A DNA stretch of 64,000 nucleotides from Spirochaetales bacterium. GTDB lineage: Bacteria > Spirochaetota > Spirochaetia > JAFGXN01. The notes below the pieces were generated by a model. The model saw only the letters and a program-made list of their open reading frames with translations, ran no database searches and was not told where the DNA came from. The stretch lies in contig JAFGXN010000007.1 of the NCBI GenBank assembly GCA_016936615.1, positions 28,575 to 92,574 of the forward strand. Direction: 5' to 3'. Both the position numbers and the translations under genes were made by a program. Below are positions 1 through 64,000 of this stretch, one piece after another; positions within the stretch are counted from its first letter, which is position 1; each line of letters opens with the position of its first letter.

Positions 1-542
1 ACCCCACTGAAAACTGCAAGAATTAGCACAGACAATGCACCGTCTAAGTAGGCGTTGAACCCTTTCAAGTTACGAGCAATCTGGAAATAGAAGAACTCTC
101 CATCCTGTGAATATAGTTTTTTGTTATAAAAAATATACTCAGCAGAGAAGTGCTGAACTCCGAAGAGGTCAGGATCTACAGGCAAATCAGCTTTTACCTT
201 TTCGATATTTCCGTATCCCTTAAAATCAGGATCTCCCTCGCGGTAAGGGATTCGAACATAATTAGGTGAGCTTGCAAAAAACAATGAACCATCACTATCA
301 TAAACAACTACTTGAAAATCAAAAAATGAGAAATCAAAGTTTGTAATTGTTTCTGATAGAAATAGCTCTTCGAACTTGCGCCCTTCATCCTCTAACATTT
401 TAACAAGACTTTCTCTTTGAAAGTTATGCACATGTACATAAATCACAAAGCCAAAGGCAAAAAATATTATACATGAAAAAAACACATAGCTAAAAGTAAC
501 CCTCCACAAGTAGGGCAAACGGTGAGTAAATAGATTATTCAT
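1..542 (-). CDS. Sensor histidine kinase, N-terminal (sensor/TM) part; 3' end lies outside the window (partial)
   Basis: Reverse-strand ATG at 542-540 opens a frame running off the window start. The translation (MNNLFTHRLPYLWRVTFSYVFFSCIIFFAFGF...) has an N-terminal TM helix and a second hydrophobic segment near the window edge. It lies 4 nt downstream of the OmpR-type regulator on the same strand, which is typical RR-HK operon order. No catalytic domains are visible, so the call rests on inference. Confidence 0.4.
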   Translation of the reverse strand, partial: MNNLFTHRLPYLWRVTFSYVFFSCIIFFAFGFVIYVHVHNFQRESLVKMLEDEGRKFEELFLSETITNFDFSFFDFQVVVYDSDGSLFFASSPNYVRIPYREGDPDFKGYGNIEKVKADLPVDPDLFGVQHFSAEYIFYNKKLYSQDGEFFYFQIARNLKGFNAYLDGALSVLILAVFSG

Positions 543-1212
543 CCCTAACAACGTATCCTACACCTCTAACAGTGTGAATAAGCTTTTTCTCAAAAGGACC
601 ATCAACTTTAGATCTAAGATACCTAATAAAAACATCCACAACATTGCTATCTTCATGGTGAGACTCATTCCAAACATCTTCTAACAACTTATTTCGAGAC
701 ATAACAACGTTTTTATTCTTCATCAAGGTATAAAGCAACAAAAATTCCTTTTTGGTTAAGGCTATATCAAGACCAGCTCTTGAGACTTGGAAAGTAATAG
801 GATTAAGTTCACAATCTGCAACCTTAATGTTACCTGTCTCAGGATTTATATTACCTGCACTACGGAAAATCACACGTATTCGAGCAAGCAACTCTTCGAT
901 AGCAAAAGGCTTAGTTAAATAATCATTAGCCCCGACATCAAGTCCTGTAACCTTATCCATAACATCATCTTTAGCTGTCAAAATAATCACAGGAACATTA
1001 CTTCTCTGCCTTATCCTACGACAAACCTCTAATCCGTTTAAACCTGGTAACATCAAGTCTAGCAAAATCAAATCGTAATCATCATCTAAAACCTTATTAT
1101 AACCTGCTAAACCATCCTCACAGATATCAACAAGATACCCTTCATGCCTTAGCTCCAGCTCTAAAAACCTTGATAGATAATCTTCATCTTCAATTACCAA
1201 AATCTTTTTCAA
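535..1212 (-). CDS. OmpR/PhoB-family two-component response regulator (receiver + winged-helix)
   Basis: Receiver motifs (LVIEDED..., DLILLDLMLPGLNG, phospho-acceptor Asp context) and C-terminal winged-helix trans_reg_C (RYLRSKVD...TVRGVGY). TTG start with GGAG RBS 6 nt upstream. Confidence 0.85.
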   Translation of the reverse strand: MKKILVIEDEDYLSRFLELELRHEGYLVDICEDGLAGYNKVLDDDYDLILLDLMLPGLNGLEVCRRIRQRSNVPVIILTAKDDVMDKVTGLDVGANDYLTKPFAIEELLARIRVIFRSAGNINPETGNIKVADCELNPITFQVSRAGLDIALTKKEFLLLYTLMKNKNVVMSRNKLLEDVWNESHHEDSNVVDVFIRYLRSKVDGPFEKKLIHTVRGVGYVVRDE

Positions 1213-1242
1213 AGTAATCTCCTAAAAATTTTAATTTCCTGA

Positions 1243-1641
1243 CTAATTATCTAATACCTCTTTAATTATGTCAAGGAAATCAGTGCACCTAATTGGTTTA
1301 TGTAAAACATTTATAACGCCAATTTCTTTAATCCTTTCAATTTTATCTGAGGAAGTATAACCTGTCAAGATTATTGTCTTCAAACTAGCATCAATCTTCC
1401 TCAGCAAGAGCAAGGTCTTCTCCCCATCAATTACGGGCATCTCCACATCCAAAACCAAAAGATCTACAACCTCTCCTTGCCTCTTCAAAAAACTCTCTGC
1501 ATCTAATCCAGAAGAAAAAGCAACCACCTCGTAACCAGCTGACCGCAAAACCTCTTCAAGCAATTCTCTAACTATCTCTTCATCGTCAACGATCATTATC
1601 TTATTTTTGAGTTCAGGCAAAGCCTTAAACTTTTTTTTCAT
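1243..1641 (-). CDS. Single-domain CheY-like response regulator (receiver only)
   Basis: IMIVDDEEIV...LLVLDVEMPVIDG...KPI receiver motifs. The track ORF extends to 1674 from a TTG; the ATG at 1641 (MKKKFK...) is the more likely start. Confidence 0.75.
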   Translation of the reverse strand: MKKKFKALPELKNKIMIVDDEEIVRELLEEVLRSAGYEVVAFSSGLDAESFLKRQGEVVDLLVLDVEMPVIDGEKTLLLLRKIDASLKTIILTGYTSSDKIERIKEIGVINVLHKPIRCTDFLDIIKEVLDN

Positions 1642-1670
1642 GCATTGAAACAAAGACCCTCCTCGTAAAA

Positions 1671-2861
1671 TCAATTCTCAAGGATAAGAATCTCAACACG
1701 CCTGTTCTTAGCAAGCCCCTCTTCTGTGTAATTGTCAGCTATAGGCTCAGTAGCTCCTTTACCTTGAACAAAAACTCTATCAGAACTCCTTACCCCATTA
1801 GCGATAAGAAACTCTGCTATAACCCTTGCCCTCTCCTCCGAAAGACTCTGTTGTCCCTCAGGGGTACCTCTTAAAGCAGTGTGACCTGTTATCAACAAGT
1901 CCCTATTTGGATACTTTTTTAAAATTTCTGCGATTTTCTTCAATTTAATTATCTCGCCATCCTCAAGTTCAGAGGAATCAGGCTTAAATTTTATATCGCT
2001 CAAGGTTATGGAGATTCCTCTATCAGTCTCTCGAAGATCTACATCATCTAAATCTTCTTTTCGAAGAGATTCCAAAAGCTCCTTCTTATTCAACTCATCA
2101 TTTACAACATAAACAGAGCGTGCATTTCCCACATACTCAATAAAATTTCCATTTGACAACAATACTGTAATCTCAAACTTCTCTCTATATGAATGAGGTC
2201 TTCCCAAATTATTATCCCAAAAAATCTCCTGATCCACAGTTCCAGAAAATAATATTGGAACAATGCCCGAAGATCCGACAAGATCTACCTGCCTAGAATA
2301 GATATCATAATGAACAACAATCAGATCTAAATTTTTACCATCCTTAGAAACTTCGCCTCTGTATTCGTAACTAACTGAAATAGGAAAACTAACTGGCTTC
2401 GGAATGCCGAAAAAATCCCTAAAATCATGGTATTCATACGCTAGCCTAACCCACTGACCTCCTACCGAAACAGGACTTCCAGAAAAATGAGGAACATCTC
2501 GAACAACTGGCATATAATAGACTGGCTTAATATCGTAGCGACCTAGGGAATCTCTCCAGAATTCAGTATAATACTCTTGATTCAGCCGATTATAAGACTT
2601 CCCGTTATGGAGAATTTTCTCAGTCATAAAGAACCTAGCCGAGATAAAGCCTCTATCACCTTCTACCTTTTCTATCTTCCCCGAAATCTTGTTTATAATC
2701 TCCGAATAATGACTTTTTTCTCCATTTACGTAGACATCCTCAAAGACTTCAGACCTTATCTGGAAAAGTTCACCCTCATTATATAAGAATTTAAACTCTT
2801 TTTCTTGAGAAAAAATAGAGACAAAACTAAAAATAAAAATACAGCAAAAAATTCTCTTCAT
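1671..2861 (-). CDS. OmpA-family protein (N-terminal signal peptide, C-terminal OmpA/MotB peptidoglycan-binding domain)
   Basis: C-terminus LLITGHTALRGTPEGQQSLSEERARVIAEFLIANGV...NRRVEILI matches the OmpA_C consensus. A hydrophobic signal is present. ATG at 2861 with GGAG upstream. Confidence 0.75.
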   Translation of the reverse strand: MKRIFCCIFIFSFVSIFSQEKEFKFLYNEGELFQIRSEVFEDVYVNGEKSHYSEIINKISGKIEKVEGDRGFISARFFMTEKILHNGKSYNRLNQEYYTEFWRDSLGRYDIKPVYYMPVVRDVPHFSGSPVSVGGQWVRLAYEYHDFRDFFGIPKPVSFPISVSYEYRGEVSKDGKNLDLIVVHYDIYSRQVDLVGSSGIVPILFSGTVDQEIFWDNNLGRPHSYREKFEITVLLSNGNFIEYVGNARSVYVVNDELNKKELLESLRKEDLDDVDLRETDRGISITLSDIKFKPDSSELEDGEIIKLKKIAEILKKYPNRDLLITGHTALRGTPEGQQSLSEERARVIAEFLIANGVRSSDRVFVQGKGATEPIADNYTEEGLAKNRRVEILILEN

Positions 2862-2863
2862 AA

Positions 2864-3649
2864 TCAATCTCCAACAAGTTTTTTCACCTGTCTTAAATTA
2901 TCGGCATTTATTATATTAATCTTTTCTCTAGTCAGTAATTTTATGAAATCTTCAGATTCATACCCTCCATAAAATCTTAGCAACTGTCCATGGCTATGAA
3001 CTCTTTTTACCAAGTCGCGCAATCTAAGTAGATCTTTCTCAGAAATATTTGCATCTGCCTTCACCCTGAACATCTTCGACCAACTAGCACTAATCAGAGG
3101 AATCTTATCTAGCTCAGTAACAACCCCCACATCATAAGGTCTACCATCCACAGCTGCAAGTCGCTTCGGGGAATCCCAAATCAGTTGCCGTGCAGAATTG
3201 CCAGAAATTATAACAGTAACAGCATTCCACTGAATATTTCCAGGCGAAAAGTGGGTCAACATCTCAGAATATTTCTCTAAAAGTGGGAAAAGAGCTTTCC
3301 ACGTCGATTTAGGTGAAGTTTTTACATCAACTAGAAGAATCATAGTCTTTCCTGGCTCACGAATATAGCCTTTTTGCTGATATAAATTAAAAAGAGGCTG
3401 CAAATACTGGGTTTCAAAAATCGTAGATGCTGAAAGCCTTGCGACAAAATGACCAGTGTAGATCTTCCCACAGACAAGATGAATATCTGCCTCCATCGAA
3501 TCAGCACCCTCAGAAATAGCTCCAAAAAGAGGAACATCCTTATCGTAGTCATTATGAGAGTGTAAAAAAGGACTCTCAGGAATCTCAAATCCGTAAATTG
3601 AAAAACAGATCATAAAAGTAGTAAGCAGACAAAAAAACATTTTTTTCAT
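2864..3649 (-). CDS. Secreted PLC-like phosphodiesterase (PI-PLC X-domain / glycerophosphodiester phosphodiesterase-like)
   Basis: Signal peptide MKKMFFCLLTTFMICFSIYG, then an HSHNDY motif typical of the PLC-like phosphodiesterase TIM-barrel catalytic site. GGGAGAA RBS before the ATG at 3649. Confidence 0.4.
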   Translation of the reverse strand: MKKMFFCLLTTFMICFSIYGFEIPESPFLHSHNDYDKDVPLFGAISEGADSMEADIHLVCGKIYTGHFVARLSASTIFETQYLQPLFNLYQQKGYIREPGKTMILLVDVKTSPKSTWKALFPLLEKYSEMLTHFSPGNIQWNAVTVIISGNSARQLIWDSPKRLAAVDGRPYDVGVVTELDKIPLISASWSKMFRVKADANISEKDLLRLRDLVKRVHSHGQLLRFYGGYESEDFIKLLTREKINIINADNLRQVKKLVGD

Positions 3650-3760
3650 ATAATTCTCCCCAATTATTCTAAAAACATTATAAACTCAAACATTAAAATT
3701 TAAAACGAATATTTATTTGAAAAAAGTAGGAAAATAGATTAAAATATCGTGAGGATAAAA

Positions 3761-4963
3761 ATGAACAGAATAGAAAGAAATAAATTTAACTACTTTGTGT
3801 TTGTAATTGTAAAGGCTACACTTTTTCCTGCAATTGTAAAAAAATACAATATAAAATGTACAAACAAGAAAGAAGCGAGAAAGATTAAGGGACCAGCAAT
3901 ACTTCTTCCAAATCATATCTCATATTTTGATCCGGTGATTGTTAATGGTTTTTTAAAAAAAAGAGTACACTATGTCATATCCGACTCTAACCTTCGGACT
4001 AAGATGGGGAGATTTATCTTCTCACTAGCAGGAGTTATCCCCAAGACAAAGGCAATTCCTGACTCGACAACTGTTAGAACAATACACAGACTACTCTCAA
4101 AGAACAAAATAATTGGGATATTCCCAGAAGGCAGGCAGAGCTGGGATGGCCAGACTCACGATGTATTCTTCTCAACAGTGAAGATGGTGAAGCTGTTTAA
4201 GGTTCCAGTGATTGTGCCATTGATACGAGGCGGATACCTCTCTAAGCCGAGATGGAGTCCCCACAACAGAAAGGGACGAGTCGAAATCGAGTACAAGACG
4301 ATTCTCGAACGAGAGCAGATCAAAAAATTAACAACAGATCAGATATACGAGTTGCTGAAGAAAGAGTTGTACAACAATGATTACGATTTTGCAGTAGCAA
4401 ATAACCTTCACTTCAAATCTGATAAGGGTGCAGAGTATATTGAATCTTTTCTATATTTTTGTCCAAACTGCAAGGCTCTATCCTCGCTAAAATCTGAGGG
4501 AAACAGAGTAAATTGTTGCAAATGTGAATCTGTTTTTGAGTGGAAAGACCAGGGATATCTAGTCAACAACGAAAAAGTGTTAAAACTGACAGATCTTTTT
4601 GACCAGCAGAATGAGACAACAAAAGCTTTCCTTGAAAATATTACCGAGGAGAAGGAAATATTCACAGATAAAGAGGTCAATATCGAGATTGGTGAAAAAT
4701 TATCTACAGAAAATAAGATTTTCAAAGGAGATGTAACTCTAACAAAGAAAGAGATTGTCATTGAGACTAAGATGCAAGAACCATCTCAGATTAAAATCCC
4801 TATCACCGATATGGAAGGGGTTCAGGTTTTTCTCTCAAGCGGAGTCGAATTTTACGTAGGGAACCTCTTATACTGCTTTACCTTCGATAACCCAAGAATT
4901 TCAGGACTAAAATATCTAGGGTTTATAAAAGAGCTAGAACCAATAAGCTGCGAATTAACGTAA
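3761..4963 (+). CDS. Lysophospholipid (1-acyl-sn-glycerol-3-phosphate) acyltransferase family protein with a C-terminal extension
   Basis: HX4D acyltransferase motif (NHISYFD) and FPEGRQS motif (IGIFPEGRQSWDG). The track ORF starts at a GTG at 3749; the ATG at 3761 is preceded by GAGGAT. Confidence 0.7.
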   Translation: MNRIERNKFNYFVFVIVKATLFPAIVKKYNIKCTNKKEARKIKGPAILLPNHISYFDPVIVNGFLKKRVHYVISDSNLRTKMGRFIFSLAGVIPKTKAIPDSTTVRTIHRLLSKNKIIGIFPEGRQSWDGQTHDVFFSTVKMVKLFKVPVIVPLIRGGYLSKPRWSPHNRKGRVEIEYKTILEREQIKKLTTDQIYELLKKELYNNDYDFAVANNLHFKSDKGAEYIESFLYFCPNCKALSSLKSEGNRVNCCKCESVFEWKDQGYLVNNEKVLKLTDLFDQQNETTKAFLENITEEKEIFTDKEVNIEIGEKLSTENKIFKGDVTLTKKEIVIETKMQEPSQIKIPITDMEGVQVFLSSGVEFYVGNLLYCFTFDNPRISGLKYLGFIKELEPISCELT

Positions 4964-4980
4964 AAAAAATACAATTTTTT

Positions 4981-5005
4981 GCCCCCTCAATACTCACGAG
5001 GGGGC
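4981..5005. terminator. Stem-loop between convergent genes; U-run on the minus-strand transcript
   Basis: GCCCCCTC-aatactcac-GAGGGGGC perfect 8-bp GC-rich stem. On the minus strand it is followed by a T-run, so it terminates the NfeD-stomatin operon. It is flanked by an A-run on the plus side. Confidence 0.5.
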
Positions 5006-5031
5006 AAAGATTATCTAACGATTATAAATGA

Positions 5032-5943
5032 CTAACCGTTTATGACCTCTTTCAAGGAGGCAGCAAGTGCTGTCATATTCTGAATCTCAGAAGGGATTAT
5101 AAGCTTAGTTGCCTGACCATTTGCAACAGAGACAAGAGTATCCAAACTCTTCAAAGCAATAACAGTCTGATCTGCTCCAGCCTTCTTGATCATCTCAATA
5201 CCTCGAGCAGTTGCTTCTTGAACCATGAGAATAGATTCAGATTCTCCCTGAGCCTTAAGAATAGCAGATTCCTTCTCCGCAGATGCTTCAAGAATCCTAG
5301 ATTGCTTGTTTCCTTCTGCAACAAGAATTGCCGAAGTCTTCTGACCTTCAGCTCTCAAGATTGATTCTCTTCTCTCTCTCTCAGCTCTCATCTGCTTTTC
5401 CATTGCTTCCTGGATATCAGCAGGTGGGATAATATTCTTAACCTCAACACGATTAACCTTGATTCCCCAAGGATCAGTCGCCTCATCTAAGATAGATCTC
5501 ATCTGAGTATTGATGATGTCACGACTAGAAAGAGTCTCGTCCAACTCCAACTGTCCGATAACATTTCTCAATGTAGTTGCTGTAAGATTTTCCAACGCCA
5601 TCATTGGGTTCAATACACCATAAGTATATAGCTTTGAATCAGTTACCTGATAATAAAGAACCGCATCAATCTTCATCGTAACATTATCTTTAGTAATAAC
5701 AGACTGTGGCCTAAAATCAATGACCTGCTCTCTTAAATTTACCCTTGAGACGATTCTGTCAAGAAAAGGCAACTTTACATGCAATCCAACAGACCAAGAA
5801 GAGCGATATGCCCCAAGCCTTTCAATTACAAACTCCATAGATTGTGAAACAATCCTTACATTTACTCCGATTATTATTGTCAATAAAACTAAAATTCCAA
5901 TAATAATACCTACTGTACCAATAGCATTCATATTATCCTCCAT
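5032..5943 (-). CDS. SPFH/band-7 (stomatin/prohibitin-like) membrane protein
   Basis: N-terminal TM, SPFH core (VIERLGAY...IDAVLYYQV...) and a coiled-coil E/A/K-rich C-terminus. Confidence 0.85.
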   Translation of the reverse strand: MEDNMNAIGTVGIIIGILVLLTIIIGVNVRIVSQSMEFVIERLGAYRSSWSVGLHVKLPFLDRIVSRVNLREQVIDFRPQSVITKDNVTMKIDAVLYYQVTDSKLYTYGVLNPMMALENLTATTLRNVIGQLELDETLSSRDIINTQMRSILDEATDPWGIKVNRVEVKNIIPPADIQEAMEKQMRAERERRESILRAEGQKTSAILVAEGNKQSRILEASAEKESAILKAQGESESILMVQEATARGIEMIKKAGADQTVIALKSLDTLVSVANGQATKLIIPSEIQNMTALAASLKEVING

Positions 5944-5973
5944 AAATTTATTTTTTAAAAAATATTTTAAAAA

Positions 5974-6441
5974 TTATTTTTTTACTATAATCTTCGCACC
6001 TTCGACGCGAACAACCTCAACCTTAGTTCCTTCAGGAATTTCTGAACCATCCTCAGATAGTGCGGACCAGTCCTGAGCACCAACCTTCACCCTTCCGACA
6101 GAACCAAGACCTATAGATTGGTGGACAAGTCCAACCTGCCCGACTAAGGCATCTTTATTCGTAGGAATAACTTCACCTTTTAGCTTCTTCTTCACTAATG
6201 GAGCTAATGTAAACAGAGAAACCAACGAGACAATTATAAATACAACAATTTGAATATATACAGCAGCAATTCCAATATTACCATATTTAAGCCCAAATAA
6301 ATCTAATAGCAATGCGATTAAACTACCTAAAGCAAACCAGACAGAGACCATACTTGTTGTAACAGCTTCAAAAACGATAAATATTAGCATCAACGAGATC
6401 CATATTGTAATCATCATATATGAATTTATAAACACATCCAT
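5974..6441 (-). CDS. NfeD-family membrane protein (stomatin operon partner, OB-fold C-terminus)
   Basis: Three or four TM helices followed by a short beta-rich tail (GTKVEVVRVEGAKIIV). It sits immediately upstream of the stomatin gene on the same strand, the classic NfeD-stomatin pair. Confidence 0.7.
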   Translation of the reverse strand: MDVFINSYMMITIWISLMLIFIVFEAVTTSMVSVWFALGSLIALLLDLFGLKYGNIGIAAVYIQIVVFIIVSLVSLFTLAPLVKKKLKGEVIPTNKDALVGQVGLVHQSIGLGSVGRVKVGAQDWSALSEDGSEIPEGTKVEVVRVEGAKIIVKK

Positions 6442-6498
6442 AAAAGAACACCTCCATTTTTTATAATACTATTACCTTTTTCAAAAAAAAACAAGTTT

Positions 6499-8520
6499 TT
6501 AAATTTTTAAGAATAAATTAAATGTAGTCCCTTGATTAACATGGGAATCAATCTCGATATAACCTGAATGCCCCTTGATAATATTCAGGACCATGCTCAA
6601 ACCTAGACCTGATCCTTCCTTTTTTGTTGTATATAAAGGATCAAAAATCTTATTAACCATCTCCTTTGGAATCCCAACGCCATTATCAATAATAGAAATC
6701 ATGCAAAACCCACAATCTAAATCCTTTATCTCCTGCGGTATCAAACTCCGCCCAAACAACTCATCTACAGAGACCCTCTTCAACACAACCTTCAGAAGAC
6801 CCCGCCCCGAACCTCTCCCCCGCATCAAAGTCATCGCATGACATGCGTTGATACAAATATTCAGCAAGGCTTGATAAATCTTATCAGTATCAAGATTCAA
6901 AAGACAGTGAGACTCTGTATAAATAGTCTTAATTCTTACACTCTCGCCAAAGCGAACATTTATTGCATTCAAAACATCGGTCAAGATTTCAATAATATCA
7001 ATAGAAGAAAAATTATAAGTATATTTCTCCGCTGCGACACTTAAATCCTTCACAATCGAGATGCCTCGATTTGTCGCCTTCTCAATAATCTTAATATAAT
7101 CAAGAACATTCTTATTAGTAGCAGCTTCAGTCAACTCTATCAAATCAACACTACCCTTTATTGAGGCAAGAATATTGTTAAAATCATGAACAAGCCCACC
7201 AGAAAGAGATGAGACTGCTTCGAGCTGCTGAACCTTAACAAGTTGCTGGTACAATCTCTCAGCTTCACTCTTATCATCAATTCTAACTACAGCATAGTCT
7301 TGCGAAATAGGAAAAATCAGGATATCAGCAAAAATCTGCTTATTTTTATAAAAAAACGAAACCCTCTCCTTCTGTGTTGTCTTCCCATGATCTATTGCAA
7401 GAAGAAGCCCATCTTTACAAAAGGAAAGAAAAGGACACAATTCAAAGAAGTAGCTAGAAATAATCTCTTCACTCCCTGTCACAAGGCGCATAACTGATTT
7501 GTTGACAATCTTGATCTTGAAACTTGAATCCAAGACAAAAATATAAGATGGCATATGATCTATCATCTCCCTCATCAGCCTTTCTGCTTCAAGAAGATTC
7601 GCAGTCTTCTCCTCCACAGCCCTCTTAAGCGAGACATTCCAGAGATAAAAGACAACAAAGAATCCTGAAAAAACCATGATAAATGAGAGAACAAAGACCC
7701 AGAAGGTTTTTTTTCTAAAAAAACTAAAATCCTCTAACGACATCCACTTTTCTCTAATTTTACCTAACTCAATGTCTGATATCTCATCAAGACCCTTGTT
7801 CAAAATCGATAACAAAAGAGTATTAGTCTTTGCAACCCCGAAATGTAAAAAGGTCTCATCCTCAATACTACCTGAAATAAAGATATTAGGAAGACTCTCA
7901 TGAGAAATAGAATAAGAGGCAGTTGCCAAATCAATCAAGGCAGCATCAATATTCCCAATCGATAGAGCCTGGAGAAGTTCTAACTCGTTTTTGTACTTAT
8001 AAGGGCTATAATCAGGGTAATTCTGACTAATATACTCATCTAAGAAATGCTTGTTGCAAACTCCGAATGAGAACTGATCCAAATCTTCTAAGACTAATTG
8101 ACGCGACAATTTTTTATTTGTTAAAATTACCCATTTTACTTTTATATATGGCTTAGAAAACAGAAGATAGTCAGATCTCTCTTCAGTCTTCGAGAGACTT
8201 GTAAGAAGATCCACTTCATTATTCCTGATTCTCTCAAGATTATTAGCAAGGTCATCAATCCACACAACCTTGAACTTAAGCCCTGTCTTTTTACTCAACA
8301 GAATTAGAAGATCATTAGACAATCCATCAGCAGATCCAGTACGCTCATTGTAAAAAGAGAATGGCATAAATGCCTTTTCAGCACCAACCGTCACCGAAGG
8401 TGAATTCTTGAGAAAATTCAACTCCTCTTGAGTGTAATTTATCGAGAACAAAATATTGCAATTCAAAGAAAAAACCACTAAAAAAATAAACTTTTTAAAC
8501 ATAACACCCCTAATGGTCAA
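6499..8520 (-). CDS. Sensor histidine kinase with a periplasmic family-3 solute-binding domain, TM, PAS-like region, HisKA and HATPase_c
   Basis: N-terminal signal plus SBP_bac_3-like region, a TM helix (FWVFVLSFIMVFSGFFVVFYLW), an H-box (LVHDFNNILASIKG), and N/G boxes (IDNGVGIP...GSGLGLSMV). Confidence 0.8.
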   Translation of the reverse strand: MTIRGVMFKKFIFLVVFSLNCNILFSINYTQEELNFLKNSPSVTVGAEKAFMPFSFYNERTGSADGLSNDLLILLSKKTGLKFKVVWIDDLANNLERIRNNEVDLLTSLSKTEERSDYLLFSKPYIKVKWVILTNKKLSRQLVLEDLDQFSFGVCNKHFLDEYISQNYPDYSPYKYKNELELLQALSIGNIDAALIDLATASYSISHESLPNIFISGSIEDETFLHFGVAKTNTLLLSILNKGLDEISDIELGKIREKWMSLEDFSFFRKKTFWVFVLSFIMVFSGFFVVFYLWNVSLKRAVEEKTANLLEAERLMREMIDHMPSYIFVLDSSFKIKIVNKSVMRLVTGSEEIISSYFFELCPFLSFCKDGLLLAIDHGKTTQKERVSFFYKNKQIFADILIFPISQDYAVVRIDDKSEAERLYQQLVKVQQLEAVSSLSGGLVHDFNNILASIKGSVDLIELTEAATNKNVLDYIKIIEKATNRGISIVKDLSVAAEKYTYNFSSIDIIEILTDVLNAINVRFGESVRIKTIYTESHCLLNLDTDKIYQALLNICINACHAMTLMRGRGSGRGLLKVVLKRVSVDELFGRSLIPQEIKDLDCGFCMISIIDNGVGIPKEMVNKIFDPLYTTKKEGSGLGLSMVLNIIKGHSGYIEIDSHVNQGTTFNLFLKI

Positions 8521-8638
8521 AACTTTTTTTAATACTATTATAATTTAGCATGGAAATACTAAATCGAGTAGTTTCGAATTCTTAATTTTAATTAATTTAT
8601 TTTAGATTGATAAAAAATAATTATCTTCCTCAAGATAT

Positions 8639-8667
8639 TTGACTTTTTATCTTCATTACGTTAAAAT
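8639..8667 (+). promoter_or_regulatory. Putative sigma70-type promoter for pdxST
   Basis: TTGACT-17 nt-TAAAAT in the AT-rich divergent intergenic region. The true start at 8713 is preceded by GGAGG. Confidence 0.3.
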
Positions 8668-8712
8668 TATTCAGTTTTTAAAATGAAATTATCCTAACAA
8701 ATGGAGGCTTAT

Positions 8713-9594
8713 ATGGAAAAAGGAACTTACGAAGCAAAGATCGGTCTTGCAGAGATGCTTAAGGGCGGTGTAATAATGGATGTAATGAATGTCGAACAAG
8801 CAAAGATTGCTGAGGAAGCAGGCGCAGTTGCAGTTATGGCACTAGAGAGAATCCCTTCTCTTATCAGAAAAGAGGGTGGCGTGGCTAGAATGTCTGATCC
8901 TGCAATGATCGAAGAGATACAGAAAGCAGTATCAATCCCTGTCATGGCAAAGTGCAGAATAGGGCACATTGCTGAAGCTCAAATCCTTGGGGAGATTGGG
9001 GTTGATTTTATTGATGAGAGTGAAGTGCTTACTCCTGCAGATGAAGTTAATCACATCTACAAGCATGACTTCAAAGTTCCATTTGTCTGTGGTTGCCGAA
9101 ATTTAGGCGAAGCACTAAGAAGAATTGGAGAAGGCGCTGCAATGATCAGAACCAAGGGAGAGCCTGGAACTGGTAACGTAGTCGAAGCAGTAAGACATAT
9201 GAGACAACTACAACTTGATATCAAGAAAATTTGCAGCATGGATATTCACGAGTTAATGACTGCAGCAAAAGAGCTTGGTGCTCCGTTTGAACTTGTAATG
9301 AAGACTAGAGAGCTAGGCAAACTTCCTGTTCCTAACTTTGCTGCAGGTGGAGTTGCAACTCCAGCAGATGCTGCACTACTTATGCAACTAGGCGCAGAAA
9401 CAGTCTTTGTTGGTTCTGGAATTTTCATGTCAGAAGATCCAGCAAGGATGGCAAGAGCTATCGTAAAGGCTGCAACCCACTACAATGATCCTAAAGTTGT
9501 TCTTGAAGCATCGAGAGGACTAGGAAAAGCTATGGTTGGACTTGAAATCAAAGATATACCTGCAGATCAACAAATGCAGCAGAGAGGATGGTAA
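8713..9594 (+). CDS. pdxS: Pyridoxal 5'-phosphate synthase, lyase subunit PdxS
   Basis: Strong match to PdxS/SNZ throughout ([55 protein letters not shown]). The track ORF starts at 8701, but GGAGG at 8702-8706 serves as RBS for the ATG at 8713. Confidence 0.92.
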
Positions 9595-9600
9595 CAAAAG

Positions 9601-10158
9601 ATGAGCACAACTGGAATACTTGCACTTCAAGGTGGATTTTTTAAACACCAAGAGATGGTCGAAAAATTAGGAGAAAAGACTCTTTTAATAAAAAAACCTG
9701 AGCAACTTGAGTTTTGTGATAGACTAATTATTCCAGGAGGCGAATCAACCACCCTCACTAAACTTTTTGATATCTACGATTTCAGAGAGCCATTAATAAA
9801 TTTTGGAAAGACCAGACCTGTGATGGGAACATGCGCAGGTCTGATTCTACTTTCATCAAAAGTTGAAGATTCTCGAGTCAAACAACTTAACCTGATCGAT
9901 ATCGAAGCAGAAAGAAATGCATACGGTTCGCAAGTAGAGTCTTTTTCTGCTGATATCTATGCAGATTTTCTAAAAAAAGAGTACAAATGCATCTTCATTA
10001 GAGCACCAAAGATTAAAGAGTGCTCAGAGAATGTAAAAATCCTAATGTCATACGAAGGCAACCCTATAGCAGTTGAACAAGGAAGAATCCTAGCGCTAAC
10101 CTTCCACCCAGAACTAACACAAGATCCAAGCATACACGAATATTTTTTAAAGCTTTAG
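9601..10158 (+). CDS. pdxT: Pyridoxal 5'-phosphate synthase, glutaminase subunit PdxT
   Basis: Class I glutamine amidotransferase with the catalytic Cys in GTCAGLILL. It lies directly downstream of pdxS. Confidence 0.88.
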   Translation: MSTTGILALQGGFFKHQEMVEKLGEKTLLIKKPEQLEFCDRLIIPGGESTTLTKLFDIYDFREPLINFGKTRPVMGTCAGLILLSSKVEDSRVKQLNLIDIEAERNAYGSQVESFSADIYADFLKKEYKCIFIRAPKIKECSENVKILMSYEGNPIAVEQGRILALTFHPELTQDPSIHEYFLKL

Positions 10159-10272
10159 TTATCACATTTTATATTCCTGCCATTTTATCAGCCTCGAAAA
10201 TAAATTATATATCTTGACGACCATAACTTTGCAAGATATATTTAGTTAAGAAAAACTAAAGATGAGGAAAAA

Positions 10273-11367
10273 ATGAAAAAACTTCTAATAATTTTGACAA
10301 TTATAGCTGTAATATCTTGCAAAGAAAATCACGAAGAGCCAATAACTAAATTAAGAATATCAACTCCAGAAAGAGTAGAGATATACACCTCCGGAGATTC
10401 TGTCTTTTATGATATAGTAGAAATCTCCGACTTCTATGACGATACGATTTTTTTGCCATTATCGATTAAAATAGAATCGCTTGTGGCATTTGCTGGCTCA
10501 GACAGAATAAAATACTACACAATTAAAAAGCTAGACGAAGAAAAATGCTATGCTGTATCTTTCCCTCTAGGCACAGATAAATCTGACATAAGTGTACGAT
10601 ACAGCGACAGATCTGTAAACTGGTATCCTAGACTAGATATAGATGTGCAAGACACAACTTCAGCAATTTTAACCCTAAATGCAATAATTACCAGCAAAAA
10701 TTACGAGATAAAAGATTGTGAAATAATCCTTGTAAGAACCAGCGACACAAACTTTCTTGATAATCTTGGCGAAAGATATGAGATTGGTGAAATTGCAATA
10801 GAAAAAAATCAAACACTAATATACTCTCTCCAAAACTTTGAAGAAAGTTTTGAAAAAAAGTACAAATGGTTTTCATACAAGAATCCTGATATATACATAT
10901 ACATATCTTTCGAAAACCCTTTTCTTGGATCTATAGAGGACATGAACTACTCTCTTCAATCAAAAAACGTAGTACTTGATACAGGAAATATCACAAATAT
11001 TGGAATAAACAACACAATAGATATATACGCGGGAGTAGAGTCAAAACTTTTTACACACAGATCTGCAGCCACATATCAAGATGATACAAAAAAAAGACGT
11101 CCATTTAACCACAAAATTTTATTTAATATTGACAGCTCGATGAAAGAAAAGGTTGTCGTAGAATTGCATGCTCGCAAACAATATGGCGATGGAGAGAGAA
11201 ATATCTACAATTTTGGAAGAAAACCTGATAGTATGCCAGGTAATTACCTAATCTGGAATCTAACAGTAAGTCCAGGAGAAAGTTCTGTAATCGAGTTTAA
11301 TTTTGACTCAACAACAAAAGATATTTACGAGTACAAAATGTATGACGACTATGCTGGAGGGAGATAA
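10273..11367 (+). CDS. Hypothetical lipoprotein
   Basis: Lipoprotein signal MKKLLIILTIIAVISC with a lipobox Cys. No recognisable domain. Confidence 0.5.
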   Translation: MKKLLIILTIIAVISCKENHEEPITKLRISTPERVEIYTSGDSVFYDIVEISDFYDDTIFLPLSIKIESLVAFAGSDRIKYYTIKKLDEEKCYAVSFPLGTDKSDISVRYSDRSVNWYPRLDIDVQDTTSAILTLNAIITSKNYEIKDCEIILVRTSDTNFLDNLGERYEIGEIAIEKNQTLIYSLQNFEESFEKKYKWFSYKNPDIYIYISFENPFLGSIEDMNYSLQSKNVVLDTGNITNIGINNTIDIYAGVESKLFTHRSAATYQDDTKKRRPFNHKILFNIDSSMKEKVVVELHARKQYGDGERNIYNFGRKPDSMPGNYLIWNLTVSPGESSVIEFNFDSTTKDIYEYKMYDDYAGGR

Positions 11368-11371
11368 CATC

Positions 11372-12175
11372 CTATAACTTTATTGAAAAAGAGGTGTCGC
11401 TCCTATTAAAAATAATATTCTGATTTGCGAAGGTTCTTTCTATTAACGAGAGGCCTTCTTCTTTTTTAGGATTAAGAGTTTGAACTCGCAAATCTGAAGA
11501 AAAAAGAAGAACCTTATCAGAAATTTTCAAAGCATTGTTTATATCATGAGTGCTAACAACCACTGTCAAACCCAAATTATCGACTAACTGTCGAAGCAAG
11601 AGATCGATCGCGACCCTATTCTGAAAATCCAAAAATGCAGTGGGTTCATCAAGCAGGATAATCTTACTCTGCTGGGCTAATGCCCGCCCAATCATAACCT
11701 TCTGCTTCTGCCCATCACTTAATTGGAAAAAATATTTATCAGACAAATCCTCAATATCCAAAATAGAAATTATCCCATTAACAACATCTTGATCATCGAC
11801 AGAGAGCCTTCCAGTAAATCCAGTGTACAAGTACCTACCAAGAGAGATTACATCAAAGACACGCATCAATCCCAGATCAGGGAATCCTGTAAACACACAC
11901 GAGACTAGAGAAGAGAGATCCCTCGCACTCATATTTTTGATATTATTCTCGTAGCAGAAGACATCCCCACTAAGAGTAGGAATTAACCCTGCTATAGTCT
12001 TTAAAAAAGTTGATTTACCTGAACCATTCACCCCTATTACAGAATAAAGAGAGGCATCTTGAAGAGAGATATTTATATTGTGCGCAACCTCTGTGATTTT
12101 ACTTCTTGATTTATACCCGATTGATAGCTGTTCTGTACTTAACACATTTATAATTTTATCCATTTGTCCTTCCAT
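11372..12175 (-). CDS. ABC transporter ATP-binding protein, iron-siderophore/heme/cobalamin (FecE/HmuV/BtuD) type
   Basis: Walker A GVNGSGKST, signature LSDGQKQKV, Walker B ILLDEPTAFLD. Operon with a FecCD permease and a class-III solute-binding protein. Confidence 0.85.
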   Translation of the reverse strand: MEGQMDKIINVLSTEQLSIGYKSRSKITEVAHNINISLQDASLYSVIGVNGSGKSTFLKTIAGLIPTLSGDVFCYENNIKNMSARDLSSLVSCVFTGFPDLGLMRVFDVISLGRYLYTGFTGRLSVDDQDVVNGIISILDIEDLSDKYFFQLSDGQKQKVMIGRALAQQSKIILLDEPTAFLDFQNRVAIDLLLRQLVDNLGLTVVVSTHDINNALKISDKVLLFSSDLRVQTLNPKKEEGLSLIERTFANQNIIFNRSDTSFSIKL

Positions 12176-13181
12176 TTTTTAATATCAAAAACAACACAAA
12201 AGGTGCTGAAACCAACGTTAAAATGGGGTTAACCGGCAACACATATGAAAGCCCTGGCAACTGGGCTACCAAATCCGCTAACAAAGCCATTATACCACCA
12301 AGAACAACTACTCCTGGAACAAGAACCCGATGATCCTCAGTATGAAAAGCCATTCTTGCTACGTGCGGAACAAACAAGCCAACAAAGGCTATTGGACCGC
12401 AGAAGGAGGTAACAATCCCACTAAGAAACCCAGCTGGTATAATAATCGAAACCTTCGCTAACACGAGATTGACACCCGAACTTTGTGCATAATTATCGCC
12501 TAATTTCATTATATTCAGGTTTTTAGAAATAAATAAAGCAAAAAAAATAAAAAAGAGAACAAAAGCAACAAAAAGATTCATCATCCAGCCCTGATTAGGC
12601 GGATTAAAAGAACCCTCAGCCCACAAGAAGTATATCTTAATCTTCTCTGGAACTGAAAAATATGAAAAAATAGAGATTGCCGCATTTATAAAATATCCAA
12701 CTAGCACCCCAAATATCAACAATCCTGTATTACTCGTAACCCTCGCTGAAACAATCGAGACAATAACAACCATAAGAAAAGCACCAAGACATGAGAACAA
12801 TAGCACACCTGAATGGTACAAGAAAATCCCCCCCGAAAACGAGCCACCAATCCCTGAAAAGACCATTATTGCAAGAGCTGCGCCAAGCGATGCCCCTGAA
12901 TTTATCCCAAGCACAAATGGTCCAGCTAAAGGATTACGGAAATAGACCTGAAGCAATAATCCAGCGACACTGAGACCTGCTCCCGCGAATAACGCCATAA
13001 TTGCACGCCCAATCCTAACCTTAAAGATAAATGCTGCCGGAGATCCATTGTTAGAGAAAAAATCAAAGATTCCTCGTGGAGACAACCAGACAGAACCCAA
13101 AAAAATCCTTAAAATGAAAAGAGAGAAACAAAATGAGACAAGAAATATAAAAAGAACTAAATTCCTTCTCGAATCCTTCAA
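12156..13181 (-). CDS. FecCD-family ABC permease (iron-siderophore/heme/B12 type)
   Basis: Polytopic membrane protein with FecCD/BtuC-like conserved segments (GAGLSVAGLLLQ, GINSGASLGAALAIM). Confidence 0.85.
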   Translation of the reverse strand: MKDSRRNLVLFIFLVSFCFSLFILRIFLGSVWLSPRGIFDFFSNNGSPAAFIFKVRIGRAIMALFAGAGLSVAGLLLQVYFRNPLAGPFVLGINSGASLGAALAIMVFSGIGGSFSGGIFLYHSGVLLFSCLGAFLMVVIVSIVSARVTSNTGLLIFGVLVGYFINAAISIFSYFSVPEKIKIYFLWAEGSFNPPNQGWMMNLFVAFVLFFIFFALFISKNLNIMKLGDNYAQSSGVNLVLAKVSIIIPAGFLSGIVTSFCGPIAFVGLFVPHVARMAFHTEDHRVLVPGVVVLGGIMALLADLVAQLPGLSYVLPVNPILTLVSAPFVLFLILKNGRTNG

Positions 13182-14216
13182 TTACATCCTCCTAAAAAAC
13201 CTACAATCAGCATCATCCCGATTCTTAAATATAAGATAGAGATCCCTAAGCACCAGATCAGGACGAACAACACCTAATTCAAAAAAATCCAAACCTTCGC
13301 CCTTAACATTTTTATCATTATTAAAGACCAATCCATTCTCGAAAGCCTTAAAAAAACTTCGATATGGAAAATCCAGCGAGCTCAAACCCTGCCCCTTATG
13401 AAGACTACTGTTGATAAGCCAAAAATCACAATCACTTGCCTTTGCAACAATCACCTCAGGATCCATCGCCAATGAAGAACTAAGCGAGTTCCCAGGCTCT
13501 GGAGTAAACATAATACCATTTGCATCTCTAATAAACTGTGCAAAATAGTTTTTTTCGCCAGGAATATACCAGACCCCGAAGTAAGGAATATTAACAAGAA
13601 TTCGCGGAGATTGTAGAATTTCCTGCTTCGCAAGAGAGTGTATCTCCAAGTAAGAGTCCACGACAGAGTCAAAATAGTCGCAAGCTATATCAAACCGCCC
13701 AATCATAAGCCCGACAACCTTAATCCATTCAAGTCGCCCAAGAGGATGAGTCTCAAGCCAATCCATAAAGAAGAACAAATCTATCCCACTCAAGCTCAAG
13801 AGCTCAACATTCTCTGAAACAGCAAAACCCTGAGGCGCAATCAAACAATCTGGATTAACTATCAGTGTCTTTTCCAAATCCAAAATACCACTCGGCGCAA
13901 CCTCCACAACCTTAGCCTCCCGAACAAGCGCCTGAATCTTCTGCGAGGAGGTATAACGTACAGTATCTATTCCTGCTATCAATCTTTCAGACGCAAGCGC
14001 CTCAAACATTGCTGAATATACTGTCCCCATGACGACACATCGAGAATACCCTGAATGGTTCGCAGCTTCGTAGGAAAATGAAAACTCATTTCCGCCGAAT
14101 CTCAAGAGATAACCAGAACCACTATCAATAATATCAAAGTTTGTAGCATAATCAACAGCAGCAAATAGGCTAAGACTTGAAAATACCAGCAACAGACAAC
14201 AAATTTTCTTTTTCAT
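13182..14216 (-). CDS. Periplasmic solute-binding protein of the ABC importer (class III, siderophore/heme/B12 type)
   Basis: Signal peptide, size and immediate linkage to the FecCD permease and ATPase. Domain assignment is by context and weak similarity only. Confidence 0.6.
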   Translation of the reverse strand: MKKKICCLLLVFSSLSLFAAVDYATNFDIIDSGSGYLLRFGGNEFSFSYEAANHSGYSRCVVMGTVYSAMFEALASERLIAGIDTVRYTSSQKIQALVREAKVVEVAPSGILDLEKTLIVNPDCLIAPQGFAVSENVELLSLSGIDLFFFMDWLETHPLGRLEWIKVVGLMIGRFDIACDYFDSVVDSYLEIHSLAKQEILQSPRILVNIPYFGVWYIPGEKNYFAQFIRDANGIMFTPEPGNSLSSSLAMDPEVIVAKASDCDFWLINSSLHKGQGLSSLDFPYRSFFKAFENGLVFNNDKNVKGEGLDFFELGVVRPDLVLRDLYLIFKNRDDADCRFFRRM

Positions 14217-14224
14217 AAACTCTC

Positions 14225-15001
14225 CTATGGAATAAATCTAAATTTATACAATAATATTCGATCCTCACCTTCAGCAAATCTCCAATAAAACTGGACAGCA
14301 TCACTTGCAGCACGATCTAACTGAGAATAACCTGACGAAGCAAGCAGCTCTACGCGTCGGACCGAGCCATCAGCTGAGATAAAGATCTTCACCTCAACAA
14401 TCCCACCAATACCAGCACGTTGCATTGCTGCAGGATAGGTTGGCTCAGGACAGTAGATCCCACCGCTAGCCTCAACATCTTCAAAGGTTTTACCACCACT
14501 AGCAGAAGCTTCCCTACTCGTCTCAGCTGAAGAGAGACCAGAAGACTCCTTCTCTCCTAACATCTCAGGCTCTTCAACGACCTCACTTTCAGCCTGCTCT
14601 ACAAGCTGATCTTGAGACTCTTCAGAGACTTGAGAATCCTCAACCTTTTCAACTAGTTCTAACTCAGGTTCAAGTTCAACCGGCAACAAAGAGTCAGAAA
14701 CATCCCCGACTTCATCAACAGTTTCAATTTCTTCAGCTACCTCAGCATCTTCAAATTCTTCAACAAATTCCTCTACGGTAGCCTCACTGCTTGACGCAGA
14801 TAGTTGCCCGCTCCCGTTAGAAGTGTCGGAATATTCGCTACTAGAGATAATTACAACCTTAAACTCACGCACATCCTCTTTTTTTTGAAAAAAAAGAAAA
14901 AAAGAGAAAAACAGAGCATGTATCAAAAGCGACACAGAGAAAATTACTACCCAATGAATAAATCTCTTCATATTAATACTGGAAGATCGAGAGAATCCCA
15001 C
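14225..15001 (-). CDS. TonB-family energy transducer
   Basis: N-terminal TM anchor, an acidic E-rich spacer, and a C-terminal TonB_C-like domain (YPAAMQRAGIGGIVEVKIFISADGSV). The ATG at 14971 (MKRF...) is an alternative start. Confidence 0.6.
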   Translation of the reverse strand: MGFSRSSSINMKRFIHWVVIFSVSLLIHALFFSFFLFFQKKEDVREFKVVIISSSEYSDTSNGSGQLSASSSEATVEEFVEEFEDAEVAEEIETVDEVGDVSDSLLPVELEPELELVEKVEDSQVSEESQDQLVEQAESEVVEEPEMLGEKESSGLSSAETSREASASGGKTFEDVEASGGIYCPEPTYPAAMQRAGIGGIVEVKIFISADGSVRRVELLASSGYSQLDRAASDAVQFYWRFAEGEDRILLYKFRFIP

Positions 15002-16064
15002 TGCTCAACCTCCACTCGTTTATCAATGAAAAATCATCACAATCCATTTGATACAAATCTCCCTTACTGAAATTAACAGCAAACAGGCTTCCTGAATCTT
15101 TGTCAAACAATATATCAGAGATAAAATCTCCCGAACCAACAACAGAGGGATAACTTGCAGAGGGAAAATCATCAAGAATAGATATTTCCCCACCAACACC
15201 AACCTCGTAAGAGATAACTCCATTCTCTGAAACTAGATAGACTCTATTTGAAGAATAATCTACCCCTTTGCCCGAACCAAAAGGAGATCCACCAAGCCTG
15301 ATATGCTCCACCACCTCGCCTTGAAGATAATCATAGACAACAAGATAACCATCATCCCCTCCATTCTTTCCAGTACAAACAAAATGTAGTGAAGAGAGAT
15401 CCTCAAACAGAAGGATGTTCTGGCAATTTACAATCTCAGAGTTTAGAATCCCATCTAATGTGGCTATTGGAAAAAAACTTTGTTGAAAGTCAGATAAATC
15501 GATAACAGCAACAAATGGTTGACCAAAAGAGATTCTCTGCCTATCAAAGTTTGTACACGCAACATAGACCTTCCCTGCGTGAACAAGTAGCCCTTCAGGA
15601 CCGGCACTGAAACTAGCATAAGGATTGTTTATTTTAATTTTTTTCTTTAAAGAAAAATCTAATAGATCAAAAATCAAGAGTTCTGAGGTGAGAAAGCATG
15701 TAACCAGTATCAAATTGTCACTCGAAGAGATCTCAATTGCCCATGGGTTTGAACCTCGACCAGTATCAATAGTATACAAAAGCGAAAAGTCACGACGATT
15801 GTAGATTGAGATAGAGTTTGATAGCGAATTAACAACAAAAATCTTATCAGAAGAGGTTGCTAAGGAGTTTGGGGATTTTCCTGCAAATGCAGCATACTCA
15901 AAGATCTTGTCAGCGACAGGATCGACAACACTGATTGAGCTTGAGAGAGAGTTTAACACAAGTAGCCCAGATTCTGTATCTGGGATAGTCGTAGATGGAA
16001 CTCCAGGAAATCTTATGCAGGAGAAAGAGAGGAGAACATAGATTGTGAAGATGAATTTTTTCAT
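14973..16064 (-). CDS. Beta-propeller repeat lipoprotein (YVTN/YncE-like)
   Basis: Signal plus lipobox (LSFSC), then repeated ~40-aa units (SSISVVDPVADKI, VVNSLSNSISIYNRRD, LVTCFLTSELLIFD). Confidence 0.55.
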   Translation of the reverse strand: MKKFIFTIYVLLSFSCIRFPGVPSTTIPDTESGLLVLNSLSSSISVVDPVADKIFEYAAFAGKSPNSLATSSDKIFVVNSLSNSISIYNRRDFSLLYTIDTGRGSNPWAIEISSSDNLILVTCFLTSELLIFDLLDFSLKKKIKINNPYASFSAGPEGLLVHAGKVYVACTNFDRQRISFGQPFVAVIDLSDFQQSFFPIATLDGILNSEIVNCQNILLFEDLSSLHFVCTGKNGGDDGYLVVYDYLQGEVVEHIRLGGSPFGSGKGVDYSSNRVYLVSENGVISYEVGVGGEISILDDFPSASYPSVVGSGDFISDILFDKDSGSLFAVNFSKGDLYQMDCDDFSLINEWRLSSGILSIFQY

Positions 16065-17965
16065 ATAGTAACCCTCAATCCAATCTTAAGATTAGGCCTT
16101 CGCATTGGAAGATCTTCAAAATCGAAGGGCTCTCCTATCACAAAGTTCTCGCCAGAGATCAGAAATTTTATATTCTGAGTTATGGTCAGGTTCATCATGA
16201 AAGAGAACAAGACCCAACCATCTCGGTAATCAGTATTTGAGATGTTCAAATATCGTTGACCTGTGTATGAACCGCTTATCAAGAATAGATGCCCTTCTTC
16301 GGTTTTGTATTTTAGAGAAATTGAGAAGATATTAAAGGGGCGTAGCGGTAGTTGATTTAAAAAACTTGAGGAATCTGCATCATTGTCGTAGCAGAAGAGT
16401 GTGGAAAAATTGAAATTCATGTTAAAGCTTGAGAGGTTTTTTGTAAAGACTAGGATATTTAATGAAAAATCGTAGCCAAAAGAGACTACACTCTCCAGGT
16501 TTGACGGTCTCCACAATCCTCCAGGACCTTGATTCCAGAGAATATAGTCTGAAATATCCTGATAAAAGAGATTTAACTTAACTGAACCAAGCTTTTTCAA
16601 CTTGATGGTAAGCTCTGAATCGATGAAAAACATCTCTTCTGGACGGAGAGCAAGATTCCCGACAGCAAAAGAGCTACTCGGCCAGAAGAGATCCTGAAAG
16701 GAGGGTTGCTTCATGGCAAAGCCAGAGCTTACCCTTAGGCTTGAAAAATTATCATAGCTTGAGACAATCAAGAATCCAGCCTCAAGGTTGCCACTCCCCC
16801 GCACAGATAAATGGCTAGAAAAAAAATCAAAGCTACTTGCGCCACCTGCATTTAGGAAGCCTTGAAAAAAATCTTTTTCACTTCCATTTTTTGAGACTCG
16901 AAACCCACCATTTCCATGCAGTCTGAACCTTCCAATTACGCCAGCACCCTCCTCTAAATTATCTGAAATAAACTTTGAAGAGGAGAGCCCCTCTGCCTGT
17001 ATCCCAAACTTCAGATGTCCTGCTGTCTTGTCAGACTTGAGAAGATAGGCAATATCAAGATTTGAGCCGTAATTAAAATTTCTAAAGCTTAGCACACCAG
17101 CAGAATTATCGGAATCATAATAATCTAGACTTGAAAGATTAAGCCCGAAGCCAATCAGGATTTTTCCTTTTTCAACCTTTTTCTCCCATCCAATAGTAGG
17201 AGAGAAGAATAACTTATTCAAATTAGCAGTATCATCGGGAAATTGAGTCGATCCTTGCCTGCCTTTCTGTTGAAATGCAAATGGAAGCAGAAAATCAAGA
17301 GATGAGCTGTTATCGATAAGCTTTTTTCCTGAGAACGCAATAGAAAAATTCATAGCCGCAGAGTAGATATCGAAAAAATCTCGACTTAATCCTGGAAAAC
17401 GACCAGCATCGATTAGACCTTTGACTCCAAGAGAGTAGAACATATTATTCTTCAAGAAATCTGAATTAAAAAAATCAAGAATCATCAGCCCAGAGGTTCC
17501 AAAACCAATATTGACAAAGGTTCCAGGGATTGAAGATGCTCCATCCTTTGTAACGATATTTATTGCACCGCCAATAGCATCATCTCCGTAGATTGAGGAG
17601 GCATTCCCCTTGATAATCTCAATTCTCTCAACCATACTCAAGGGAATAAAGCTAAAGATCATCTCCAAATCAATCAACGGAGAGAGTTTTCGTCCATTTA
17701 CAAGAATTAATATGCGTGTAGAATCAACCCCCCTGAAAAAAAGCGTAACCTCATTACCGCTTCGATTTACATAGACACCAGCAACACTTATCAAGATATC
17801 TAGAATATCATTAGCAGGCGACTCCATAATCTCCTGGCTATCTATAATCACCAGATTAGAATTTCCGCCACTTCCATAAATATCCATCGAATCAGCAAAG
17901 AGGACTGAAAAAGAGGTAATAATGAGAAAAAAAGCTGCAAAAATAGCCTTTCTACTGTCTAGCAT
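16061..17965 (-). CDS. TonB-dependent outer-membrane receptor
   Basis: N-terminal plug motifs (ILISVAGVYVNRSGNEVTLFFRGVD...RIEIIKGNASSIYGDDAIGGAINIVTK) and an aromatic-rich C-terminus ending in a beta-barrel terminal strand. Confidence 0.75.
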   Translation of the reverse strand: MLDSRKAIFAAFFLIITSFSVLFADSMDIYGSGGNSNLVIIDSQEIMESPANDILDILISVAGVYVNRSGNEVTLFFRGVDSTRILILVNGRKLSPLIDLEMIFSFIPLSMVERIEIIKGNASSIYGDDAIGGAINIVTKDGASSIPGTFVNIGFGTSGLMILDFFNSDFLKNNMFYSLGVKGLIDAGRFPGLSRDFFDIYSAAMNFSIAFSGKKLIDNSSSLDFLLPFAFQQKGRQGSTQFPDDTANLNKLFFSPTIGWEKKVEKGKILIGFGLNLSSLDYYDSDNSAGVLSFRNFNYGSNLDIAYLLKSDKTAGHLKFGIQAEGLSSSKFISDNLEEGAGVIGRFRLHGNGGFRVSKNGSEKDFFQGFLNAGGASSFDFFSSHLSVRGSGNLEAGFLIVSSYDNFSSLRVSSGFAMKQPSFQDLFWPSSSFAVGNLALRPEEMFFIDSELTIKLKKLGSVKLNLFYQDISDYILWNQGPGGLWRPSNLESVVSFGYDFSLNILVFTKNLSSFNMNFNFSTLFCYDNDADSSSFLNQLPLRPFNIFSISLKYKTEEGHLFLISGSYTGQRYLNISNTDYRDGWVLFSFMMNLTITQNIKFLISGENFVIGEPFDFEDLPMRRPNLKIGLRVTI

Positions 17966-19013
17966 TCAAGGCACCAAGACTATTTAAATCAAATCCTGCT
18001 GTCTGCTCAGTCTTATACGGATCAGTTATAATCTGATCGAAGGAATCAAAGCAAGCAGAATCACTAGCTGGCTCCGATATTCCAGGAATATCCACGACTC
18101 TAACAAATTTTATCTTATCAAGATTGACCAAATTCTCAGCAACCTCCCTAGTGCAGATTAGATCTGCAAAATCGAAGAGAACTCCCCAGCCAGACTTTGA
18201 AATTCCCGCAAGGTTGTTATAATTGCCAGGATAGATATAATCAAAAGCCTCTTTTGCCTCAGAATCCAAGACCGAAGATGGAAATCTAGCAAAGTTGACA
18301 CCATCAGAACTTACCTCGACATAGGCTAACTCCGCAAAGACAAGCTCTCGCCCATCCACAAATTGAACCAGCCCATTCTCGAAGATGCAAATATCAGGAC
18401 CAGGGAGATCTTCGACTTCAAACTCGAACTCTATCGTAACAAAGCCACCATTCCCCAACGAAAGAACATTATTTGCATCACCATTTGCAGCGCCTAAAGC
18501 CTTTTTCTCATCTTTATAGACCTCATTAGTAACCCCTTCTCCCGGAGAATACTCAACGACTCGATAACCCCATTGAGTTATCCGCTTATCAGAGAACTCT
18601 ATCAGCCTAGATAAATTAAGCTTTTTCCCTAAAATATTCTCAAACTCCTGCTGTGAAAAATCATCAGTTACCACAATCTCTCGAACAAGGAAGCTCTCAA
18701 CCGTGCTAATTTGCTTCAAATAAAGATAATAGACCCCAGCGCTATCCGGAACCTTCCCAATCTCTGAAAATTGCTCTGGATAGCTCTCTCTCTGCTGCGA
18801 GAATCCGCACAGAAGAGTAACACCATCCTCCAAGCTCTCAAACTCAATCTCAGCTCCCTTCGGATAGAATGTAGAAAAATAGTTTGAGACAATCGATTGA
18901 TCTTTCCACTCCTTCAAATCTACCGAGTATAGTGAGTTTTTTTCACATGAAAAAAAGAATAAGCTGCTTGCAAGGCAGAACCAAGCAAGCAAGTTTTGAT
19001 ACAATTTGTTCAA
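17952..19013 (-). CDS. Hypothetical lipoprotein in the TonB-dependent uptake locus
   Basis: Signal plus lipobox (FFFSC). No recognisable domain. Confidence 0.45.
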   Translation of the reverse strand: MNKLYQNLLAWFCLASSLFFFSCEKNSLYSVDLKEWKDQSIVSNYFSTFYPKGAEIEFESLEDGVTLLCGFSQQRESYPEQFSEIGKVPDSAGVYYLYLKQISTVESFLVREIVVTDDFSQQEFENILGKKLNLSRLIEFSDKRITQWGYRVVEYSPGEGVTNEVYKDEKKALGAANGDANNVLSLGNGGFVTIEFEFEVEDLPGPDICIFENGLVQFVDGRELVFAELAYVEVSSDGVNFARFPSSVLDSEAKEAFDYIYPGNYNNLAGISKSGWGVLFDFADLICTREVAENLVNLDKIKFVRVVDIPGISEPASDSACFDSFDQIITDPYKTEQTAGFDLNSLGALNARQ

Positions 19014-19014
19014 A

Positions 19015-19575
19015 TTATTTCCTCTTCACACCAGATGAAGCATAAGCAAAGGCGTAGATCAAACCTTTATCCTCAGCCTTATCGGCATCCGCAGTAGTCT
19101 TTAACGCTTCTGCACGGGTTGCAAACTCTTCAGTCCAGGTTGAAAAATCCTCTGGAGTTGTGCAGTATCCTGCCTGAGTGAAAGAGTAGGTCTCACCGTC
19201 GAGAGAGGCCCATCTAAAGACTCGATAGACAACCTTGTCTCCACTTTCAACCTCAAGGAGCGCATATCCCTTATCGAGATACTCAGTTGTACCAGACATA
19301 CTTCCAGCAATATACTCATCTCCAGAATTGAAGTTGAGGCTACTACCATAGACAATCTGTCCCTCATAGCCCCCGGAAAAGGGAAACGCCCCAGAGGTAA
19401 CAGTCGAGTAAACAATCTTTTCTTCTGAGATATTCCAAGTTTCGACAGTCGAACCACCATCGAAATCCGTAGTCAACACCCATTCTCCATTAACACTACT
19501 CTGTTTTGTGATGGGGTTGAAGCAACTTGCTGCAAATAATGCAACAAACGCGATGAAAAACAATTTTTTTTTCAT
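19015..19575 (-). CDS. Hypothetical lipoprotein
   Basis: Likely start is the ATG at 19575 (MKKKLFFIAFVALFAASC) with AGGAG upstream. The track ORF extends to 19695. Confidence 0.45.
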   Translation of the reverse strand: MKKKLFFIAFVALFAASCFNPITKQSSVNGEWVLTTDFDGGSTVETWNISEEKIVYSTVTSGAFPFSGGYEGQIVYGSSLNFNSGDEYIAGSMSGTTEYLDKGYALLEVESGDKVVYRVFRWASLDGETYSFTQAGYCTTPEDFSTWTEEFATRAEALKTTADADKAEDKGLIYAFAYASSGVKRK

Positions 19576-19864
19576 TTTTTTCTCCTTCTTACGCGAAAGG
19601 AAAAACCGCCTGCAGGTCGATTTAACCACGGCTCTAGCAAAGTATCCTGACTCACAGGCAATTCCGCAGACACCTTCCCGATTTCTCAGTGGCATAGATC
19701 TACATCTTCCTGAATACAGTTGCGCGACAGTGCAGGATTCTCACCTGCTTCCATTGAACTAGAGCTAACGCAATACTAACAATATATTGAAATCTATTCA
19801 ATACAGTATTGACAATTCAAACCACATCTATTTAAAGTATTACTAATAAAGTTTAGGAGTAAAA

Positions 19865-20389
19865 ATGTCAAACAAAATTTTTTCAAAGGTTAACAAAGCG
19901 ATTTACTATTCAGAGAAGGGTAATCCAAAAAAGTGCTACTCAAAACTAAAAAAGCTCGACAAGAAATATCCTGATAATGAATTGATAAACTTTAATATGG
20001 CTGTAGCATGTGAAAAGCTTGAAAAAAACACAAAGGCAGAGTTCTTTTACAGAAAGGCATTAGCTCTTTGTCCTGACAATTCCGAGACACTAAACTCTCT
20101 TGGCGCTTTTCTAATAAGAAAAGGAGAGCTAGCTGAAGCAAGGTCTCTTCTCTCTGAAGCTGTCAACATAGACAAGACAAAGGCTATCTATTGGAACAAC
20201 CTCGGTGTCGTTAATTTCTTGCAGACTGACTATCAGGCAGCAGTAGGAAATTTCAAGATTGCCTGCGCTATCGATTCTGAGAATCCTGATATCTGGTATA
20301 ATCTACGCGACTCATATGAAGAGATTGGTGAAAAAGAACTTGCAAAGCAAGCAGAGAAAAACTACCAAAGACTTACAGGTGAACAATGA
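19865..20389 (+). CDS. TPR-repeat protein
   Basis: Three or four tetratricopeptide repeats (AEFFYRKALALCPDN..., YWNNLGVVNF...). Confidence 0.8.
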   Translation: MSNKIFSKVNKAIYYSEKGNPKKCYSKLKKLDKKYPDNELINFNMAVACEKLEKNTKAEFFYRKALALCPDNSETLNSLGAFLIRKGELAEARSLLSEAVNIDKTKAIYWNNLGVVNFLQTDYQAAVGNFKIACAIDSENPDIWYNLRDSYEEIGEKELAKQAEKNYQRLTGEQ

Positions 20390-20808
20390 AAATTTTTCAA
20401 AAAGAGATAAGCCTTACACCACAAAGACGTGGATTCAACCTAATTACTCAAGAAATTGTGAAAAAAATTCCAGAGATATCTGAGATTGAAGCTGGAATTG
20501 CAACAATATTTATCAAACACACCTCAGCATCGCTTACCATCAATGAGAATGCAGATCCTGATGTACGGATAGATCTTGAGACGCTTTTTAATAGAAATTT
20601 CCCAGAGAGGCTTCCAGAGTATCGACACACATTCGAAGGTTCTGATGATATGCCAGCCCACGCAAAGGCTACCGCGATTGGACAGAGCCTGACAATCCCA
20701 ATTACAAATGGCAGGCTTAACATGGGAACATGGCAAGGAATCTATCTCTGCGAACATCGAAATCATGCTCACAGTAGACAAATCGTTGTAACTATTCTTG
20801 GTCAATAA
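20386..20808 (+). CDS. YjbQ/UPF0047 family protein (secondary thiamine-phosphate synthase-like)
   Basis: Characteristic YjbQ segments (TSASLTINENADPDV, HAKATAIGQSLTIPI..GRLNMGTWQGIYLCEHR). Confidence 0.8.
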   Translation: MKIFQKEISLTPQRRGFNLITQEIVKKIPEISEIEAGIATIFIKHTSASLTINENADPDVRIDLETLFNRNFPERLPEYRHTFEGSDDMPAHAKATAIGQSLTIPITNGRLNMGTWQGIYLCEHRNHAHSRQIVVTILGQ

Positions 20809-20837
20809 GTGTTATATATGTAGAATACAAAAAAATA

Positions 20838-20854
20838 ACGGGGCAATGCCCCGT
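20838..20854 (+). terminator. Putative intrinsic terminator after yjbQ
   Basis: ACGGGGC-AAT-GCCCCGT perfect 7-bp stem followed by a T-rich tract. Confidence 0.4.
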
Positions 20855-21027
20855 ATTAACTACTTTTTGTAATGCTTTTAACTTTTAATTATGTCTCACT
20901 TTTAAAACAAACGTTTTTACATTTAATTGCAATAGGAGTAGCAAATGGTACATTTTTTACTAAAAAAACTTTATAATAATGATAGGAAGAGAATTTATCT
21001 TTGTGATTAAACAAAAGTCTTTCCATA

Positions 21028-21061
21028 TTGACACAATATCACGATAAAAGTCAAGTGTCAA
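21028..21061. promoter_or_regulatory. Inverted repeat TTGACAC-N20-GTGTCAA upstream of the nucleobase permease
   Basis: Perfect 7-bp inverted repeat read directly from the sequence. It may be an operator site. Confidence 0.25.
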
Positions 21062-21175
21062 TAGTTTTTTGAGTTTTTTACAAAAAAAAATCCAAAACTT
21101 AAATTCTTCTCAAATTTCCTTGTTGATATCTCCAATTAATGCTATTTTTATATAAATAATCTAGGAGAAAACCCC

Positions 21176-22537
21176 ATGAGCCATGTACGTTACGACGTAA
21201 ACCAAAAGCCACCAGTCAAGAACTGGATATTTTTAAGCCTTCAACATGTCTTTGCTATGTTTGGAGCAACAATATTAGTACCTATAGTAACAGAACTATC
21301 TGTGTCAGCAGCACTTTTTACATCTGGAATAGGAACTCTACTATACATTGTCATAACAAGGGGAAAGGTTCCAGCCTATCTTGGATCATCTTTTGCCTTC
21401 ATTGCACCACTACAGATGATTTCAACAAGTTACGGAGTAGAATATGCAATGGGCTCAGCCTTCTGTGTCGGAATTTTCTATTGTATTGTTGGAATAATAA
21501 TCCGTTTCACTGGTACAAAATGGATAGAAAAGGTAATGCCACCAGTCGTGATTGGAAGCGTAATCATGGTTATTGGTCTAAAGCTAGCACCAACTGCTAT
21601 GAGTATGGCCATGAATGGAAGTGGCGCCGAATACAAGCTAGAATATATGGCTATAGCCTTCTTCACACTTGGAGTAGCAATAACCTGCGCAATTGTCTTA
21701 AAAGGCTTCTTTAATGTAATTCCAATACTAATTGCAATAGTTGCAGGATATCTTTTTACCCTGATTCTTGGTCTTATTTTTCCAAATTCAGCATTCAATA
21801 TAATAAACTTCACTGATATAAAATCAGCTAGCTGGTTCGCAGTAACAATGCCAAAGATGCCCAAATTTGCTATTATACCGATTCTCTCGTTTATAATTGT
21901 CTCTTTTGCAACCATTGCAGAGCACCTCGGAGATACAATGGTTATCGGAAAAATAATCGGTCGGGACATATACAAGAATCCAGGATTGAACAGAACACTT
22001 GCTGGAGATGGAGTTGCAACAGCCTTTGCCTCTCTCTTTGGTGGACCACCTAACACAACCTATGGAGAGAACATTGGAGTAATGTCAATAACACATGTCT
22101 ACTCAGTCTGGGTTATTGGAGGAGCTGCAGTTATAGCAGCAATTCTCTCCTTCTTCTCAAAGTTTGCTGCACTAATTACAACAATTCCAACCCCAGTGAT
22201 TGGTGGAGTGAGTATGATGCTTTTCGGAATAATCGCCTCAGCAGGGATCAGGACAGTCGTAGAGGCTGGAGAAGATTATACAGATAAGAAAAACTTAATC
22301 ATCTCGTCTGTAATACTTGTAACTGGAATTGGTGGAGCATCATTAAAGATTCCACTTGGAATAACCAGCGAAAAGCTAGGATCTCTCAGCTTCGAACTAG
22401 CTGGAATAGCATTTGCGACACTACTAGGAATATTCCTCAACCTAATATTACCTTCTACCCTTAACAAGGATCTCGAAGAGGAAAAATTAGTAAAAGAGGA
22501 ACTTTCTCAATCTAAACAGAACAAAGATTCAAAATAA
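21176..22537 (+). CDS. NCS2-family nucleobase permease (uracil/xanthine permease)
   Basis: About 12 TM helices with NCS2 signature regions (QHVFAMFGATILVP, GDGVATAFASLFGGPPNTTYGENIGV). Confidence 0.85.
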   Translation: MSHVRYDVNQKPPVKNWIFLSLQHVFAMFGATILVPIVTELSVSAALFTSGIGTLLYIVITRGKVPAYLGSSFAFIAPLQMISTSYGVEYAMGSAFCVGIFYCIVGIIIRFTGTKWIEKVMPPVVIGSVIMVIGLKLAPTAMSMAMNGSGAEYKLEYMAIAFFTLGVAITCAIVLKGFFNVIPILIAIVAGYLFTLILGLIFPNSAFNIINFTDIKSASWFAVTMPKMPKFAIIPILSFIIVSFATIAEHLGDTMVIGKIIGRDIYKNPGLNRTLAGDGVATAFASLFGGPPNTTYGENIGVMSITHVYSVWVIGGAAVIAAILSFFSKFAALITTIPTPVIGGVSMMLFGIIASAGIRTVVEAGEDYTDKKNLIISSVILVTGIGGASLKIPLGITSEKLGSLSFELAGIAFATLLGIFLNLILPSTLNKDLEEEKLVKEELSQSKQNKDSK

Positions 22538-22557
22538 ATAGTTTCACGCAAAACAGC

Positions 22558-22598
22558 AGAGGATTTTTCTGACTCAACAAGAAAAATCCTCTTTTTTT
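22558..22598 (+). terminator. Intrinsic terminator after the permease gene
   Basis: AGAGGATTTTT-13 nt-AAAAATCCTCT 11-bp stem followed by a run of seven T. Confidence 0.5.
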
Positions 22599-22724
22599 AT
22601 GCAAAAGAACCATAATGAATACAGAAAGTGAATCAAATATATCAAAATAGTCAAAAATCTACCACAAAATTTGCAAGTACCTCCAACTTTTACGATAATT
22701 AAGTTACCTAACAGGAGGCAACAA

Positions 22725-23690
22725 ATGAAAAAAACTTGCAAAAAAATTTTACTTGGGCTGTTGCTAGCAACAATTGTAGCAGCATGTGGAGAAATCGACT
22801 TAGAGAACAAACCATTCTACTCAACAGGGAAAACTATACTTCCTAGCTACGATGGAGACCTTGAAGCAATAGCTGCAAAACTTCAAAGCAGAAATACCGA
22901 ATGGAACTACGGAAATGCAATATATGAACTACATGCTCTTCTTGTAGATGATGCAGACTATGAGGGTAAAGGATACTTCAATATCTTCGACACACTACGA
23001 AGTGCAGATGAGCTCTACAAATCAGCATCATCTATTATTGGTAGCACAATCAGTAAAGCTGTGGCATCCCCAATCGACTTTGGCTTTGAAACTCAGACCT
23101 ACACAAAATATTATATCTATGAGAATAGTGATAACACCTATGTACGACAGGTCTTTCTAAAAGAGACTGAGACAAATGTGGATATCCTCTGCCTAACAAC
23201 TATCAACCGCGAAGGAACTACTTCCGGCAGCAAGAACAAATCTGTAACACAAGCAACCTATAACAAATCCTCAGGCGATGTAGAATTTGGAATGTTTATG
23301 GCAAACTATGTCGATACATCCTGGGAAGTTGTAAAGGCATATGCAGAAGGAAATGTCAACACATTTACTTTTACAACAAAAATATTAAGATCTGCTGCTG
23401 GATACAGCCATAATATAATTGGAAAAGGTGTCTCTAGCGAGACAGGATACTTCCTTCTAAAGCTGGCTAACAATTCAACAGATATAGCAGATGGAAAATT
23501 CTACAAGATAAACTCTAATGCTGATGTCGCAGCACTTCAGGCTCTAGATATTGCTGGTTTTGAAACCGCAGAATTAGCTGGCGATTCAACTGGCTATGCA
23601 GCAGGACTACCTTCAGCATACACAATGGAAACAGACATGCTTACACAACAACAGGTACAAGATCTAGTTCTAACTGTTACAATGGAGTAA
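22725..23690 (+). CDS. Hypothetical lipoprotein
   Basis: AGGAGG RBS, then MKKTCKKILLGLLLATIVAACGE (lipobox). No recognisable domain. Confidence 0.5.
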   Translation: MKKTCKKILLGLLLATIVAACGEIDLENKPFYSTGKTILPSYDGDLEAIAAKLQSRNTEWNYGNAIYELHALLVDDADYEGKGYFNIFDTLRSADELYKSASSIIGSTISKAVASPIDFGFETQTYTKYYIYENSDNTYVRQVFLKETETNVDILCLTTINREGTTSGSKNKSVTQATYNKSSGDVEFGMFMANYVDTSWEVVKAYAEGNVNTFTFTTKILRSAAGYSHNIIGKGVSSETGYFLLKLANNSTDIADGKFYKINSNADVAALQALDIAGFETAELAGDSTGYAAGLPSAYTMETDMLTQQQVQDLVLTVTME

Positions 23691-23709
23691 ACTAGCATAA
23701 GTAAAAAAA

Positions 23710-23737
23710 AACGGATTGAAGCTCAATCCGTTTTTTT
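23710..23737. terminator. Bidirectional intrinsic terminator between convergent genes
   Basis: AACGGATTG-aagct-CAATCCGTT 9-bp stem flanked by an A-run on one side and a T-run on the other. Confidence 0.55.
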
Positions 23738-23741
23738 ATTT

Positions 23742-25637
23742 TTAATTCTTAGATTTATAACAACCTAACAGTCTCAAATCTGCTGTCTTGTTAGCTAGAT
23801 CCTGCAAAAACCCATCTACAGTGGTGGTCTTACCTGCGATATCAATATCAGCGTAGAACATATACTGCCATGGACTACCAGCAATCGGCCGTGACTCAAG
23901 CTTTTTCATATTAAAATCATACTGCTTAAAGACATTAAGCGCCTCAAGCAAGGCTCCTGGCTGATCATCAACCGCAAAGACAAGCGAAGCCTTTGTTGTA
24001 TCTGCCTCAACCTTAGGGACACCCCTTTGAATAACAACAAAGCGAGTATAATTTCGTGGATTGTTTTCGATATTAATCTTAAGAACCTTCATATTCCACA
24101 ACACCGCAGAGTGCTCTCCGGCAATAGCGGCTAGACTAGGATCATTTTTCTGACTGATAAATTTGACAGATCCTGAAGTATCTGAATATGGAATAAGTTC
24201 AACATCACCTAAGGTTTCAAGAAATTTACTTGACTGAGATAGAGCCTGCGGATGAGAATAGACCTTTTTTATCTTATCAATAGAGCTATCCTGAGAGCCA
24301 ATCAAACTATGCTCGATTCTGATTGAGTTCTCAGCTGTAATATGTACATCTGGATATTGGATAATCAAATCGTAGTTAGAGTGAACAGAACCTGCTAAAG
24401 AGTTTTCAACAGGAAGAATTCCATACTCTGCTGTGCCACTAAGAACAGCATCAAAGACATCCTTAAACCCTTTACAAGGCATAGAGACATACTTTGCTTT
24501 ATCAAATGTCCGATACAAAGCAACTTCACTATATGCACCACTCTCACCTTGGAAAGCAACCTGAACCAAATCAGAAGTCCTCTCTGCTGAAACCTTTGGA
24601 ATCTCAGTGAAACTTGTCGAAAGACGAGCAACCTCTTTTCGAACAACAGGTGCAAGCACCTCAATATCTCGCATTAATTTCTCAAATTGCTCTGGATACA
24701 GGGATTGTGGTCCATCTGACATCGCATTCTCAGGTTCATGGTGAACCTCCACAACAACTCCGTGAGCCCCTCCAGAGACCGCAGCCAATGTCATAGGCAT
24801 TACACTATCGCGACGCCCTGTTCCGTGGCTAGGATCTACAAAGACAGGGAGATGAGTAAGTCTTTTTAAAACTGGAATCGCTGACAAATCAAGAGTATTC
24901 CGTGTCTCAGTCTCATAGGTTCTGATACCTCTCTCACAAAGAATAATCTTATCTGTTCCACTAGCGATCAAATATTCAGCAGCCATAAGCCATTCTTGAA
25001 TAGTTGCAGAGATTCCTCTCTTCAACAATACAGGCTTACCCAAGGAACCAACCGCCTTAAGCAACTCGAAATTCTGCATATTTCGTGCACCAATCTGCAC
25101 AATATCAACATATTTATCAAACAAAGCAACATCATTTGTAGAGACAATCTCAGTCATAACTGGCATACCGAAGGCATCACCAGCTTCGCGCAGATAGACT
25201 AGTCCCTCTTCGCCTAATCCTTGAAAAGAATAAGGACTAGTTCGTGGCTTAAATGCACCACCACGAAGAATAACAGCGCCTGACTTCTTCAGAAGCTCTG
25301 CAATTGTAAATATTTGCTCCCGAGACTCAATCGCACAAGGTCCAGCGACAGAGATAATTCTATCACCACCAATAGTAATCGGTCCGACATCAAAGACTGT
25401 GTCTTGAGCCTTAAACTCCCTCGAAGCGAATTTATAAGGCTTAGAAATTGGAAAAACCTTAGAGACACCAGGCCTCATCTCCACTTCCACCTTATCCAAA
25501 CTACCAAGCCCAACAGCTCCGAGAACTGTCTCCTCTTGCCCATGAATCTCTTTAATCTTATACCCTTTATCTTTTAAGAAGGTTATAAGTGAATTTTTTT
25601 CAACATCAGTTATGCTTTTTTTAAGTACTATTACCAT
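23742..25637 (-). CDS. Tri-domain fusion: ferredoxin-like regulatory domain + class I-beta DAHP synthase + prephenate dehydratase with ACT domain
   Basis: N-terminal AroG(I-beta)-type barrel (AGPCAIESREQ, GARNMQNF, FVDPSHGTG). C-terminal PDT (KVAFQGESGAYSE, GILPVENSLAG) and ACT with an ESRP motif (KKLESRPIAG). Confidence 0.85.
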   Translation of the reverse strand: MVIVLKKSITDVEKNSLITFLKDKGYKIKEIHGQEETVLGAVGLGSLDKVEVEMRPGVSKVFPISKPYKFASREFKAQDTVFDVGPITIGGDRIISVAGPCAIESREQIFTIAELLKKSGAVILRGGAFKPRTSPYSFQGLGEEGLVYLREAGDAFGMPVMTEIVSTNDVALFDKYVDIVQIGARNMQNFELLKAVGSLGKPVLLKRGISATIQEWLMAAEYLIASGTDKIILCERGIRTYETETRNTLDLSAIPVLKRLTHLPVFVDPSHGTGRRDSVMPMTLAAVSGGAHGVVVEVHHEPENAMSDGPQSLYPEQFEKLMRDIEVLAPVVRKEVARLSTSFTEIPKVSAERTSDLVQVAFQGESGAYSEVALYRTFDKAKYVSMPCKGFKDVFDAVLSGTAEYGILPVENSLAGSVHSNYDLIIQYPDVHITAENSIRIEHSLIGSQDSSIDKIKKVYSHPQALSQSSKFLETLGDVELIPYSDTSGSVKFISQKNDPSLAAIAGEHSAVLWNMKVLKINIENNPRNYTRFVVIQRGVPKVEADTTKASLVFAVDDQPGALLEALNVFKQYDFNMKKLESRPIAGSPWQYMFYADIDIAGKTTTVDGFLQDLANKTADLRLLGCYKSKN

Positions 25638-25703
25638 AATTTAAATTATCTTAGTAAATCCTTACTGTCAATATAGCCAGGACACTTTTTGCGACTATTC
25701 AAA

Positions 25704-26348
25704 CTAAAAAGAAATTCTGATATTTTTCTCCACTAGACAAGCCTTTCTAAGCTCTTTTTTCAACTCTTCACGATAATCCATTATGTCTGAAATATAATAA
25801 AGCGTAGATTTAGGTGCCCCACCCCGAGAGACACGCCCGCCACCAGCATTGTACCATGCAAGAGCAACAACCTCATCCTCAGTCTGATTCAAACAGTATC
25901 GCAAATGAGAAATTCCCAGCTTAGTATTAAGCTCAGGATCAAAGAAATCCTTAACATTCAACCACGGAAAAGAGAAATTATTCAACTGAAACAGACCCCT
26001 ATCAATTGAGATAGCGTTTTTATTAACCGCATCTGTGGTAAACCGACTCTCCTTCCAAGCAACAGCAAAGGCCAAATCGGCTGGAACATCATAGACAATA
26101 GAATTAGCAAGAATCTGAGCAGATATCAGCCGAGAACCAGTCCTCTTATCAAAAAAATCAAGAACAAACTCCCTTGTATCAGGATTCTTAAACAAAGTCT
26201 CAGCAAGGGAATTCCCCTCATCTGAAGACAAAATTACAACCTTATCTCTTTGAACATGTGATCGATCCTTCACAGATACACAAAAGGTTAGACTCAAACA
26301 AAGCAAACATACCAGGATGTTTACAGAAATCGAAATATTCTTTTTCAT
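25704..26348 (-). CDS. Lytic transglycosylase (SLT-domain) lipoprotein
   Basis: SLT motifs AVAWKESRF...GLFQLN...AWYNAGGG. N-terminal signal peptide. Confidence 0.7.
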   Translation of the reverse strand: MKKNISISVNILVCLLCLSLTFCVSVKDRSHVQRDKVVILSSDEGNSLAETLFKNPDTREFVLDFFDKRTGSRLISAQILANSIVYDVPADLAFAVAWKESRFTTDAVNKNAISIDRGLFQLNNFSFPWLNVKDFFDPELNTKLGISHLRYCLNQTEDEVVALAWYNAGGGRVSRGGAPKSTLYYISDIMDYREELKKELRKACLVEKNIRISF

Positions 26349-26491
26349 TTTACCCCTATCAACAAAGCAACTATAAATTTTGGTGCTTAAAATATATAAA
26401 ATGCTGGAAGCATTTTAAGAATTTATAAATACAACAAATTCAAACTTGTTTCAAGGTAGACAACATCGAATTTAGAGAATTTAAAGGCTTA

Positions 26492-27184
26492 TCAGAGCAA
26501 ATTCTGCGGAATATCAAGATCTCCGAGCGTAATCATCTCGGCGAGGGCTGATTGACACTGTCGCTGAGCCATCTCAATCTGCCCGAGCATCCCTGAATCG
26601 ACAAACATCATCTCCTCTTTCAAATAACCAGCAGAATCTTCCTCCATATTTGATAAGACCAAATCCTGAATCTTTTTGCTACTCCCCTTCAGAGCCATAG
26701 CCAAGACAACTGGATCAATCTGCTTCACAAATCGCTGAATAGATTTTGGCGAAAGATAAATAAGCTCATCAAAGAGACAGATTCTTTTTCTTATGGAAAA
26801 AAATAGATTTTTATTTTTCGTTTTGATCATATCGAGAAATTGATGCGCCTTCTCAAGATCAAACTCAAGCAAAGCAGATAAAAGCTTATCTTCTAATGGA
26901 AGAGAGAGAATCTTACCATTTTTCTTCTTCTCCAAGAACCAGTTTATCTCATTTATCACAGATCCAAGATAAATTTTCAACTGCTCTAACTCATCAGCAT
27001 CAGGAATTGTTGAAAAAAGCTTAATCGAACCATCTACAAATGCTTCAAGCTGCTGATTACTCATATTATTATAGATAGATACTGCCTCATCATATGGGAT
27101 CAACAGATAAATTAGGCTCTTCATCTCCGCGTCTAAGTTGTTTGTTAATGACTCTAATGTCTGAAATTGAAAAATTGATGCCAT
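26492..27184 (-). CDS. Short FliG-like protein (middle/C-terminal FliG domains only), outside any flagellar operon
   Basis: The C-terminal half aligns with the FliG C-domain consensus (SPKSIQRFVKQIDPVVLAMALKGSSKKIQDLVLSNM...EMITLGDLDI, compare ...ALKGAS..L.EKILSNMS...). At 230 aa it lacks the FliF-binding N-domain. Confidence 0.5.
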   Translation of the reverse strand: MASIFQFQTLESLTNNLDAEMKSLIYLLIPYDEAVSIYNNMSNQQLEAFVDGSIKLFSTIPDADELEQLKIYLGSVINEINWFLEKKKNGKILSLPLEDKLLSALLEFDLEKAHQFLDMIKTKNKNLFFSIRKRICLFDELIYLSPKSIQRFVKQIDPVVLAMALKGSSKKIQDLVLSNMEEDSAGYLKEEMMFVDSGMLGQIEMAQRQCQSALAEMITLGDLDIPQNLL

Positions 27185-27238
27185 AATACCTTCCTATTAT
27201 GACATCAAGTATAATTAAGATATGAAAAATGTCAAATT

Positions 27239-28300
27239 TTAGCGTACGAGACTTGTTCCAAGCTTAGACTTTAATTCATTCTCAAGAGTCAATAGCTCAG
27301 CCTCTGCCTGCTTTCGCTTTAGTCTTCCTTCTTCCTGAATCTTTAGAGTTTCCTCAATAGTCGAAATCAAATCAAAATTAACTTTTTTCAAAGTCTCAAT
27401 TTCTACTATTCCTTTCTCATTCTCTCTTGCAACTTCCACCGATCCTTGTTTTAACATCTCAGAATTCTTGAGTAACAGATCATTCGTTGTCTTTGTAACA
27501 GATTTCTGAATCTCTACCGCCTTTTTTTGTCTGAACAAACTAATAGCAATAACAATTTGATTTTTCCATAGAGGAATAGTATTAAGTATCGACGACTGAA
27601 TCTTCTCAACAAGAGTTTGATTATTACTTTGTATCAATCTAATTTGAGGTGAAGTTTGAATCGAAATCATCCTGCTAAGCTTCAAATCGTGAACTCTTTT
27701 TTCAAACCTTAATACAAATTGCTCTAAGTCGTGAAAATTTTGAGCAATCGAAGGATCTTGAGTTTCTTCTGCTTTTGCTTTTAAAGCAGGTAAATCTGTT
27801 GCCAAAAGATCTTTAATCTTAGCCTCACCCGCAGCAATGAAACAATCCAAATTTCTCAAATACTCTTGATTTTTCTCATACATAGTATCAAGCATTGCTA
27901 TGTCTTTAAGCAAGTTCAAGCGTGAAGAATCTAACTGGTCGACTATCTTCTCAATCTGAACACTAACTTTGTCATACCTAGCAATAAATTTTCTTGTGGC
28001 GTTCCAAAGATTTCCAAGGATAGGAATGCGAGAAGCACCCCCGTCTAATTTATCAACCTTCAAGTCCTTAACCTTAAGAACAAGATCTGTAAGAACATCA
28101 CCGACATAACCAGTATCTTTTGAACGAATTTCACTTAGAATAGTATCCGCAAAAGTAGAAATCTCTTTCTGAGCATTTACACCAAAGACAACAATATCGT
28201 TTGATGATGATATGTTTATTTGGTTTTTTATCTCCTGAATTTTTACCTTATCTGCTTCCATAAAAGAAATAGACTCAGACTCATTTTTTTTCCCTTCCAT
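27239..28300 (-). CDS. TelA-family (toxic anion resistance / YaaN-like) protein
   Basis: Size, coiled-coil-rich composition, and an immediate upstream 2TM XpaC-like partner, matching the Bacillus xpaC-yaaN arrangement. The family is assigned from memory of the TelA profile, not from a search. Confidence 0.5.
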   Translation of the reverse strand: MEGKKNESESISFMEADKVKIQEIKNQINISSSNDIVVFGVNAQKEISTFADTILSEIRSKDTGYVGDVLTDLVLKVKDLKVDKLDGGASRIPILGNLWNATRKFIARYDKVSVQIEKIVDQLDSSRLNLLKDIAMLDTMYEKNQEYLRNLDCFIAAGEAKIKDLLATDLPALKAKAEETQDPSIAQNFHDLEQFVLRFEKRVHDLKLSRMISIQTSPQIRLIQSNNQTLVEKIQSSILNTIPLWKNQIVIAISLFRQKKAVEIQKSVTKTTNDLLLKNSEMLKQGSVEVARENEKGIVEIETLKKVNFDLISTIEETLKIQEEGRLKRKQAEAELLTLENELKSKLGTSLVR

Positions 28301-28311
28301 AAAACATCTCC

Positions 28312-28929
28312 TTATTTTTTATCTAAACCATCCATTTTTAATGCTTGTTCTAAAACTTTCAGTTCGCTATTTAAATCTAAAACATCATCACTAAGCAAAT
28401 TTTCCAATTGCTTCTCAAAAGCTACCGAAATTTGATCGAGTAAAGATTCTACATTCGCTAACGTCGCAGAAATTCCCTGAGATTGAATTCCGTGACTGGT
28501 TAAATTCCTATATTTTTTTATTATGTTGATTGTAGTATCAAGATAGTAATTCAAAAAACTCTTTGCGCTCTTAACATCTTTAGGATCTTTCTTAAAGTTT
28601 TCAAAAATTCTATTAACAACGTCTATAATCTTTGAAATTTTTTCTTTTATATGAGGCTCTTTTTCTGAAGAATATAAATCCTTTATAACCTGAAACTTAG
28701 CCATTCCATCACGCATAGCTTCTTCGTAATCCTTCTGGGAAAGACCACCAAAATCTAATGCAACTTTTTTTCTTGAAGAAAAAATCAAATCAAATCCTAT
28801 ATAAACACCAACCGCGACCAACCCAGCGCCCCATACTGGGAGTTTAATAAGAAAACTAAAAACTAAAAAAGATAAAACAGCAAGAGCAGGCGGAATGATG
28901 TATTTTTTTATATTCATTTTTAAATTCAT
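28312..28929 (-). CDS. XpaC-like (5-bromo-4-chloroindolyl phosphate hydrolysis protein family) membrane protein
   Basis: Two N-terminal TM helices plus an about-140 aa soluble helical domain. Positioned 11 nt upstream of the TelA-like gene. Assignment is by architecture and synteny. Confidence 0.4.
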   Translation of the reverse strand: MNLKMNIKKYIIPPALAVLSFLVFSFLIKLPVWGAGLVAVGVYIGFDLIFSSRKKVALDFGGLSQKDYEEAMRDGMAKFQVIKDLYSSEKEPHIKEKISKIIDVVNRIFENFKKDPKDVKSAKSFLNYYLDTTINIIKKYRNLTSHGIQSQGISATLANVESLLDQISVAFEKQLENLLSDDVLDLNSELKVLEQALKMDGLDKK

Positions 28930-28930
28930 C

Positions 28931-29764
28931 CTACCCCTCTAACCTTGAAATATCAGCAAGAAAGAGAGTCTTCAAACTTTGTCCGAGTTCATTCTTATCA
29001 GAAGCTGACATAATCCGAGCACCTCCATTTTCTAAATTTGAAAATAGATTAGAAGTAATATCAAATCCGACAAAACTAACAAGAATATTATTTGTATAAA
29101 CAGGGAAATTCCCATCTCGAAAATTATTTTTATTAAAGACAATCGCATCCAACACAATCTCAGGAAGAACCCCAGAAGTATTAGCACCATCTGTAACAAT
29201 AATCAAACTCTTAAAGATAGTTCCAGACTGTGCTAGAACTTCAGAACCATACTCAAGAGTCCTACCAAGTGCAGTTGGTCCTTCAGGTAAAAAATTATCA
29301 GGGTCTGATACAATGGATTTCAATTCCGCAAACGAACCTGAATCCATTTCAGTTAACTCAAAAAGAGGCTTAACCTCAGAGCTAAACCCAACAAGAGCTA
29401 ATTTTAGAATCAAGCCACTATTCTTTTCTTTTTTGTAAAAATCTTCAAAAAATTCTACAATATCTTGTAAAGACTCGGATGCTTGAAGATATTTTGCTCG
29501 AAAATCTTTCCCGCTTGCAGGGGTATCAAACATAGATCCCGAACAATCAACACCAATAAAAATTGAAAGCCCTAGATCATCCTGCGAAGACAGGACTGGC
29601 TTGAAATTTTTTGAGAACGTTAACTCATAACTATCTTTGACTAATACAATCGATGTCTCATTACTTTCTTCACTATCACTCAACTGAATATACAAGAAGA
29701 CAAGTCCAAAAAATACAACAATGGCTATCGAGATTAAACTCTTTTTTTTCTTTTTATCACTCAC
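28931..29764 (-). CDS. Membrane-anchored von Willebrand factor A (vWA) domain protein (TerY-like)
   Basis: N-terminal TM anchor. MIDAS motif DCSGSM, with downstream Thr/Asp positions (IIVTDGANTSG). Confidence 0.7.
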   Translation of the reverse strand: MSDKKKKKSLISIAIVVFFGLVFLYIQLSDSEESNETSIVLVKDSYELTFSKNFKPVLSSQDDLGLSIFIGVDCSGSMFDTPASGKDFRAKYLQASESLQDIVEFFEDFYKKEKNSGLILKLALVGFSSEVKPLFELTEMDSGSFAELKSIVSDPDNFLPEGPTALGRTLEYGSEVLAQSGTIFKSLIIVTDGANTSGVLPEIVLDAIVFNKNNFRDGNFPVYTNNILVSFVGFDITSNLFSNLENGGARIMSASDKNELGQSLKTLFLADISRLEG

Positions 29765-30651
29765 TTTCCCACCTCTAAATTAAAAATCATATCATTAAAA
29801 TAGTTCACAATATCAACGAATTCATTTTTTCCATGCATTATGCGTGAATTTTCTTCTGGTCTCGGAACATCAGTAGTAGAAACAATATTACCCTTCTGCA
29901 TTACCCATATTCTATCACCAAGAAAAACAGCTTCAGCAATGTCATGCGTAACAATAATAACAGTAAGCTCATTTGAAGGCTTATAAAATAGTAATTCCGC
30001 CATCAAATCCTGCATTTCCCACCTTATCTTCCGATCTAATGCGCCAAAAGGTTCGTCCATCAAAAGAATTTTCGCATCCATACTCAATGATCTTGCAATA
30101 GCAACACGTTGTTGCATACCCCCAGAGAGCTGAGATGGATACTTCTTTTCAGCTCCAGTCAGATACATTCTATCAACCCAGTATTTTGCAATCTCCTGAG
30201 CCTCTTTTCTTTTTTTCTTCTTCACATGAATTAAAGGATAAGCAATATTGTCTAAAACATTCAAGAATGGAAAAGACGAATATTTTTGAAAAACCATTCC
30301 TCTATCCTGACTTGGTCCAGAAACAGAAACTCCTCCCATGAATAGCTCGCCTCCAGATGGTTGCTCCAATCCTGCAATTAATCGTAACAATGTGGATTTT
30401 CCACAGCCTGAGGGACCTAAAAGAGAAATTACCTCAGGCATCCCAGCAATATCATCAATTTTGAAGGATAAGTCAGGAAGAACTAGATGATCACCATATT
30501 GTTTTGTTAGATTTTTAGCTTCTAAAATAGGATTAGGTCGAACATTTTCTGAGATTCTAGAGGCTTGAAGAGTAGCTAAATTATGAAAAACCTCGTTATC
30601 TATCTTAGGTTCGATATTTAATTTATTTTCCATTTCGTTGTCCTCTGTCAT
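29761..30651 (-). CDS. ABC transporter ATP-binding protein, NitT/TauT (nitrate/sulfonate/taurine/bicarbonate) family
   Basis: Walker A GPSGCGKST, Q-loop, signature LSGGMQQRVAIARSL, Walker B LLMDEPFGALD. Confidence 0.85.
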   Translation of the reverse strand: MTEDNEMENKLNIEPKIDNEVFHNLATLQASRISENVRPNPILEAKNLTKQYGDHLVLPDLSFKIDDIAGMPEVISLLGPSGCGKSTLLRLIAGLEQPSGGELFMGGVSVSGPSQDRGMVFQKYSSFPFLNVLDNIAYPLIHVKKKKRKEAQEIAKYWVDRMYLTGAEKKYPSQLSGGMQQRVAIARSLSMDAKILLMDEPFGALDRKIRWEMQDLMAELLFYKPSNELTVIIVTHDIAEAVFLGDRIWVMQKGNIVSTTDVPRPEENSRIMHGKNEFVDIVNYFNDMIFNLEVGK

Positions 30652-31690
30652 GCTTGAAAATTAAGTAATGACCAAGCTTAAAAAGATAAGAAAAAATAAA
30701 TGCAAATAAAATTATAACAAAAAATATAGCATACATTTCATCTACCTTAAATCTCCTTTGGCGAGCAATGAAAAGCCAACCAAGACCATTTATAGAATCG
30801 CCTCCTCCGGAGTTAATCATTTCCGCAAAGATGATATATCCCCAACCAAGACCAAATACAGCAGCGAAATGCTTCCATATCCTTGACAGAGCAGATGGAA
30901 CCACAATTAAAACAATCGTTTTTACTTGAGAAAACCCCAAAGTATATCCGGTACTTAATAAAATATCATCAACTTCATCAATTTCCTTTATGACAAGCCC
31001 AAGAAGAACAAAAAACATACTTAAAACGAGAAAAATAATCTTCTGCTGCTCCCCAATACCAAAAAAGGCCATTGTCAGCGGAATCAACGCTGCAATCGGA
31101 ATAAAAGTCCCAACTATCAAAGCAGGATTCATAAAGCTTCTAAACGCCTTAAAACAGCTCATCAATACACCAAGAGGCAGAGCAAAAAGCACAACAAAGA
31201 AAAAAGCAGTTAACTCCCTTCTTAAACTTATCCAGATTGCATAAATCAAGGACTTTCTCCATTGAAACTTCTCAGAAGAATCATTAGTTCCCCTTATCAA
31301 CGAAGGAAAGCTTCTCAGAATATCTACTGGATGGGGCAAAACATTCTGAGACAAGACAGGATTGGGAATTCTCTCTTCTTCATATTTAAAACCAGTATAA
31401 CTGATTACCTCTCTAATCTCGATATGTTGGCGAGGGGATAGATTTTTCTTCAACAAATACTGATCTCCAGAAGAATTTTTATAATAAGACTCATTGATCA
31501 AGAGAATATCTTGCTCATCATAGAGATTTCCAACAATAGCTCTCTCAAAGTCATCTATGTCAATTCTAGACAAAGGTTTCCGCACCGTAGTAACAGCAAT
31601 CCAAAGAGACAAAATAATAAGCACAAATAACGCACTATATAAGAATTTTTGATATTTTGGAATATCCCTTCTTATCCTTATTTTCTTCAT
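30623..31690 (-). CDS. ABC transporter permease (BPD_transp_1, NitT/TauT family) with an extended N-terminal region
   Basis: An N-terminal TM plus about-130 aa extracytoplasmic region, then six TM helices containing the EAA-like loop region. Confidence 0.75.
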   Translation of the reverse strand: MKKIRIRRDIPKYQKFLYSALFVLIILSLWIAVTTVRKPLSRIDIDDFERAIVGNLYDEQDILLINESYYKNSSGDQYLLKKNLSPRQHIEIREVISYTGFKYEEERIPNPVLSQNVLPHPVDILRSFPSLIRGTNDSSEKFQWRKSLIYAIWISLRRELTAFFFVVLFALPLGVLMSCFKAFRSFMNPALIVGTFIPIAALIPLTMAFFGIGEQQKIIFLVLSMFFVLLGLVIKEIDEVDDILLSTGYTLGFSQVKTIVLIVVPSALSRIWKHFAAVFGLGWGYIIFAEMINSGGGDSINGLGWLFIARQRRFKVDEMYAIFFVIILFAFIFSYLFKLGHYLIFKHDRGQRNGK

Positions 31691-31701
31691 TTTACACCTT
31701 T

Positions 31702-33360
31702 CTACTCAAATGAAAAGAATTTTACTTCAACTCGACGATTTTCATTTTGATCATCATTGTTAACTGGCATATCCCAGCCCATCCCTTCAGTTAAAATTCT
31801 ATCAGAATCACAACCAAATTTTTCTACAAGAACCTTCTTCACAAATTCCGCTCTTTTTTTGGAAATCAGCTTAGCCTGAGCAGAGGCTTCAAGATATTGT
31901 TGCATCCCCATCGCCTTAAACTCTTCAACTTTACTTGTATCAAGGTGCCCTACAAGCTTAACCATAGTTGTTCCTAGAATATTCATTTGATCACTTATCT
32001 TCCTGATCATTTTAAGATTTTCTGTTGCCTCAAGAGATCCAGAACTCAAATCAAATTCAATCCTTTGCGATTGAAAATTTATTTGAAAATCATCAGTCAA
32101 AACAATCCTACTTGATTCTAAATCTACTATATTGAAATTTTCTTTCTTATTAAAAGAGGTTTTAACATTATTTTTGTGATTTGAAAAATGCCCTTTTTTC
32201 TTCAAAGACAACAGCGATGTCTTATATATAACTGATTCTGCATCAAAATTTGAAGATTTAGCCAATGTTCCAATATTCTTGTAATACTCCTGAGAAAGAA
32301 AGAAAAGCTTATATGCTCCAATTGAGTTTTCCAAATCAAAAAACATCAAATTCTCAGCAAAGTTAGCAAGATGAACATCTCCCAACATCAGAGATGCTTC
32401 CTTTGATCCACCAGAAAGACCAAAAAACTTAGCCATATTAGAATAAACTACCTCTTTATCTTTCTGAAAGATGTCATAACCTTCCATCATAGACTTAGAA
32501 AATGCTTCAACAAATTCCGGATATTCACTAACAAAATCTGCACGGGCAACATAACAATCAGCTATTAATTGGTTTGCATCCTTAGAGGTTATCAGCAACT
32601 TTGCACCTGTAACATAAGACTTACTAGAAGGATCTGTTATATCATATATGAATGGAGACCAGGTTACGCAGGCATCAATTGACTTATCTTTCTCAAAGAC
32701 CTCTTTAGCAACAATGGCATCAGCAACATAATAGATCACCACATCACTTGGTTGTAAATTAGATTGAGCAAGAACCCATAATAAAAAGAAGTTCGAAGGA
32801 GTATTCCCAGACGTAACAATCTTTTTTCCTTTTAATTCCTTAGGGTTATTTATATTTCCACGAACAACAACACCATCTCCACCAAAAGACCAATCAAATA
32901 TCCCAAAAACCTTTGGCATTATCCTCTTATCAACCTTTAAAGCATCATATAATAATGGAACCATATCCATTGTAGACCAAATAATAGGGTATTTTCCATT
33001 TGCATATCCTTGCAATTGAACTGTAGGATCTTCTTCTCTAATTAAATTTACACAAAATCCTCCATTCTTATAGAACTGAGAATCTAACGAAGGCTCCAAT
33101 CCTCCATTAGCAGCAATAAGGCCTGCATAACCGCCCCAAGTCAATAAAGGAACATCAATAACTGGAACAATTTTTCCTCCAACTTCCTTTTTTTCTAAAG
33201 AAAAACCACTACTTCCATTTATTTTTATAGCCTCAACAGTTGTTTGATATGATCCTCCAGAAGAATCCTTTCCTATATATTTAGGAAGAACAGAAACTAA
33301 AACTCCAGCAACAACCACAACCGCTAAAACAGCAATACCTATAATCTTTTTTTTATCCAT
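31702..33360 (-). CDS. Membrane-anchored ABC solute-binding protein (NMT1/SsuA-like) fused to a C-terminal OmpA-like peptidoglycan-binding domain
   Basis: Residues about 60-380 are paralogous to the downstream solute-binding protein (PLLTWGGYAGLIAANGG.. versus PLVTWGGYAALFAANGG..). The last about 120 aa match the OmpA_C pattern (VKLVGHLDTS...LISKKRAEFVKKVL...NRRVEVKF). Confidence 0.65.
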   Translation of the reverse strand: MDKKKIIGIAVLAVVVVAGVLVSVLPKYIGKDSSGGSYQTTVEAIKINGSSGFSLEKKEVGGKIVPVIDVPLLTWGGYAGLIAANGGLEPSLDSQFYKNGGFCVNLIREEDPTVQLQGYANGKYPIIWSTMDMVPLLYDALKVDKRIMPKVFGIFDWSFGGDGVVVRGNINNPKELKGKKIVTSGNTPSNFFLLWVLAQSNLQPSDVVIYYVADAIVAKEVFEKDKSIDACVTWSPFIYDITDPSSKSYVTGAKLLITSKDANQLIADCYVARADFVSEYPEFVEAFSKSMMEGYDIFQKDKEVVYSNMAKFFGLSGGSKEASLMLGDVHLANFAENLMFFDLENSIGAYKLFFLSQEYYKNIGTLAKSSNFDAESVIYKTSLLSLKKKGHFSNHKNNVKTSFNKKENFNIVDLESSRIVLTDDFQINFQSQRIEFDLSSGSLEATENLKMIRKISDQMNILGTTMVKLVGHLDTSKVEEFKAMGMQQYLEASAQAKLISKKRAEFVKKVLVEKFGCDSDRILTEGMGWDMPVNNDDQNENRRVEVKFFSFE

Positions 33361-33374
33361 ATGAAATCTCTCCC

Positions 33375-34433
33375 TTACTTTATTGCATCAAGCATAAATT
33401 TACCAGAAATAACCTGCTTTGGATCAACATTGAAATCAGAGGGTAATTTACCATCTTTTTTGTAAAGCTCAGAAGACTTCTGAAAAATACTAAATCCTGA
33501 AATCTCAAGAGAATCATTAAAAAAATCAGAATTCTCTTCTTTACCACCAATAACAACATCTCCAAACATCAACATAACTTCCTCAACTCCACCAGGAATA
33601 CCAAACAATGAGGCAATATCTTGGGCAACCGAACTCTTATCCGCAAGAAAGAGTTCATATCCTTCGATCATTGATTTAACAAAGGCCTTAATAACATCAG
33701 GATTTTTCTTAAGGAAATCTGCTCTTGTTACATAAACATCTGCAATAACACCAAAACCCTCTGAACCTACCGCTGTAGTCATGATTAACTCAGAACCTTT
33801 AACAAATGAGTCCTTAGAAGAATCAGTAATATCATAAATAAAAGGAGACCAAGTAACGCAAATGTCAATAGAGCTATCATTCACATAAGTATCTTTAGCT
33901 TTTATAGCATCCTCTGCATATATAATCTTTAAAGAAGTAGGATCAATATTGTTTTTATCTAGATACCACAAGAAAAAATAGTGTGATGGCTGATATTGAG
34001 GTAAAACAACTGTTTTGCCAACCATATCAGTAGCATTCTTAATGCCATTTCTAGCAACAATTCCATCCCCACCCGCAGAATAATCAAAGACACCTATTAC
34101 CTTTGGAATAGTTCTTACATCCTTGCTTAATGAATCATATTGAAGAGGAAGCATATCCATTGTCGACCAAATAATAGGATAAGAACCATTTGAAAATCCT
34201 TGTAAATGCAAAGAAGGATCTTCGACTTGAACCAACTCAACTTTATATCCTCCATTTTTATAAAAAAGAGATTCCTCGTTAGGACTCGCTCCTCCATTTG
34301 CCGCAAATAAGGCTGCATACCCACCCCAAGTAACTAAAGGAATAGTTATAACTAACTCTTTCTCTTTTTTCTCTTTCGAACAACCAGAAAAAACAACCAA
34401 ACATGCTAAAATAGCAAAAATTATCTTTTTCAT
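33375..34433 (-). CDS. ABC solute-binding lipoprotein (NMT1/SsuA-like), tandem paralog
   Basis: Lipoprotein signal (LVVFSGCSKE). Conserved segments shared with the upstream paralog (YPIIWSTMDM, CVTWSPFIYDITD). Confidence 0.65.
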   Translation of the reverse strand: MKKIIFAILACLVVFSGCSKEKKEKELVITIPLVTWGGYAALFAANGGASPNEESLFYKNGGYKVELVQVEDPSLHLQGFSNGSYPIIWSTMDMLPLQYDSLSKDVRTIPKVIGVFDYSAGGDGIVARNGIKNATDMVGKTVVLPQYQPSHYFFLWYLDKNNIDPTSLKIIYAEDAIKAKDTYVNDSSIDICVTWSPFIYDITDSSKDSFVKGSELIMTTAVGSEGFGVIADVYVTRADFLKKNPDVIKAFVKSMIEGYELFLADKSSVAQDIASLFGIPGGVEEVMLMFGDVVIGGKEENSDFFNDSLEISGFSIFQKSSELYKKDGKLPSDFNVDPKQVISGKFMLDAIK

Positions 34434-34517
34434 ATAATCTCCTAAATTTTAATATGTAAAAATAATATCACATGAATATAGTTTTATCAATTATTACATT
34501 TAATAAAAAGAAAAGAC

Positions 34518-34546
34518 TTGACCAAATAAGAACATATGATTATTAT
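34518..34546 (+). promoter_or_regulatory. Putative sigma70 promoter for the MinD-ferredoxin/NifX-like operon
   Basis: TTGACC-17 nt-TATTAT. AGGAGGG RBS before the ATG at 34579. Confidence 0.3.
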
Positions 34547-34578
34547 TAATTTATAAAATATAGCTAGAAGGAGGGCTC

Positions 34579-35433
34579 ATGACTATAAGTTTTGCTAGCG
34601 GAAAAGGTGGAGCAGGAAAGACATTTCTATCAGCACACAGCCTTGATTTTTTTCTTAAAAAAGGAACTAAGGTAGCTCTTGCTGATCTAGATGTGGAGGA
34701 GCCAAATTCCAAAATTTTCTTTGATATAGAAGATCTCTCAAAAAAAGAGGCTTTTGCATATGTTCCAGAATTTATAAAAGAGAATTGCACAGAATGTAAC
34801 CGTTGTCTTGGCTTGTGTAAGTTTAATGCATTCACTAAGCTTCCTGGAAGTGCGATTATCTTTAAGCAGATGTGTCACGACTGCGGATTATGTTACTATG
34901 CATGTAAAAATGGTGCAATTGTCCGGACGAAAATGAGAATTGGCGAGGTAAAAAGCTATAATTATAATGGTGCAAAGATTTTTGAAGGATTATTAGATAT
35001 CGGAATGGAGCAAGGGGTTGTGCTTATTAAGCAGGTAAAAAAAGAGGCCCTCGCAGAGGAGCTAGAGCTTCTAATTCAAGACTCAGCCCCCGGAACAAGT
35101 TGCTCGTTTGTCGAGACGATCTCAGAATCAGATATAACATTCATGTCAATCGAGGACTCCCCAATGGGAATTCACGATGGGGAGATTGCGATCAAGGTGC
35201 TTGAAGAGATGAAGAAGGATTTTTACATCATAATTAATAAGGATATAGAGTCTAACTACTCACAAGGATTTAGGAAAAAGTTTAATGAGAAGATTATTGC
35301 AACAATTCCTGAGAAGAAGGAGATTGCCTCTCGTTATGCTGAAAAAAAACTCTCCCCCGAGGACGCAGATATAAAAAAGGCGATGAATGAGATTTTTTCT
35401 ATTGTAGAAAAGAAGAGGGGTGAAAAAAAATGA
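34579..35433 (+). CDS. MinD/ParA-superfamily P-loop ATPase with inserted 2x[4Fe-4S] ferredoxin domain
   Basis: Deviant Walker A (GKGGAGKT). Two CxxCxxCxxxC clusters (CTECNRCLGLC, CHDCGLCYYAC). Confidence 0.8.
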   Translation: MTISFASGKGGAGKTFLSAHSLDFFLKKGTKVALADLDVEEPNSKIFFDIEDLSKKEAFAYVPEFIKENCTECNRCLGLCKFNAFTKLPGSAIIFKQMCHDCGLCYYACKNGAIVRTKMRIGEVKSYNYNGAKIFEGLLDIGMEQGVVLIKQVKKEALAEELELLIQDSAPGTSCSFVETISESDITFMSIEDSPMGIHDGEIAIKVLEEMKKDFYIIINKDIESNYSQGFRKKFNEKIIATIPEKKEIASRYAEKKLSPEDADIKKAMNEIFSIVEKKRGEKK

Positions 35434-36296
35434 AGACTATCACGGTTCTCTCAGGCAAGGGCGGTACTGGAAAATCAACAATAACCGCAATATTAGGCAA
35501 GGTTCGGGAATCTGTTATTCTCGCAGATTGCGATGTAGATGCAGCAAATTTAAATTTTTTCCATAAACCTATCCAAAGCACAACTATACCATTCTACGGA
35601 AAATCCATAGCAGAGATTGACTTCTCAATCTGCAACAATTGTAAAAAATGTGTTCACCACTGCAAATATAACGCAATAGACAGCAGAACCCTGATAATTG
35701 ATCCGCAGGCGTGCGAGGGTTGTAGCTTCTGCGAGTTTGTCTGCCCGCAGCATGCTATTTCGATGAAACCACACAACAATGGTCTAGTCTTCGTATCGAA
35801 GAGTGAAGATCGAGATATAATCCACGCTGATCTTTTCCCTGGTCAAGACAACTCAGGCAAGCTTGTATCAGAGGTGCTCAACCATGCTAGAGAAAAAGGT
35901 GAACTGCTCGGCTACGAGACTCTTCTCTGCGACGGGCCTCCAGGAATTGCCTGCCCTGTAGTAGCATCAATAAACCAGACTGATTTTATCTTAGCTGTTA
36001 CAGAACCTAGCGAATCTGCATTACATGATCTGAAGAGATTAGAGGAGCTTAAGAATTTCTTCAATCTAAGAGGTGGGGTAATTATCAACAAGTCAGATCT
36101 ATCTGAGCAATTAAACTCGAAGATAAAGGCTTATGTCGACGAGAGTTCGTGGGAGATTATTGGAGAGTTGAAAATGCTTCCTGAGATAAGACAGTTAAGT
36201 ATGAACGAAAAATTTGAAATAAGTGACAAGATAAGAGATATTTTTGAAGATTTTTCAAAAAAGATAGACTTTTCAATCAATAAGGAGATAAAATGA
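35430..36296 (+). CDS. MinD/ParA-superfamily P-loop ATPase with inserted ferredoxin domain (paralog)
   Basis: GKGGTGKST Walker A. CNNCKKCVHHC and CEGCSFCEFVC clusters. ATGA overlap with the upstream paralog. Confidence 0.8.
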   Translation: MKTITVLSGKGGTGKSTITAILGKVRESVILADCDVDAANLNFFHKPIQSTTIPFYGKSIAEIDFSICNNCKKCVHHCKYNAIDSRTLIIDPQACEGCSFCEFVCPQHAISMKPHNNGLVFVSKSEDRDIIHADLFPGQDNSGKLVSEVLNHAREKGELLGYETLLCDGPPGIACPVVASINQTDFILAVTEPSESALHDLKRLEELKNFFNLRGGVIINKSDLSEQLNSKIKAYVDESSWEIIGELKMLPEIRQLSMNEKFEISDKIRDIFEDFSKKIDFSINKEIK

Positions 36297-36652
36297 TAGT
36301 ATTAACAGCATTTGAAAACAATTTAGAGTCAAAGCTTGATCCAAGGTTTGGCCGTGCTAGCGGTTTCATATTAGTAGATCAAGAGACAAACAACCACTCG
36401 TGGCTTGAGAATTCTCAGAACATAAACTCTGCCCACGGCGCAGGAATACAGGCTGCGAGTAATGTGGTTCAGAACGGAGGCAAGGTTCTCATCACGGGAG
36501 CAATAGGACCTAAGGCGTTTATGGTTCTAAACGAAGCAAAAGTTGAAATCTTCACAGGCGATACAAGCAAAAGTGTTGCAGAAAATATTGAAGATTTCAA
36601 GGCAAATAGATTAACAAAAGTAAGCTCTGCTACAACAGTAGGCTTAGGCTAA
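36293..36652 (+). CDS. NifX/NifB-C-like dinitrogenase FeMo-cofactor-binding-domain protein
   Basis: Nitro_FeMo-Co fold pattern (DPRFGRASGFILVD...GAG...VLITGAIGPKA). Confidence 0.7.
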   Translation: MIVLTAFENNLESKLDPRFGRASGFILVDQETNNHSWLENSQNINSAHGAGIQAASNVVQNGGKVLITGAIGPKAFMVLNEAKVEIFTGDTSKSVAENIEDFKANRLTKVSSATTVGLG

Positions 36653-36661
36653 GGAGAAATT

Positions 36662-36997
36662 ATGAAGATAGCAATTCCATGCGTAGAAGGAAAGCTGTGC
36701 GCACACTTTGGTCATTGCAATGAATTTGCAATTATTACAACCGAAGGCAAGAAAATTGTAAAAAATGAGAGCGTATTACCACCACCACACGAACCTGGTG
36801 TTTTACCTGCTTGGTTACACAATGAGCACAATGTGAATGTAATTATTGCTGGCGGAATGGGGGTAAGAGCTCAGGAGCTTTTTGCTCAGAACCAAATTAC
36901 AGTAAAAGTTGGCGCACCTGCTCGAAGGCCAGAAGAGCTAGTTGAAGCACTCTTAAACGAGACTTTAGTGACTGGAGAGAACCTCTGCGACCACTAA
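36662..36997 (+). CDS. NifX/NifB-C-like FeMo-cofactor-binding-domain protein (paralog)
   Basis: KIAIPCVEGKLCAHFGHCNEFAII...VIIAGGMGVRA matches the same domain family. Confidence 0.7.
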   Translation: MKIAIPCVEGKLCAHFGHCNEFAIITTEGKKIVKNESVLPPPHEPGVLPAWLHNEHNVNVIIAGGMGVRAQELFAQNQITVKVGAPARRPEELVEALLNETLVTGENLCDH

Positions 36998-37010
36998 GAA
37001 TTTAATTTTA

Positions 37011-37038
37011 CCCCCAAGAAGGATAGCTTTGTTGGGGG
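37011..37038. terminator. Possible stem-loop between convergent operons
   Basis: CCCCCAA-14 nt-TTGGGGG. The downstream T-tract is weak. Confidence 0.3.
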
Positions 37039-37067
37039 AATTCTTCAAATTTTATAGAAAATTACCA

Positions 37068-38903
37068 TCAAGAGAGATCTGATTTGATAGAATAGGTATC
37101 TTTACCTCTCTTCTTCGCCTCAGCTAAAGCTGAATCAGCAAGACTGATAAGAGTGTTGATATCTTGCCCCTCATAATTTAATAGATAAATTCCAACTGAA
37201 CAAGAGAACTTTTCAAAAACAGCCTTCTCAAAGCTATGTCCCAAATCTTGCTCTAAAGCCTCAATAAAAAGCTCTTTTCGACTGATAGTCTCGAGCAATC
37301 TCTTTGCCAATGCTTCAGCCCCAACGCCAGCACTACTTGTAACAAAAATAACAAACTCATCTCCACCAATCCTAACCGGAATATCGTTTTTTCTGACAAG
37401 CTCCTTAAGAATAGCTGCAAACTTCTTCAAGACAATATCACCTGCATTATGGCTAATTATATCGTTTACAAGCTTAAAATTGTCTAAATCGATATAGAGA
37501 ATCCCCAGTACAGGTTCACGATACAACTCACTTACTAGCGAAGGATCTGCTAATTTTGCACGGTTAAAAAGTCCTGTCAACGTGTCTGTAAAAATCTGAT
37601 TTTCTAACTTAGCATTCATCTCTCGTAGCCAGCCAGTTCTAACACGCAAATCTGTCTCATGACGAAGTAGCGACTCATCGAGCTCCTTATTCAATTTACC
37701 AAAATTCTCGACCAATAACTGACTATGAGAAAGGATAAAGATGAAGATACCAAGCGAAAAGAAAGAGAGGTAATCCAAAAGTCCTGCATAAAAACCAAAA
37801 ATCATCTCAAGAACAACCGAAGCGGAGAGAAACAACCAGGAGATTAGATGAAACAACTCCCCTTTTCCAACTTTTTTCACCATCTTTATATACAAATAGA
37901 CAACATAGAGACTTCCAAGACCTACGAATATATTTAAAATTCCTAGAAGCAAATAGACAACACTCCATGAAGCAAAAATTATTATTCCAGCTACAAAGAA
38001 GGCAAACAAACTAAAAATAATTAAAATAAATCCAGTTTCAATATGAGTTTTTACATGAAAAAGGATAAATAGAGAGAGAAAAACTACAGCAATAGGATAA
38101 GCAACAGCACCAATCCTCATCATAAGTTGAGCAGATATGTAATCGTAAAAAAACGAAATAACATAAGAGTCGTAAGAAATTAGATATAACATACAAGCGA
38201 AAGAAAAAAGTGAAAGAAAAAGATACTTTGGCTCTTTTCTGTTGTTTAAGAAAAAAATAAGAAGATAAACCGAAACAAAAAATAAAATTCCCCAGATTGT
38301 AAAATATAGACTAAGATATGAATAGAAAAACCTGTTAACAGACTTCTCTACACCAAAAACAGGAAGGTAATCAATCCCACTTATACCAAAACTTTTATTA
38401 GAAATCCAAAAGAGTAACTCCAGTGTCGTAGAATTTTCTATATAAGAGATACGTATCTTCAATGCTTCCTTTGTTTGCGATGGATCTACATTAGGGTCTC
38501 CAGAAGAGCCACTATAAGCACCATTTACAAATAGGCTATTCGATGTCCAAATTGCTGGGACAAAGATTGCATAGTTCTCATCAAAATTCTCAGGAAGAAG
38601 GATCTTTAATTTGAGGGTAGCAGACATCTGCGTGGGGAATCCTCCATTTATCAATGAAGACCAAGAATCCCCTCCTTCATATATTGCAGCCTCAGAAGTA
38701 TCAGAATTTATCTGAGGATCTAAAAATGTATTAGGGAAAAGCAACCATTGACCATCTATCTTAACCATAGGATTTTTATCAAAATCCCACTGACTTAAAT
38801 CTAAGACACCCTCTTCAGCCCTAACCCTTGGCGAGAGCCCACCGCAACTGACAATTAAAAATGTGAATAATCCAAATACAAAAAGTAACGCATTTGATCT
38901 CAT
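37068..38903 (-). CDS. 7TM-receptor-type diguanylate cyclase (7TMR-DISM extracellular domain + 7TM + GGDEF)
   Basis: Signal plus periplasmic domain, seven hydrophobic helices, and a C-terminal GGDEF domain (RIGGDEFVIF, with DLDNFKLVND upstream). Confidence 0.8.
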   Translation of the reverse strand: MRSNALLFVFGLFTFLIVSCGGLSPRVRAEEGVLDLSQWDFDKNPMVKIDGQWLLFPNTFLDPQINSDTSEAAIYEGGDSWSSLINGGFPTQMSATLKLKILLPENFDENYAIFVPAIWTSNSLFVNGAYSGSSGDPNVDPSQTKEALKIRISYIENSTTLELLFWISNKSFGISGIDYLPVFGVEKSVNRFFYSYLSLYFTIWGILFFVSVYLLIFFLNNRKEPKYLFLSLFSFACMLYLISYDSYVISFFYDYISAQLMMRIGAVAYPIAVVFLSLFILFHVKTHIETGFILIIFSLFAFFVAGIIIFASWSVVYLLLGILNIFVGLGSLYVVYLYIKMVKKVGKGELFHLISWLFLSASVVLEMIFGFYAGLLDYLSFFSLGIFIFILSHSQLLVENFGKLNKELDESLLRHETDLRVRTGWLREMNAKLENQIFTDTLTGLFNRAKLADPSLVSELYREPVLGILYIDLDNFKLVNDIISHNAGDIVLKKFAAILKELVRKNDIPVRIGGDEFVIFVTSSAGVGAEALAKRLLETISRKELFIEALEQDLGHSFEKAVFEKFSCSVGIYLLNYEGQDINTLISLADSALAEAKKRGKDTYSIKSDLS

Positions 38904-38923
38904 CTAACCTCTCAATGCCTTAA

Positions 38924-40606
38924 TCAATTCAGGATTGTCGGCAAATTAACACCTGAACTCTCCAAACTACTCTGAAGGTCTTGAATCAGATGAATATTCT
39001 TCTCTCCAATTGAAACAATCTCATCAGCCTCATCCTTAATAACTAGAGAATCCATAGAAATACTCTCAATAGCATTCAAGATTTCGTTACTTGACGCAGC
39101 AATTGCATCAATACTCTTTGTTCCTTCAAGAACCTTAATCAAAGTCTCATCTACAGACTCGTTAACTCTCACATCAAGAGACCTTAAATTATAAACCATT
39201 CTGTGGATTTCACTTGTTCCAGAGTTTATCTCAGAAAGACCAAGAGAGATATTGCTAAAGGCAGTATTTATCCCAGAAATCAGCATAGAGATTGAAGAAA
39301 AATGGTCTACAACCTCCTGATTTATTCCAACTGTCTGATCAACCTCAACCTCATTTGATTTGATTATCTCTTTGATCGCCTTTGAGTTCTTTGTAGCCTC
39401 CTCGGCTAACTTACGAATTTCTGACGCAACAACAGAGAAACCCTTTCCCGCATCACCAGCATGGGCAGCCTCAATAGAGGCATTCATCGCAAGAAGATTA
39501 GTCTTATTTGCTATATCAGTAATAACCTTAACGACATTAAGCATCTTCTCAGCTGATGCCTTAATATTTCGAACCGACTCTGTAGATTGCTTCATCTTCT
39601 CAGAAGCACTCTCCTTAGCCTTATTTATCTCGATAGCAATCGCCTGTTTTTCACTAGCAATCTTTGTCATAACAGTTATCGACTCAGTCATAGCCTCAAT
39701 TGCAGCAGAAGACTGCTCTACCGCAGCAGACTGATTGATCATCTCATCTTTTACAATTTTTTCCTTCTCCTCAATAGTTGCATAGATATTCCTAGTCTCT
39801 TCGACCTGTCCGTTCAAATTATCCATCTCTTGAGTCATCAAGGCTAATCTGTTTGAGATTTTAGTTGAAAGCTCAAGCGACTTACCTGACATTGTGCTCA
39901 AATTCCTGCTATTATCCAATCCCTCAGAGACTGTAAACAAAAGTGAGGACATCTTATGCATCTTATTCTCAGCATTTTTTTCTGCTGAATAGAGATGATT
40001 AAAAATATTGTTATTAGTTCGAATAATCTGCCAAGCAAAGAGGTTTGCTACAGAAAAGACAATAAAATCAAAAATAGTCTTAGTCAAGACCGCAGAGAGA
40101 CTAACCTCACCCCCAAGACTTTCGGGAATTATACGAAAACCCAAGACACAAGCATATATGATAATTCCAATTACCCACGAAATTAATGCTTGATATGATG
40201 AATAACCAAGAAAGGCTAAAGCTAGAATCGCAGGCATCAGATACAGAAAAAAGGTCATATTATAAAGCATCGCAGGATTTTCTATACGAAAAGCTGGTAG
40301 CGCAATACCTAAAAGAACTGCCCCAAAAATCATTAGGTTACTCGAAATCTTAAAATTCCCTCGCTGCAAAAAGAACAAAGAGACACAGAGTATGACCCCT
40401 ATAAAGATATCTGCGACCGCAGCCCCTAGTAGAAGATAATTTAAGTCTGAAGAAAAAGAAGAAATCAAATTCATAAGACCTGTTGCGAAGAATAAAAATA
40501 TTCCCACCATGTTTATAATTATTAGTGCGTTAACACGATAAAGGACATCTGCTTGGTCAATGTCATAGTTTTTCTTAAAAAAATCAAAAAAGTTGTTAGT
40601 TTTCAT
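38924..40606 (-). CDS. Methyl-accepting chemotaxis protein with a multi-TM N-terminal sensor
   Basis: Highly conserved MCP signalling hairpin (NLLAMNASIEAAHAGDAGKGFSVVASEIRKLAEE). About six N-terminal TM helices. Confidence 0.85.
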   Translation of the reverse strand: MKTNNFFDFFKKNYDIDQADVLYRVNALIIINMVGIFLFFATGLMNLISSFSSDLNYLLLGAAVADIFIGVILCVSLFFLQRGNFKISSNLMIFGAVLLGIALPAFRIENPAMLYNMTFFLYLMPAILALAFLGYSSYQALISWVIGIIIYACVLGFRIIPESLGGEVSLSAVLTKTIFDFIVFSVANLFAWQIIRTNNNIFNHLYSAEKNAENKMHKMSSLLFTVSEGLDNSRNLSTMSGKSLELSTKISNRLALMTQEMDNLNGQVEETRNIYATIEEKEKIVKDEMINQSAAVEQSSAAIEAMTESITVMTKIASEKQAIAIEINKAKESASEKMKQSTESVRNIKASAEKMLNVVKVITDIANKTNLLAMNASIEAAHAGDAGKGFSVVASEIRKLAEEATKNSKAIKEIIKSNEVEVDQTVGINQEVVDHFSSISMLISGINTAFSNISLGLSEINSGTSEIHRMVYNLRSLDVRVNESVDETLIKVLEGTKSIDAIAASSNEILNAIESISMDSLVIKDEADEIVSIGEKNIHLIQDLQSSLESSGVNLPTILN

Positions 40607-40687
40607 AGGCTACCTTCTCTACTAAATATTCCTAACATTAACTATAGTTGATTGATATTAAAAAATAAAATTTTTCTTCCAAATTTC

Positions 40688-42412
40688 TCAAAAAATTCTA
40701 TTTTTCACTACTTTTCTTGCTAAAAGAAGAGACGCAATCTGCAAAGAATAGGCATCACAGCCATTCTCAAGATAATCGGCTAAATCCTTAGCATGCGAGA
40801 AAATTGTACCTTGTGAAAAACCCTTAGCTTCAAGCCGTAGGGGATCTAACTCGAGAAATTCCGCATAATCTTGCGTCGAATTGCTGCGATGGCGGAGGAT
40901 TGAATGACATCCTTCAGGGGATATTACAGAAAAAAAGGAAAAATCCAACATGTAGAGATTTTTTTCTGAAGCTAGAGCAATTGCGCCGCCGCTTCCACCC
41001 TGGCCGGTTACGAAGGTGAAGACTGGAACTCTTGCATTTCCAATCCTGCCTGTCAGCTCGGCGATTATGCCGGCACTGTTCTCCTGCTCGGCGCGCGCCC
41101 CCGGAAAGGCGCCTGGAGTGTCAACAAAGCAGACTAACGGGATATTACAGAACTCAGCCTCACTGAGAATCCGCAAAATTTTACGGTAGCCTCCTGCATT
41201 TGCCATAGAGAAATTATATTCGAGGTTCTCGTCCCAGTTTTTTCCTTTGTTAAAATAGACGACAAAGAAAGGTAGCTGGCCGATAAAGCCGACTCCGGTG
41301 AAGAGAGCCTTATCGTCGCAAGATACCCTGTCGCCGTGAAGCTCAAAGAGGCTTGAAAATACAGAATTTGCAATCTGCGATGAATGGATATGAGACTGGG
41401 AACGGATAAATTTCAACAGATCCAATGAAGTTTTATGCTGAGAAAAAAACTCATTCCGCCGCGGTAATCTATCGCCGAGGAAGTCAGCCTTCCGCCTGCG
41501 CAGATTGCTCAAGTTCTCCCGCCGCAGCTGATTTCTCGCCGGCAAGTGATACCGCTTAGAAAATGTATAGACATAAAGAAGATTCTTCAGCGCGGCAGGC
41601 AGATTCCTGCGATGTAGAACCATGTCCACCTTGCCGCAGGTCAAAGCCCCTTCTGCAGATTGAATAAATGGATCAATCTCCTCGCCGATAGTGTCCCGAA
41701 TGACAGAAGGACCAGCAAAGCCGACAAACGCGCCTTTTTCTGCAATAATAATATTCCCAAGACTCGCAACGCTTGCGGTAATCCCCCCCGAAGTCGGATT
41801 AGTCATCACTACGAAGAGAGGAATCCCCTTGCGCCGCATTAGAATGCTGTTAGCCGACGCCGTGCGCATAGCCTGAAGCGAAGCAATCCCATCCTGCATC
41901 CTCGCACCGCCGGAAGCAGTAAAGACAACAAGCGGCAGAGACTTGCGGATTGAACGCCTTGTAATTTTTTCCAGAACAAGACCTTCTAAATGACCAAATG
42001 ATCCGCCGATAAAATCAAAGTCCATAATCGCAAAGCAGAGCCTCATCCCCGCAAGCCTAGCCTCGCCGGCAAAAATCGCAGAACCAAGACCTGACTTTTT
42101 CCTTGCAGAATCTAAATCTTCTATATAGTTAGGAAAAATTGACTGAACCTTCTCATGAGAGAGCAGCGCCGAAATATTCAGAGGTCGCACCGAACCAGCA
42201 TCAAATGTCATCTGAGCCCGTGCAAGTGCCGGAACCCTGAAATGATAATCGCAATGAGGACAAATATAGGAATTTTCCTGCACAGCAACTAGCGCCTTGC
42301 AGGATTTGCATAAAATCTGCTGATCCATAGACAAAATGTACCACAAAGACGTGTTTTTAAAAATATCAAAGTTGTTTTTTTTGCTGAAAAGATTTAAACT
42401 ATCCCCAATCAA
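40688..42412 (-). CDS. Acetyl-CoA carboxylase carboxyltransferase, fused beta (AccD) + alpha (AccA) subunits
   Basis: N-terminal AccD Zn-ribbon (CKSCKALV...CPHCDYHF) and AccD core (MTNPTSGGITASVASLG). C-terminal AccA core (FVDTPGAFPGARAEQENSAGIIA...VTGQGGSGGAIALA). Confidence 0.8.
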   Translation of the reverse strand: MIGDSLNLFSKKNNFDIFKNTSLWYILSMDQQILCKSCKALVAVQENSYICPHCDYHFRVPALARAQMTFDAGSVRPLNISALLSHEKVQSIFPNYIEDLDSARKKSGLGSAIFAGEARLAGMRLCFAIMDFDFIGGSFGHLEGLVLEKITRRSIRKSLPLVVFTASGGARMQDGIASLQAMRTASANSILMRRKGIPLFVVMTNPTSGGITASVASLGNIIIAEKGAFVGFAGPSVIRDTIGEEIDPFIQSAEGALTCGKVDMVLHRRNLPAALKNLLYVYTFSKRYHLPARNQLRRENLSNLRRRKADFLGDRLPRRNEFFSQHKTSLDLLKFIRSQSHIHSSQIANSVFSSLFELHGDRVSCDDKALFTGVGFIGQLPFFVVYFNKGKNWDENLEYNFSMANAGGYRKILRILSEAEFCNIPLVCFVDTPGAFPGARAEQENSAGIIAELTGRIGNARVPVFTFVTGQGGSGGAIALASEKNLYMLDFSFFSVISPEGCHSILRHRSNSTQDYAEFLELDPLRLEAKGFSQGTIFSHAKDLADYLENGCDAYSLQIASLLLARKVVKNRIF

Positions 42413-43290
42413 TGAAAATTTTTGTATTTCCAGGACAAGGCGACTCTCTTGAGCTAGAGGATATCCTGACTTTCGCAGGAGAAGAGTTCTTCGAAGAGCT
42501 TTTTCCTAATGAAAAATTACGACAAGCCCTGACTAGCGGAGAAATTGCGCCAGATTATTTTCAGTTTTTCTCATTTATTCACCAGATTGCAGCTGTGAAG
42601 GCTTTAGCCGGGCGCGGAGTCGAGCCAGATGTGGTTGCAGGCTTCAGCTTCGGAGAGTTTGCCTCCTACTGCACAGCTGGGATTCTCAGCTTCGAAGAGT
42701 GCGTGCGATTAGTTCTGTCGCGCAACCAGATTGCCAATCAGCTTGGCTGCAAAGATGCGCAGATGATGGCAGTTGTCGGGCTTAGCATTGGAGAGATTGA
42801 AGCTTTTGTAGAAAAATTCACACTCGATATCGAGATTACAAATTATAACACCTCGAAGCAATTTGTTATTGCAGGAAAAAATGCAGAACTCGCACGCTTT
42901 CAGGAACTTTCCGGTGCGGCAGTGGCGATGCTCAATCTGCCAGTCGCCTACCACAGCAGAACAATGGCAGCGGCACAGGAGGCTTTTGCAGAGGAAATCC
43001 GACAGTGCAAATTCTGCCAGCCACAGAAGATGATCCTCAGCAGCGTCTCCGGCAGATTGATTGACGATGCAGACGAAGCTAAGGAGCTGCTGCTGGTTCA
43101 AATGACTTCGCCGCTGAGATGGAGCGAGGCTTGTGCAACAATCGGGATTCTGGCGCCGGAGAGGATTTTCTTCCCGGGAGATGGGCGCAAAGTGCGGAAT
43201 ATTTGCCGCAAGAACAGGGTCGCAGGAGAGCTGATAAAGTGCGGCAGATTGGCGGAGTGCGCCACGGCAAGCGAGGTAGCAGATGACTAG
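42412..43290 (+). CDS. FabD-like acyltransferase (malonyl-CoA:ACP transacylase family) with variant active-site motif
   Basis: FPGQG start, active-site nucleophile in GFSFGE (canonical GHSLGE), downstream LNLPVAYHSR. Divergent from accDA, with ATGA overlap into the next gene. Confidence 0.7.
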   Translation: MKIFVFPGQGDSLELEDILTFAGEEFFEELFPNEKLRQALTSGEIAPDYFQFFSFIHQIAAVKALAGRGVEPDVVAGFSFGEFASYCTAGILSFEECVRLVLSRNQIANQLGCKDAQMMAVVGLSIGEIEAFVEKFTLDIEITNYNTSKQFVIAGKNAELARFQELSGAAVAMLNLPVAYHSRTMAAAQEAFAEEIRQCKFCQPQKMILSSVSGRLIDDADEAKELLLVQMTSPLRWSEACATIGILAPERIFFPGDGRKVRNICRKNRVAGELIKCGRLAECATASEVADD

Positions 43291-43576
43291 ACGTGGAGAG
43301 GTAGAATTTGAGAGCGGCGATGCGATATTCAGGGAACACTTCCCCGGGAACCCGGTCGTGCCGGGATCGTTCTTGATTGATTTTTTTGTGGAAAAAATTA
43401 AAGAAGATTGCAGAAAATGCAGATTTTTTACTATAGAAAAATTCAAATTTATAAAATTTCTCCAACCTGCAATCTACGAATGGGAGATTGAAGGTCGCGA
43501 CGGCGGGAAATTCATTTGTTTAATCCGAAAAGATGGTATAATATTCTCGAAGGGTACAATTACGGTGGGAAAATGA
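43283..43576 (+). CDS. Short FabZ/FabA-like hotdog-fold dehydratase
   Basis: HFPGNPVVPGSFLIDFF matches the FabZ active-site region (HFPG.P..PG). Only 97 aa, so the N-terminal about 30 aa of a canonical FabZ are absent. Confidence 0.5.
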   Translation: MTRRGEVEFESGDAIFREHFPGNPVVPGSFLIDFFVEKIKEDCRKCRFFTIEKFKFIKFLQPAIYEWEIEGRDGGKFICLIRKDGIIFSKGTITVGK

Positions 43577-44292
43577 TGGAATTTACAGGAATGACAGTGC
43601 TTATAACTGGTGCAAGCTCGGAAATTGGAATGGAGATTGCGCGGACGCTGGGAGATTGCGGGCTGAAGGTCATTGCGACTTGCCGCGGAAAGAAGATTGA
43701 TGGGCTGAAGGCTGCACTTGGCGATGGAGTTATCGTAAGTGAGCTGGATTTTGCGATGCCTGAGACTTTCGAGAAATTTGAGAACTACCAGATTGATTAT
43801 CTGGTGGATATTGCACATTCTGAGTACGAGTCGCTGATTGGCTTCTCGCAGCAGGCTGAGGTGGAGAGTTACTTCGCTCAGAACCTGGTCAACAAGATTG
43901 GATTCCTTCGCATTGTCGAGAAATCTATGATCAAGGGAAAATTCGGCCGCCTGCTCTATATCTCGTCAACGGCAGCCAAACGGCAGAACCCGGGGCAAAG
44001 CTTCTACGCGGCTTCGAAGCTGGCGATGGAGCAGATCTACCTGGGTATCGGGCTGGAAGCTGGCCGCAAAGGGCTGAGTTCGTTAATCCTTCGCCCCGGA
44101 TACATTGAAGCTGGACGGGGCAGACGCTTCACCGATGCTCTTGGCGGGAAAGTTGAAAAGCAGAAGATAGTCGCGCCAGCCGAGTTGGCCGCCAGTGTCG
44201 CCTTCTTCTTAAGCAACGCCGCACGGAAGATCTCCGGAACAATTATCACGATGGATGCTGGTATGAGTGCGGGGAAGAATTTTTATGGATAA
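43573..44292 (+). CDS. Short-chain dehydrogenase/reductase, FabG-like 3-oxoacyl-ACP reductase
   Basis: Cofactor-binding VLITGASSEIGMEIA, catalytic S...YAASK triad region, PG motif (RPGYIEAG). Confidence 0.8.
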   Translation: MMEFTGMTVLITGASSEIGMEIARTLGDCGLKVIATCRGKKIDGLKAALGDGVIVSELDFAMPETFEKFENYQIDYLVDIAHSEYESLIGFSQQAEVESYFAQNLVNKIGFLRIVEKSMIKGKFGRLLYISSTAAKRQNPGQSFYAASKLAMEQIYLGIGLEAGRKGLSSLILRPGYIEAGRGRRFTDALGGKVEKQKIVAPAELAASVAFFLSNAARKISGTIITMDAGMSAGKNFYG

Positions 44293-44325
44293 TAAGGGAT
44301 ATTATAAATACATAGGAGAAAATAT

Positions 44326-44781
44326 ATGATAAGAAGATCAGCCTTTGAAGGTAAAATGAAAATAAAAGAGTACAAGCGGAGCCCGTTACTGTATGTCTAC
44401 TTGATGCTGCTGGAAATACTCTCTTTTGGAATATGTATTCTTATGCTATTCTTAGGAGCAGATAGAGACGGAGTATTTTTCAGTGGAATATCAAACGGTC
44501 TGCTACTTGTATTTCCGTTCATAGGAATTTTATACTATATATCAGATAAAAAAATCCCTTACCTGACAATTTTCAATGATACTCTAATTGTAAATTGTAA
44601 TCCCTACTGGCCAAGCAAGATTCTCGAAATCTCACAAACGCAAGCTACAAAAATAAAAAAAGGCGTTTACCAGATGGGATATGACATTGTTCCGGTGAAA
44701 ATAAAACTCAGAAGCTTCAAGAGGAAGCAACGCAACGAAATTGAAAGCTTTCTTGATAGGCTTTGTGTTAGAGAGAGATAG
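44326..44781 (+). CDS. Small membrane protein (2 TM + cytoplasmic bacterial PH-like domain)
   Basis: Two hydrophobic helices followed by a about-70 aa domain. The architecture is shared with the next two genes. Confidence 0.35.
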   Translation: MIRRSAFEGKMKIKEYKRSPLLYVYLMLLEILSFGICILMLFLGADRDGVFFSGISNGLLLVFPFIGILYYISDKKIPYLTIFNDTLIVNCNPYWPSKILEISQTQATKIKKGVYQMGYDIVPVKIKLRSFKRKQRNEIESFLDRLCVRER

Positions 44782-44913
44782 GGAGTACCAACAATAGTTG
44801 AAGCATACCATGGCTAAATCAAATTTCTGATAAGGCTATATTCATAGACAAAATTTAAAATTTTCATTAAACTATTTGAAGATCAAAGATTATCTCAAAA
44901 GAGAGAGGAAAAC

Positions 44914-46128
44914 ATGCAGGAATATAAATTTTCATCGACGGAAAAAGTGTTTGTAGCTATCACTTCACCAATAATAATTGCATTAGGAGCAGGTTTCTGG
45001 CTTTCTCCTCTGAAGGATAAAAGCCTGGCAGGGCTAATATTTATTCTCGCAATAATTTTTATCTTCGGATCCTGCTCAATTCTAGCTATCGTAGAGGCTT
45101 TCAAAACAAAACTGGTAATCGAAGACGATAAAATTATAAAAACAGGAATATTCAGAACAACAACATTGGATTTCAAGGATATTGACGGCTTCTCAAAAAA
45201 CATACTTTATACAGAGATTATATCAAAAGAAAAAAAACGCAAAATAATCTTAACAAACCACTACTCAAATATACCAGACCTCCAATCTTTTCTTTCACAA
45301 AACTTCAAAAATCTTGATTCAACTGAAAATAAAGAGAAAGGAAGCTCGTTGTTTGTCACAAATTACAAAGAAATAAAATATATAAAAAAAGAGTTTCTGA
45401 AAAATAAAGAATTTGGGAAAAACTCTAATGAAGTAATGAGAAGATCTGAAAAAACTAAAAAATTTACAGAACCTTTTAATTTAATAGCATTTGCTGCCTT
45501 CATTGCACTGCTGATACTGAGAGGAAATCCAATTATAGTGATGATCAATATTTTTATCCCCATAATAGCTCTTTTCATTTCTGTAAAAAGCAGAGGGTTT
45601 ATAACAATAATAAAAGATAAAATAACGAACCAACCTACACTTTCTGGAGCAATAGTTGGGAGTCCATTTCTTCTTTGCATTTCAGTTTTCATGTCAGGAT
45701 ACAATGTCTATAGTTATAAAGCAATATGGTTACCTCTCATTATAATTTCAATTACAGGATGTTTTACAATTATAAAAATATACAAGCCGATGAGAAAGGA
45801 AAGCAGAAAAGCGAAAGTTTTTTGCCTAGCTGCAGGCTCAATTTTAATTGGCGCATACCTTTTTGGTGCGGCTATTCACATTAACTGCACTTTTGATATA
45901 AAGCCAGACGAAATTATAACAGAAAAAGTCCTTGAAAAAAGGAGAATTAGAGGTAGAAAAAGAACATCATATACAATAACTGTTACGGATTGGGAAAATG
46001 AGACCGAGGTCATAGAATTAGATATATCATCAAGACAATTTTACACTCTAAAAGAAAACAGTAATGTAAACATAGTTCAGAAACAAGGACTTCTAGGCAT
46101 CCCATGGTGCTACGTCCAGAGAGAATAG
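44914..46128 (+). CDS. Polytopic membrane protein with an inserted PH-like domain (paralog family)
   Basis: 2 TM + KLVIEDDKIIKTGIFRTTTLDFKDIDGF domain, then about six more TM helices and a C-terminal soluble tail. Confidence 0.4.
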   Translation: MQEYKFSSTEKVFVAITSPIIIALGAGFWLSPLKDKSLAGLIFILAIIFIFGSCSILAIVEAFKTKLVIEDDKIIKTGIFRTTTLDFKDIDGFSKNILYTEIISKEKKRKIILTNHYSNIPDLQSFLSQNFKNLDSTENKEKGSSLFVTNYKEIKYIKKEFLKNKEFGKNSNEVMRRSEKTKKFTEPFNLIAFAAFIALLILRGNPIIVMINIFIPIIALFISVKSRGFITIIKDKITNQPTLSGAIVGSPFLLCISVFMSGYNVYSYKAIWLPLIIISITGCFTIIKIYKPMRKESRKAKVFCLAAGSILIGAYLFGAAIHINCTFDIKPDEIITEKVLEKRRIRGRKRTSYTITVTDWENETEVIELDISSRQFYTLKENSNVNIVQKQGLLGIPWCYVQRE

Positions 46129-46136
46129 AAATGATC

Positions 46137-46934
46137 TCAATAAAGAACAAACGAAGCCACCCCAATATATAGAATTAACAGAAATATTGTCAATGGCAAA
46201 AAGCAAACCATGGTATTACTGTTTCCTGCATATATACGATTCTTAAAATCCTGAGCAAGAAAAAAGAAGAATGCGCCAGCCAAAACAATTTCCGAATATA
46301 CAAAAACTTGCAAAGTAAATAAATCATCAATAACGTAATACATCTTTATAAAAATACCTGTGGCTATCAATCCTGAAATTATAGTAAAAAACAATGCTGC
46401 AAATTGCCAAAATCTTAGCCTTTTCATTGCTTTTTTCTTATTTTTTTCTATATTACGAAGAATAGATTCGCCATTCTCCAGAATTCTTGACTGAAGAATA
46501 GCCAGAAATTCATCCTGCCGCTCCAATCCATATATCATAAACTTAGAACCCTTTATCCTCACTTCAATCTTTGAAAGCACACTCATAGGCCAATGAGTCC
46601 GAACAGAAAGAATATCCTGAACTCTGATTCTTGAGATGGAATCCTTTCTCAAATCACGAATTTCCAGAGTATTTGAAAAGATAGAAACGCTCACCCTCTG
46701 ACTTTTTTTTGAGAGAAAGACAATAGAACAGATAATAGCAAAAAGATCAAACAATAAATAATAAAGAAAATTACCACGCATATCCTTATTTGAAATCAGT
46801 AGATAAGTCGCGAAAAAGAAAGGTAAATAAATCGAAACACACACGTTCAGAAAAATTTTTTCCCATCGCTTCATAATTGCCGACTCCGATGTGCGAAATT
46901 CGGCAAAATCAGTTTCATTTGTATAATTATTCAT
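46137..46934 (-). CDS. Membrane protein, 2 TM + PH-like domain + 3-4 TM (paralog family)
   Basis: Same architecture as the two preceding genes (VSVSIFSNTLEIRDLRKDSISRIRVQDI). Confidence 0.4.
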   Translation of the reverse strand: MNNYTNETDFAEFRTSESAIMKRWEKIFLNVCVSIYLPFFFATYLLISNKDMRGNFLYYLLFDLFAIICSIVFLSKKSQRVSVSIFSNTLEIRDLRKDSISRIRVQDILSVRTHWPMSVLSKIEVRIKGSKFMIYGLERQDEFLAILQSRILENGESILRNIEKNKKKAMKRLRFWQFAALFFTIISGLIATGIFIKMYYVIDDLFTLQVFVYSEIVLAGAFFFFLAQDFKNRIYAGNSNTMVCFLPLTIFLLILYIGVASFVLY

Positions 46935-46971
46935 GGATACCTCTTTGATAAAAATCTAATATGATATTCGG

Positions 46972-48045
46972 CTATTCTAGTTCCTGCCAGGAAATATACA
47001 TACATGCGACAAAAACTTCCCCCCTAATAAAACGAAAGCCAACCCAATAAGAAAAAGCGGGCTCCTCATAAACAAACCTGTCAGTAAATTCCTTAGTTTT
47101 AAGATCATAAATCAACCCCTCATCTAGCAAAGAAATATATAATTTTCCATTATACTCTTGAACCTGAAAGGCCTCAAAATAAGGATTTGCATATTTTTGT
47201 AAATTAACAATAGATTGAAACTCAAGTTTTTCAAAATTAAATTTATAAATTGAGCTAACAGAAGCAATAAAAGGATGATTTTCTAGATGTCTCCTTAAAA
47301 CAGAACAATACTCAGACGGGAGAGGTTTAATATAAGCAATCCCCAAGGAATCATCATATAGTAAATATTCATCGTAATAATAAAACGCCCCAATTATAAC
47401 TGCATAATATTTATCTACACACAGAACCTTACTATAAGAAGTGCTAAAATTCATAAATTCGTAAACTTCAGATTTAGAATATAAAACAATACTCGACTGG
47501 TTCTCTTCGACCTCTCCAATACTTTTATATTCTTCTTGGCAAAACTTATCATTAGAAATAATAAGCCGCAAGACTTCTCCAGATTTAGACTTTACTATCA
47601 GCTGATCTGAATCGGACACTAAAATTTTATCTACATCAGCAAAACTATCAATAACTTCAAATTTATAATTCTGATAATCCAGAATCTCTAACTTCAAATC
47701 CTCTTCAATTCTTTCAGCCCTTATAAATTTTGAATTCTCTGTTATACCAATCACATGCTGTCCATCAAATAAAAAATTATTAGTTGAATCATATATCGTA
47801 TTTTTTTCAAATTCACAATACTGGGTAAGCATATACCTAAAATTATCATCTTCACAATCAAAATAATCTTCTAGATATGGTATTTCTTCACTTTTCTTAA
47901 GCCCCTGATCAAAATTATAAACATCTCTCCCAATTTTATGCTCAATCAAATTACCTTGAACAGTTAAACAAGTATTAATCATAAATAATAATAGAAATAT
48001 CTTCTTCATAAAATCTATCCTACAACAGCAGTAGTTTTCATTCAA
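46972..48045 (-). CDS. Hypothetical secreted protein
   Basis: N-terminal signal peptide (MKKIFLLLFMINTCLTVQG). No recognisable domain. Confidence 0.4.
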   Translation of the reverse strand: MNENYCCCRIDFMKKIFLLLFMINTCLTVQGNLIEHKIGRDVYNFDQGLKKSEEIPYLEDYFDCEDDNFRYMLTQYCEFEKNTIYDSTNNFLFDGQHVIGITENSKFIRAERIEEDLKLEILDYQNYKFEVIDSFADVDKILVSDSDQLIVKSKSGEVLRLIISNDKFCQEEYKSIGEVEENQSSIVLYSKSEVYEFMNFSTSYSKVLCVDKYYAVIIGAFYYYDEYLLYDDSLGIAYIKPLPSEYCSVLRRHLENHPFIASVSSIYKFNFEKLEFQSIVNLQKYANPYFEAFQVQEYNGKLYISLLDEGLIYDLKTKEFTDRFVYEEPAFSYWVGFRFIRGEVFVACMYISWQELE

Positions 48046-48333
48046 TATTTTTTATAGGAATTTTCGTTATAATAACTATTTATATATAGAAAGCTACTAA
48101 TTATTACAAAAAAATATTTCTTTATATCTCTTCACCAATCCTTTCCCATTTGACAATTCCCAAATTCACAGATATTCTGCAAATATACGCACCAGCCTTA
48201 ATTCACGAATCCAGAACTTAAATCAACTGAAATCATTTTTGCTACAGACCTGCGCTTTTTACTGTTAGGAGGTAGTCATGAACCGGAAGGAAAGGACAAA
48301 CCTTACCAGTGTTCTGATGGCTTTTTTATAAGA

Positions 48334-49106
48334 ATGGGAGCTAACACACAGAAGATGAACCGCGATGGGATTATCGAGTTCCTTCAATCAGAGGGGCAAA
48401 TCAGATTTGAAGAACAGTTGCACAGGAAATATGAAATAGAGCGGGATTTTGTTCCTCAGAAGTTGAGATCTTATCTTGAAAGAGCAGGAATAGTCTCGAC
48501 CCTCGATGACGAATCAATATTGCTTAACCTCGGCGTTGCAACCAAAGTGGGTGACAAGCTACGAATGAACAATGCAGGTGTACTTTTTTTTACAGAATCT
48601 ACACAGCTACTCTGTGAACAAGCAACAATCACCTGTGGAGTCTTCGATGGCACAGCTCGAATAAACGTTTTAAACCGAAAGGACTACTCGCTTGACATGA
48701 TTACAAACATCAACAACACCCTACACTTTATCAAGCAGGAGCTACGAGTAAAATACGAGATGCAGGAGCACCCGAACCTCTCTTCGAATTTGGAAGCTTC
48801 TACACAATAATCTTCCCCCGCCCTGGCTACGCAGCAAAAAACAAGCAAACAAGCTCAGGAGTTGATTCGGAGAAAAGTTCGGAGATATCTATGACTAAGT
48901 TGGGAGAAAAGTTGGGAGAAAATGAACTGAAAGTGATAGACGAAATCTACAAAAATAAAAAAGCCTCTATTTCATCAATTGCCGACGCAACAAACCTAAG
49001 CACCACAGGAGTCGAGAAAATAATTGCCCGCCTGAAAAACAAAAACATTCTAAAACGAGTCGGTCCATACAAGGGTGGACACTGGGAGATCGTCGATAAG
49101 GCGTAG
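48334..49106 (+). pseudogene. Decayed Schlafen/AlbA_2-type ('divergent AAA', RecG-C-like) transcriptional regulator, split into two ORF fragments
   Basis: ORF 48334-48810 carries the tail of an AlbA_2 domain (NAGVLFFTES...ITCGVFDGTAR). ORF 48891-49106 is a stand-alone C-terminal wHTH module (ISSIADATNLSTTGVEKIIARLKNKNILKRVG). Intact members carry both plus an ATPase-like middle region in one about-450 aa protein. Confidence 0.4.
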
Positions 49107-49177
49107 TAAAAAGAATTAATTCATTTTTTTATTTACAAAAAAATTATCATCACTTACAATGATGCAAGATCAGAAAC

Positions 49178-50053
49178 ATGGAGAACAAAGTGAAAAGAAT
49201 TTCAGGACTAGCTATCTTTTTTTTAATAATAACAAGACTACATGCGTTTGACATTAACAAAGATAATTTCTCAATAAAAGTTGACATCGGAGAATACCTT
49301 GTAGCCAATGACGAAGAAATTTTTCTAATAGAATGGTTTGAAGAGATTCCAACGATTATAAATAAATCTAAGAGACAAGATAAAATTTTAAATGCGAATG
49401 GTTATTCATCTATCAGCATAGGCGGGCAAGAATACTTTATCGTTGAGCTAAATGGTAGATTTTTTTCAACACAAAAGAGCGATTATATTAAAGAAGACTT
49501 TACCTTTTTAGAGGGGCAAGTTCAGGTAAAAAAAGTAAATGCTAGTTCCGAACTTTTAGAAAAATCCACAAAAGGAGAAACTCTATACAGGGGTATATTT
49601 CCACTGTTTAGATTAACTGCTGAAAAACCATTTGGATATTTTATCAATTATAATGGACTTCCTTGGGTTCCAGATGTAAAAAGAGACAAAATTCCATATC
49701 TAGATATTGAATTAGAAGAAGCAGTTGAAACAATTAGTCTCATCCCTGGATTTTTGGATTTCAAAAGACAAAACCTTTTTTATGATAACTCCAGAGTAAA
49801 ATCAATTGAAATAACAAATTTTGAGACAAACAAAAGCCTCGGTGTATTCATTCTTGAAGATAAAATAAAGTACACAACAATATGTCTAAGCGAGGAAGTA
49901 AAGAATTTCCGCATTAAGATTATAGATACTTACCCAGGGAAAAAATACAATGATCCTTGCATATCATCAATAATCTTTAATTTTGGTAAAGAGACAGGCG
50001 ATTACGGATTGAAAGATCTGGAATTGTTTAAAAACATGGGAATTCTAAAATAA
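49178..50053 (+). CDS. Hypothetical secreted protein
   Basis: Signal peptide (ISGLAIFFLIITRLHA). No recognisable domain. Confidence 0.45.
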   Translation: MENKVKRISGLAIFFLIITRLHAFDINKDNFSIKVDIGEYLVANDEEIFLIEWFEEIPTIINKSKRQDKILNANGYSSISIGGQEYFIVELNGRFFSTQKSDYIKEDFTFLEGQVQVKKVNASSELLEKSTKGETLYRGIFPLFRLTAEKPFGYFINYNGLPWVPDVKRDKIPYLDIELEEAVETISLIPGFLDFKRQNLFYDNSRVKSIEITNFETNKSLGVFILEDKIKYTTICLSEEVKNFRIKIIDTYPGKKYNDPCISSIIFNFGKETGDYGLKDLELFKNMGILK

Positions 50054-50122
50054 AAACGTATAGAACTGATCTATAATTTTTCTATGATGGCTAGTCGTGA
50101 AAGATTCTAAATTTATTCCAGC

Positions 50123-50290
50123 TCACGCCCCAATCTTTGGATCTGCTATCAATACCTCTGCGGGAATACCAAGACCGGAGTGCAATTGACGAATCATGGA
50201 TAGCGATAAACTTCTTTTGCGATTCAGAACCTCTGAGACCTTGCTGCGACTACCAATATATTGAACTAAATCAGAATGAGAAAGCCCCAT
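50123..50290 (-). pseudogene. Remnant of a HigA-type (XRE/HTH_3) antitoxin gene, C-terminal HTH part only
   Basis: Unlisted 55-codon reverse-strand ORF: MGLSHSDLVQYIGSRSKVSEVLNRKRSLSLSMIRQLHSGLGIPAEVLIADPKIGA. It matches the conserved HigA HTH (..LSQSDLA..LGVSRSHVSEILNGKR.LT.EMIRKLHK.LGIPADVLL). The about-40 aa N-terminal part and any HigB partner are missing. Confidence 0.4.
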
Positions 50291-50300
50291 TCACCCATTC

Positions 50301-50329
50301 TTGACACTCCAACAATTTTAAAAGATAAT
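50301..50329 (+). promoter_or_regulatory. Putative sigma70 promoter for the ACP-KAS-AOS operon
   Basis: TTGACA-17 nt-GATAAT, about 95 nt upstream of the ACP start. Confidence 0.35.
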
Positions 50330-50425
50330 ATATAAAATAGCTGTTGCAGCGACTCCGCGCGGCGGGGGTTTTGGATTTTCAGCATCGCAGATGCATTTTT
50401 CAGGAAATCAGATACAGGAGAAAAT

Positions 50426-50791
50426 ATGGACACCGAGGCAAAGATTATTGAAATGATTGCGGAGATTCTTGATTTGGATCAGGAGGAGATCTCTGGAGAA
50501 AGTTATATGGTCAGGGATTTGGAGGCAGAGTCGATTGATCTGCTGGAGCTCGCAGTTGAGCTTAATTCAGCGTTTAAGATGAAAATCGACGAGAATATGG
50601 CTTTTTTGAAGACCCTAAGGGTGCACATCAAAGAGGCTGCGGATAACGGAAGCGATGCCGCAGATGCAGTAGCTGAGAATTTTCCATACTTGAGCACGCA
50701 GAGAATTAAAGATATATTGCTAGAGCTTGCAAACGGCCCTGTGCTGAAGGTCAAGGACATCGCAAACTACATCCAGTACAAAGGAAATTAA
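50426..50791 (+). CDS. Acyl carrier protein (dedicated, with C-terminal extension)
   Basis: Phosphopantetheine attachment context DLEAESIDLLELAVELNSAF (compare [20 protein letters not shown]). 121 aa versus about 78 aa for housekeeping ACP. Confidence 0.7.
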   Translation: MDTEAKIIEMIAEILDLDQEEISGESYMVRDLEAESIDLLELAVELNSAFKMKIDENMAFLKTLRVHIKEAADNGSDAADAVAENFPYLSTQRIKDILLELANGPVLKVKDIANYIQYKGN

Positions 50792-51433
50792 ATGCTAGAT
50801 AAAATTATCCGCGAACGACGGACAATCAGAGAATATACTCAGGAAATTCCTCCCCTTGAATTGAGAAAAAAGGTCGCAGAGGCTGGGTTATACGCCCCCA
50901 CTGCGACAAATTCTCAGCCATTCTTGATTCGAGAACTGAGCAAAGACGAGGTAGCTTCGATACAAAACCTGATGGAGAAGCGCTACGAGGAATTACTTGC
51001 TGCAGCAGAGAGTTGCGAAGACAAGAAAGTCGCAAAAGTCATAAATTTCTATTGGAGATTCAGCAAGCCAGTTCTGGCAGCACCGATTGTGTGGCTTTTT
51101 CTTGGGGAAAAAACTCCAAGCTTCACGCAGAGGCTTCAAGATGCTGGCCTTATCTCCTACACCGAAGCTAAGGCTAGCTCAGCCATGAGGATCTCCCTCG
51201 GATGTGTAATCCAGAACATGCTGCTCAAGGCAAAGGAGCTGGGACTAGGCTCCGGCGTCTACAGTGCACCATTTATTTTTCTTGAAAAAGATGAATCCGC
51301 CCTACTCGAAGACCTCGGCATCGACAGCCAGAAGTACTTCCCAGCAGAGTTTCTGACCATTGGCTATCCGGCAGAGAATCCTGACCGGCCGCACAGTAAA
51401 ACACTCGATGAGGTTTTTAAATACAATGAATGA
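50792..51433 (+). CDS. Nitroreductase-family flavoprotein
   Basis: N-terminal RRTIREYT and ...APTATNSQPF motifs typical of the nitroreductase/NADH-oxidase fold. Translationally coupled to the ACP gene upstream and the KAS gene downstream. Confidence 0.65.
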   Translation: MLDKIIRERRTIREYTQEIPPLELRKKVAEAGLYAPTATNSQPFLIRELSKDEVASIQNLMEKRYEELLAAAESCEDKKVAKVINFYWRFSKPVLAAPIVWLFLGEKTPSFTQRLQDAGLISYTEAKASSAMRISLGCVIQNMLLKAKELGLGSGVYSAPFIFLEKDESALLEDLGIDSQKYFPAEFLTIGYPAENPDRPHSKTLDEVFKYNE

Positions 51434-52595
51434 AAAAGTCGTGGTCAGCGGCGTTGGATTTGTCCTCAATGATGTTCAGAGCCTAGCCGACATCGCAGAA
51501 AAATATGATAATCCCTCTGTAAATTTTAACTTTTTCACTACGAAAAGCGGAGAGACCTTCCCGACACTACCCATCGCTGGCTTCGACCTCGCATCCATCG
51601 TCGGCAGGTGCAAGAACAAGCGCTACCTCCCGAGGGCAGGACAGTTCGGCCTTGCTGCGGCAAAGCTGGCAATCAACGATGCAAATCTATCCGAGGATGC
51701 GCTAACTGGTGCCGGACTCTTCTCCGGGCTAGGCCCCAACCTCGAAGAATCATACGAAGATGCAGAGACAAAGGCACTCTGGCTGCTTAATTTTTTACCC
51801 AATACACTCAATTCAGTAATCACAAGCCAGTTCAAGATTCACGGCGGGGCTAACACCTACGGCAACGCCTGTGCAGCCTCAACCCAGGCAATCGCAGAGG
51901 CCTTTGAGAAGGTAAAATTCGGACTCCTCCCGCTTGCAATCGCTGGCGGCGCTGACTCGCGCATCAACGAATACGGAATATCAAGCTATGCAAGCGCACA
52001 GGCGCTCTACAAACTCGAATCCCGTCCCAATCTACCCGACTCGAACTCGCCCGACACAGCAGACTACGCAGTCGACTACAGGCCAATGACAGCTACACCG
52101 CGCGGATTCGTCCCCGGCGAAGGCTCGGCCTACCTCGTAATCGAGACAGAGACGTGCGCAATCGCCCGCGGTGCATCAATCTACGCTGAAATTCTCGGCT
52201 GCGGCTACTCCAGCGACGGCTACAACATGACCGCCCCCGACCCGGACGGGTTCTACGCGGGCAAAGCTATCGAGATGGCTCTCTCCCGCGCGGGCCTCAC
52301 TCCATCACAGATCGATTGCGTCTCCTGCCACGGCACCGGAACCAGCCGCAACGACGAAATGGAACAGAAATTGCTAGAATCCATCTTCGGCAGCAGACAG
52401 CCTGAAATTTTCACCTTCAAGAAGATCTTCGGCCACCTTGCCTCAGCCTGCGGCGCAGCCGAAACTGTCGCGACAATTGCTATGCTGAATAGTCAGTCAA
52501 CAAGCCCGCGCGCGACAGCTCTGATTCAGAACTTCGGCTTCGGCGGCCAGAACACAGCCCTAATCATTCGAAAATACGAGCGCCGCAATGGATAA
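51426..52595 (+). CDS. Beta-ketoacyl-ACP synthase I/II (FabF/FabB-like)
   Basis: Active-site Cys in GGANTYGNACAAS and the two His motifs (CVSCHGTGTSRND, KKIFGHLASACGAAE). ATG at 51426 overlaps the upstream stop (ATGAATGA). Confidence 0.85.
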   Translation: MNEKVVVSGVGFVLNDVQSLADIAEKYDNPSVNFNFFTTKSGETFPTLPIAGFDLASIVGRCKNKRYLPRAGQFGLAAAKLAINDANLSEDALTGAGLFSGLGPNLEESYEDAETKALWLLNFLPNTLNSVITSQFKIHGGANTYGNACAASTQAIAEAFEKVKFGLLPLAIAGGADSRINEYGISSYASAQALYKLESRPNLPDSNSPDTADYAVDYRPMTATPRGFVPGEGSAYLVIETETCAIARGASIYAEILGCGYSSDGYNMTAPDPDGFYAGKAIEMALSRAGLTPSQIDCVSCHGTGTSRNDEMEQKLLESIFGSRQPEIFTFKKIFGHLASACGAAETVATIAMLNSQSTSPRATALIQNFGFGGQNTALIIRKYERRNG

Positions 52596-53004
52596 GTTCA
52601 CCAGCGGGCGCGACTCGATTTTTTTAATAGCAAAAATACGGAAATTCACCCCAACAATGATGAAAGTTAGTTCAAAGCCTCTTTCCGGCAGGAGCTGGGA
52701 GGTCTGCGAGCTGATGGCACAGACCGGCTCATTCCACGCGCGCATCCTCACCAAGTTTGAGCGGCAATCTTTCTTCCTGCAAGTCAAAGAGCTACGGCTG
52801 CCTGCACGAATCCACGGCAGATGCACCGCGAAGGCTCGCCTGATTGAAAGCTCAGAGACAAGTTTCAAGTACGAGGTGAAAATCTCGCGTCACTGCTATG
52901 GAATTTTTTTCTTTAGTACATTAAAATATGAGAACTTCAACGAAGCAGAGCAGTTAAGCGACTTTTACAAAGGGCAGGTAAAAAAGATATGGAAAAAATT
53001 CTGA
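52588..53004 (+). CDS. Hypothetical protein (138 aa) embedded in the KAS-AOS operon
   Basis: In frame, GC-rich like its neighbours, and overlapping both flanking genes. No recognisable motif. Confidence 0.4.
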   Translation: MDKFTSGRDSIFLIAKIRKFTPTMMKVSSKPLSGRSWEVCELMAQTGSFHARILTKFERQSFFLQVKELRLPARIHGRCTAKARLIESSETSFKYEVKISRHCYGIFFFSTLKYENFNEAEQLSDFYKGQVKKIWKKF

Positions 53005-54116
53005 GGCGTCTAACAAATGAGTTGGAGGCGCTTGCACAGCAGGGGCTTTACCGCAGACCGGTTCTACGCGACAATTCGAACCGCGATTTTATAAATCTCT
53101 CGTCAAACGATTATCTTGGACTTGCCTCTTCGAAATTTGCAAAAAAGGCGCTAATTGCCTCAATCAAGAAGAACCAGGTCGGCGCTGGCGCGTCACGGCT
53201 TGTTACCGGGAATTTTAAGAGCATAACCGATGCGGAGCGGGAGTTTGCGCAATTCTTCAGATATGAGGATTGCCTTTTTTTCAGCAGCGGCTTTCAAGCC
53301 AATACAGGGCTAATCTCAAGCCTATTTTCCAGCGATGACTGCGTTTTCTTTGACAAACACGTGCACTCTAGCATGGTCTTCGGACTCGAGGGATCACCTG
53401 CGACGATTAAATCGTTCAAGCACAATGACTTAGAACACTTAGACAAACGGTTAGAAGCCTGCAATGTCGCTGGACAGAAGGTTGTCCTGACAGAATCATG
53501 TTTCAGCATGGACGGGGATTGCCCCGATTTCGAAGCGCTCGCAAGATTAAAGAAAAAGCACAACCTATTCGTGATTGTCGATGAGGCCCACTCTTTCGGT
53601 CTTCTCGGCGAAAAAGGTTGCGGGCTTGCCGGTGATGTGGCTGATATCGCAGTCGGCACCTTTGGAAAAAGTTATGGTCACTACGGGGCTTTTCTACTTT
53701 TACCCACACATATCAAAGAGTACCTGATCAACACCTCGCGACCACTAATCTACACGACAGCACTACCCCCCTACTTCGGCGATTTTGCTCTCCGCCTGCT
53801 ACGAAAATCAGCGACAATGGAAAAAGAACGAGCCACCACGCTAGAACTTGCCGCCTACTTGAAAAAGCGACTTCAATCTGAAGGCTTCTCAGTGGCAGGC
53901 GATGCACACATTCTGGCAATCGAAATCGGCAATGAGGCCCGTGCTGCAGAAATATCAAAGCAGCTGTTAGATGCAGGCTTCATGGCTGGTGCAATCCGCT
54001 TCCCGACAGTTCCATTGAATAAGGCGATAATCCGTGTAAGCTTGAATTGTGGACTGAAGAGAACACAGATTGAAAAATTCTGTGATTATTTGGCTCAATA
54101 CATTAGAGATATTTGA
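52989..54116 (+). CDS. Alpha-oxoamine synthase family PLP enzyme (BioF / serine palmitoyltransferase / KBL / CqsA-like)
   Basis: N-terminal LSSNDYLGL, PLP-lysine motif TFGKSYG, and D..H (VIVDEAHSFG) motifs. Confidence 0.8.
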   Translation: MEKILRRLTNELEALAQQGLYRRPVLRDNSNRDFINLSSNDYLGLASSKFAKKALIASIKKNQVGAGASRLVTGNFKSITDAEREFAQFFRYEDCLFFSSGFQANTGLISSLFSSDDCVFFDKHVHSSMVFGLEGSPATIKSFKHNDLEHLDKRLEACNVAGQKVVLTESCFSMDGDCPDFEALARLKKKHNLFVIVDEAHSFGLLGEKGCGLAGDVADIAVGTFGKSYGHYGAFLLLPTHIKEYLINTSRPLIYTTALPPYFGDFALRLLRKSATMEKERATTLELAAYLKKRLQSEGFSVAGDAHILAIEIGNEARAAEISKQLLDAGFMAGAIRFPTVPLNKAIIRVSLNCGLKRTQIEKFCDYLAQYIRDI

Positions 54117-54173
54117 CATATTAGAACATTAATGGTAATATTTCCACATACCATAAGGTATTAGGGGAAAAAA

Positions 54174-55496
54174 ATGTCAACAACTACTACAATATCAACA
54201 AAGATCGGAAATAGAATAGTCGATGTCGAATGTCTGAGATTAACACCACAAGAGATAAATCTTTTTTTAACACCAAAGCTAGAATCTGACCACTTCACTA
54301 GCAAGGAAGACTATATGGAGAAGGTCTCACTTTGGCTGATTCCTGAACTTGCGGAAGCGGAATTGCAGAAGGAAGACTACAAATCCCTCTACTACTCGCT
54401 ATTGAGACTTCACCCGACGATGGAATATGAAAGACTAGAGTTCTGGAAGTCTCGTGGCTTTGAGCCAGATTATTGTGTAGAGTTTCAAGAACAGAGAACT
54501 AACACCTTTGCACCACGCCCGACAACTGCGAAGCAATTCCAGCAACAGCGGGGAAGAGCTGCAAATATTGCAGGGAAGCTTAGGGAAACTAATATAGAAG
54601 AACTTAAATTAAAGGTAAAAGAGGATGTCATGGGCCAAGACAAAGCTATCGATGCGATCTTTGACTGGCTCTACCTTATTGCAGGTGGTGCAACTAGCGA
54701 CAGGGCTAATCTTTTCTGTGGATACCTGATGGGACCATCTGGTGTGGGCAAGACCTCATTTGTCGAATCACTCTCTGCCCACTCCGGAATAAATTTCAAA
54801 CAATTCTCAGGCTCCGAATATCAGGAGGCCTACGATGCTAAACGCTTCCTCGGTTCTGCGCCAGGACTTGTCGGCTACGATGAAGAGGGCGGCCCGCTAC
54901 AGAAATTCGTAGCAAGATACCCTGACGGAATAATCCTCTTTGACGAGGCTGACAAAATGCACCCATCAATCTGGACAGCTCTAACCAACTTTCTCGACAA
55001 GGGGGTAATCCAGGACGGCAAGGGCAAAGATCTCTACTTCAATGGACTAATATTTTTCACAAGCAATATCGGCTACAATTTCTTCGACACTCAGATGTCT
55101 ATCGGCTTTGATAAAGAGAACAAAGCCGAGCTTGAAGAAAAAAGATTAAAAAAACTTATTGAAAAGCAGCTCCCATTCGAAATAATCGGACGAATTAACG
55201 ACTTTTTCCAATTTGAGAAACTTAGCAAAGAGGATCTGAACATGATTCTCGCTCAGACAATCAGCAAGAAGAACAACGCGCTGGTCTCAGGCAAGATAAG
55301 CCTCTGCCACTCAGCATGCAATTACATAATTGACAAGGCCTTTGACCCGAAGACAGGCGCGAGAAATCTCCACCACGTCTACGAGAAGGAGATTCTGCTC
55401 CCATTTATCAAGACAAGCCTGTCATCTGACAAAGAAAAATCGGTATTTGTAACTTACGAAGAGGAACAGTTAGTATTTGAGGATGTAACAGCATAA
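54174..55496 (+). CDS. Stand-alone Clp/Hsp100 D2-like AAA+ ATPase (AAA_2 + ClpB_D2-small) with a unique about-145 aa N-terminal region
   Basis: VMGQDKAIDAI sensor region, Walker A GPSGVGKTS, Walker B ILFDEADKMHP, arginine-finger/sensor-2 region, and C-terminal KTGARNL. No second AAA domain. Confidence 0.65.
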   Translation: MSTTTTISTKIGNRIVDVECLRLTPQEINLFLTPKLESDHFTSKEDYMEKVSLWLIPELAEAELQKEDYKSLYYSLLRLHPTMEYERLEFWKSRGFEPDYCVEFQEQRTNTFAPRPTTAKQFQQQRGRAANIAGKLRETNIEELKLKVKEDVMGQDKAIDAIFDWLYLIAGGATSDRANLFCGYLMGPSGVGKTSFVESLSAHSGINFKQFSGSEYQEAYDAKRFLGSAPGLVGYDEEGGPLQKFVARYPDGIILFDEADKMHPSIWTALTNFLDKGVIQDGKGKDLYFNGLIFFTSNIGYNFFDTQMSIGFDKENKAELEEKRLKKLIEKQLPFEIIGRINDFFQFEKLSKEDLNMILAQTISKKNNALVSGKISLCHSACNYIIDKAFDPKTGARNLHHVYEKEILLPFIKTSLSSDKEKSVFVTYEEEQLVFEDVTA

Positions 55497-55504
55497 AGAA
55501 GAGA

Positions 55505-55537
55505 CTGCCCCGAAGAGATTCAGGGCAGATTTTTTTT
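55505..55537. terminator. Intrinsic terminator between convergent genes
   Basis: CTGCCC-12 nt-GGGCAG stem followed by a run of eight T. Confidence 0.5.
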
Positions 55538-55542
55538 ATAAT

Positions 55543-56898
55543 CTACGGCATCGTAACAGTTAAAGCATCCATCTCAGCTGGTGTTTTTGGGCTGAAAGGA
55601 ATAGTAGAAGTATCAAAATCACTACTCCAACTTGGTGTATCTAGGTCATTTGTTCCAAGAAATATACTAGTCGAATCATAGTACCCAGGATTTGTAAGCT
55701 TTGTAACAAAGGCAAATGCATTTAAAAAATCATAACCGGTGATGCTCTCAGTAGTAACAAAGGTGTTCAAGGTATTTATTATTGTAAAAATATCAGCTGT
55801 TGTTGTTCCTGTTGTTATGGCTCCAGATATGGCGGAATAACCCTGTCCAGAATATGGTCCTGCAATAGCAGTATTATAATCTGTAATCATGTCGTTAAAC
55901 TCGTCAATATTGTTGGTGCTTGGTCCCGCCCCATCAGTTCCATATTTAAGATATCTTGCAATGACATCCTTATAGGCCTCGCTAACACTCCACGTGGTGA
56001 AAGGAGTTGTAGAAGCAGAAGAAAAAGGAACAAGAGCAAGATCTAACGCAGCCTTATAAGTAGTTGTCTCTCCAGAAGTGGTCTCTGTAACAATAGTCCT
56101 GTAAGAGTAACAACCAGAGCCAGAGGTTGCAGAATCAGATTGAGCAAGAAAATCTACAAAAAATTCATCAAAATCACTGCCAACAACTGCACCATTATAA
56201 TCTTTATAAAGTGCTGTAGCGGCTCCTGAATATTTACTATCCTTGTACGAAAATTTCAGCCATAACTTCTCAGGAGATTGAGAGATCTCATCAGCTGTGC
56301 TAGCATAACCTTTCATGTTTATTACTGTAAGCTCAGTAACATGGCCATATGTTTCATCAGTTGTATCAAAGACAACCTTCACCACAGGCGTTGTCGTCTC
56401 GCTAGCATCATAATCAGTGTAATAAATTGTACCAGAATAACCGCTACTCTTTGGGGTCAAAGAAAAGTTAAGATACTTCCTGTCATCAGCAGTATCCTCG
56501 GTACCACTGTTATCTGTTGCAACAAAGCCATAGACCCCATCAGCATAGGTCAATGTCCAAGCTGTGTTCGTGGATGAATCAACATAGGAAAAGCTCCCAG
56601 CTAACTTCAACCCTGCAAGCCTTCCAGAATCATCAAACAAGAAGGTCTGAGCTTTTTCAAGTAGAGAATTAGTCCCGACTAGAGCCTCATTCGCAAACTT
56701 GTTAAAGACATCTGTGACAGGACTGTAGACAGTATTTAAATCTGCCTTCAACTCAGCATCTGTAGCTCTAGAAGAGCTGGTTCCTCCTGCAATTAAATCA
56801 GGAATAGTTAAAACTGCATTCTTCACATCTATATCAGAAGAGCCGCCACAACCAATAAAAAACACAATGGTTAAACAAAATAAAATATATTTTTTCAT
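55543..56898 (-). CDS. Thr/Ser/Gly/Tyr-rich surface lipoprotein
   Basis: ATG at 56898 preceded by AGGAGG. MKKYILFCLTIVFFIGCGGSS lipobox. Low-complexity T/S-rich body. Confidence 0.5.
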   Translation of the reverse strand: MKKYILFCLTIVFFIGCGGSSDIDVKNAVLTIPDLIAGGTSSSRATDAELKADLNTVYSPVTDVFNKFANEALVGTNSLLEKAQTFLFDDSGRLAGLKLAGSFSYVDSSTNTAWTLTYADGVYGFVATDNSGTEDTADDRKYLNFSLTPKSSGYSGTIYYTDYDASETTTPVVKVVFDTTDETYGHVTELTVINMKGYASTADEISQSPEKLWLKFSYKDSKYSGAATALYKDYNGAVVGSDFDEFFVDFLAQSDSATSGSGCYSYRTIVTETTSGETTTYKAALDLALVPFSSASTTPFTTWSVSEAYKDVIARYLKYGTDGAGPSTNNIDEFNDMITDYNTAIAGPYSGQGYSAISGAITTGTTTADIFTIINTLNTFVTTESITGYDFLNAFAFVTKLTNPGYYDSTSIFLGTNDLDTPSWSSDFDTSTIPFSPKTPAEMDALTVTMP

Positions 56899-57015
56899 AT
56901 ATCCTCCTAGATAAAGGCTAAACAACATCAAGATTCATGTCAAATTTTTACAAATGATATCAAAATAAACGGTTTTTCTATATTTCTAAAAAAAAAATTC
57001 TAAAGCCATAACTAG

Positions 57016-57044
57016 TTGAAAACAATCTGTAGAAACTTTATAAT
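57016..57044 (+). promoter_or_regulatory. Near-consensus sigma70 promoter for the IIA-like/antiporter operon
   Basis: TTGAAA-17 nt-TATAAT. GGAG RBS 6 nt before the ATG at 57067. Confidence 0.4.
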
Positions 57045-57066
57045 TTGTATATATATGGAGCGAAAA

Positions 57067-57519
57067 ATGACAATAAAAAGCATACTAAAGAAAGAAACAG
57101 TGCTTATGCTAGAAGAGACCACAAAAGAATCTGCGCTAGAAAGAATGATTAAATGCGCATTTGAGACTGGTGATGTTGACTCAGAGGAAAATCTGAAGAA
57201 AAACATCTTTTACCGTGAAGAATTAATGAGTACAGGGATGGGATTAGGTATAGCAATACCTCACACTCGATACGAGGGAATCTCTGCACCGAAGATGATA
57301 ATTGGAATACAACCACAGGGGATTTCAGACTATGTTACCCTTGATGACCATAAAATACAATTTGTAGTAATGATTCTTGTTGGCAAGGATCAGCACAAGA
57401 CCCACATACAGATGATGAGCCAGATAGTTTCACTACTAAAGGAAGACTCTTTACGAAACAAGTTGCTAAATGCAACCTCCTCAGATGAAATCTTCGAGAC
57501 CCTTATGGAGACAAAATAA
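57067..57519 (+). CDS. PTS EIIA type-2 (PtsN/IIA-Ntr-like) regulatory domain protein
   Basis: Active-site His context GLGIAIPHTR and overall IIA-2 fold pattern. Confidence 0.7.
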   Translation: MTIKSILKKETVLMLEETTKESALERMIKCAFETGDVDSEENLKKNIFYREELMSTGMGLGIAIPHTRYEGISAPKMIIGIQPQGISDYVTLDDHKIQFVVMILVGKDQHKTHIQMMSQIVSLLKEDSLRNKLLNATSSDEIFETLMETK

Positions 57520-59204
57520 TGCCAGAATTTTTGACTAATCTTTTTGAAAACATATCACATCCGGGAGTTAATAGCCTGTTGCTAATTGGAATTGCCATTT
57601 TTTTTGGTACAATAGGTGGCAGGCTTTTTCAGAAGATAAAGATTCCTCAAGTCGTAGGCTATATCTTCATAGGTATCCTGGTAGGTCCTTTATTAAAGAT
57701 AATTTCACTTGATACACTCAAATCTTTCGAGCCGTTTAACTCTTTTGCGTTGGGGTTAATTGGTTTTACAATCGGAGGAGAGCTAAGAAAGGATGTAGTA
57801 AAAAAATACGGTAAACAATTTGTGTGGATTCTCTTCTTCGAAGCCCTTTCTGCCTTCTTCCTTGTTGGAATTTTAACTTTTTTGGTTGTAACTCTTCTAT
57901 TAAAAAGCTGGCAGCTAGGACTTGTCTACGGGCTTCTGCTTGGTTCAATCTCATCAGCTACTGCTGCTGCGGGCACAACTGATGTACTATGGGAATACAA
58001 GACAAAAGGGCCTCTAACAACAACAGTGCTAGGAATAGTAGCACTCGATGATATACTTGCGCTTATTCTTTTTGCAATCTGCTCAAGTGTTGCTGGTCTC
58101 TTTACTACTGCCCAAGACAGCAGCCTTCTTCACGAACTTTTGAAGCTATTGTATGAAGTTGGGTTCTCCCTACTTCTTGGCTGGGCAAGTGGAAGGTTTT
58201 TTACACGGATTCTAAAGAGCCATCTCGAAGAAGAAAAATTACTAACATTCTCAATCGGTGGAATCATTCTAGTTCTTGGTCTTGCAGTTGCCCTGAAGGT
58301 TGATATGATTTTAACTGCAATGGTAATGGGAATTGTCCTAACAAATGTTGCACCGAAGAAGAGTAAGGATGTTTTCAAGGTCTTAGAAAAAATTTCTACA
58401 CCAATCTATGTTATGTTCTTTGTCTTTGTCGGAGCAAAACTAAATATTAAAACTATGAACTTAAACTTGATTATTCTAGTCATAGTCTTTCTTCTTGGGC
58501 GATCTTTTGGCAAGGCTTTTGGTGCAAGTCTTGGTGCTAAATTAGGCAAGGCTGCACCGACAGTAGTCAAATACCTCCCACTTTGCTTGTTAAGTCAATC
58601 TGGTGCTGCTATTGGATTATCTATAATTGCAGGACAAAAATTTGAAGGTCCAATCGGTTCATCAGTTATGCTGATCGTAACAACTACTACTTTCATTGTG
58701 CAGCTGATTGGACCAATCTTCATTAAAGCTGCAGTCACAAAGGCTGGTGAGGTGGGATTAAATATCACTGAAGAGGATTTAATAAAGCAATGTCATGCAA
58801 TTGATGGAATAATGCCTGATATGAAGATTATGCAAGAGACAATGAATCTTGGCCAAATTCTCCAAACCTTTAGTGAGAATGATGAACTTTTCTACCCAGT
58901 TCTGAACAATTCAGGGCAGTTAGTTGGAATACTCTCGATTGAAGGGGTAAAAAACGCCTTCATGGCAAATGAACTTTCGGAGTTTCTTCTTGCACACGAT
59001 TTGATGGATCCTGTTTCAAGGACTTGCCTGCCAGATACATCTCTAAGCGAAGTACAATATCTAATGACATCAGAGAAATTAAGCTGTATTCCTGTAATCG
59101 ACAAAGAGCAAAAAATCCTCGGAGTAATAGAGCCAAGATCTATACAGAAGACAGTCTCTCAGAAGATTTTACAGCTACAGCAACAAGCAGAAGCACTAGG
59201 CTAA
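57519..59204 (+). CDS. Cation:proton antiporter (Na+/H+ exchanger family) with a C-terminal CBS-domain pair
   Basis: About 11-12 TM helices with Na_H_Exchanger-like segments (GYIFIGILVGP, LGIVALDDILALILF). The C-terminal 150 aa contain two CBS repeats. Confidence 0.8.
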   Translation: MPEFLTNLFENISHPGVNSLLLIGIAIFFGTIGGRLFQKIKIPQVVGYIFIGILVGPLLKIISLDTLKSFEPFNSFALGLIGFTIGGELRKDVVKKYGKQFVWILFFEALSAFFLVGILTFLVVTLLLKSWQLGLVYGLLLGSISSATAAAGTTDVLWEYKTKGPLTTTVLGIVALDDILALILFAICSSVAGLFTTAQDSSLLHELLKLLYEVGFSLLLGWASGRFFTRILKSHLEEEKLLTFSIGGIILVLGLAVALKVDMILTAMVMGIVLTNVAPKKSKDVFKVLEKISTPIYVMFFVFVGAKLNIKTMNLNLIILVIVFLLGRSFGKAFGASLGAKLGKAAPTVVKYLPLCLLSQSGAAIGLSIIAGQKFEGPIGSSVMLIVTTTTFIVQLIGPIFIKAAVTKAGEVGLNITEEDLIKQCHAIDGIMPDMKIMQETMNLGQILQTFSENDELFYPVLNNSGQLVGILSIEGVKNAFMANELSEFLLAHDLMDPVSRTCLPDTSLSEVQYLMTSEKLSCIPVIDKEQKILGVIEPRSIQKTVSQKILQLQQQAEALG

Positions 59205-59216
59205 AAAAGCAAAAGA

Positions 59217-59238
59217 CCCGAAGCAAGCTTCGGGTTTT
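59217..59238. terminator. Bidirectional intrinsic terminator
   Basis: CCCGAAG-caag-CTTCGGG stem, with a T-run downstream and an A-run upstream. Confidence 0.5.
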
Positions 59239-59241
59239 CAT

Positions 59242-60603
59242 TTAATTATAGAGCAGAGCCTTCTCTAACAAAGGATCACTTCCTTCAAGATAATCTCTCG
59301 ACAGATATCTGACCTCAAGGTCTGGATAGACTGCATCTCGAGGCTCATATCCAGGAGTGCCAAACCGAGGGCTCTCCCACCTGCACCACGAAACAGTAAA
59401 TCCCAAGCCAGAAGCTGGAGCGACAAAGCTCATAATATTACCATAGCTATCAGGAGCATTCCCTGTCGGCTCACCCACCAATAATCCAATCTTGTTTGCT
59501 TGAATTATCTCAGCAAACCAATTAGCAGATGAAAATGTTGTATTTGATATTAAACAAAAAAGCTTTCCATCAAAAAGAGGCTGAGCACCACCCACAACCT
59601 TTGTTGTAGCAGGGAAGTAGGAATTTCCGCTAGATCGAGGCGACAATCCCCTGTTTTTTGTATGAACCGAGAATCTCCGATATCCACCAAATGTCTTTAT
59701 CCTCTTCTCAGGAAAATAATTAAGAAACTCATCAATAACCTGAGAATTCCCTCCAGTGTTTTCTCTTAGATCTAGAGCTATGCGCTTTATGTTTTTTTCC
59801 TTAACCATTGAGAAGAACTCTTTTAATGTCTCTTTGTAAAGATCATTATTATTACAAGAATCCAAATAAAAGACTCCTAACTCATCTTTATAGACACTAT
59901 AACCGCAAAATGGGCGTTGCTCAGCTTCCATTGTTGAATTTTCTTCTGTGATAAAATTCGCGAACACGGTTGAAACTCCTTTAGGCCTCTCAACCCCTAT
60001 CTGAACTAGCTCCTCTCCATCTTTTACAAGGTCATGACCTAACAAAAATGATTTTCTATAAAAGTATGAAAGGCTTCTAACTCTGACCCAATACTTGTTC
60101 TCACTTGAAATATATGGAGTAATAAAAGAAATTATTCTCTCGACACTTCGAGGACCAATAGAACGAATGATATCACCCCTGCGTAGACCATAATCTGTAT
60201 CCTCTGTGGCGACAAGTCCATTAAATGTCCAGACACAAGGAAGATTCAAGAGATCCTCTTTGTATCTTGGGAAAGCAAATGTATGACCATCATTTAAAGT
60301 TGCAAGGATTGCATTAACATAGAAGTGAAATCGATAGATCTCAACCCCCTCCTCGAGAATTAATGCCTTAATCCTATTCGACTCAACTACCATTACCTCT
60401 GGCAATCCTTCCTCAGCAACAGGATGAACCTCCCTAACAATCTGTAGAATATAATCAATATCATCTAAGGCTTCCTGTTGAGTTAATCTCGCAGTGTAGG
60501 CCTTAGCCTCAGGCGCAGGAGAATTATCAATCCCAACTTCAGTACCAGTTTTACACGCAAAAATAAAAATTAACAAAATTAAACAAACTATTTTTTTTCT
60601 CAT
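59242..60603 (-). CDS. S41-family (C-terminal processing / tail-specific protease-like) peptidase lipoprotein
   Basis: Lipobox (IFIFACKTG). S41 motif region (IALDLRENTGGNS). Confidence 0.55.
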   Translation of the reverse strand: MRKKIVCLILLIFIFACKTGTEVGIDNSPAPEAKAYTARLTQQEALDDIDYILQIVREVHPVAEEGLPEVMVVESNRIKALILEEGVEIYRFHFYVNAILATLNDGHTFAFPRYKEDLLNLPCVWTFNGLVATEDTDYGLRRGDIIRSIGPRSVERIISFITPYISSENKYWVRVRSLSYFYRKSFLLGHDLVKDGEELVQIGVERPKGVSTVFANFITEENSTMEAEQRPFCGYSVYKDELGVFYLDSCNNNDLYKETLKEFFSMVKEKNIKRIALDLRENTGGNSQVIDEFLNYFPEKRIKTFGGYRRFSVHTKNRGLSPRSSGNSYFPATTKVVGGAQPLFDGKLFCLISNTTFSSANWFAEIIQANKIGLLVGEPTGNAPDSYGNIMSFVAPASGLGFTVSWCRWESPRFGTPGYEPRDAVYPDLEVRYLSRDYLEGSDPLLEKALLYN

Positions 60604-60710
60604 ATCTATACCCTAATCAATAGTAACCTTTATTTATCAAAAAATCAAATCCATAAATTTGAACAATCTGTAAGTCTTGATTTTCCAGAGAAATAGATCC
60701 ATAATAAGCT

Positions 60711-61310
60711 ATGCTTGTTCCAACATCATCTTCACAATTTGAGATATCTATCAAAAACTCTAAATTCATCGCTATTGCCCAACGGATAGAGACCAGAGAA
60801 GAGGCTAAGCTTCTAATTGAGTCGCAATGGAGACTACATCCAGGCGCTAGACATATTGTATATGCCTTTGCAATTGGAAAAAATAGAGAAATTCTTGGCG
60901 CATCAGACGATGGAGAGCCTTCTGGCACAGCTGGGATGCCAACTCTCGAAGTGCTCAAAGGGGCAGGTATTACTAATTGCATTATTATGATAATCAGATA
61001 CTTTGGCGGAACAAAGCTTGGTACAGGAGGGTTGGTAAAGGCTTATGGAGAGAGTGCAAAGGGTGTACTTGAGAGCCTGACCACAGAAGAGCTTATTGAA
61101 AAATCCGAAGTAACAATAGGCCTAGAATATACCCACTTAAAGCAGATCAAAATCTTGCTAAGTGATAATACAAATATTTCCATTAGCGAGGAGTCTTTCA
61201 CAGATCATGTTACGATCAAGGCCCTCATCCCAGCAACTGACCTCGACGAAATTTCAAAGAAAATCGCAGATATCAGTTGTGGCGAGGCCTTATTTGAAAT
61301 TACAGGATAG
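60711..61310 (+). CDS. YigZ/IMPACT (UPF0029) family protein
   Basis: KNSKFIA, DDGEPSGTAG and RYFGGTKLGTGGLVKAY signature segments. Confidence 0.75.
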   Translation: MLVPTSSSQFEISIKNSKFIAIAQRIETREEAKLLIESQWRLHPGARHIVYAFAIGKNREILGASDDGEPSGTAGMPTLEVLKGAGITNCIIMIIRYFGGTKLGTGGLVKAYGESAKGVLESLTTEELIEKSEVTIGLEYTHLKQIKILLSDNTNISISEESFTDHVTIKALIPATDLDEISKKIADISCGEALFEITG

Positions 61311-62694
61311 AATCTTCCACAACAACACCGTCTGAACAACACTCTAGATGGTATCGTTCTTTTTCTGCCAATTTCCGATGAACATAAATTGCAATAAATA
61401 TGGTCAATCCCAAGGTCAGATAATCAGCTATTGGCTGGCTAAGCACAACCCCTTTAAGCTGATAAAAATGTTCTAAAATATAAAGTAGCGGAATAAGGAA
61501 AACTCCTTGCCTTGCAACAGCAGAGACAAAAGAGGCCATTCCATAACCTATTGCTTGAAAGAAAGTTGAATACATTACCTGAAATCCTAAAAAAGGAAAA
61601 GAGATAGCAAACACTCGTAGCGCGAGAGCCCCCATCTCAACTACCTCTGGATCTCTACTAAACATCATAATCAGAGCCTTTGGAAAGAGTAGCATAATAA
61701 TTGTCATAACTAAACTATAGATGCTTGTTGAAACAAGAGAGATTCGAAGAGCCTTATACATTCGAGGAAAGCGCATCGCCCCAAAATTATAACCCGCAAC
61801 TGGCTGAAAAGCATGTGCATAGCCAAAAATAACAAATGAAGCGAACATTATCAATCTAACAATCGCACCCACCGCCGCAAGAGCCTCATCGCCATATGTT
61901 GTAATCAAACCTAACATCACAAACGTAGAGACACCAGTCAAAACCTGACGAATAAAAGTAGGTGTTCCAATCTTCAAAATCTCCAAAAAATCTCGTGCCT
62001 CGCGAGAAAACGATTTTAATTTAATCTTAAGCAGTGATTTTTTTGAAAAGAAGAATGATATTGCTATGAAAAAAGCAACAATCTGCCCTACCGCAGTAGC
62101 TACAGCTGCGCCTGAGACTCCCATGTTGAAGCCAAAGATAAACAAGGGATCCAAAATCATATTCAAAATAGCGCCAGAAGAGATAGCAATGCCACTATAG
62201 ATTGCAGCCCCCTCTGAACGAATAATATTATTCATTGTCATATTCAATATTTGAAAAATCCCACCAAAAAGAACTATCCTCGCATAGCTAACACTGTAAC
62301 CGAAGACATCGCCCTCTGCATTCATCGCTCTCAAGAACGGGATAGTAAAGATTTGCCCTAGAATAAAAAAGACAATAGCAGAGATTAAGCTAAGAAAAAA
62401 AGCAGTAGAGACTATCTTCTGTGCTCGATCTAAATTTTTCTCTCCCAAGAATCTTGAAGCAGCTGAAGCTCCACCAATTCCGAAGCCAAGCCCAATCGCA
62501 CCTATCACCATGAAAACAGGAAATATCAGGGAGATCGCTGCTAAGGCAGCGGTGTCATCTAACATCCCTATGAAGACTGCATCAACCAAATTGTATATAG
62601 CATTCATAAACATTGCCAAGATGCTAGGAATAGATAAAGTTATCAAGGCCTTTCCGATAGAGCCATGTTCTAATAAATCAGTTCTTTTACTCAA
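61300..62694 (-). CDS. MATE-family multidrug/oligosaccharidyl-lipid efflux transporter
   Basis: 12 TM helices with MatE repeat pattern (IPSILAMFMNAIYNLVDAVFIG...). Confidence 0.85.
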   Translation of the reverse strand: MSKRTDLLEHGSIGKALITLSIPSILAMFMNAIYNLVDAVFIGMLDDTAALAAISLIFPVFMVIGAIGLGFGIGGASAASRFLGEKNLDRAQKIVSTAFFLSLISAIVFFILGQIFTIPFLRAMNAEGDVFGYSVSYARIVLFGGIFQILNMTMNNIIRSEGAAIYSGIAISSGAILNMILDPLFIFGFNMGVSGAAVATAVGQIVAFFIAISFFFSKKSLLKIKLKSFSREARDFLEILKIGTPTFIRQVLTGVSTFVMLGLITTYGDEALAAVGAIVRLIMFASFVIFGYAHAFQPVAGYNFGAMRFPRMYKALRISLVSTSIYSLVMTIIMLLFPKALIMMFSRDPEVVEMGALALRVFAISFPFLGFQVMYSTFFQAIGYGMASFVSAVARQGVFLIPLLYILEHFYQLKGVVLSQPIADYLTLGLTIFIAIYVHRKLAEKERYHLECCSDGVVVEDSIL

Positions 62695-62853
62695 AATGTA
62701 ACCCTTTATGCTTCCATTATATTTTAATATATTTATCTGTTCAATTAAAAAATGAAAGAAAACAATTTGTTATTTAAATTTAGCTTTAAATAATTCAAAT
62801 TTAGGATTTTTATTGTATACTTTATTTAGATGAAAAGTTGTAAGAGGTGAAAG

Positions 62854-64000
62854 ATGTCAGATGCAAACAAGAAAGGACTAATTCTCGCTGGAGGTGGGGC
62901 AAAGGGCGTATACCAGATTGGCGTTATGAAAGCATTTAGTCAGATTGGCTTAAAATTCGACTCTGTTGCTGGAGCTAGTGTAGGCGCGTTAAATGCAGCA
63001 CTATATGTTCAAGAGGATTTTGATGCAGCAGATCAGATGTGGGAGAGTATTAAGCTACAGAGCATTATTGATATTCCTGATGAAGCAATTGACAATGGAA
63101 AGATTCTGATAAATAAGCTTAGCACGATACACAAGATAAATAAGGTCTTTATAAAAGATTTAGGATTTAACACTGAACCTCTGAGGAATCTTATCAGAGA
63201 AAATATTGACGAAGAAAAGATTAGAAGATCAAAAATAGACCTGGGAGTTGTAACTTTTAACCTTACGACGATGAAACCTGTTAGACTTTTTGTAAATCAG
63301 ATGGAGAAGGGGAAAATCTGCGACTATCTGCTAGCAAGTGCATCTTTTCCGTTATTTAAAAGAACTAAGATAGATGGAAAAACATATATTGATGGCGGTG
63401 TCTACGACAATATGCCTTACAGCATGCTAAAGAAACAAGGCTACAAGGATATTACGATTGTGGATGTATCAGGATTTGGCAAGGTCAAAGATTTCAATAT
63501 TGAAAATACAATAACAACATACATAAAAAATTCAATTGAATTCGGAAATTTCAAAAATCTTTATCGAGTTCTCGATTTCAGTCCTAGCTTTCTAAGCGAA
63601 TACAAACTTCTTGGCTACCTTGATACGATGAAACTACACGGGGAATTAGATGGAATCAAATACTTTTTTAAGAAGGAAAAGAAGCAACAAAAAAAGTTGT
63701 TACAAATCTTTCTTTCAGAGAAATTTATGAGCGAAGTGAGAAGTTCGGCGGAGCTTCAGGACTCTAAATTTGAGTCGGCGGAAGATAAGCTACGCGAGAT
63801 TATGCCGGAACAGTATAAAATGAGAAATGATATAGCCCTCGGATTGATTGAGTGTGCAGCTTCTACCTTAAACATTACACCAGTGCAAGAATATAAGCTT
63901 GAAGATCTTATAGAAGAGATTTACATAAAATACACAACACTCAATCAGATGATATCAATGCAGAAGAAAGTCGAGTTTCAGGAATTTTTTGAGATACTTT
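62854..64000 (+). CDS. Patatin-like phospholipase (partial; continues past the window end)
   Basis: GGGAKG oxyanion motif, GxSxG serine (GASVGA) and a DGG aspartate motif. GAGGTGA RBS before the ATG at 62854. No stop before the window end. Confidence 0.7.
   Translation, partial: MSDANKKGLILAGGGAKGVYQIGVMKAFSQIGLKFDSVAGASVGALNAALYVQEDFDAADQMWESIKLQSIIDIPDEAIDNGKILINKLSTIHKINKVFIKDLGFNTEPLRNLIRENIDEEKIRRSKIDLGVVTFNLTTMKPVRLFVNQMEKGKICDYLLASASFPLFKRTKIDGKTYIDGGVYDNMPYSMLKKQGYKDITIVDVSGFGKVKDFNIENTITTYIKNSIEFGNFKNLYRVLDFSPSFLSEYKLLGYLDTMKLHGELDGIKYFFKKEKKQQKKLLQIFLSEKFMSEVRSSAELQDSKFESAEDKLREIMPEQYKMRNDIALGLIECAASTLNITPVQEYKLEDLIEEIYIKYTTLNQMISMQKKVEFQEFFEIL

Follow-up and report, generated by a model that had tools for sequence, protein, structure and literature searches.

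The condensation of PEP with erythrose-4-phosphate by DAHP synthase (DAHPS, also written DAH7PS) is the first step of the shikimate pathway, and the conversion of prephenate into phenylpyruvate, carried out by prephenate dehydratase (PDT), commits the flux to the Phe branch. Type Iβ DAHP synthases are a textbook case of allostery gained by added modules, such as ferredoxin-like (FL), or ACT-like, domains and chorismate mutase (CM). In the known DAH7PS-CM fusions, the CM domain is N-terminal in Bacillus, Listeria, and Geobacillus, and C-terminal in Prevotella nigrescens and Porphyromonas. These proteins join enzymes that are not consecutive in the pathway, and it is the partner domain that provides the allostery, the outcome being reciprocal regulation and not channelling (PMC8408635).

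The locus described here lies in a 64-kb stretch of DNA (the window), the source of which is a metagenome-assembled genome. Positions 23742..25637 of its minus strand contain a single ATG-to-stop open reading frame of 631 amino acids, without any interruption. The preliminary description had delimited the same frame and had read in it an FL domain, DAHPS, PDT, and ACT, with no CM, giving two potential allosteric domains, one at the N-terminus (FL) and another at the C-terminus (ACT, with an ESRP motif). All of this is borne out by the Pfam and NCBIfam profiles and by the alignments considered below. An identical 631-aa product is encoded in the independent Logan assembly of run SRR13394436, and uninterrupted versions of 619-658 aa are encoded in 12 species-representative genomes.

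Residues 1-66 (25440..25637, minus strand, as for all the segments that follow) constitute the N-terminal ferredoxin-like regulatory domain of type Iβ DAHP synthases (DAHP_snth_FXD, PF18152; 43.9 bits, cutoff 27). Residues 67-336 (24630..25439) include a connector and the (β/α)8 barrel (~70-336), with DAHP_synth_1 (PF00793) matching at 86-322 (276 bits, cutoff 25.5), TIGR01361 scoring 390 bits (cutoff 267.75), and PRK08673 extending over the whole of 1-336 (468.5 bits, cutoff 335). An inter-enzyme linker (residues 337-358, 24564..24629) leads to the PDT catalytic domain (residues 359-540, 24018..24563; PF00800 at 360-538, 190.5 bits, cutoff 25.2), and this to a hinge and the C-terminal ACT domain (551-631), the Phe-sensing module of PDTs (residues 541-631, 23745..24017). 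The Pfam ACT model gives a sub-threshold match at 552-597 (18.3 bits, cutoff 27), and the domain is assigned by alignment to the C. tepidum PDT structure 2QMX and by the PDT equivalog PRK11898, which takes in the ACT region (359-629) with 222.5 bits, barely above its cutoff of 219. Neither CM_1 nor CM_2 of Pfam matches the fusion protein, and PRK12595, of the DAHPS/CM type, matches only the barrel (residues 70-330, profile positions 95-355). The lack of an N-terminal CM keeps the P-protein model PRK10622, over residues 356-631, at 206.9 bits, far under its cutoff of 577.

Every catalytic or substrate-binding motif that was checked is intact in the window protein and invariant or near-invariant in the family, and, judging by sequence, both halves look catalytically competent. 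In the DAHPS half, the metal ligands C101, H271, E297, and D308 align with C102, H272, E298, and D309 of the T. maritima enzyme, and the PEP-phosphate motif K130-P-R-T-S134 aligns with its KPRTS. These residues, together with R185, K206, and R236, are kept in 62-63 of the 63 relatives aligned, position 133 being either T or S.

The FL domain, in which 12 of the 66 positions are invariant among these relatives, aligns residue for residue with that of T. maritima DAHPS (1RZM), but its pocket is not the same. The T. maritima-type H29-x-S31 pair (H29-I30-S31 in that enzyme) is absent from the window protein, which has K29-E30-I31, and across the fusion family position 29 is R or K and position 31 is I or V. 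The motif [RK]29-E30-I31 is specific to the fusion clade, whereas in stand-alone FL-DAHPS H occupies position 29 in 20 of 32 sequences and S position 31 in 17 of 32. In T. maritima, H29 and S31 reportedly set the selectivity for Tyr (Cross et al. 2011; Cross & Parker 2013). Since this pair is missing, Tyr cannot be assumed to be the FL ligand, and the FL domain of the fusion may bind no effector. The joint Phe/Tyr feedback proposed in the preliminary description is accordingly conjectural, although the ACT domain does have the motifs of a Phe site.

As for the PDT half, its TRF motif lies within N529-Y-T531-R-F533, with T531 and F533 invariant and R532 present in 62 of 63 relatives; E411-N412, S461, D486-T487, and N529 are likewise invariant. 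The ACT motifs G561-A-L563 and E581-S582-R583-P584 are both present, G561, L563, and the whole ESRP being invariant in the 63 relatives, and the region aligns with the ACT domain of 2QMX, a Phe-bound structure. It has to be considered that PDT-fold proteins can have other activities, as in arogenate dehydratase or the quorum-quenching acylase GqqA (7ALZ/7AM0), so that the PDT function of this half is a predicted one; GqqA is a weaker match (E = 1e-29) than 2QMX (E = 5e-49). GqqA 7AM0 also appears among the Foldseek structural matches.

The linker between both enzymes is the least conserved part of the protein, with a mean top-residue frequency of 0.29, an entropy of 3.0 bits, and a length of 20-60 aa among the 63 relatives. 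An AlphaFold2 monomer model (pLDDT 84.8) places its only segment with pLDDT below 50 at residues 342-354, inside the linker, and the tether is probably disordered. The same model gives the FL domain as βαββαβ (strands from E2-5 to E58-62) and the ACT domain as βαββαβ over E549-627. Foldseek comparisons gave TMt values of 0.82-0.95 to DAHPS structures, with 0.95 for 3PG8, the T. maritima barrel in truncated form, and of 0.88 to PDT. Both folds are thus confidently modelled, while the mutual orientation of the halves is not fixed by the model; its pTM of 0.60, a low value obtained for a monomer, neither supports nor excludes a fixed interface between them. No PDB chain covering both halves was found in the sequence and Foldseek comparisons, nor any solved structure of an FL-DAHPS-PDT-ACT fusion.

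A bidirectional intrinsic terminator (23705..23737; 15-bp stem, 3-nt loop, T-runs on both strands) is located just past the stop codon (23742-23744) and is common to the convergent gene at 22671-23690. On the other side, a 66-nt spacer (25638..25703, minus strand) separates the fusion gene from an SLT-domain gene (25704-26348). Direct reading of this spacer reveals a TTGACA hexamer, but a consensus promoter scan called no site in it, and matches in the region were no commoner than in shuffled sequence; no Rfam element corresponding to a leader or attenuator RNA was found upstream of the gene. It is possible, from these sequence features, that the fusion gene has its own promoter.

The neighbours in the window encode TelA, a FliG_C-like protein, the SLT transglycosylase, a lipoprotein, and a permease. 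Across 12 other genomes, nothing recurs beside the fusion except a DUF4416 gene and that of the acetolactate-synthase small subunit. No other gene of the aromatic pathway, CM included, is found in the 64-kb window or adjoining the fusion in those genomes. A conserved aromatic-pathway neighbourhood is consequently rejected, and the surroundings of the gene give it no pathway context. The search for CM, made with phmmer and hmmsearch on all six-frame segments of at least 50 aa in the window, used four AroQ queries and one AroH (with PheA of E. coli and AroH of B. subtilis among them) and returned only noise (E > 0.1). CM must therefore come from a separate gene outside the window.

The best 120 database matches all agree with the window protein in length and in Pfam architecture, and cover 97-100% of the query. 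Clustered at 90% identity, the proteins with this full-length architecture form at least 120 distinct groups. The architecture is common among Spirochaetia and Treponema-type genomes, whose clade members are ~55-60% identical to the window protein, and occurs also in Desulfobacterota, Atribacterota, and Acidobacteriota. The preliminary description had presented the fusion as unusual, and had left room for its being widespread and already characterised. The joining of DAHPS to PDT without CM is real, but the term unusual was overstated for an architecture with at least 120 clusters in four phyla; it is indeed widespread, and no paper characterising it was found. Neither did the literature covered yield any description of a DAHPS-PDT fusion in the order FL-DAHPS-PDT-ACT, Light & Anderson 2013, said to be the main survey of DAHPS decorations, lying outside that coverage.

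The fusion is, in sum, real, conserved, and under-annotated. Databases name only one of its halves, NCBI and JGI calling it 3-deoxy-7-phosphoheptulonate synthase and the UniRef label of one orthologue being Prephenate dehydratase. Because of this, reconstructions from spirochaete genomes or metagenome-assembled genomes can miss pheA or aroA and falsely predict auxotrophy for Phe or for aromatic amino acids. The architecture is carried by cultured organisms, Thiospirochaeta (T. perfilievii), Salinispira (S. pacifica), Alkalispirochaeta, and Treponema, which makes a workable experimental system available.

Taking these data together, the fusion is likely to be a genuine bifunctional enzyme, with DAHPS and PDT activities on a flexible tether, derived from adjacent operon genes. 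Its N-terminal half would act as a metal-dependent type Iβ DAHP synthase with its own ferredoxin-like gate domain and its C-terminal half as a PDT with the usual ACT domain, both being held by an unconserved tether of 20-60 aa. If the characterised homologues are a guide, Phe would bind at the ACT dimer interface and inhibit PDT, and an aromatic effector would bind between FL domains and close the DAHPS active site. The minimum effect of this arrangement is the 1:1 co-expression of the pathway entry and the Phe exit.

With regard to its origin, the fusion probably arose when the stop codon separating two adjoining genes of an operon was lost. Separate adjacent FL-DAHPS and pheA genes, in either order, exist in other phyla and are possible precursor arrangements. 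Thus, in one locus (L036) an FL-DAHPS gene is followed, after 20 bp, by a PDT-ACT-CM gene, and in two others (L076 and L080) pheA precedes aroA_Iβ, an operon order that has also been listed in the literature (PMC1173090). These three loci had appeared as candidate fusions (L076, 1-628; L080, 1-627; L036, 1-596) and were rejected as such, since tblastn had joined pieces across separate adjacent genes.

A bifunctional protein need not be an integrated one. It could be a simple "Rosetta-stone" weld in which a stop codon was lost, co-expression being the sole benefit and the halves not communicating, a reading that is quite plausible, although we would place it somewhat short of an even chance. 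It would agree with a linker that is unconserved, variable in length, and modelled with very low pLDDT, with a pTM of only 0.60, with the fact that the two genes are often operon neighbours, and with the presence on each half of a regulatory domain of its own. Against it stand the persistence of the architecture throughout a deep clade, whose members are ~55-60% identical to the window protein, and across four phyla, and a change in the FL pocket motif that is peculiar to the fusion clade. Moreover, separate events have joined type Iβ DAHPS to PDT-ACT in the opposite order, as well as to PDH-ACT, which points to recurrent selection for physical coupling. Finally, one relative (P0007) keeps the DAHPS fold in spite of having lost its catalytic motifs (C101R, KPRTS to MPGSG, K206T, and H271D), its PDT remaining intact, which suggests that the DAHPS half has a further part to play in the assembly, be it structural or regulatory.

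These last observations bring in the question of communication between the two enzymes. The fusion would bring a DAHPS tetramer and a PDT-ACT dimer into one complex, in which, by analogy with the DAH7PS-CM fusions, Phe bound at the ACT domain might modulate DAHPS and vice versa; this cross-talk is plausible but speculative, and we would hold it less likely than not. A more elaborate version, which is rather unlikely, would make of the protein a two-sensor bienzyme. In it, PDT-ACT would serve as a Phe sensor gating DAHPS through the shared assembly, the FL domain would have been re-tuned (H-x-S to [RK]-E-I) to a second effector (e.g., Tyr, Trp, or prephenate), and dead DAHPS variants such as P0007 would be kept because PDT regulation requires the barrel as a scaffold. 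Should this be true, the pathway entry would integrate two end-product signals in one polypeptide.

Much less probable than any of the foregoing is that one half is a pseudo-enzyme, PDT-ACT acting as a sensor of Phe or prephenate, in the manner of the Bacillus-type N-terminal CM, or DAHPS as an oligomerisation scaffold. In favour of this reading are P0007, devoid of DAHPS catalytic motifs, P0173 and P0178, whose DAHP_synth_1 scores reach no more than 67.6 and 34.7 bits, and the case of Shewanella, where Jensen's group described the AroA_Iβ part of AroQ·PheA·AroA_Iβ as a pseudogene (PMC1173090). The window protein, however, has all the checked motifs of both enzymes intact, these motifs vary little or nothing across the family, and both NCBIfam models exceed their curated cutoffs. 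Lastly, a frameshift or misassembly fusing two neighbouring genes, which the metagenomic source of the window and the separate adjacent DAHPS and pheA genes of other taxa might bring to mind, is rejected with practical certainty, as the second assembly carries the identical ORF and the same uninterrupted architecture and junction design recur across no fewer than 120 distinct clusters, as well as in 12 species-representative genomes.

For type Iβ DAHPS, the bifunctional protein proposed here represents a new combination, that of an FL domain with a complete PDT-ACT enzyme, and its family could reveal whether fusions of non-consecutive enzymes recur for regulation and not for channelling. The two enzymes and the two sensor folds being already familiar, the advance would be incremental, not conceptual.

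Compared with individual enzymes, residues 1-331 of the fusion align end to end with T. maritima DAH7PS (type Iβ, with N-terminal FL; 1RZM, 3PG9), with E = 2e-105 and ~50% identity to 1RZM, and share with it the FL domain, connector, barrel, and catalytic residues; the T. maritima enzyme, however, stops after the barrel, whereas the fusion runs on into PDT-ACT. Residues 360-628 align in turn with the C. tepidum PDT (2QMX), sharing its motifs (TRF, GAL-type, and ESRP) and its two-lobe PDT plus ACT fold, but the latter enzyme is a free-standing protein of ~280 aa, while here PDT is the C-terminal half of 631 aa. The PDT-ACT module is also that of the E. coli P-protein (PheA, CM-PDT-ACT), the position of CM being taken by DAHPS in the fusion.

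Among fused proteins, the same two families are found in reverse order as PDT-ACT-DAHPS (P0129, Calditrichaceae/Caldithrix) and as CM-PDT-ACT-DAHPS (P0131 and P0226), and the Shewanella AroQ·PheA·AroA_Iβ is of this kind (PMC1173090). Apart from the opposite order, these proteins lack FL, have ACT directly N-terminal to the barrel, and in some cases show degenerate DAHPS domains; in the tree, their DAHPS halves are placed on other branches, pointing to independent fusion events. P0151 (714 aa), an FL-DAHPS-PDH-ACT protein, has the same N-terminal FL-DAHPS and likewise ends in an enzyme of a terminal branch followed by ACT, but its partner is the Tyr-branch PDH_N/PDH_C instead of PDT, and its DAHPS half falls outside the PDT-fusion group. 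FL-DAHPS-PDT-ACT belongs, therefore, to a wider set of fusions of type Iβ DAHPS with terminal-branch enzymes. Its closest functional analogy is with the DAH7PS-CM fusions, which also link type Iβ DAHPS to a later, non-consecutive enzyme of the pathway, with the difference that the partner is here PDT-ACT and not an AroQ CM, and that the FL domain is retained, leaving two candidate sensor modules in the same protein.

The fusion gene occupies 23742..25637 on the minus strand as a single ATG-started ORF encoding 631 aa (ORF listing), at exactly the coordinates given in the preliminary description, and its start codon is taken to be right because the N-terminus of the product, MVIVLKK, fits the family consensus MVIVL. 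In Pfam, the protein matches DAHP_snth_FXD, the ferredoxin-like regulatory domain (FL; residues 1-66, 43.9 bits), DAHP_synth_1 (residues 86-322, 276 bits), PDT, the prephenate dehydratase (residues 360-538, 190 bits), and ACT (residues 552-597), this last one sub-threshold at 18.3 bits (cutoff 27), with no match to a chorismate mutase (CM) model. NCBIfam assigns residues 1-336 to the subfamily model PRK08673 (468 bits, cutoff 335) and residues 359-629, the ACT region within, to the prephenate dehydratase equivalog PRK11898 (222.5 bits, cutoff 219). The combination of FL, DAHP synthase (DAHPS), PDT and ACT without CM, first read from the DNA alone, is thus borne out, and the ESRP motif ascribed to ACT is present at residues 581-584. 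Judged by its sequence, the protein has the tested defining features of type Iβ FL-DAHPS and of PDT-ACT, and lacks those of the CM-containing bifunctional families.

A bidirectional terminator with a 15-bp stem (23705-23737) begins four bases past the end of the gene, and a 66-nt spacer separates the gene from the SLT-domain gene upstream. In Treponema-type genomes, the next gene downstream overlaps the stop codon of the fusion (loci L002, 11920-12447, and L005, 9032-9523) and encodes a DUF4416 protein or an acetolactate-synthase small subunit (ACT-containing IlvN/IlvH); neither of these genes adjoins the fusion gene of the window.

Elsewhere in the window, a cobalamin riboswitch (19619-19778, minus strand; Rfam RF00174, 69.7 bits) heads a minus-strand cluster, probably a B12-uptake operon, with a TonB-dependent receptor (16061-17965), a periplasmic binding protein (13182-14216) and, downstream, ORFs at 11372-13181 regarded as ABC transporter parts by position alone. 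The stretch 50400-54100 (plus strand), with a GC content of 0.46-0.51 vs about 0.37 elsewhere, encodes an acyl-carrier protein, a β-ketoacyl synthase, a 138-aa unknown protein and a class I/II aminotransferase (α-oxoamine-synthase type), and possibly represents an amino-lipid or sphingolipid-like biosynthesis cluster gained by horizontal transfer. In a second, mildly GC-rich stretch (40688-44292, GC 0.43-0.47), one 574-aa protein unites both acetyl-CoA carboxylase carboxyltransferase subunits (Carboxyl_trans + ACCA), its gene adjoining those of an acyltransferase (FabD-like) and a short-chain dehydrogenase.

That the fusion is an assembly artefact is ruled out by a second assembly, by at least 120 clusters of the same architecture and by 12 genomes with uninterrupted versions. 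The identical 631-aa product is encoded in the independent Logan assembly of run SRR13394436, and corresponds to the NCBI entry P0001, 'MAG: 3-deoxy-7-phosphoheptulonate synthase [Spirochaetales bacterium]'. The homologue and domain-architecture comparison proposed in the preliminary description gave a uniform result: the 120 best matches listed (clusters at 90% identity) are all 623-668 aa long, align over 97-100% of the query length and show the same set of Pfam domains. The 12 species-representative genomes encode fusions of 619-658 aa, which share one junction design with those of the database clusters: a variable spacer lies between the final helix of DAHPS (…PVVGKEL) and strand β1 of PDT (VAFQGE.GA[YF]SE).

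The N-terminal half matches the FL-DAHPS of T. maritima (1RZM) over its whole length (E = 2e-105), and the C-terminal half matches the Phe-bound PDT of C. tepidum (2QMX; E = 5e-49). All the motifs checked are present, and are invariant or nearly so in the 63-sequence family alignment: the DAHPS metal ligands C101, H271, E297 and D308, KPRTS (130-134), R185, K206 and R236; the PDT catalytic motif TRF (531-533); and the ACT motifs G-A-L (561-563) and ESRP. In the same alignment, mean top-residue frequency is 0.70 for FL, 0.82 for the DAHPS barrel, 0.69 for PDT and 0.64 for ACT, and 0.29 for the linker, whose entropy is 3.0 bits and whose length ranges from 20 to 60 aa. The AlphaFold2 model (mean pLDDT 84.8, pTM 0.60) has residues 342-354, within this linker, as its sole segment with pLDDT <50, and gives βαββαβ topology to both FL and ACT. 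Foldseek against the PDB matches the N-half to DAHPS structures (TMt 0.82-0.95) and the C-half to PDT structures (TMt about 0.88), and no PDB chain covers more than ~46% of the protein, in agreement with the PDB sequence search. The picture obtained is that of two intact predicted enzymes, with one sensor fold apiece, joined by a putatively flexible tether.

Among database clusters, the carriers of the fusion include Spirochaetales and Spirochaetia MAGs, Alkalispirochaeta sphaeroplastigenens, Salinispira pacifica and Thiospirochaeta perfilievii, to which the species-representative genome scan adds Treponema species, T. berlinense among them. Genuine fusions are also among the matches listed from those genomes for Desulfobacterales (L007, L008, L011), for the atribacterium Ca. 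Profundicultor (L012) and for a Terriglobia genome (L013). Since FL-DAHPS is stand-alone in Brachyspira (L047) and aroQ·pheA has been reported in Leptospira (PMC1173090), the fusion is not universal in Spirochaetota. An exhaustive search of 1.84 billion representatives at 50% identity found only ~8-12 colinear fusions among the best 150 (P0121-P0126, fragments, P0173 and P0178), and therefore the family is abundant but compact.

Neighbour joining on the DAHPS half (60 bootstraps) recovers the spirochaete-type fusions as monophyletic (59/60), with the Desulfobacterota and Atribacterota fusions as sister group and an unstable placement of the Terriglobia branch. Monophyly of all fusions was obtained in 9/60 replicates of the first tree, and all grouped together after P0125 was added. 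The simplest reading, a tentative one, would be one fusion origin followed by transfer between phyla. A plausible pre-fusion arrangement is found in a Bacillota MAG (L036, 5525-7955), where a separate FL-DAHPS gene is followed 20 bp on by a PDT-ACT-CM gene, its PheA having CM at the C-terminus, an uncommon order; in L076 and L080 the gene order is pheA then aroA_Iβ, and the operon list of Jensen's group agrees with such arrangements (PMC1173090). One contig labelled 'Ruminococcus intestinalis' (L002, 10001-11908) encodes a fusion that clusters tightly with those of Spirochaetaceae L003 and L004; horizontal transfer is the alternative, and the contig is probably mis-binned.

One relative, P0007 (58% identity), keeps the DAHPS fold and an intact PDT-ACT, with its DAHPS catalytic motifs replaced (GPCA by GPRA, KPRTS by MPGSG, LKRG by LTRG and DPSH by DPSD; C101R, K206T and H271D in the numbering of the window protein). 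Its DAHPS domain has the look of a pseudo-enzyme that was kept beside a working PDT. In P0173 and P0178, Pfam scores for the DAHPS model are very weak (67.6 and 34.7 bits). The FL pocket also differs: whereas T. maritima has H29-x-S31, as do most stand-alone FL-DAHPS (H in 20/32, S in 17/32), the fusions have [RK]29-E30-I31 (codons 29-31, at 25545-25553 in the window gene), with R/K at position 29 and I/V at position 31 in all 63 aligned sequences. Cross et al. in 2011, and Cross & Parker in 2013, are said to have found that His29 and Ser31 determine Tyr selectivity in T. maritima. The change suggests that FL effector specificity was altered or lost in the fusion clade, and, together with the P0007-type dead site, would suggest a coupling that is more than co-expression.

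To the architecture, intact active-site motifs, flexible linker and phylogenetic distribution documented here, a mechanism may be added from characterised homologues. Thus, the N-half would produce DAHP and the C-half would turn prephenate into phenylpyruvate; Phe at the ACT dimer interface would inhibit PDT, and an aromatic ligand spanning two FL domains would shut the DAHPS active site. Because DAHPS tetramer and PDT-ACT dimer share one polypeptide, a ligand-driven rearrangement of the ACT dimer might, speculatively, reach DAHPS too. CM was found neither in the protein, nor in the 64-kb window, nor in the flanks of 12 other fusion loci, and so must be encoded elsewhere. Eight reactions lie between DAHPS and PDT, which makes substrate channelling implausible as the benefit.

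A literature search, which did not include the main survey (Light & Anderson 2013), found no paper describing the FL-DAHPS-PDT-ACT order. Bai & Parker 2021 name no enzyme other than CM as fused to Iβ DAH7PS, and the sole case mentioned by Jensen's group is AroQ·PheA·AroA_Iβ of Shewanella, as a 'pseudogene' (PMC1173090). Public databases hold fusion proteins, but under names that refer to one half only. The fusion family is real, conserved, under-annotated and uncharacterised, and made entirely from well-understood parts.

According to Pfam scans of other top matches, DAHPS Iβ has been joined to terminal-branch enzymes several times. PDT-ACT precedes DAHPS in P0129 (Calditrichaceae/Caldithrix) and, behind CM, in P0131 and P0226 (the latter a Myxococcales sequence that scores weakly for DAHPS), in contrast to the order of the window protein; P0151 (FL-DAHPS-PDH-ACT, 714 aa), a Tyr-branch counterpart, begins and ends like the window protein, with prephenate dehydrogenase (PDH) in place of PDT. 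The DAHPS halves of these four fall elsewhere in the tree than the colinear PDT fusions do, and they are therefore independent fusion events. In the DAH7PS-CM of Prevotella, the fusion of two non-consecutive enzymes serves reciprocal allostery and not channelling (PMC8408635), and cross-talk from ACT to DAHPS in the window protein would, speculatively, parallel that system.

What the first reader, a model, noticed from the sequence alone, without database searches (positions are those of the whole stretch)
27239..34433. Seven-gene operon coupling a NitT/TauT-type ABC importer to vWA–XpaC–TelA stress-module proteins
All genes are on the minus strand with 1–14 nt gaps or 4-nt overlaps: two solute-binding proteins, a permease, an ATPase, a membrane-anchored vWA protein, an XpaC-like gene and a TelA-like gene. 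TelA/XpaC/vWA(TerY) proteins are components of the poorly understood Ter/tellurite-resistance stress systems. Their translational coupling to a substrate-binding-protein-dependent importer suggests the transporter delivers the ligand or metal the module responds to. That linkage is not a described functional unit.
Basis: partly seen in the sequence, partly recalled or inferred. Interest (0 to 1): 0.6.

Follow-up and report, generated by a model that had tools for sequence, protein, structure and literature searches.

The report
Binding-protein/vWA sensor joined to XpaC–TelA
A spirochaete operon joins the little-understood XpaC–TelA membrane-stress pair to a cell-wall-anchored binding protein, a membrane-anchored vWA protein and a small dedicated ABC importer; related genomes show that the binding protein and vWA are the usual partners and the importer is a later add-on.

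Summary
Seven tightly packed minus-strand genes (27239-34433) encode an NMT1-type lipoprotein SBP, a second SBP fused to an OmpA-like peptidoglycan-binding domain, a TauC-like permease, an ABC ATPase, a TM-anchored vWA protein with a complete MIDAS motif, XpaC (E 1.6e-35) and TelA (E 4e-115). The linkage is not unique to this genome: the same seven genes in the same order occur in L093 and L159, and partly in L086, L088, L092 and L156-L158.

The transporter is not the conserved partner. Among 47 SBP-OmpA loci, TelA is adjacent in 21/26 informative cases, XpaC in 22/29, vWA in 26/38 and the permease in only 5/36. The commonest order is XpaC-TelA-SBP/OmpA-vWA. The ABC cassette is confined to one clade, and its SBP1 arose by duplication of the fusion's SBP domain.

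An analogous set (SBP_bac_11+vWA fusion, XpaC, an SBP-like protein, TelA) occurs in 10/80 TelA loci from at least five other phyla plus Treponema.

Best reading: a trans-envelope module whose periplasmic SBP/vWA part is coupled to cytoplasmic XpaC-TelA, with the importer as a clade-specific accessory for the same unknown ligand. This is a new variant of a known kind, and every mechanistic step is inferred.

The parts
34462..34490 (-). Candidate operon promoter (TTGATA-17 nt-TATTAT with an upstream TG); an AGGAG ribosome-binding site lies just before the SBP1 ATG
   Evidence: Consensus scan and sequence. This is weak evidence: the number of promoter-like sites in the region (36) is no higher than in shuffled sequence (36.8).
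33375..34433 (-). SBP1: probable lipoprotein (MKKIIFAILACLVVFSGC...), an NMT1/TauA-type periplasmic substrate-binding protein and the presumed SBP of the importer
   Evidence: Pfam NMT1 E 1.2e-09; NCBIfam taurine SBP E 7e-16, below cutoff; 49% identical to the SBP domain of the next gene; forms a sister clade to the clade-A fusion proteins.
31702..33360 (-). SBP2-OmpA fusion: N-terminal TM/signal anchor, NMT1-type SBP domain, low-confidence linker (residues 404-422), and a C-terminal OmpA-like peptidoglycan-binding domain
   Evidence: Pfam NMT1 plus OmpA; AF2 model pLDDT 82.8; Foldseek hits TauA (E 3e-16) and SsuA; GHLD, the LS..RA Arg (R503) and NRRVE are invariant; family of at least 236 clusters of about 550 aa.
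30623..31690 (-). ABC permease (BPD_transp_1, TauC/SsuC-like) with an extra loop of about 100 aa between TM1 and TM2
   Evidence: Pfam; NCBIfam SaoP/TauC, below cutoffs; hydropathy; small, sharply bounded family of about 40 clusters.
29761..30651 (-). ABC ATPase with intact Walker A (GPSGCGKST), signature (LSGGMQQR), Walker B (LLMDEPF) and H-loop (VTHD)
   Evidence: Pfam ABC_tran E 5e-28; motifs read from the translation.
28931..29764 (-). Membrane-anchored vWA protein: lysine-rich N-terminus, one TM helix, and a predicted periplasmic vWA domain with a complete MIDAS motif
   Evidence: Pfam VWA; D73-x-S75-x-S77, T164 and D192 invariant in 10 orthologues; hydropathy; nearest solved relatives are Bat-type vWA proteins.
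28312..28929 (-). XpaC (Halogen_Hydrol): hydrophobic N-terminal membrane region (one clear TM helix by hydropathy, probably a two-helix hairpin) plus a cytoplasmic helical domain
   Evidence: Pfam PF10112 E 1.6e-35; hydropathy and N-terminal sequence; adjacent to TelA in 61/80 species-representative loci.
27239..28300 (-). TelA (YaaN-like): soluble, all-helical cytoplasmic protein with a long alpha-hairpin
   Evidence: Pfam PF05816 E 4.2e-115; 58-69% identical to homologues in Spirochaetota, Bacteroidota and other phyla; low-confidence AF2 model with helices 95-180 and 183-287.
27208..27235 (-). Downstream boundary: promoter-like site (TTGACA-16 nt-TATACT) in the 54-nt gap after the TelA stop, in front of the FliG_C-like gene. 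That gene is not part of the conserved unit.
   Evidence: no FliG_C-like or SLT homologues were found next to the module in L086-L145.

Best explanation
The operon encodes one trans-envelope unit. Its conserved core is four proteins. Two are predicted to face the periplasm: an inner-membrane-anchored SBP domain tied to peptidoglycan through its OmpA-like domain, and a membrane-anchored vWA domain with an intact metal-ion-dependent adhesion site. Two act at the cytoplasmic face: XpaC, which is membrane-embedded with a cytoplasmic helical domain, and TelA, a soluble coiled-coil protein.

Proposed working (inferred): the SBP domain binds a small periplasmic solute of the class handled by TauA/SsuA/NrtA-type proteins. 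The liganded or unliganded SBP engages the vWA MIDAS site. The state of this periplasmic complex is passed through the vWA and XpaC membrane helices to control XpaC-TelA, the membrane-protective pair known from Firmicutes.

In the window's clade the SBP domain was duplicated to give a free lipoprotein (SBP1), and a dedicated TauC-like permease and ATPase were recruited. These organisms therefore probably also import the same ligand.

Shown: gene content, order, recurrence, domain composition, intact motifs and the paralogy of the two SBPs. Inferred: topology, the physical contacts, the direction of signalling, and the ligand, which is unknown.
For: Families and tight gene spacing.

The SBP-OmpA fusion travels with XpaC-TelA and vWA in at least three different gene orders: the seven-gene order; XpaC-TelA-SBP/OmpA-vWA; and SBP/OmpA-vWA-XpaC. 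Flank-aware counts are TelA 21/26, XpaC 22/29, vWA 26/38 and permease 5/36.

The ABC arrangement is confined to one clade of the SBP-OmpA tree. SBP1 is 49% identical to the fusion's SBP domain and is sister to the clade-A fusions, at 49% identity against 40-41% to the other clades. Close permease homologues number only about 40 clusters; all four looked up lie in such loci, and many others share contig lengths with SBP-OmpA or TelA hits.

There is an independent analogue. In 10/80 TelA loci from Bacteroidota, Clostridia, Myxococcota, Acidobacteriota, Desulfobacterota-type lineages and Treponema, an SBP_bac_11+vWA fusion precedes XpaC, followed by a TM-anchored distant SBP paralogue and then TelA. 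There the SBP and vWA domains are fused in one chain, which argues that they cooperate physically.

The MIDAS residues are invariant, the peptidoglycan-binding motif is conserved, and the SBP domain has a TauA/SsuA-like fold.

XpaC-TelA is an envelope-stress pair in Firmicutes: sigmaW regulon (PMC3498285), nisin and cell-wall antibiotics (Collins 2010, cited in PMC12791056), and daptomycin binding and lipid domains (PMC6811118).
Against: There is no expression, interaction or ligand data for any member of this module. Topologies rest only on hydropathy and the positive-inside rule.

The linkage is not obligatory. Several loci have SBP-OmpA alone (L087, L091, L115, L116, L136). Some lack vWA (L098, L112, L114, L119) or TelA (L092, L103, L156-L158).

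The two module types share only generic vWA similarity and use different SBP families, so the analogy could be coincidental recruitment.

Arrangement-B genomes were sampled only as 10-kb flanks, so a divergent transporter encoded elsewhere cannot be fully excluded. The trees are midpoint-rooted NJ.
Confidence: 0.45

Rival explanations
1. Import-centred model. The ABC transporter takes up a solute or metal, and the cytoplasmic XpaC-TelA (plus vWA) module responds to or detoxifies the imported compound. Both SBPs simply feed the permease.
For: All four transporter parts are intact and translationally coupled to vWA-XpaC-TelA. The permease family was seen only in this locus type. Importers with two SBPs are common (general knowledge).
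Against: Most SBP-OmpA/vWA/XpaC/TelA loci have no permease or ATPase (5/36). No closer permease relatives exist in a database of 5.8 billion proteins beyond about 40 clusters, against at least 236 SBP-OmpA clusters. The vWA domain is predicted to be periplasmic. An SBP tethered to both the membrane and peptidoglycan is an odd delivery vehicle.
Confidence: 0.15
2. Structural-tether model. The SBP-OmpA and vWA proteins are not ligand sensors. They form a scaffold that pins the inner membrane, and with it XpaC-TelA, to peptidoglycan in the way MotB/Pal-type OmpA-domain proteins do. The SBP fold serves as a protein-protein interaction domain.
For: The OmpA-like motif is conserved. A Foldseek hit to the TssL periplasmic domain also appears in the hit list. 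The vWA MIDAS site is a protein-binding device (established for integrin I domains). Many loci lack any transporter.
Against: A clade recruited a cognate permease and ATPase and duplicated the SBP domain as a free lipoprotein, which makes sense only if the domain binds a transportable solute. The SBP domain is strongly conserved along its whole length, with many invariant Trp, Asp and Gly residues. The analogous modules again use SBP folds.
Confidence: 0.2
3. Chance neighbours. A sulfonate/taurine-type nutrient importer and an unrelated vWA-XpaC-TelA stress operon merely lie head to tail.
For: NitT/TauT importers are usually nutritional (general knowledge). Weak internal promoter-like matches exist. 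Some relatives carry the ABC part without TelA (L092, L156-L158).
Against: Junctions are 1-14 nt gaps or overlaps. The block keeps its order in contigs with different flanks. The SBP-OmpA gene is linked to XpaC-TelA in other orders with no ABC genes. vWA is always present in the ABC clade.
Confidence: 0.07
4. Ter-like conflict or anti-phage system, in which TelA and vWA form a sub-membrane barrier against phage or xenobiotic entry, as proposed for Ter operons.
For: This role is proposed for TelA and the TerF vWA protein in Ter systems (PMC7824862, citing Anantharaman et al. 2012).
Against: No PADLOC hit for TelA, XpaC, vWA or either SBP. No TerB/C/D-type gene, kinase or phosphatase among the ten genes scanned in and beside the operon. 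The vWA is Bat-like and predicted periplasmic. Base composition shows no sign of a foreign island.
Confidence: 0.05

Closest known systems
xpaC-telA (xpaC-yaaN) two-gene envelope-stress operon of Firmicutes (B. subtilis, Listeria lmo1966-67, E. faecium, L. lactis)
   Same: Same two Pfam families, same order (XpaC then TelA) and tight linkage. XpaC is adjacent to TelA in 61/80 species-representative loci.
   Different: The Firmicute pair stands alone and is driven by sigmaW or LiaR/CesR-type regulators (PMC3498285, PMC10269926). Here it is joined to periplasmic SBP-OmpA and vWA proteins, and in this clade to an ABC importer. No regulator is visible in the operon.
Ter (terZABCDEF) tellurite-resistance clusters with TelA and the TerY/TerF vWA proteins
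   Same: TelA and a vWA protein occur together, and the function is poorly understood and membrane-associated.
   Different: No TerB, TerC or TerD, and no biosynthetic or kinase/phosphatase genes, among the ten genes scanned. The vWA is TM-anchored, predicted periplasmic and closest to Bat-type vWA proteins.
NitT/TauT-family ABC importers (TauABC, SsuABC, NrtABCD/CmpABCD)
   Same: NMT1-fold SBP, BPD_transp_1 permease with best hits to SaoP/TauC/SsuC, and a canonical ATPase.
   Different: All NCBIfam scores are far below the equivalog cutoffs, so the substrate is unknown. The second SBP is fused to an OmpA-like domain. The permease has an extra periplasmic loop. The cassette was found only inside this module.
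SBP_bac_11+vWA fusion / XpaC / SBP-like protein / TelA module found here in other phyla (e.g. Puia dinghuensis L003, Treponema L069-L072)
   Same: Same four kinds of component (SBP fold, vWA with DxSxS, XpaC, TelA), again with two SBP paralogues.
   Different: A different SBP family (SBP_bac_11, not NMT1). SBP and vWA are fused. There is no OmpA domain and no permease or ATPase. The vWA similarity is only generic. It is an analogue, not an orthologue.
Bat (Bacteroides aerotolerance) membrane-anchored vWA proteins BatA/BatB
   Same: TM-anchored vWA with a MIDAS motif; these are the nearest solved relatives (4rck, 3ibs, 4jdu); also found in spirochaetes (own knowledge).
   Different: No Bat operon partners here (no BatA N-terminal domain or TPR proteins in the Pfam results), and the similarity is modest (E 1e-5 to 7e-8).
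SBP-dependent periplasmic sensing (LuxP-LuxQ, TorT-TorS, ChvE-VirA) and OmpA-domain anchors (MotB, Pal, TssL)
   Same: Functional analogy only: an SBP used as a ligand receptor for a membrane partner, and an OmpA-like domain tying an inner-membrane complex to peptidoglycan (own knowledge).
   Different: There is no kinase or chemoreceptor output. The presumed output is XpaC-TelA. No homology is claimed.

Membership tests
TelA (PF05816, toxic anion resistance protein) | Full-length match to the family profile above the gathering score | tested here: met
   E 4.2e-115, 384.8 bits against a cutoff of 30, profile positions 1-330 of 332.
TelA (PF05816, toxic anion resistance protein) | Confers tolerance to tellurite or to envelope-active antimicrobials | not testable with these tools
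   Requires genetics. Known only for Firmicute and plasmid homologues (PMC12791056, PMC6811118).
XpaC / Halogen_Hydrol (PF10112) | Profile match plus an N-terminal membrane region and a helical C-terminal domain | tested here: met
   E 1.6e-35, profile positions 9-191 of 191; hydrophobic N-terminus over residues 10-50.
xpaC-telA envelope-stress pair | XpaC gene immediately upstream of TelA on the same strand | tested here: met
   11-nt gap in the window; the same adjacency in 61/80 loci.
xpaC-telA envelope-stress pair | Induction by cell-envelope stress regulators (sigmaW, LiaR/CesR/VraR) | not testable with these tools
   No expression data. No such regulator is encoded in the operon.
Ter tellurite-resistance system (TerZABCDEF) | Presence of TerD-, TerC- or TerB-family genes with TelA | tested here: not met
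   None among the ten genes scanned from 25.7 to 35.4 kb. The rest of the window was not scanned with profiles.
TerY / TerY-P vWA proteins | Soluble cytoplasmic vWA linked to a PP2C phosphatase and a Ser/Thr kinase or to Ter genes | tested here: not met
   The protein has a lysine-rich N-terminus plus one TM helix. There is no kinase or phosphatase in the operon, no PADLOC hit, and the nearest solved relatives are Bat-type.
vWA domain with functional MIDAS | DxSxS ... T ... D metal-coordinating residues | tested here: met
   D73, S75, S77, T164 and D192 are invariant in 10 orthologues.
NitT/TauT-family ABC importer | NMT1/TauA-fold SBP, BPD_transp_1 permease, and an ATPase with Walker A/B, signature and H-loop | tested here: met
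   ATPase motifs read from the translation.
NitT/TauT-family ABC importer | Assignable substrate (taurine, sulfonate, nitrate, bicarbonate and so on) | tested here: inconclusive
   The best NCBIfam scores of 58-80 bits are far below cutoffs of 290-340. Structural neighbours are only 13-17% identical.
OmpA-like peptidoglycan-binding domain (PF00691) | Profile match and conserved Asp/Arg peptidoglycan-binding motif (GHxD ... LS..RA ... NRRV) | tested here: met
   E 3e-09. G471, H472, D474, R503 and N541-R542-R543-V544 are invariant or nearly so. The Arg aligns with that of AbOmpA 3td3.
Known anti-phage defence systems (PADLOC-DB 2.0) | Match of the non-ABC components to a defence-system model | tested here: not met
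   No hits for TelA, XpaC, vWA, the SBPs, C2 or C3. Only generic ABC-ATPase hits were found.

The most novel reading that the evidence does not exclude
XpaC-TelA, an envelope-stress pair whose mechanism is unknown, is in many Gram-negative-type bacteria the cytoplasmic output of a ligand-gated periplasmic receptor. That receptor is built from a substrate-binding-protein fold plus a MIDAS vWA domain. It was assembled at least twice independently: as NMT1-SBP/OmpA plus a separate vWA in Spirochaetota, and as an SBP_bac_11-vWA fusion plus an SBP-like protein in at least five other phyla. In one spirochaete clade the receptor domain was duplicated to found a dedicated ABC importer. This would be an undescribed class of trans-envelope sensing or repair system and would give TelA/XpaC their first defined input signal.
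Probability: 0.3. Interest if true: 0.7.

Novelty: new variant of a known kind. Interest (0 to 1): 0.5.

Why it matters
TelA and XpaC are widespread. They are repeatedly implicated in tolerance to tellurite, nisin, daptomycin and other envelope-active agents, yet a 2026 paper still states that 'the mechanism ... is not known' (PMC12791056). A conserved periplasmic binding protein, a MIDAS vWA partner and, in one clade, a matching importer give concrete handles. Identify the ligand of two easily purified SBPs, and the signal that this stress pair answers becomes testable. The work also corrects the first impression: the transporter is an accessory, not the core.

Tried and rejected
1. The key comparative paper on Ter/TelA contexts (Anantharaman, Iyer and Aravind 2012, PMC4104200) could not be read. 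I therefore cannot exclude that it already notes SBP-vWA fusions beside XpaC-TelA. Five full-text searches found no description of the combination.

2. The TelA structure model had low confidence (pLDDT 62.8). Foldseek against PDB gave no hit at E <= 1e-3. The weak top hits to ClyA-family pore-forming toxins and an F-BAR domain are recorded as a lead, not as evidence.

3. I tested whether the extra gene of about 360 aa between XpaC and TelA in other phyla (C3) is a TelA paralogue. It is not (hhalign probability 0.1%). It is a distant SBP paralogue instead.

4. I tested whether the window's vWA is specifically related to the vWA domain of the C2 fusions. The similarity is only generic, so I call the two module types analogous.

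5. The PADLOC defence search was negative.

6. Rfam found nothing in or near the operon.

7. Promoter and terminator scans are not above the shuffled expectation, so transcription-unit boundaries remain unproven.

8. XpaC and TelA have no solved relatives by sequence.

Both were repeated correctly.

10. The ligand could not be inferred from family or fold matches.
Full report
**1. Observation**

The seven minus-strand ORFs are present exactly as described. The junctions are gaps of 14, 11, 1 and 11 nt, a 4-nt overlap between the ATPase and vWA genes, and a 29-nt overlap between the permease and ATPase genes when the longest ORFs are taken.

Pfam confirms every family:
- TelA: E 4.2e-115, full length.
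- XpaC/Halogen_Hydrol: E 1.6e-35.
- VWA, ABC_tran and BPD_transp_1.
- NMT1 in both binding proteins.

The 552-aa protein is a fusion of an NMT1-type SBP with a C-terminal OmpA-like peptidoglycan-binding domain (PF00691, E 3e-09). The vWA protein shows no TerY features. The contig comes from a Spirochaetales MAG, since there are 100% identical proteins in NCBI. Base composition across the operon is unremarkable.

A sigma-70-like site with an AGGAG ribosome-binding site lies upstream of the first gene. Another lies just after the TelA stop, in front of the next gene. Such matches are no more frequent here than in shuffled sequence, so co-transcription is plausible but unproven.

**2. What each part looks like**

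- SBP1 starts with a lipoprotein-type signal (…VVFSGC).
- The fusion protein has one strong N-terminal hydrophobic helix, a confidently modelled SBP domain, a low-confidence linker (residues 404-422) and an OmpA-like domain (AF2 pLDDT 82.8). Its closest solved folds are TauA and SsuA, followed by Thi5/ThiY, PqqT and CmpA/NrtA, at only 13-17% identity. NCBIfam scores are far below every equivalog cutoff, so the ligand cannot be named.
- The OmpA-like domain keeps GHLD, the Arg of the LS..RA motif and NRRVE. These are invariant across 28 family members, and the Arg aligns with that of A. baumannii OmpA.
- The ATPase has intact Walker A, signature, Walker B and H-loop motifs (translation).
- The permease has an extra loop of about 100 residues after TM1.
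- The vWA protein has a lysine-rich N-terminus and one TM helix. Its MIDAS residues (D73, S75, S77, T164, D192) are invariant in ten orthologues. By the positive-inside rule the domain should face the periplasm. Its nearest solved relatives are Bat-type membrane vWA proteins.
- XpaC has a hydrophobic N-terminal membrane region and a helical remainder.
- TelA is soluble and all-helical, with a long alpha-hairpin. The model is poor (pLDDT 62.8) and has no significant structural match.

**3. Is the linkage recurrent?**

I approached this from three directions.

*(a) From TelA.* A scan of one genome per species returned 80 loci. XpaC is adjacent on the same strand in 61 of them. Only one, L024 (another Spirochaetota MAG), also has homologues of the window's SBP-OmpA (48% identity) and vWA (41%). 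They sit in a tight operon XpaC-TelA-SBP/OmpA-vWA with no TauC-type permease or ATPase.

*(b) From the SBP-OmpA fusion.* This is a populous family of about 550 aa, with at least 236 clusters, almost all Spirochaetota. A metagenome scan gave 47 unique loci. Counting only loci with enough flanking DNA:

| Partner | Adjacent / informative loci |
|---|---|
| TelA | 21/26 |
| XpaC | 22/29 |
| vWA | 26/38 |
| Permease | 5/36 |

Three orders occur: the window's seven-gene order; XpaC-TelA-SBP/OmpA(-vWA), which is the commonest; and SBP/OmpA-vWA-XpaC. A few loci carry the fusion alone.

*(c) From the permease.* Only about 40 clusters are close (51-68% identity), after which similarity falls to 38% or less. 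Their contig lengths repeatedly coincide with those of SBP-OmpA and TelA hits. All four long contigs examined carry SBP1-SBP/OmpA-permease-ATPase-vWA:
- L159 adds XpaC-TelA and is identical in order to the window.
- L156 adds XpaC only.
- L157 has XpaC on the divergent strand.
- L158 has an unassigned 240-aa gene before vWA.

L093 also has the full seven genes. Flanking genes differ between these contigs, and the window's downstream FliG_C-like and SLT genes are not found beside the module elsewhere. The block therefore behaves as a unit.

**4. Evolution of the ABC part**

In an NJ tree of the fusion proteins, all loci that contain the ABC genes fall in one clade. That clade also holds two members that have lost all neighbours.

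SBP1 is 49% identical to the fusion's SBP domain over its full length (E 1e-110). In an SBP-domain tree the SBP1 sequences form one clade, sister to the clade-A fusions, with mean identity of 49% to them against 40-41% to the other clades. The SBP1 and fusion subtrees do not pair by genome, which argues against recent gene conversion.

The simplest reading is that a four-gene module is the older state. At the base of the window's clade the receptor domain was duplicated as a free lipoprotein and a permease and ATPase were recruited. The rooting is by midpoint only, so the opposite polarity (an ancestral transporter lost many times) is not excluded, but it would need more events.

**5. An independent analogue**

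In 10 of the 80 TelA loci, and in Puia dinghuensis, XpaC is preceded by a lipoprotein of about 550 aa that fuses an SBP_bac_11 domain to a vWA domain. XpaC is separated from TelA by a TM-anchored protein of about 358 aa. These loci come from Bacteroidota, Clostridia, Myxococcota, Acidobacteriota, Geobacteraceae, Syntrophaceae and Treponema.

That third protein has no Pfam match and is unrelated to TelA. It is a distant paralogue of the fusion's SBP domain (23% identity over 270 residues, E 5e-11).

So a second architecture again combines two SBP-fold proteins, a vWA domain, XpaC and TelA. The vWA similarity to the window's protein is only generic and the SBP families differ, so this is an analogue, not an orthologue. 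Because SBP and vWA are fused in one chain there, they probably cooperate physically where they are separate.

**6. Mechanism**

- Shown: composition, order, recurrence, intact motifs and the paralogy of the two SBPs.
- From established knowledge: SBPs close on small ligands; MIDAS vWA domains bind acidic residues of protein partners through a metal ion; OmpA-like domains bind peptidoglycan; XpaC-TelA is induced by, and affects tolerance to, envelope-active agents in Firmicutes (PMC3498285, PMC6811118, PMC10269926, PMC12791056).
- Inferred: the SBP-OmpA protein is tethered between the inner membrane and the cell wall and reports a periplasmic solute. It engages the vWA MIDAS site. The state of the complex is relayed through the vWA and XpaC membrane helices to XpaC-TelA at the inner face of the membrane. 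In the window's clade the same solute is also imported through SBP1, the permease and the ATPase.

I put about 0.45 on this general model and much less on its individual steps.

**7. Rivals**

It is weakened by the rarity of the permease and the predicted periplasmic vWA.
- Purely structural tether, 0.2. It is weakened by the recruitment of a cognate transporter.
- Chance adjacency, 0.07.
- Ter-like defence system, 0.05. There are no PADLOC hits and no Ter genes among the ten genes scanned.

**8. Comparison with what is known, and novelty**

The XpaC-TelA pair is known. TelA with a vWA protein is known from Ter clusters. NitT/TauT importers are ordinary.

I could not find a description of the SBP-OmpA plus TM-vWA partnership with XpaC-TelA, its ABC-bearing derivative, or the parallel SBP_bac_11-vWA architecture.

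I rate the finding as a new variant of a known kind, with interest 0.5. It is a solid, recurrent and testable lead on a long-unexplained protein pair, but it rests on comparative genomics alone and the ligand is unknown.

Noticed in passing
window 19619-19778 (-): Cobalamin riboswitch (RF00174, 69.7 bits, E 3.8e-15) at the head of a long run of minus-strand genes (about 11372-19695), presumably for B12 transport or salvage.
   Followed up: no
window 26492-27184 (-) and 25704-26348 (-): Directly after TelA lies a 230-aa protein that consists essentially of a FliG C-terminal domain (E 1.4e-18), with no full-length FliG match. It has its own promoter-like site and a 14-bp hairpin that encloses its ribosome-binding site and start codon. 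An SLT lytic-transglycosylase lipoprotein follows. Neither gene is found beside the module in relatives.
   Followed up: partly
window 34579-36997 (+): A divergently transcribed cluster: two MinD/CbiA-type P-loop ATPases carrying 4Fe-4S ferredoxin inserts, followed by two proteins of about 115 aa. Only the first was scanned against Pfam.
   Followed up: no
window 30623-31690 (-): The TauC-like permease has an extra segment of about 100 residues between TM1 and TM2. Many homologues are annotated about 70 residues shorter (about 282 aa), so start-codon calls in this family are inconsistent.
   Followed up: no
L003 6652-11095; L021, L022, L023, L025, L033, L040, L065, L069, L070, L072: A multi-phylum four-gene module: SBP_bac_11+vWA lipoprotein, XpaC, a TM-anchored protein of about 358 aa with no Pfam match (a distant SBP paralogue), and TelA. 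In Puia an amino-acid permease and a GSP_synth-family gene lie just upstream.
   Followed up: partly
L015, L038, L041, L048, L049, L051 (Leptospiraceae, including Leptospira vanthielii): Here the pair is inverted: TelA comes first, followed by a longer XpaC-like protein (about 290-310 aa).
   Followed up: no
L031, L034, L036, L042, L044, L050 (Clostridia); L026-L028, L037 (Spirochaetota): Other recurrent neighbours of XpaC-TelA. In Clostridia, a B12-binding radical-SAM/DUF4080 protein lies immediately upstream and IleRS lies downstream. In some Spirochaetota, a DJ-1/PfpI protein and an M23 peptidase lie immediately downstream.
   Followed up: no
window 27239-28300 (TelA model m23d5080a0e9a): The low-confidence TelA model is a long helical hairpin bundle. 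Its best, non-significant PDB matches are ClyA-family alpha-pore-forming toxins (AhlC/AhlB, MakA, XaxB, HlyE) and an F-BAR domain, all elongated membrane-active helical proteins.
   Followed up: partly
L087 6489-8159; L091 7942-9618: Two very AT-rich genomes (27% GC) inside the ABC clade carry the SBP-OmpA gene alone, with none of the other six genes within 6-10 kb. The fusion protein can therefore persist without its usual partners.
   Followed up: partly

Follow-up and report, generated by a model that had tools for sequence, protein, structure and literature searches.

An atypical gene cluster is genetically required for biotin synthesis in Desulfovibrio: in D. vulgaris two FabZ-like genes, a ketoreductase (KR), a special acyl carrier protein (ACP), a beta-ketoacyl-ACP synthase (KAS) and a nitroreductase were required for biotin-free growth, and an enoyl reductase role was proposed for the nitroreductase (PMC10102598). 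Homologous genes lie within complete biotin operons. A Syntrophaceae MAG (L014) carries bioB followed by birA-bioA-HD1-SDR-ACP-NR-KAS-ORFx-bioF-bioD, in which HD1 and ORFx are hotdog-fold proteins and NR is a nitroreductase, while Syntrophus gentianae (L011) carries bioA-HD1-ACP-NR-KAS-ORFx-bioF-bioD and L015 is similar.

In the 64 kb stretch of spirochaete DNA analysed here (the window), seven core genes (hotdog, SDR, ACP, NR, KAS, second hotdog and alpha-oxoamine synthase, AOS) were collinear with these Syntrophaceae/Syntrophus operons and matched their counterparts one to one at about 29-45% identity. The gene set is a rare one and also matches the Desulfovibrio biotin cluster. The module stands with accDA and fabD in the spirochaete loci, whereas in the Syntrophia operons it stands with bioA, bioD and bioB. 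With a probability of about 0.6, we read the nine-gene module accDA / fabD-HD1-SDR // ACP-NR-KAS-ORFx-AOS as the spirochaete version of the Desulfovibrio/Syntrophia-type first stage of biotin synthesis, present here as a GC-rich allele that would have replaced its predecessor at the same locus, and split by an insert.

Gene content and predicted chemistry

The genes of the cluster and its right-hand neighbour were identified as follows.

40688..42328, minus strand: accD-accA fusion (Pfam ACCA and Carboxyl_trans; NCBIfam accD 211 bits and AccA_sub 196 bits, both below cut-off)
42329..42411, no strand: divergent accDA/fabD promoter region, 83 nt
42412..43290, plus strand: FabD/MdcH-like malonyl-CoA:ACP transacylase (Pfam Acyl_transf_1; NCBIfam mdcH 135.8 and fabD 126.1 bits, both below cut-off)
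43283..43576, plus strand: HD1, small FabZ/ApeI-like hotdog protein (weak Pfam FabA match)
43573..44292, plus strand: classical SDR, presumed 3-oxoacyl-ACP reductase (Pfam adh_short; top NCBIfam match FabG, 98.7 bits, below cut-off)
50426..50791, plus strand: specialised ACP, 121 aa (Pfam PP-binding)
50792..51433, plus strand: NR, nitroreductase-superfamily flavoprotein (Pfam Nitroreductase)
51426..52595, plus strand: FabF/KasB-type KAS, its probable ATG overlapping the NR stop
52588..53004, plus strand: ORFx, second hotdog-fold protein, 138 aa (AlphaFold2 model, Foldseek)
52989..54116, plus strand: BioF-clade AOS, presumed KAPA synthase (top NCBIfam match bioF, 323.8 bits, cut-off 426)
54174..55496, plus strand: stand-alone ClpB-D2-like AAA+ ATPase, outside the pathway

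The accD-accA product joins the beta and alpha carboxyltransferase halves in a single protein of 546 aa with an N-terminal Cys4 zinc ribbon (GC3 0.464). Alignment to L009 and L010, two related spirochaete contigs, placed its start at the ATG at 42328, and the open reading frame listing extends to a TTG at 42412. The spacing between accDA and fabD was 83 nt in L009 too, and the motifs AATGTAyCAyAA, AAAGTTGTwTTTT and ATTTAAACT, read by eye, were kept between these genes in the window and in both relatives, and none of the three conserved promoter regions showed an evident BirA-type operator. The FabD-like protein has a GFSFGE serine motif (GC3 0.529). HD1, whose homologues bear precomputed ApeI-like or FabA matches, has the histidine motif HFPxxPVVPGS without the conserved catalytic glutamate; across six genomes HFP..PG was invariant and the glutamate position varied (D, E, G, S, H, S). 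The SDR, with its start taken as the ATG overlapping the HD1 stop, carries TGxxxxIG and YxxxK motifs (GC3 0.583) and is 33% identical to the SDR within the L014 bio operon.

The proteins of the second half resembled those of the L011 and L014 bio operons throughout, including the ACP (39-40% identity, with an ESID serine motif and a long C-terminal extension), NR (31-35% identity to the in-operon nitroreductases; closest solved structure 3eo8, a BluB-like flavoprotein) and KAS (39% identity, GC3 0.621), in which the Cys-His-His triad was intact by alignment to 2gp6. The AOS, with its PLP lysine in GTFGKS, was 45-46% identical to BioF of the same operons, and its best solved structures were BioF/KBL 8s1y and 7poa and E. 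coli BioF 1bs0. All cluster proteins scored below the NCBIfam equivalog cut-offs.

ORFx, which is annotated too short by NCBI (96 aa, MBN2650909.1), had no Pfam or NCBIfam match, and its family had only 72 representatives among 1.84 billion proteins. In Foldseek its AlphaFold2 model (pLDDT 92) matched hotdog thioesterases and FabZ at TM up to 0.65, the thioesterases slightly ahead of FabZ by E-value. Profile-profile comparison of ORFx with HD1/FabZ was not significant and a profile search of PDB sequences gave no match; the FabZ-like nature of ORFx is structural, as predicted by the model. Its central helix motif, E41-x2-A-Q-x-G-x2-H-x-R, was invariant, with the glutamate present in 24/24 sequences.

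The inventory of carboxyltransferase, malonyl transferase, KS, KR, DH and AOS without a classical enoyl reductase, as given in the initial annotation, was correct. Its assignment to lipid biosynthesis was not upheld, given the collinearity and homology with the core of complete biotin operons and the match to the Desulfovibrio cluster; the pimelate moiety of biotin, rather than a membrane lipid, is probably what the cluster makes, with pimeloyl-ACP followed by KAPA (8-amino-7-oxononanoate) as the likely product. A carboxyltransferase alone is insufficient for malonyl-CoA, and no biotin carboxylase or BCCP genes were in view. AccD-AccA would make malonyl-CoA in partnership with a biotin carboxylase and a carrier whose genes lie elsewhere, and the FabD-like enzyme would load malonyl onto the specialised ACP. 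The KAS would elongate a malonyl primer through two rounds with the free omega-carboxylate kept, so that no BioC/BioH methyl ester would be needed. Each round would be completed by the SDR as ketoreductase, by a heterodimeric dehydratase taking its FabZ-type histidine from HD1 and its FabZ-type glutamate from ORFx, and by NR as the candidate enoyl-ACP reductase. The BioF-like synthase would then condense pimeloyl-ACP with L-alanine to KAPA.

Searches of the 64 kb window, the 13 kb of L009 and the 21 kb of L010 detected no bioA, bioD, bioB or birA gene, and the link to biotin in spirochaetes is therefore one of homology and collinearity. The same enzymology may have become uncoupled from biotin in spirochaetes, with pimeloyl-ACP, KAPA or a related short omega-carboxy amino-ketone used as a signal or building block, which would explain the company of accDA and fabD rather than bioA, bioD and bioB. 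The AOS score under the bioF cut-off, an architecture unlike every Desulfobacterota example seen, and another lineage (L012 and L013) in which nothing but an ACP-NR-AOS trio is kept, at a distance from bio genes, are consistent with such uncoupling. However, other bacteria often have their early and late biotin genes unlinked, as with the separate loci described in PMC545781, the AOS is about 45% identical to in-operon BioF and has BioF proteins as its best matches, and the cluster has no tailoring or export genes alongside it. Uncoupling appears unlikely.

Base composition of the cluster

The contrast between two GC-rich blocks and their flanks, initially noticed by eye, was borne out by a GC content of 0.478 in block 1 (40688-44292) and 0.495 in block 2 (50426-54116) against 0.334 in the DNA between them (44293-50425) and 0.374 in the remainder of the window. 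The long antisense open reading frames at 42709-43446, 43474-43818 and 53294-53659 were likewise present. Computed GC3 and codon usage were also non-uniform across this region. Against a background GC3 of 0.332 (sd 0.046, maximum 0.432, n = 43 genes) the nine cluster genes had values of 0.41-0.62 (z = 1.6 to 6.2), with z of at least 2.9 in eight of the nine, the short hotdog gene being the exception. Codon choice was strongly shifted between cluster and background, for example for CGC (0.29 vs 0.05), GGC (0.40 vs 0.13) and TAC (0.61 vs 0.28). Cluster usage of AAG (0.45) and GAG (0.54) was near the genome's unusual background (0.50 and 0.57), which fits a donor that was a close relative and equally well a local process.

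Block 2 began at about 50.4 kb as noted, but the GC-rich tract did not stop at 54.1 kb and ran on through the AAA+ gene (GC3 0.478) to about 55.5 kb. This ATPase showed weak likeness to the PADLOC DolB and PDC-M37B models. The outer edges of the tract were without mobility genes, tRNA genes or repeats.

The same locus in related spirochaetes

All nine genes were contiguous in L009 and L010. Flanking genes common to the window and L009 were CbiA/Fer4, Nitro_FeMo-Co, PTS_EIIA and a Na/H exchanger, and those common to the window and L010 were GGDEF, MCP, AAA_2 and a TP_0584-like gene; in L010 the AAA+ gene likewise followed the cluster on the right, in synteny. Cluster GC3 in L009 (0.13-0.33) and L010 (0.23-0.39) was that of their own flanks. 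Contiguity within the same flanking synteny and at native composition in two relatives indicates that the cluster is ancestral at this chromosomal site in the spirochaete lineage. The composition anomaly, a GC-rich synonymous codon usage that looks foreign to the source genome, is specific to that genome and includes the AAA+ neighbour.

The three spirochaete copies shared 50-60% protein identity and grouped as ((window, L009), L010). Compared with the proteins of L009 and L010, those of the window were not nearer to Syntrophus. For the two cluster proteins searched, AOS and ORFx, the best database matches were same-lineage genomes (AOS at 61% and 51%, the former the nearest among 5.8 billion protein clusters). 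Acquisition of a foreign pathway, as first suggested, is thus contradicted by best matches and by synteny on both sides, although the atypical composition itself stood.

A foreign acyl-lipid pathway, in which the AOS would form a sphingoid-like or aminolipid base from an ACP-bound acyl chain, gained recently as an island from a distant donor of higher GC and later interrupted by an insertion, would account for the atypical synonymous sites and for a set with CT, AT, KS, KR, DH, ACP and AOS. The nearest AOS relatives outside the lineage were from Desulfobacterota and Syntrophia (44-48% identity), and serine palmitoyltransferase models did match the AOS, although at 222.7 bits more weakly than bioF. 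This origin is very unlikely and is largely refuted by the relatives' loci, with the cluster at the same syntenic site and native composition, by proteins nearest to L009 and L010 rather than to another phylum, by the seven-gene core collinear with complete biotin operons such as that of L014, and by the bare outer edges of the tract.

Non-uniform composition at an ancestral locus points to replacement of the allele there by a GC-richer one, not to the arrival of a new pathway. On the favoured and simplest interpretation, homologous replacement would have exchanged the whole tract, accDA through the AAA+ gene, for the version carried by an unsampled relative that is richer in GC and has the same gene order. 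No candidate donor is known, which, with the retained AAG and GAG usage and a GC3 of about 0.4-0.5 in Syntrophia-type clusters, could favour composition changed without import, either in place (for example by GC-biased gene conversion) or as the relic of an ancient Desulfobacterota transfer ameliorated in the relatives but not here. Yet the shift is large (GC3 0.33 to about 0.53), ends at the gene-cluster edges and takes in the unrelated AAA+ neighbour, and at 50-60% protein identity synonymous sites are saturated, so that no trace of an ancient transfer could persist in a single lineage. Both variants are accordingly rather improbable.

The insertion between the two halves

That the two blocks are one cluster cut by a later insertion was supported by L009 and L010, in which SDR and ACP adjoin (8-16 nt from stop to start). 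The 6,102-bp insertion is real (33% GC, counting one repeat copy) and sits in precisely the interval that separates the SDR stop from the ACP start. Its features are listed below.

44314..44325, plus strand: left copy of the 12-nt direct repeat AGGAGAAAATAT, a ribosome-binding site and spacer followed at once by the start codon (ATG) of the first ORF in the insert
44326..50415, no strand: inserted DNA, absent from L009 and L010
44326-44781, 44914-46128, 46137-46934 (minus strand) and 46972-48045 (minus strand): four orphan ORFs
48334-49106: regulator fragment of 158 aa and winged helix-turn-helix fragment (GC3 about 0.47)
49178-50053: secreted protein with NADase-type glycan-binding domain
About 50120-50290, minus strand: HTH_3 antitoxin-like stub
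50416..50427, plus strand: right copy of the repeat, running into the ACP start codon by two bases

The repeat occurs in only two exact copies in the window, one per junction, and the AT-rich segment of 6.1 kb would have entered at this sequence. The cluster ORFs all aligned full-length with their L009 counterparts, and the nine genes are intact despite the insertion.

As the source is a metagenome-assembled genome with four composition switches, the mosaic could be an assembly or binning chimera of two related populations sampled together. Of the four boundaries, two were nevertheless recovered at 100% identity by another assembler (Logan, run SRR13394436, which may hold the same reads as the source assembly), in contigs equivalent to window positions 49554-53710 (L016) and 53740-56871 (L017); the two left-hand boundaries were not recovered in that assembly. 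Chimeric joins need long shared exact words, which are improbable at four intergenic points given the composition gap, and the direct repeat at the insertion junctions is clean. A chimera is therefore very improbable.

The insert contained no transposase, integrase or tRNA and had no match in plasmid or phage collections, and its codon usage for Lys and Glu (AAA 0.72, GAA 0.69) was unlike both background and cluster. Several descriptions in the initial annotation changed on analysis. The supposed paralogous membrane proteins were three membrane ORFs without detectable paralogy by BLASTP, and the supposed Schlafen-like piece (48334-48810) had no Pfam or NCBIfam match and resembled, weakly, a PADLOC pAgo model (E = 3.4e-4) and nothing else. 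The 71-aa ORF beside it is a winged helix-turn-helix (HTH_24). The HigA stub was reduced to a weak HTH_3 match (E = 0.0096). A consensus scan identified a promoter-like TTGACA-17-GATAAT (11/12; 50301..50329, plus strand) just inside the insert's right-hand edge, some 100 nt ahead of ACP. The cut-off half-operon sits behind this site, a candidate new promoter for it, and a hairpin followed by a T-run is located at 50353-50377.

Composition and gene content of the GC-rich blocks

A sliding profile of the window revealed GC plateaus of about 0.45-0.55 at roughly 40.7-44.3 kb and 50.4-55.5 kb, with values mostly of 0.32-0.42 outside the plateaus and a trough of 0.30-0.39 between them. Segment GC was 0.478 for block 1, 0.495 for block 2, 0.437 for the AAA+ gene, 0.334 for the gap and 0.374 for the remaining window, the segments being as follows.

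40688-44292, block 1, with accDA (minus strand), fabD, HD1 and SDR
44293-50425, gap between the blocks
50426-54116, block 2, with ACP, NR, KAS, ORFx and AOS
54174-55496, plus strand, AAA+ gene

The contrast was greatest at synonymous positions, where GC at the third codon position (GC3) was 0.41-0.62 in the cluster genes versus 0.332 ± 0.046 (maximum 0.432) in 43 background genes, with z-scores against the window background of 2.9-6.2 in eight of the nine cluster genes. Codon shifts in the cluster spanned nearly all amino acids (CGC, GGC, CCC, CCG, CTG, TAC and TGC are examples), and GC and codon statistics were thus not uniform across the region. The two GC-rich blocks described in the initial annotation were borne out by sliding GC, segment GC and GC3, and the antisense ORFs it listed are present, as expected from a GC-rich coding region, but the second tract goes on beyond the limit it was given, through the AAA+ gene. 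This gene is unrelated to the pathway but is a syntenic neighbour in a related spirochaete contig (L010), and it belongs to the shifted tract. It encodes a stand-alone ClpB-D2-like AAA+ ATPase with weak matches to PADLOC DolB and PDC-M37B (E about 1e-17) and is convergent with a TP_0584-like lipoprotein gene (55543-56931, minus strand), a pair also located after the cluster in L010 and absent from a second related spirochaete contig (L009).

Genes of the cluster, their products and the evidence for each
accDA: AccD-AccA fusion, divergently transcribed (family scans)
fabD: FabD/MdcH-like transacylase (family scans)
HD1: small FabA/FabZ-like hotdog protein (family scans; homologues have ApeI-like or FabA matches)
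SDR: classical SDR with TGxxxxIG and YxxxK motifs (family scans, sequence reading)
ACP: PP-binding ACP of the ordinary phosphopantetheine type, with a long tail and the serine present (family scans, sequence reading)
NR: nitroreductase-family flavoprotein (Pfam Nitroreductase; 31-35% identical to the in-operon genes of Syntrophus gentianae, L011, and a Syntrophaceae MAG, L014)
KAS: FabF-type, with the Cys-His-His triad kept (family scans, alignment to 2gp6)
ORFx: 52588-53004, plus strand, 138 aa, without a family match in the family scans
AOS: alpha-oxoamine synthase with the PLP lysine present (top model bioF)

All nine genes are still full length in the window by comparison with L009. All nine proteins scored below the curated equivalog cut-offs in the family scans and are therefore divergent members of their families. 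The AOS at the 3' end of the cassette is a BioF-clade alpha-oxoamine synthase. Its top NCBIfam match was bioF at 323.8 bits (equivalog cut-off 426) versus 222.7 bits for Spt and 179.4 bits for CqsA, its top solved-structure matches were BioF/KBL and E. coli BioF, and it was 45-46% identical to BioF proteins within complete bio operons.

Relation to biotin operons

In S. gentianae the AOS homologue is located in a bioA-HD1-ACP-NR-KAS-ORFx-bioF-bioD arrangement, while the Syntrophaceae MAG locus L014 reads bioB, then birA-bioA-HD1-SDR-ACP-NR-KAS-ORFx-bioF-bioD, and a further locus (L015) is similar. The seven core genes of the window are collinear with L014 with one-to-one matches at 29-45% identity, and the order SDR-ACP-NR-KAS with BioF is the same once an insertion in the window is removed. 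An 'extended biotin operon' was predicted by Rodionov et al. (2004) as a new route to the pimeloyl precursor (PMC545781). Transposon fitness assays by Trotter et al. (2023) subsequently found the cluster and the nitroreductase to be required for growth of D. vulgaris without biotin, and these authors proposed a specialised ACP, with the nitroreductase-like protein as a possible enoyl reductase (PMC10102598). The cluster was reported in that study only from Desulfobacterota and Chrysiogenetes, and the biochemistry of the Desulfovibrio-type route to pimeloyl-ACP was explicitly stated not to have been worked out (PMC10102598). No enzymology or biochemistry of this route later than the 2023 study was found in our literature searches.

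The collinearity with complete biotin operons and the D. vulgaris fitness data together argue that the cluster would be a biotin-precursor module and not the lipid pathway proposed in the initial annotation. It represents a known biotin-precursor pathway in a novel architecture and in a new phylum, so that the range of the Desulfovibrio-type pathway now takes in one phylum more. In genome annotation, the label biotin-precursor module is preferable for such a cluster even though its genes look like 'lipid or polyketide'.

The closest known systems are those of D. vulgaris Hildenborough (DVU2558-DVU2565 and the nitroreductase DVU1220) and its Syntrophia and Desulfobacterota relatives (PMC545781, PMC10102598). 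Shared with these are two FabZ-like hotdog proteins, an SDR ketoreductase, a long specialised ACP, a FabF-type KAS, a nitroreductase-like flavoprotein and BioF, the HD1-SDR-ACP-NR-KAS-ORFx-BioF order as in L014, the lack of a visible bioC/bioH, and anaerobe hosts. Unlike them, the window cluster is found in a Spirochaetales MAG, does not sit within bioA...bioD, has no adjoining bioB or birA, has gained a divergent AccD-AccA fusion and a FabD-like transacylase, is split by 6.1 kb, and is only 29-46% identical. The E. coli BioC-BioH route likewise makes pimeloyl-ACP for BioF by two FAS-type elongation rounds from a malonyl primer, masking the omega-carboxylate as a methyl ester and borrowing the housekeeping FAS II and AcpP, whereas the window has no methyltransferase or esterase in view and encodes a dedicated ACP, KS, KR, DH and putative ER with BioF. 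The alpha-proteobacterial BioZ route also leads to pimeloyl-ACP through a dedicated ketoacyl-ACP synthase without methyl esters, although BioZ is a KAS III (FabH-like) that joins glutaryl-CoA from lysine catabolism with malonyl-ACP before the housekeeping FAS takes over (PMC7645780, PMC8024396); the window synthase, in contrast, is FabF/KasB-like and is accompanied by dedicated reductive enzymes. Aryl-polyene (APE) type II clusters with an ApeI/ApeP dehydratase share a small ApeI-like hotdog protein, a dedicated ACP, a KS and a KR, but lack an AOS, a nitroreductase-like gene and an ORFx member and, unlike the window cluster, contain chain-length-factor, ligase and export genes. In bacterial serine palmitoyltransferase/ACP sphingolipid loci and with CqsA-type autoinducer synthases an AOS gene also adjoins an ACP gene, while the window AOS scores clearly higher on bioF and its cluster is collinear with biotin operons.

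The missing enoyl reductase noticed in the initial annotation is the same gap as was noted for Desulfovibrio. In FbiB, reduction of an activated C=C bond is carried out by a nitroreductase-fold domain, so that by analogy an enoyl reductase role is chemically plausible, and the nitroreductase-like protein is a plausible candidate enoyl-ACP reductase, a case strengthened by the spirochaete variant.

The main weakness of the biotin assignment is the lack of late biotin genes at the spirochaete loci. No bioA, bioD, bioB or birA was detected in the window, L009 or L010 by tblastn and Pfam scans that covered nearly all window ORFs of at least 150 aa, and no bioC/bioH, bioW, bioZ or bioE was detected in the 64-kb window. 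The absence of the late genes from all three spirochaete loci leaves room for the less likely alternative that the module may serve another product in spirochaetes; the collinearity with complete biotin operons favours a biotin-precursor role.

In spirochaetes the core is preceded by the FabD-like gene and the divergent AccD-AccA fusion, with a conserved 83-nt promoter region between them in which the conserved motifs are read as two putative divergent sigma-70-type promoters; no BirA operator was seen in this intergenic region. The plain reading of accDA and fabD is that they would provide a dedicated supply of malonyl-CoA and malonyl-ACP, which would make sense in hosts without housekeeping fatty-acid synthesis. 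Packaged with the seven core genes, this supply suggests a complete set for heterologous reconstitution. A malonate decarboxylase was also considered, MdcH, MadC and MadD being its homologues of FabD, AccD and AccA, and was rejected given the ordinary phosphopantetheine-type ACP, the scores of the fusion (accD 211 and accA 196 bits versus 40 for malonate_beta) and the collinearity of the core with bio operons.

Two loci of another lineage (GCA_053940125.1; L012 9062-11134 and L013 509-2581) contain the ACP-nitroreductase-AOS trio only, with no KAS, hotdog or bio genes nearby, which suggests that the three proteins make up a functional core by themselves.

A broader proposal is that the spirochaete form is a self-contained nine-gene unit leading from acetyl-CoA to KAPA in hosts that may lack housekeeping fatty-acid synthesis, which we hold only tentatively, with the odds somewhat against it. 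If true, the nitroreductase-like protein must be an enoyl-ACP reductase of a new structural class, the dehydratase must be a split FabZ-like enzyme made of HD1 and ORFx, with the histidine and glutamate on separate polypeptides, and the KAS must be able to start from a primer whose carboxylate is free.

ORFx and the two hotdog proteins

Two small FabZ-like hotdog proteins are present in the cluster, HD1 upstream (DVU2560 type), recognised by its HFP..PG motif and the matches of its homologues, and ORFx between KAS and bioF (DORF42491 type), recognised by structure prediction. A model of ORFx from a 24-sequence alignment gave a confident hotdog fold (pLDDT 92, versus 42 from a 2-sequence alignment only), and its Foldseek matches were hotdog thioesterases and FabZ with TM up to 0.65. 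A profile search of PDB sequences with ORFx returned no match and hhalign against HD1/FabZ gave a probability below 1%, leaving sequence homology unsupported, so the hotdog assignment of ORFx rests on the predicted fold.

HD1 has kept the histidine motif HFPxxPVVPGS, as in FabZ, in all six genomes examined. At the position of the FabZ catalytic glutamate, 14 residues further on, the six genomes have D, E, G, S, H and S in an alignment that includes E. coli FabZ. ORFx is without the histidine motif and has an E-x-x-A-Q-x-G motif at the start of the central helix that was invariant in 24 of 24 sequences and is similar to EAMAQ of FabZ. Each active site of a FabZ dimer takes its histidine from one subunit and its glutamate from the other, and given these complementary motifs the simplest reading is that HD1 and ORFx would form a heterodimeric dehydratase from complementary halves of a FabZ active site, with one complete site. 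Such a two-protein dehydratase, which has a precedent among hotdog dehydratases in aryl-polyene clusters, would explain the need for both hotdog genes in D. vulgaris. ORFx may alternatively be a thioesterase, as its Foldseek matches include hotdog thioesterases.

ORFx belongs to a small family: a search of 1.84 billion proteins gave 72 representatives at E <= 0.001, of which only three were spirochaete-type, and a metagenome scan with the ORFx alignment gave no match. The gene is mis-called in the public record. The annotation MBN2650909.1 (JXR63_00900) is 96 aa long, starts at Met43 and drops Glu41 of the invariant motif, while the 138-aa form can be aligned with its L009 counterpart from the first residue and is also the one called in the Logan assembly, a separate assembly of run SRR13394436.

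Ancestry, composition and interruption of the cluster

NCBI MBN2650910.1, which comes from a 'Spirochaetales bacterium' MAG, matches the AOS at 100% identity, and the next matches were P0002 of L009 (61%) and P0003 of L010 (51%), followed by thousands at 44-48% that, where a source was named, were mostly Syntrophia or Desulfobacterota. A scan of a genome-contig collection with the AOS yielded only ordinary Flavobacterium bioF at 32-34% identity and no close relative. In both L009 and L010 the cluster is uninterrupted, with accDA divergent from fabD-HD1-SDR-ACP-NR-KAS-ORFx-AOS. L009 shares with the window a CbiA/Fer4 pair and two Nitro_FeMo-Co genes upstream and PTS_EIIA and a Na/H exchanger downstream, and L010 shares GGDEF and MCP genes upstream and the AAA+ and TP_0584-like genes downstream. 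Identities between the window and L009 were 61-77% for flanking proteins and 48-61% for cluster proteins, and pairwise identities grouped ((window, L009), L010) for every cluster gene. The contiguity, shared synteny and identity grouping mark the cluster as an old resident of this chromosomal site in the spirochaete lineage.

A recent acquisition from outside, as the initial annotation had proposed, is contradicted by these contiguous syntenic copies. The foreign best hits expected with it were not found for the two of the nine proteins searched in a large database, AOS and ORFx, whose top matches were the syntenic relatives and not another lineage. No integrase, transposase or tRNA gene was detected in the window and no flanking repeats at the borders of the GC-rich tracts, the sole junction repeat flanking the AT-rich insert.

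The L009 and L010 copies have the GC3 and codon usage of their flanks, and the anomaly is therefore specific to the window genome. Within L010 (3576-7395) the first four cluster genes (accDA, fabD, HD1 and SDR) had GC3 of 0.31-0.39, slightly more than in the last five (0.23-0.25) or the flanks, which weakly recalls the uneven composition of the window. GARP versus FYMINK amino-acid composition, tried as a marker of a long stay in a GC-rich genome, did not discriminate, the L010 cluster proteins being GARP-rich as well.

A relic of an ancient transfer is excluded as the source of the atypical composition, since the three copies are 30-61% identical in protein and their synonymous sites have turned over many times, and the identities likewise exclude a recent import from another phylum, since the L009 and L010 proteins are at least as close to Syntrophus as the window proteins are. 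Inclusion of the pathway-unrelated, syntenic AAA+ gene in the shifted tract suggests exchange of a chromosomal segment, and we favour same-locus replacement by homologous recombination with a GC-richer relative of the same gene order. No such donor was found in the databases searched with AOS, and the replacement is therefore held at moderate confidence; a local GC-raising process may be the alternative. A chimeric assembly is unlikely, as the Logan assembly reproduces window positions 49554-53710 and 53740-56871 exactly, which confirms independently the two right-hand of the four composition boundaries. Exact-sequence look-ups of AOS, the first insert ORF, SDR and accDA returned none on record, and for the last three this leaves the two left-hand boundaries without such confirmation. 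Three syntenic copies of differing composition provide a clean example in which atypical GC is not the gain of a new function, and replacement, if true, would document the same-locus exchange of a whole vitamin-pathway operon for a GC-richer allele.

The distance from the SDR stop to the ACP start is 8-16 nt in L009 and L010 and 6.1 kb in the window, in agreement with the earlier suggestion that the two blocks were once contiguous and were split by a later insertion. The 12-mer AGGAGAAAATAT occurs exactly twice in the 64 kb, at 44314-44325 and 50416-50427, the left copy abutting the ATG of the first inserted ORF and the right copy that of the ACP gene, and the insert with one repeat copy measures 6,102 bp. 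The repeat may have arisen as a target duplication, or it may have served as microhomology for illegitimate recombination. No mobility gene, tRNA gene, recognised defence system or long terminal repeats were found in the insert, and plasmid and phage collections gave no match. Codon usage in the insert (AAA 0.72, GAA 0.69) is unlike that of the host background (0.50 and 0.43), where AAG and GAG are commoner than is usual in an AT-rich genome, and differs from the cluster too; the insert is thus foreign in composition as well, but deviates the opposite way to the cluster.

The membrane ORFs of the gap, previously called paralogous, had no detectable similarity to each other. A GC-richer sub-block at 48.2-49.1 kb contains regulator fragments, for which the Schlafen-like label was only weakly supported, and the insert also contains an antitoxin-like stub whose HigA-like assignment came down to a weak HTH_3 match. 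A secreted protein of the insert (49178-50053, plus strand) has an NADase-type glycan-binding (F5/8 type C-like) domain (NCBIfam NF047619, 55 bits; Pfam NADase_transloc). A strong promoter-like match, by consensus only, lies within the insert at 50301-50329, about 100 nt upstream of the ACP gene, and a GC-rich hairpin followed by a T-run (50353-50377, plus strand) is located between this site and the ACP start, where it could attenuate or terminate transcription into the second half-operon.

Outside the cluster, a cobalamin riboswitch (19619-19778, minus strand; Rfam RF00174, 69.7 bits) heads a minus-strand operon at 11372-19695 that encodes a TonB-dependent receptor, TonB, a periplasmic binding protein, a FecCD permease and an ABC ATPase and is probably a B12 uptake system. 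A PdxS/PdxT (SOR_SNZ and SNO) pyridoxal-phosphate synthase pair is encoded at 8701-10158 (plus strand), so that another vitamin pathway is represented in the window.
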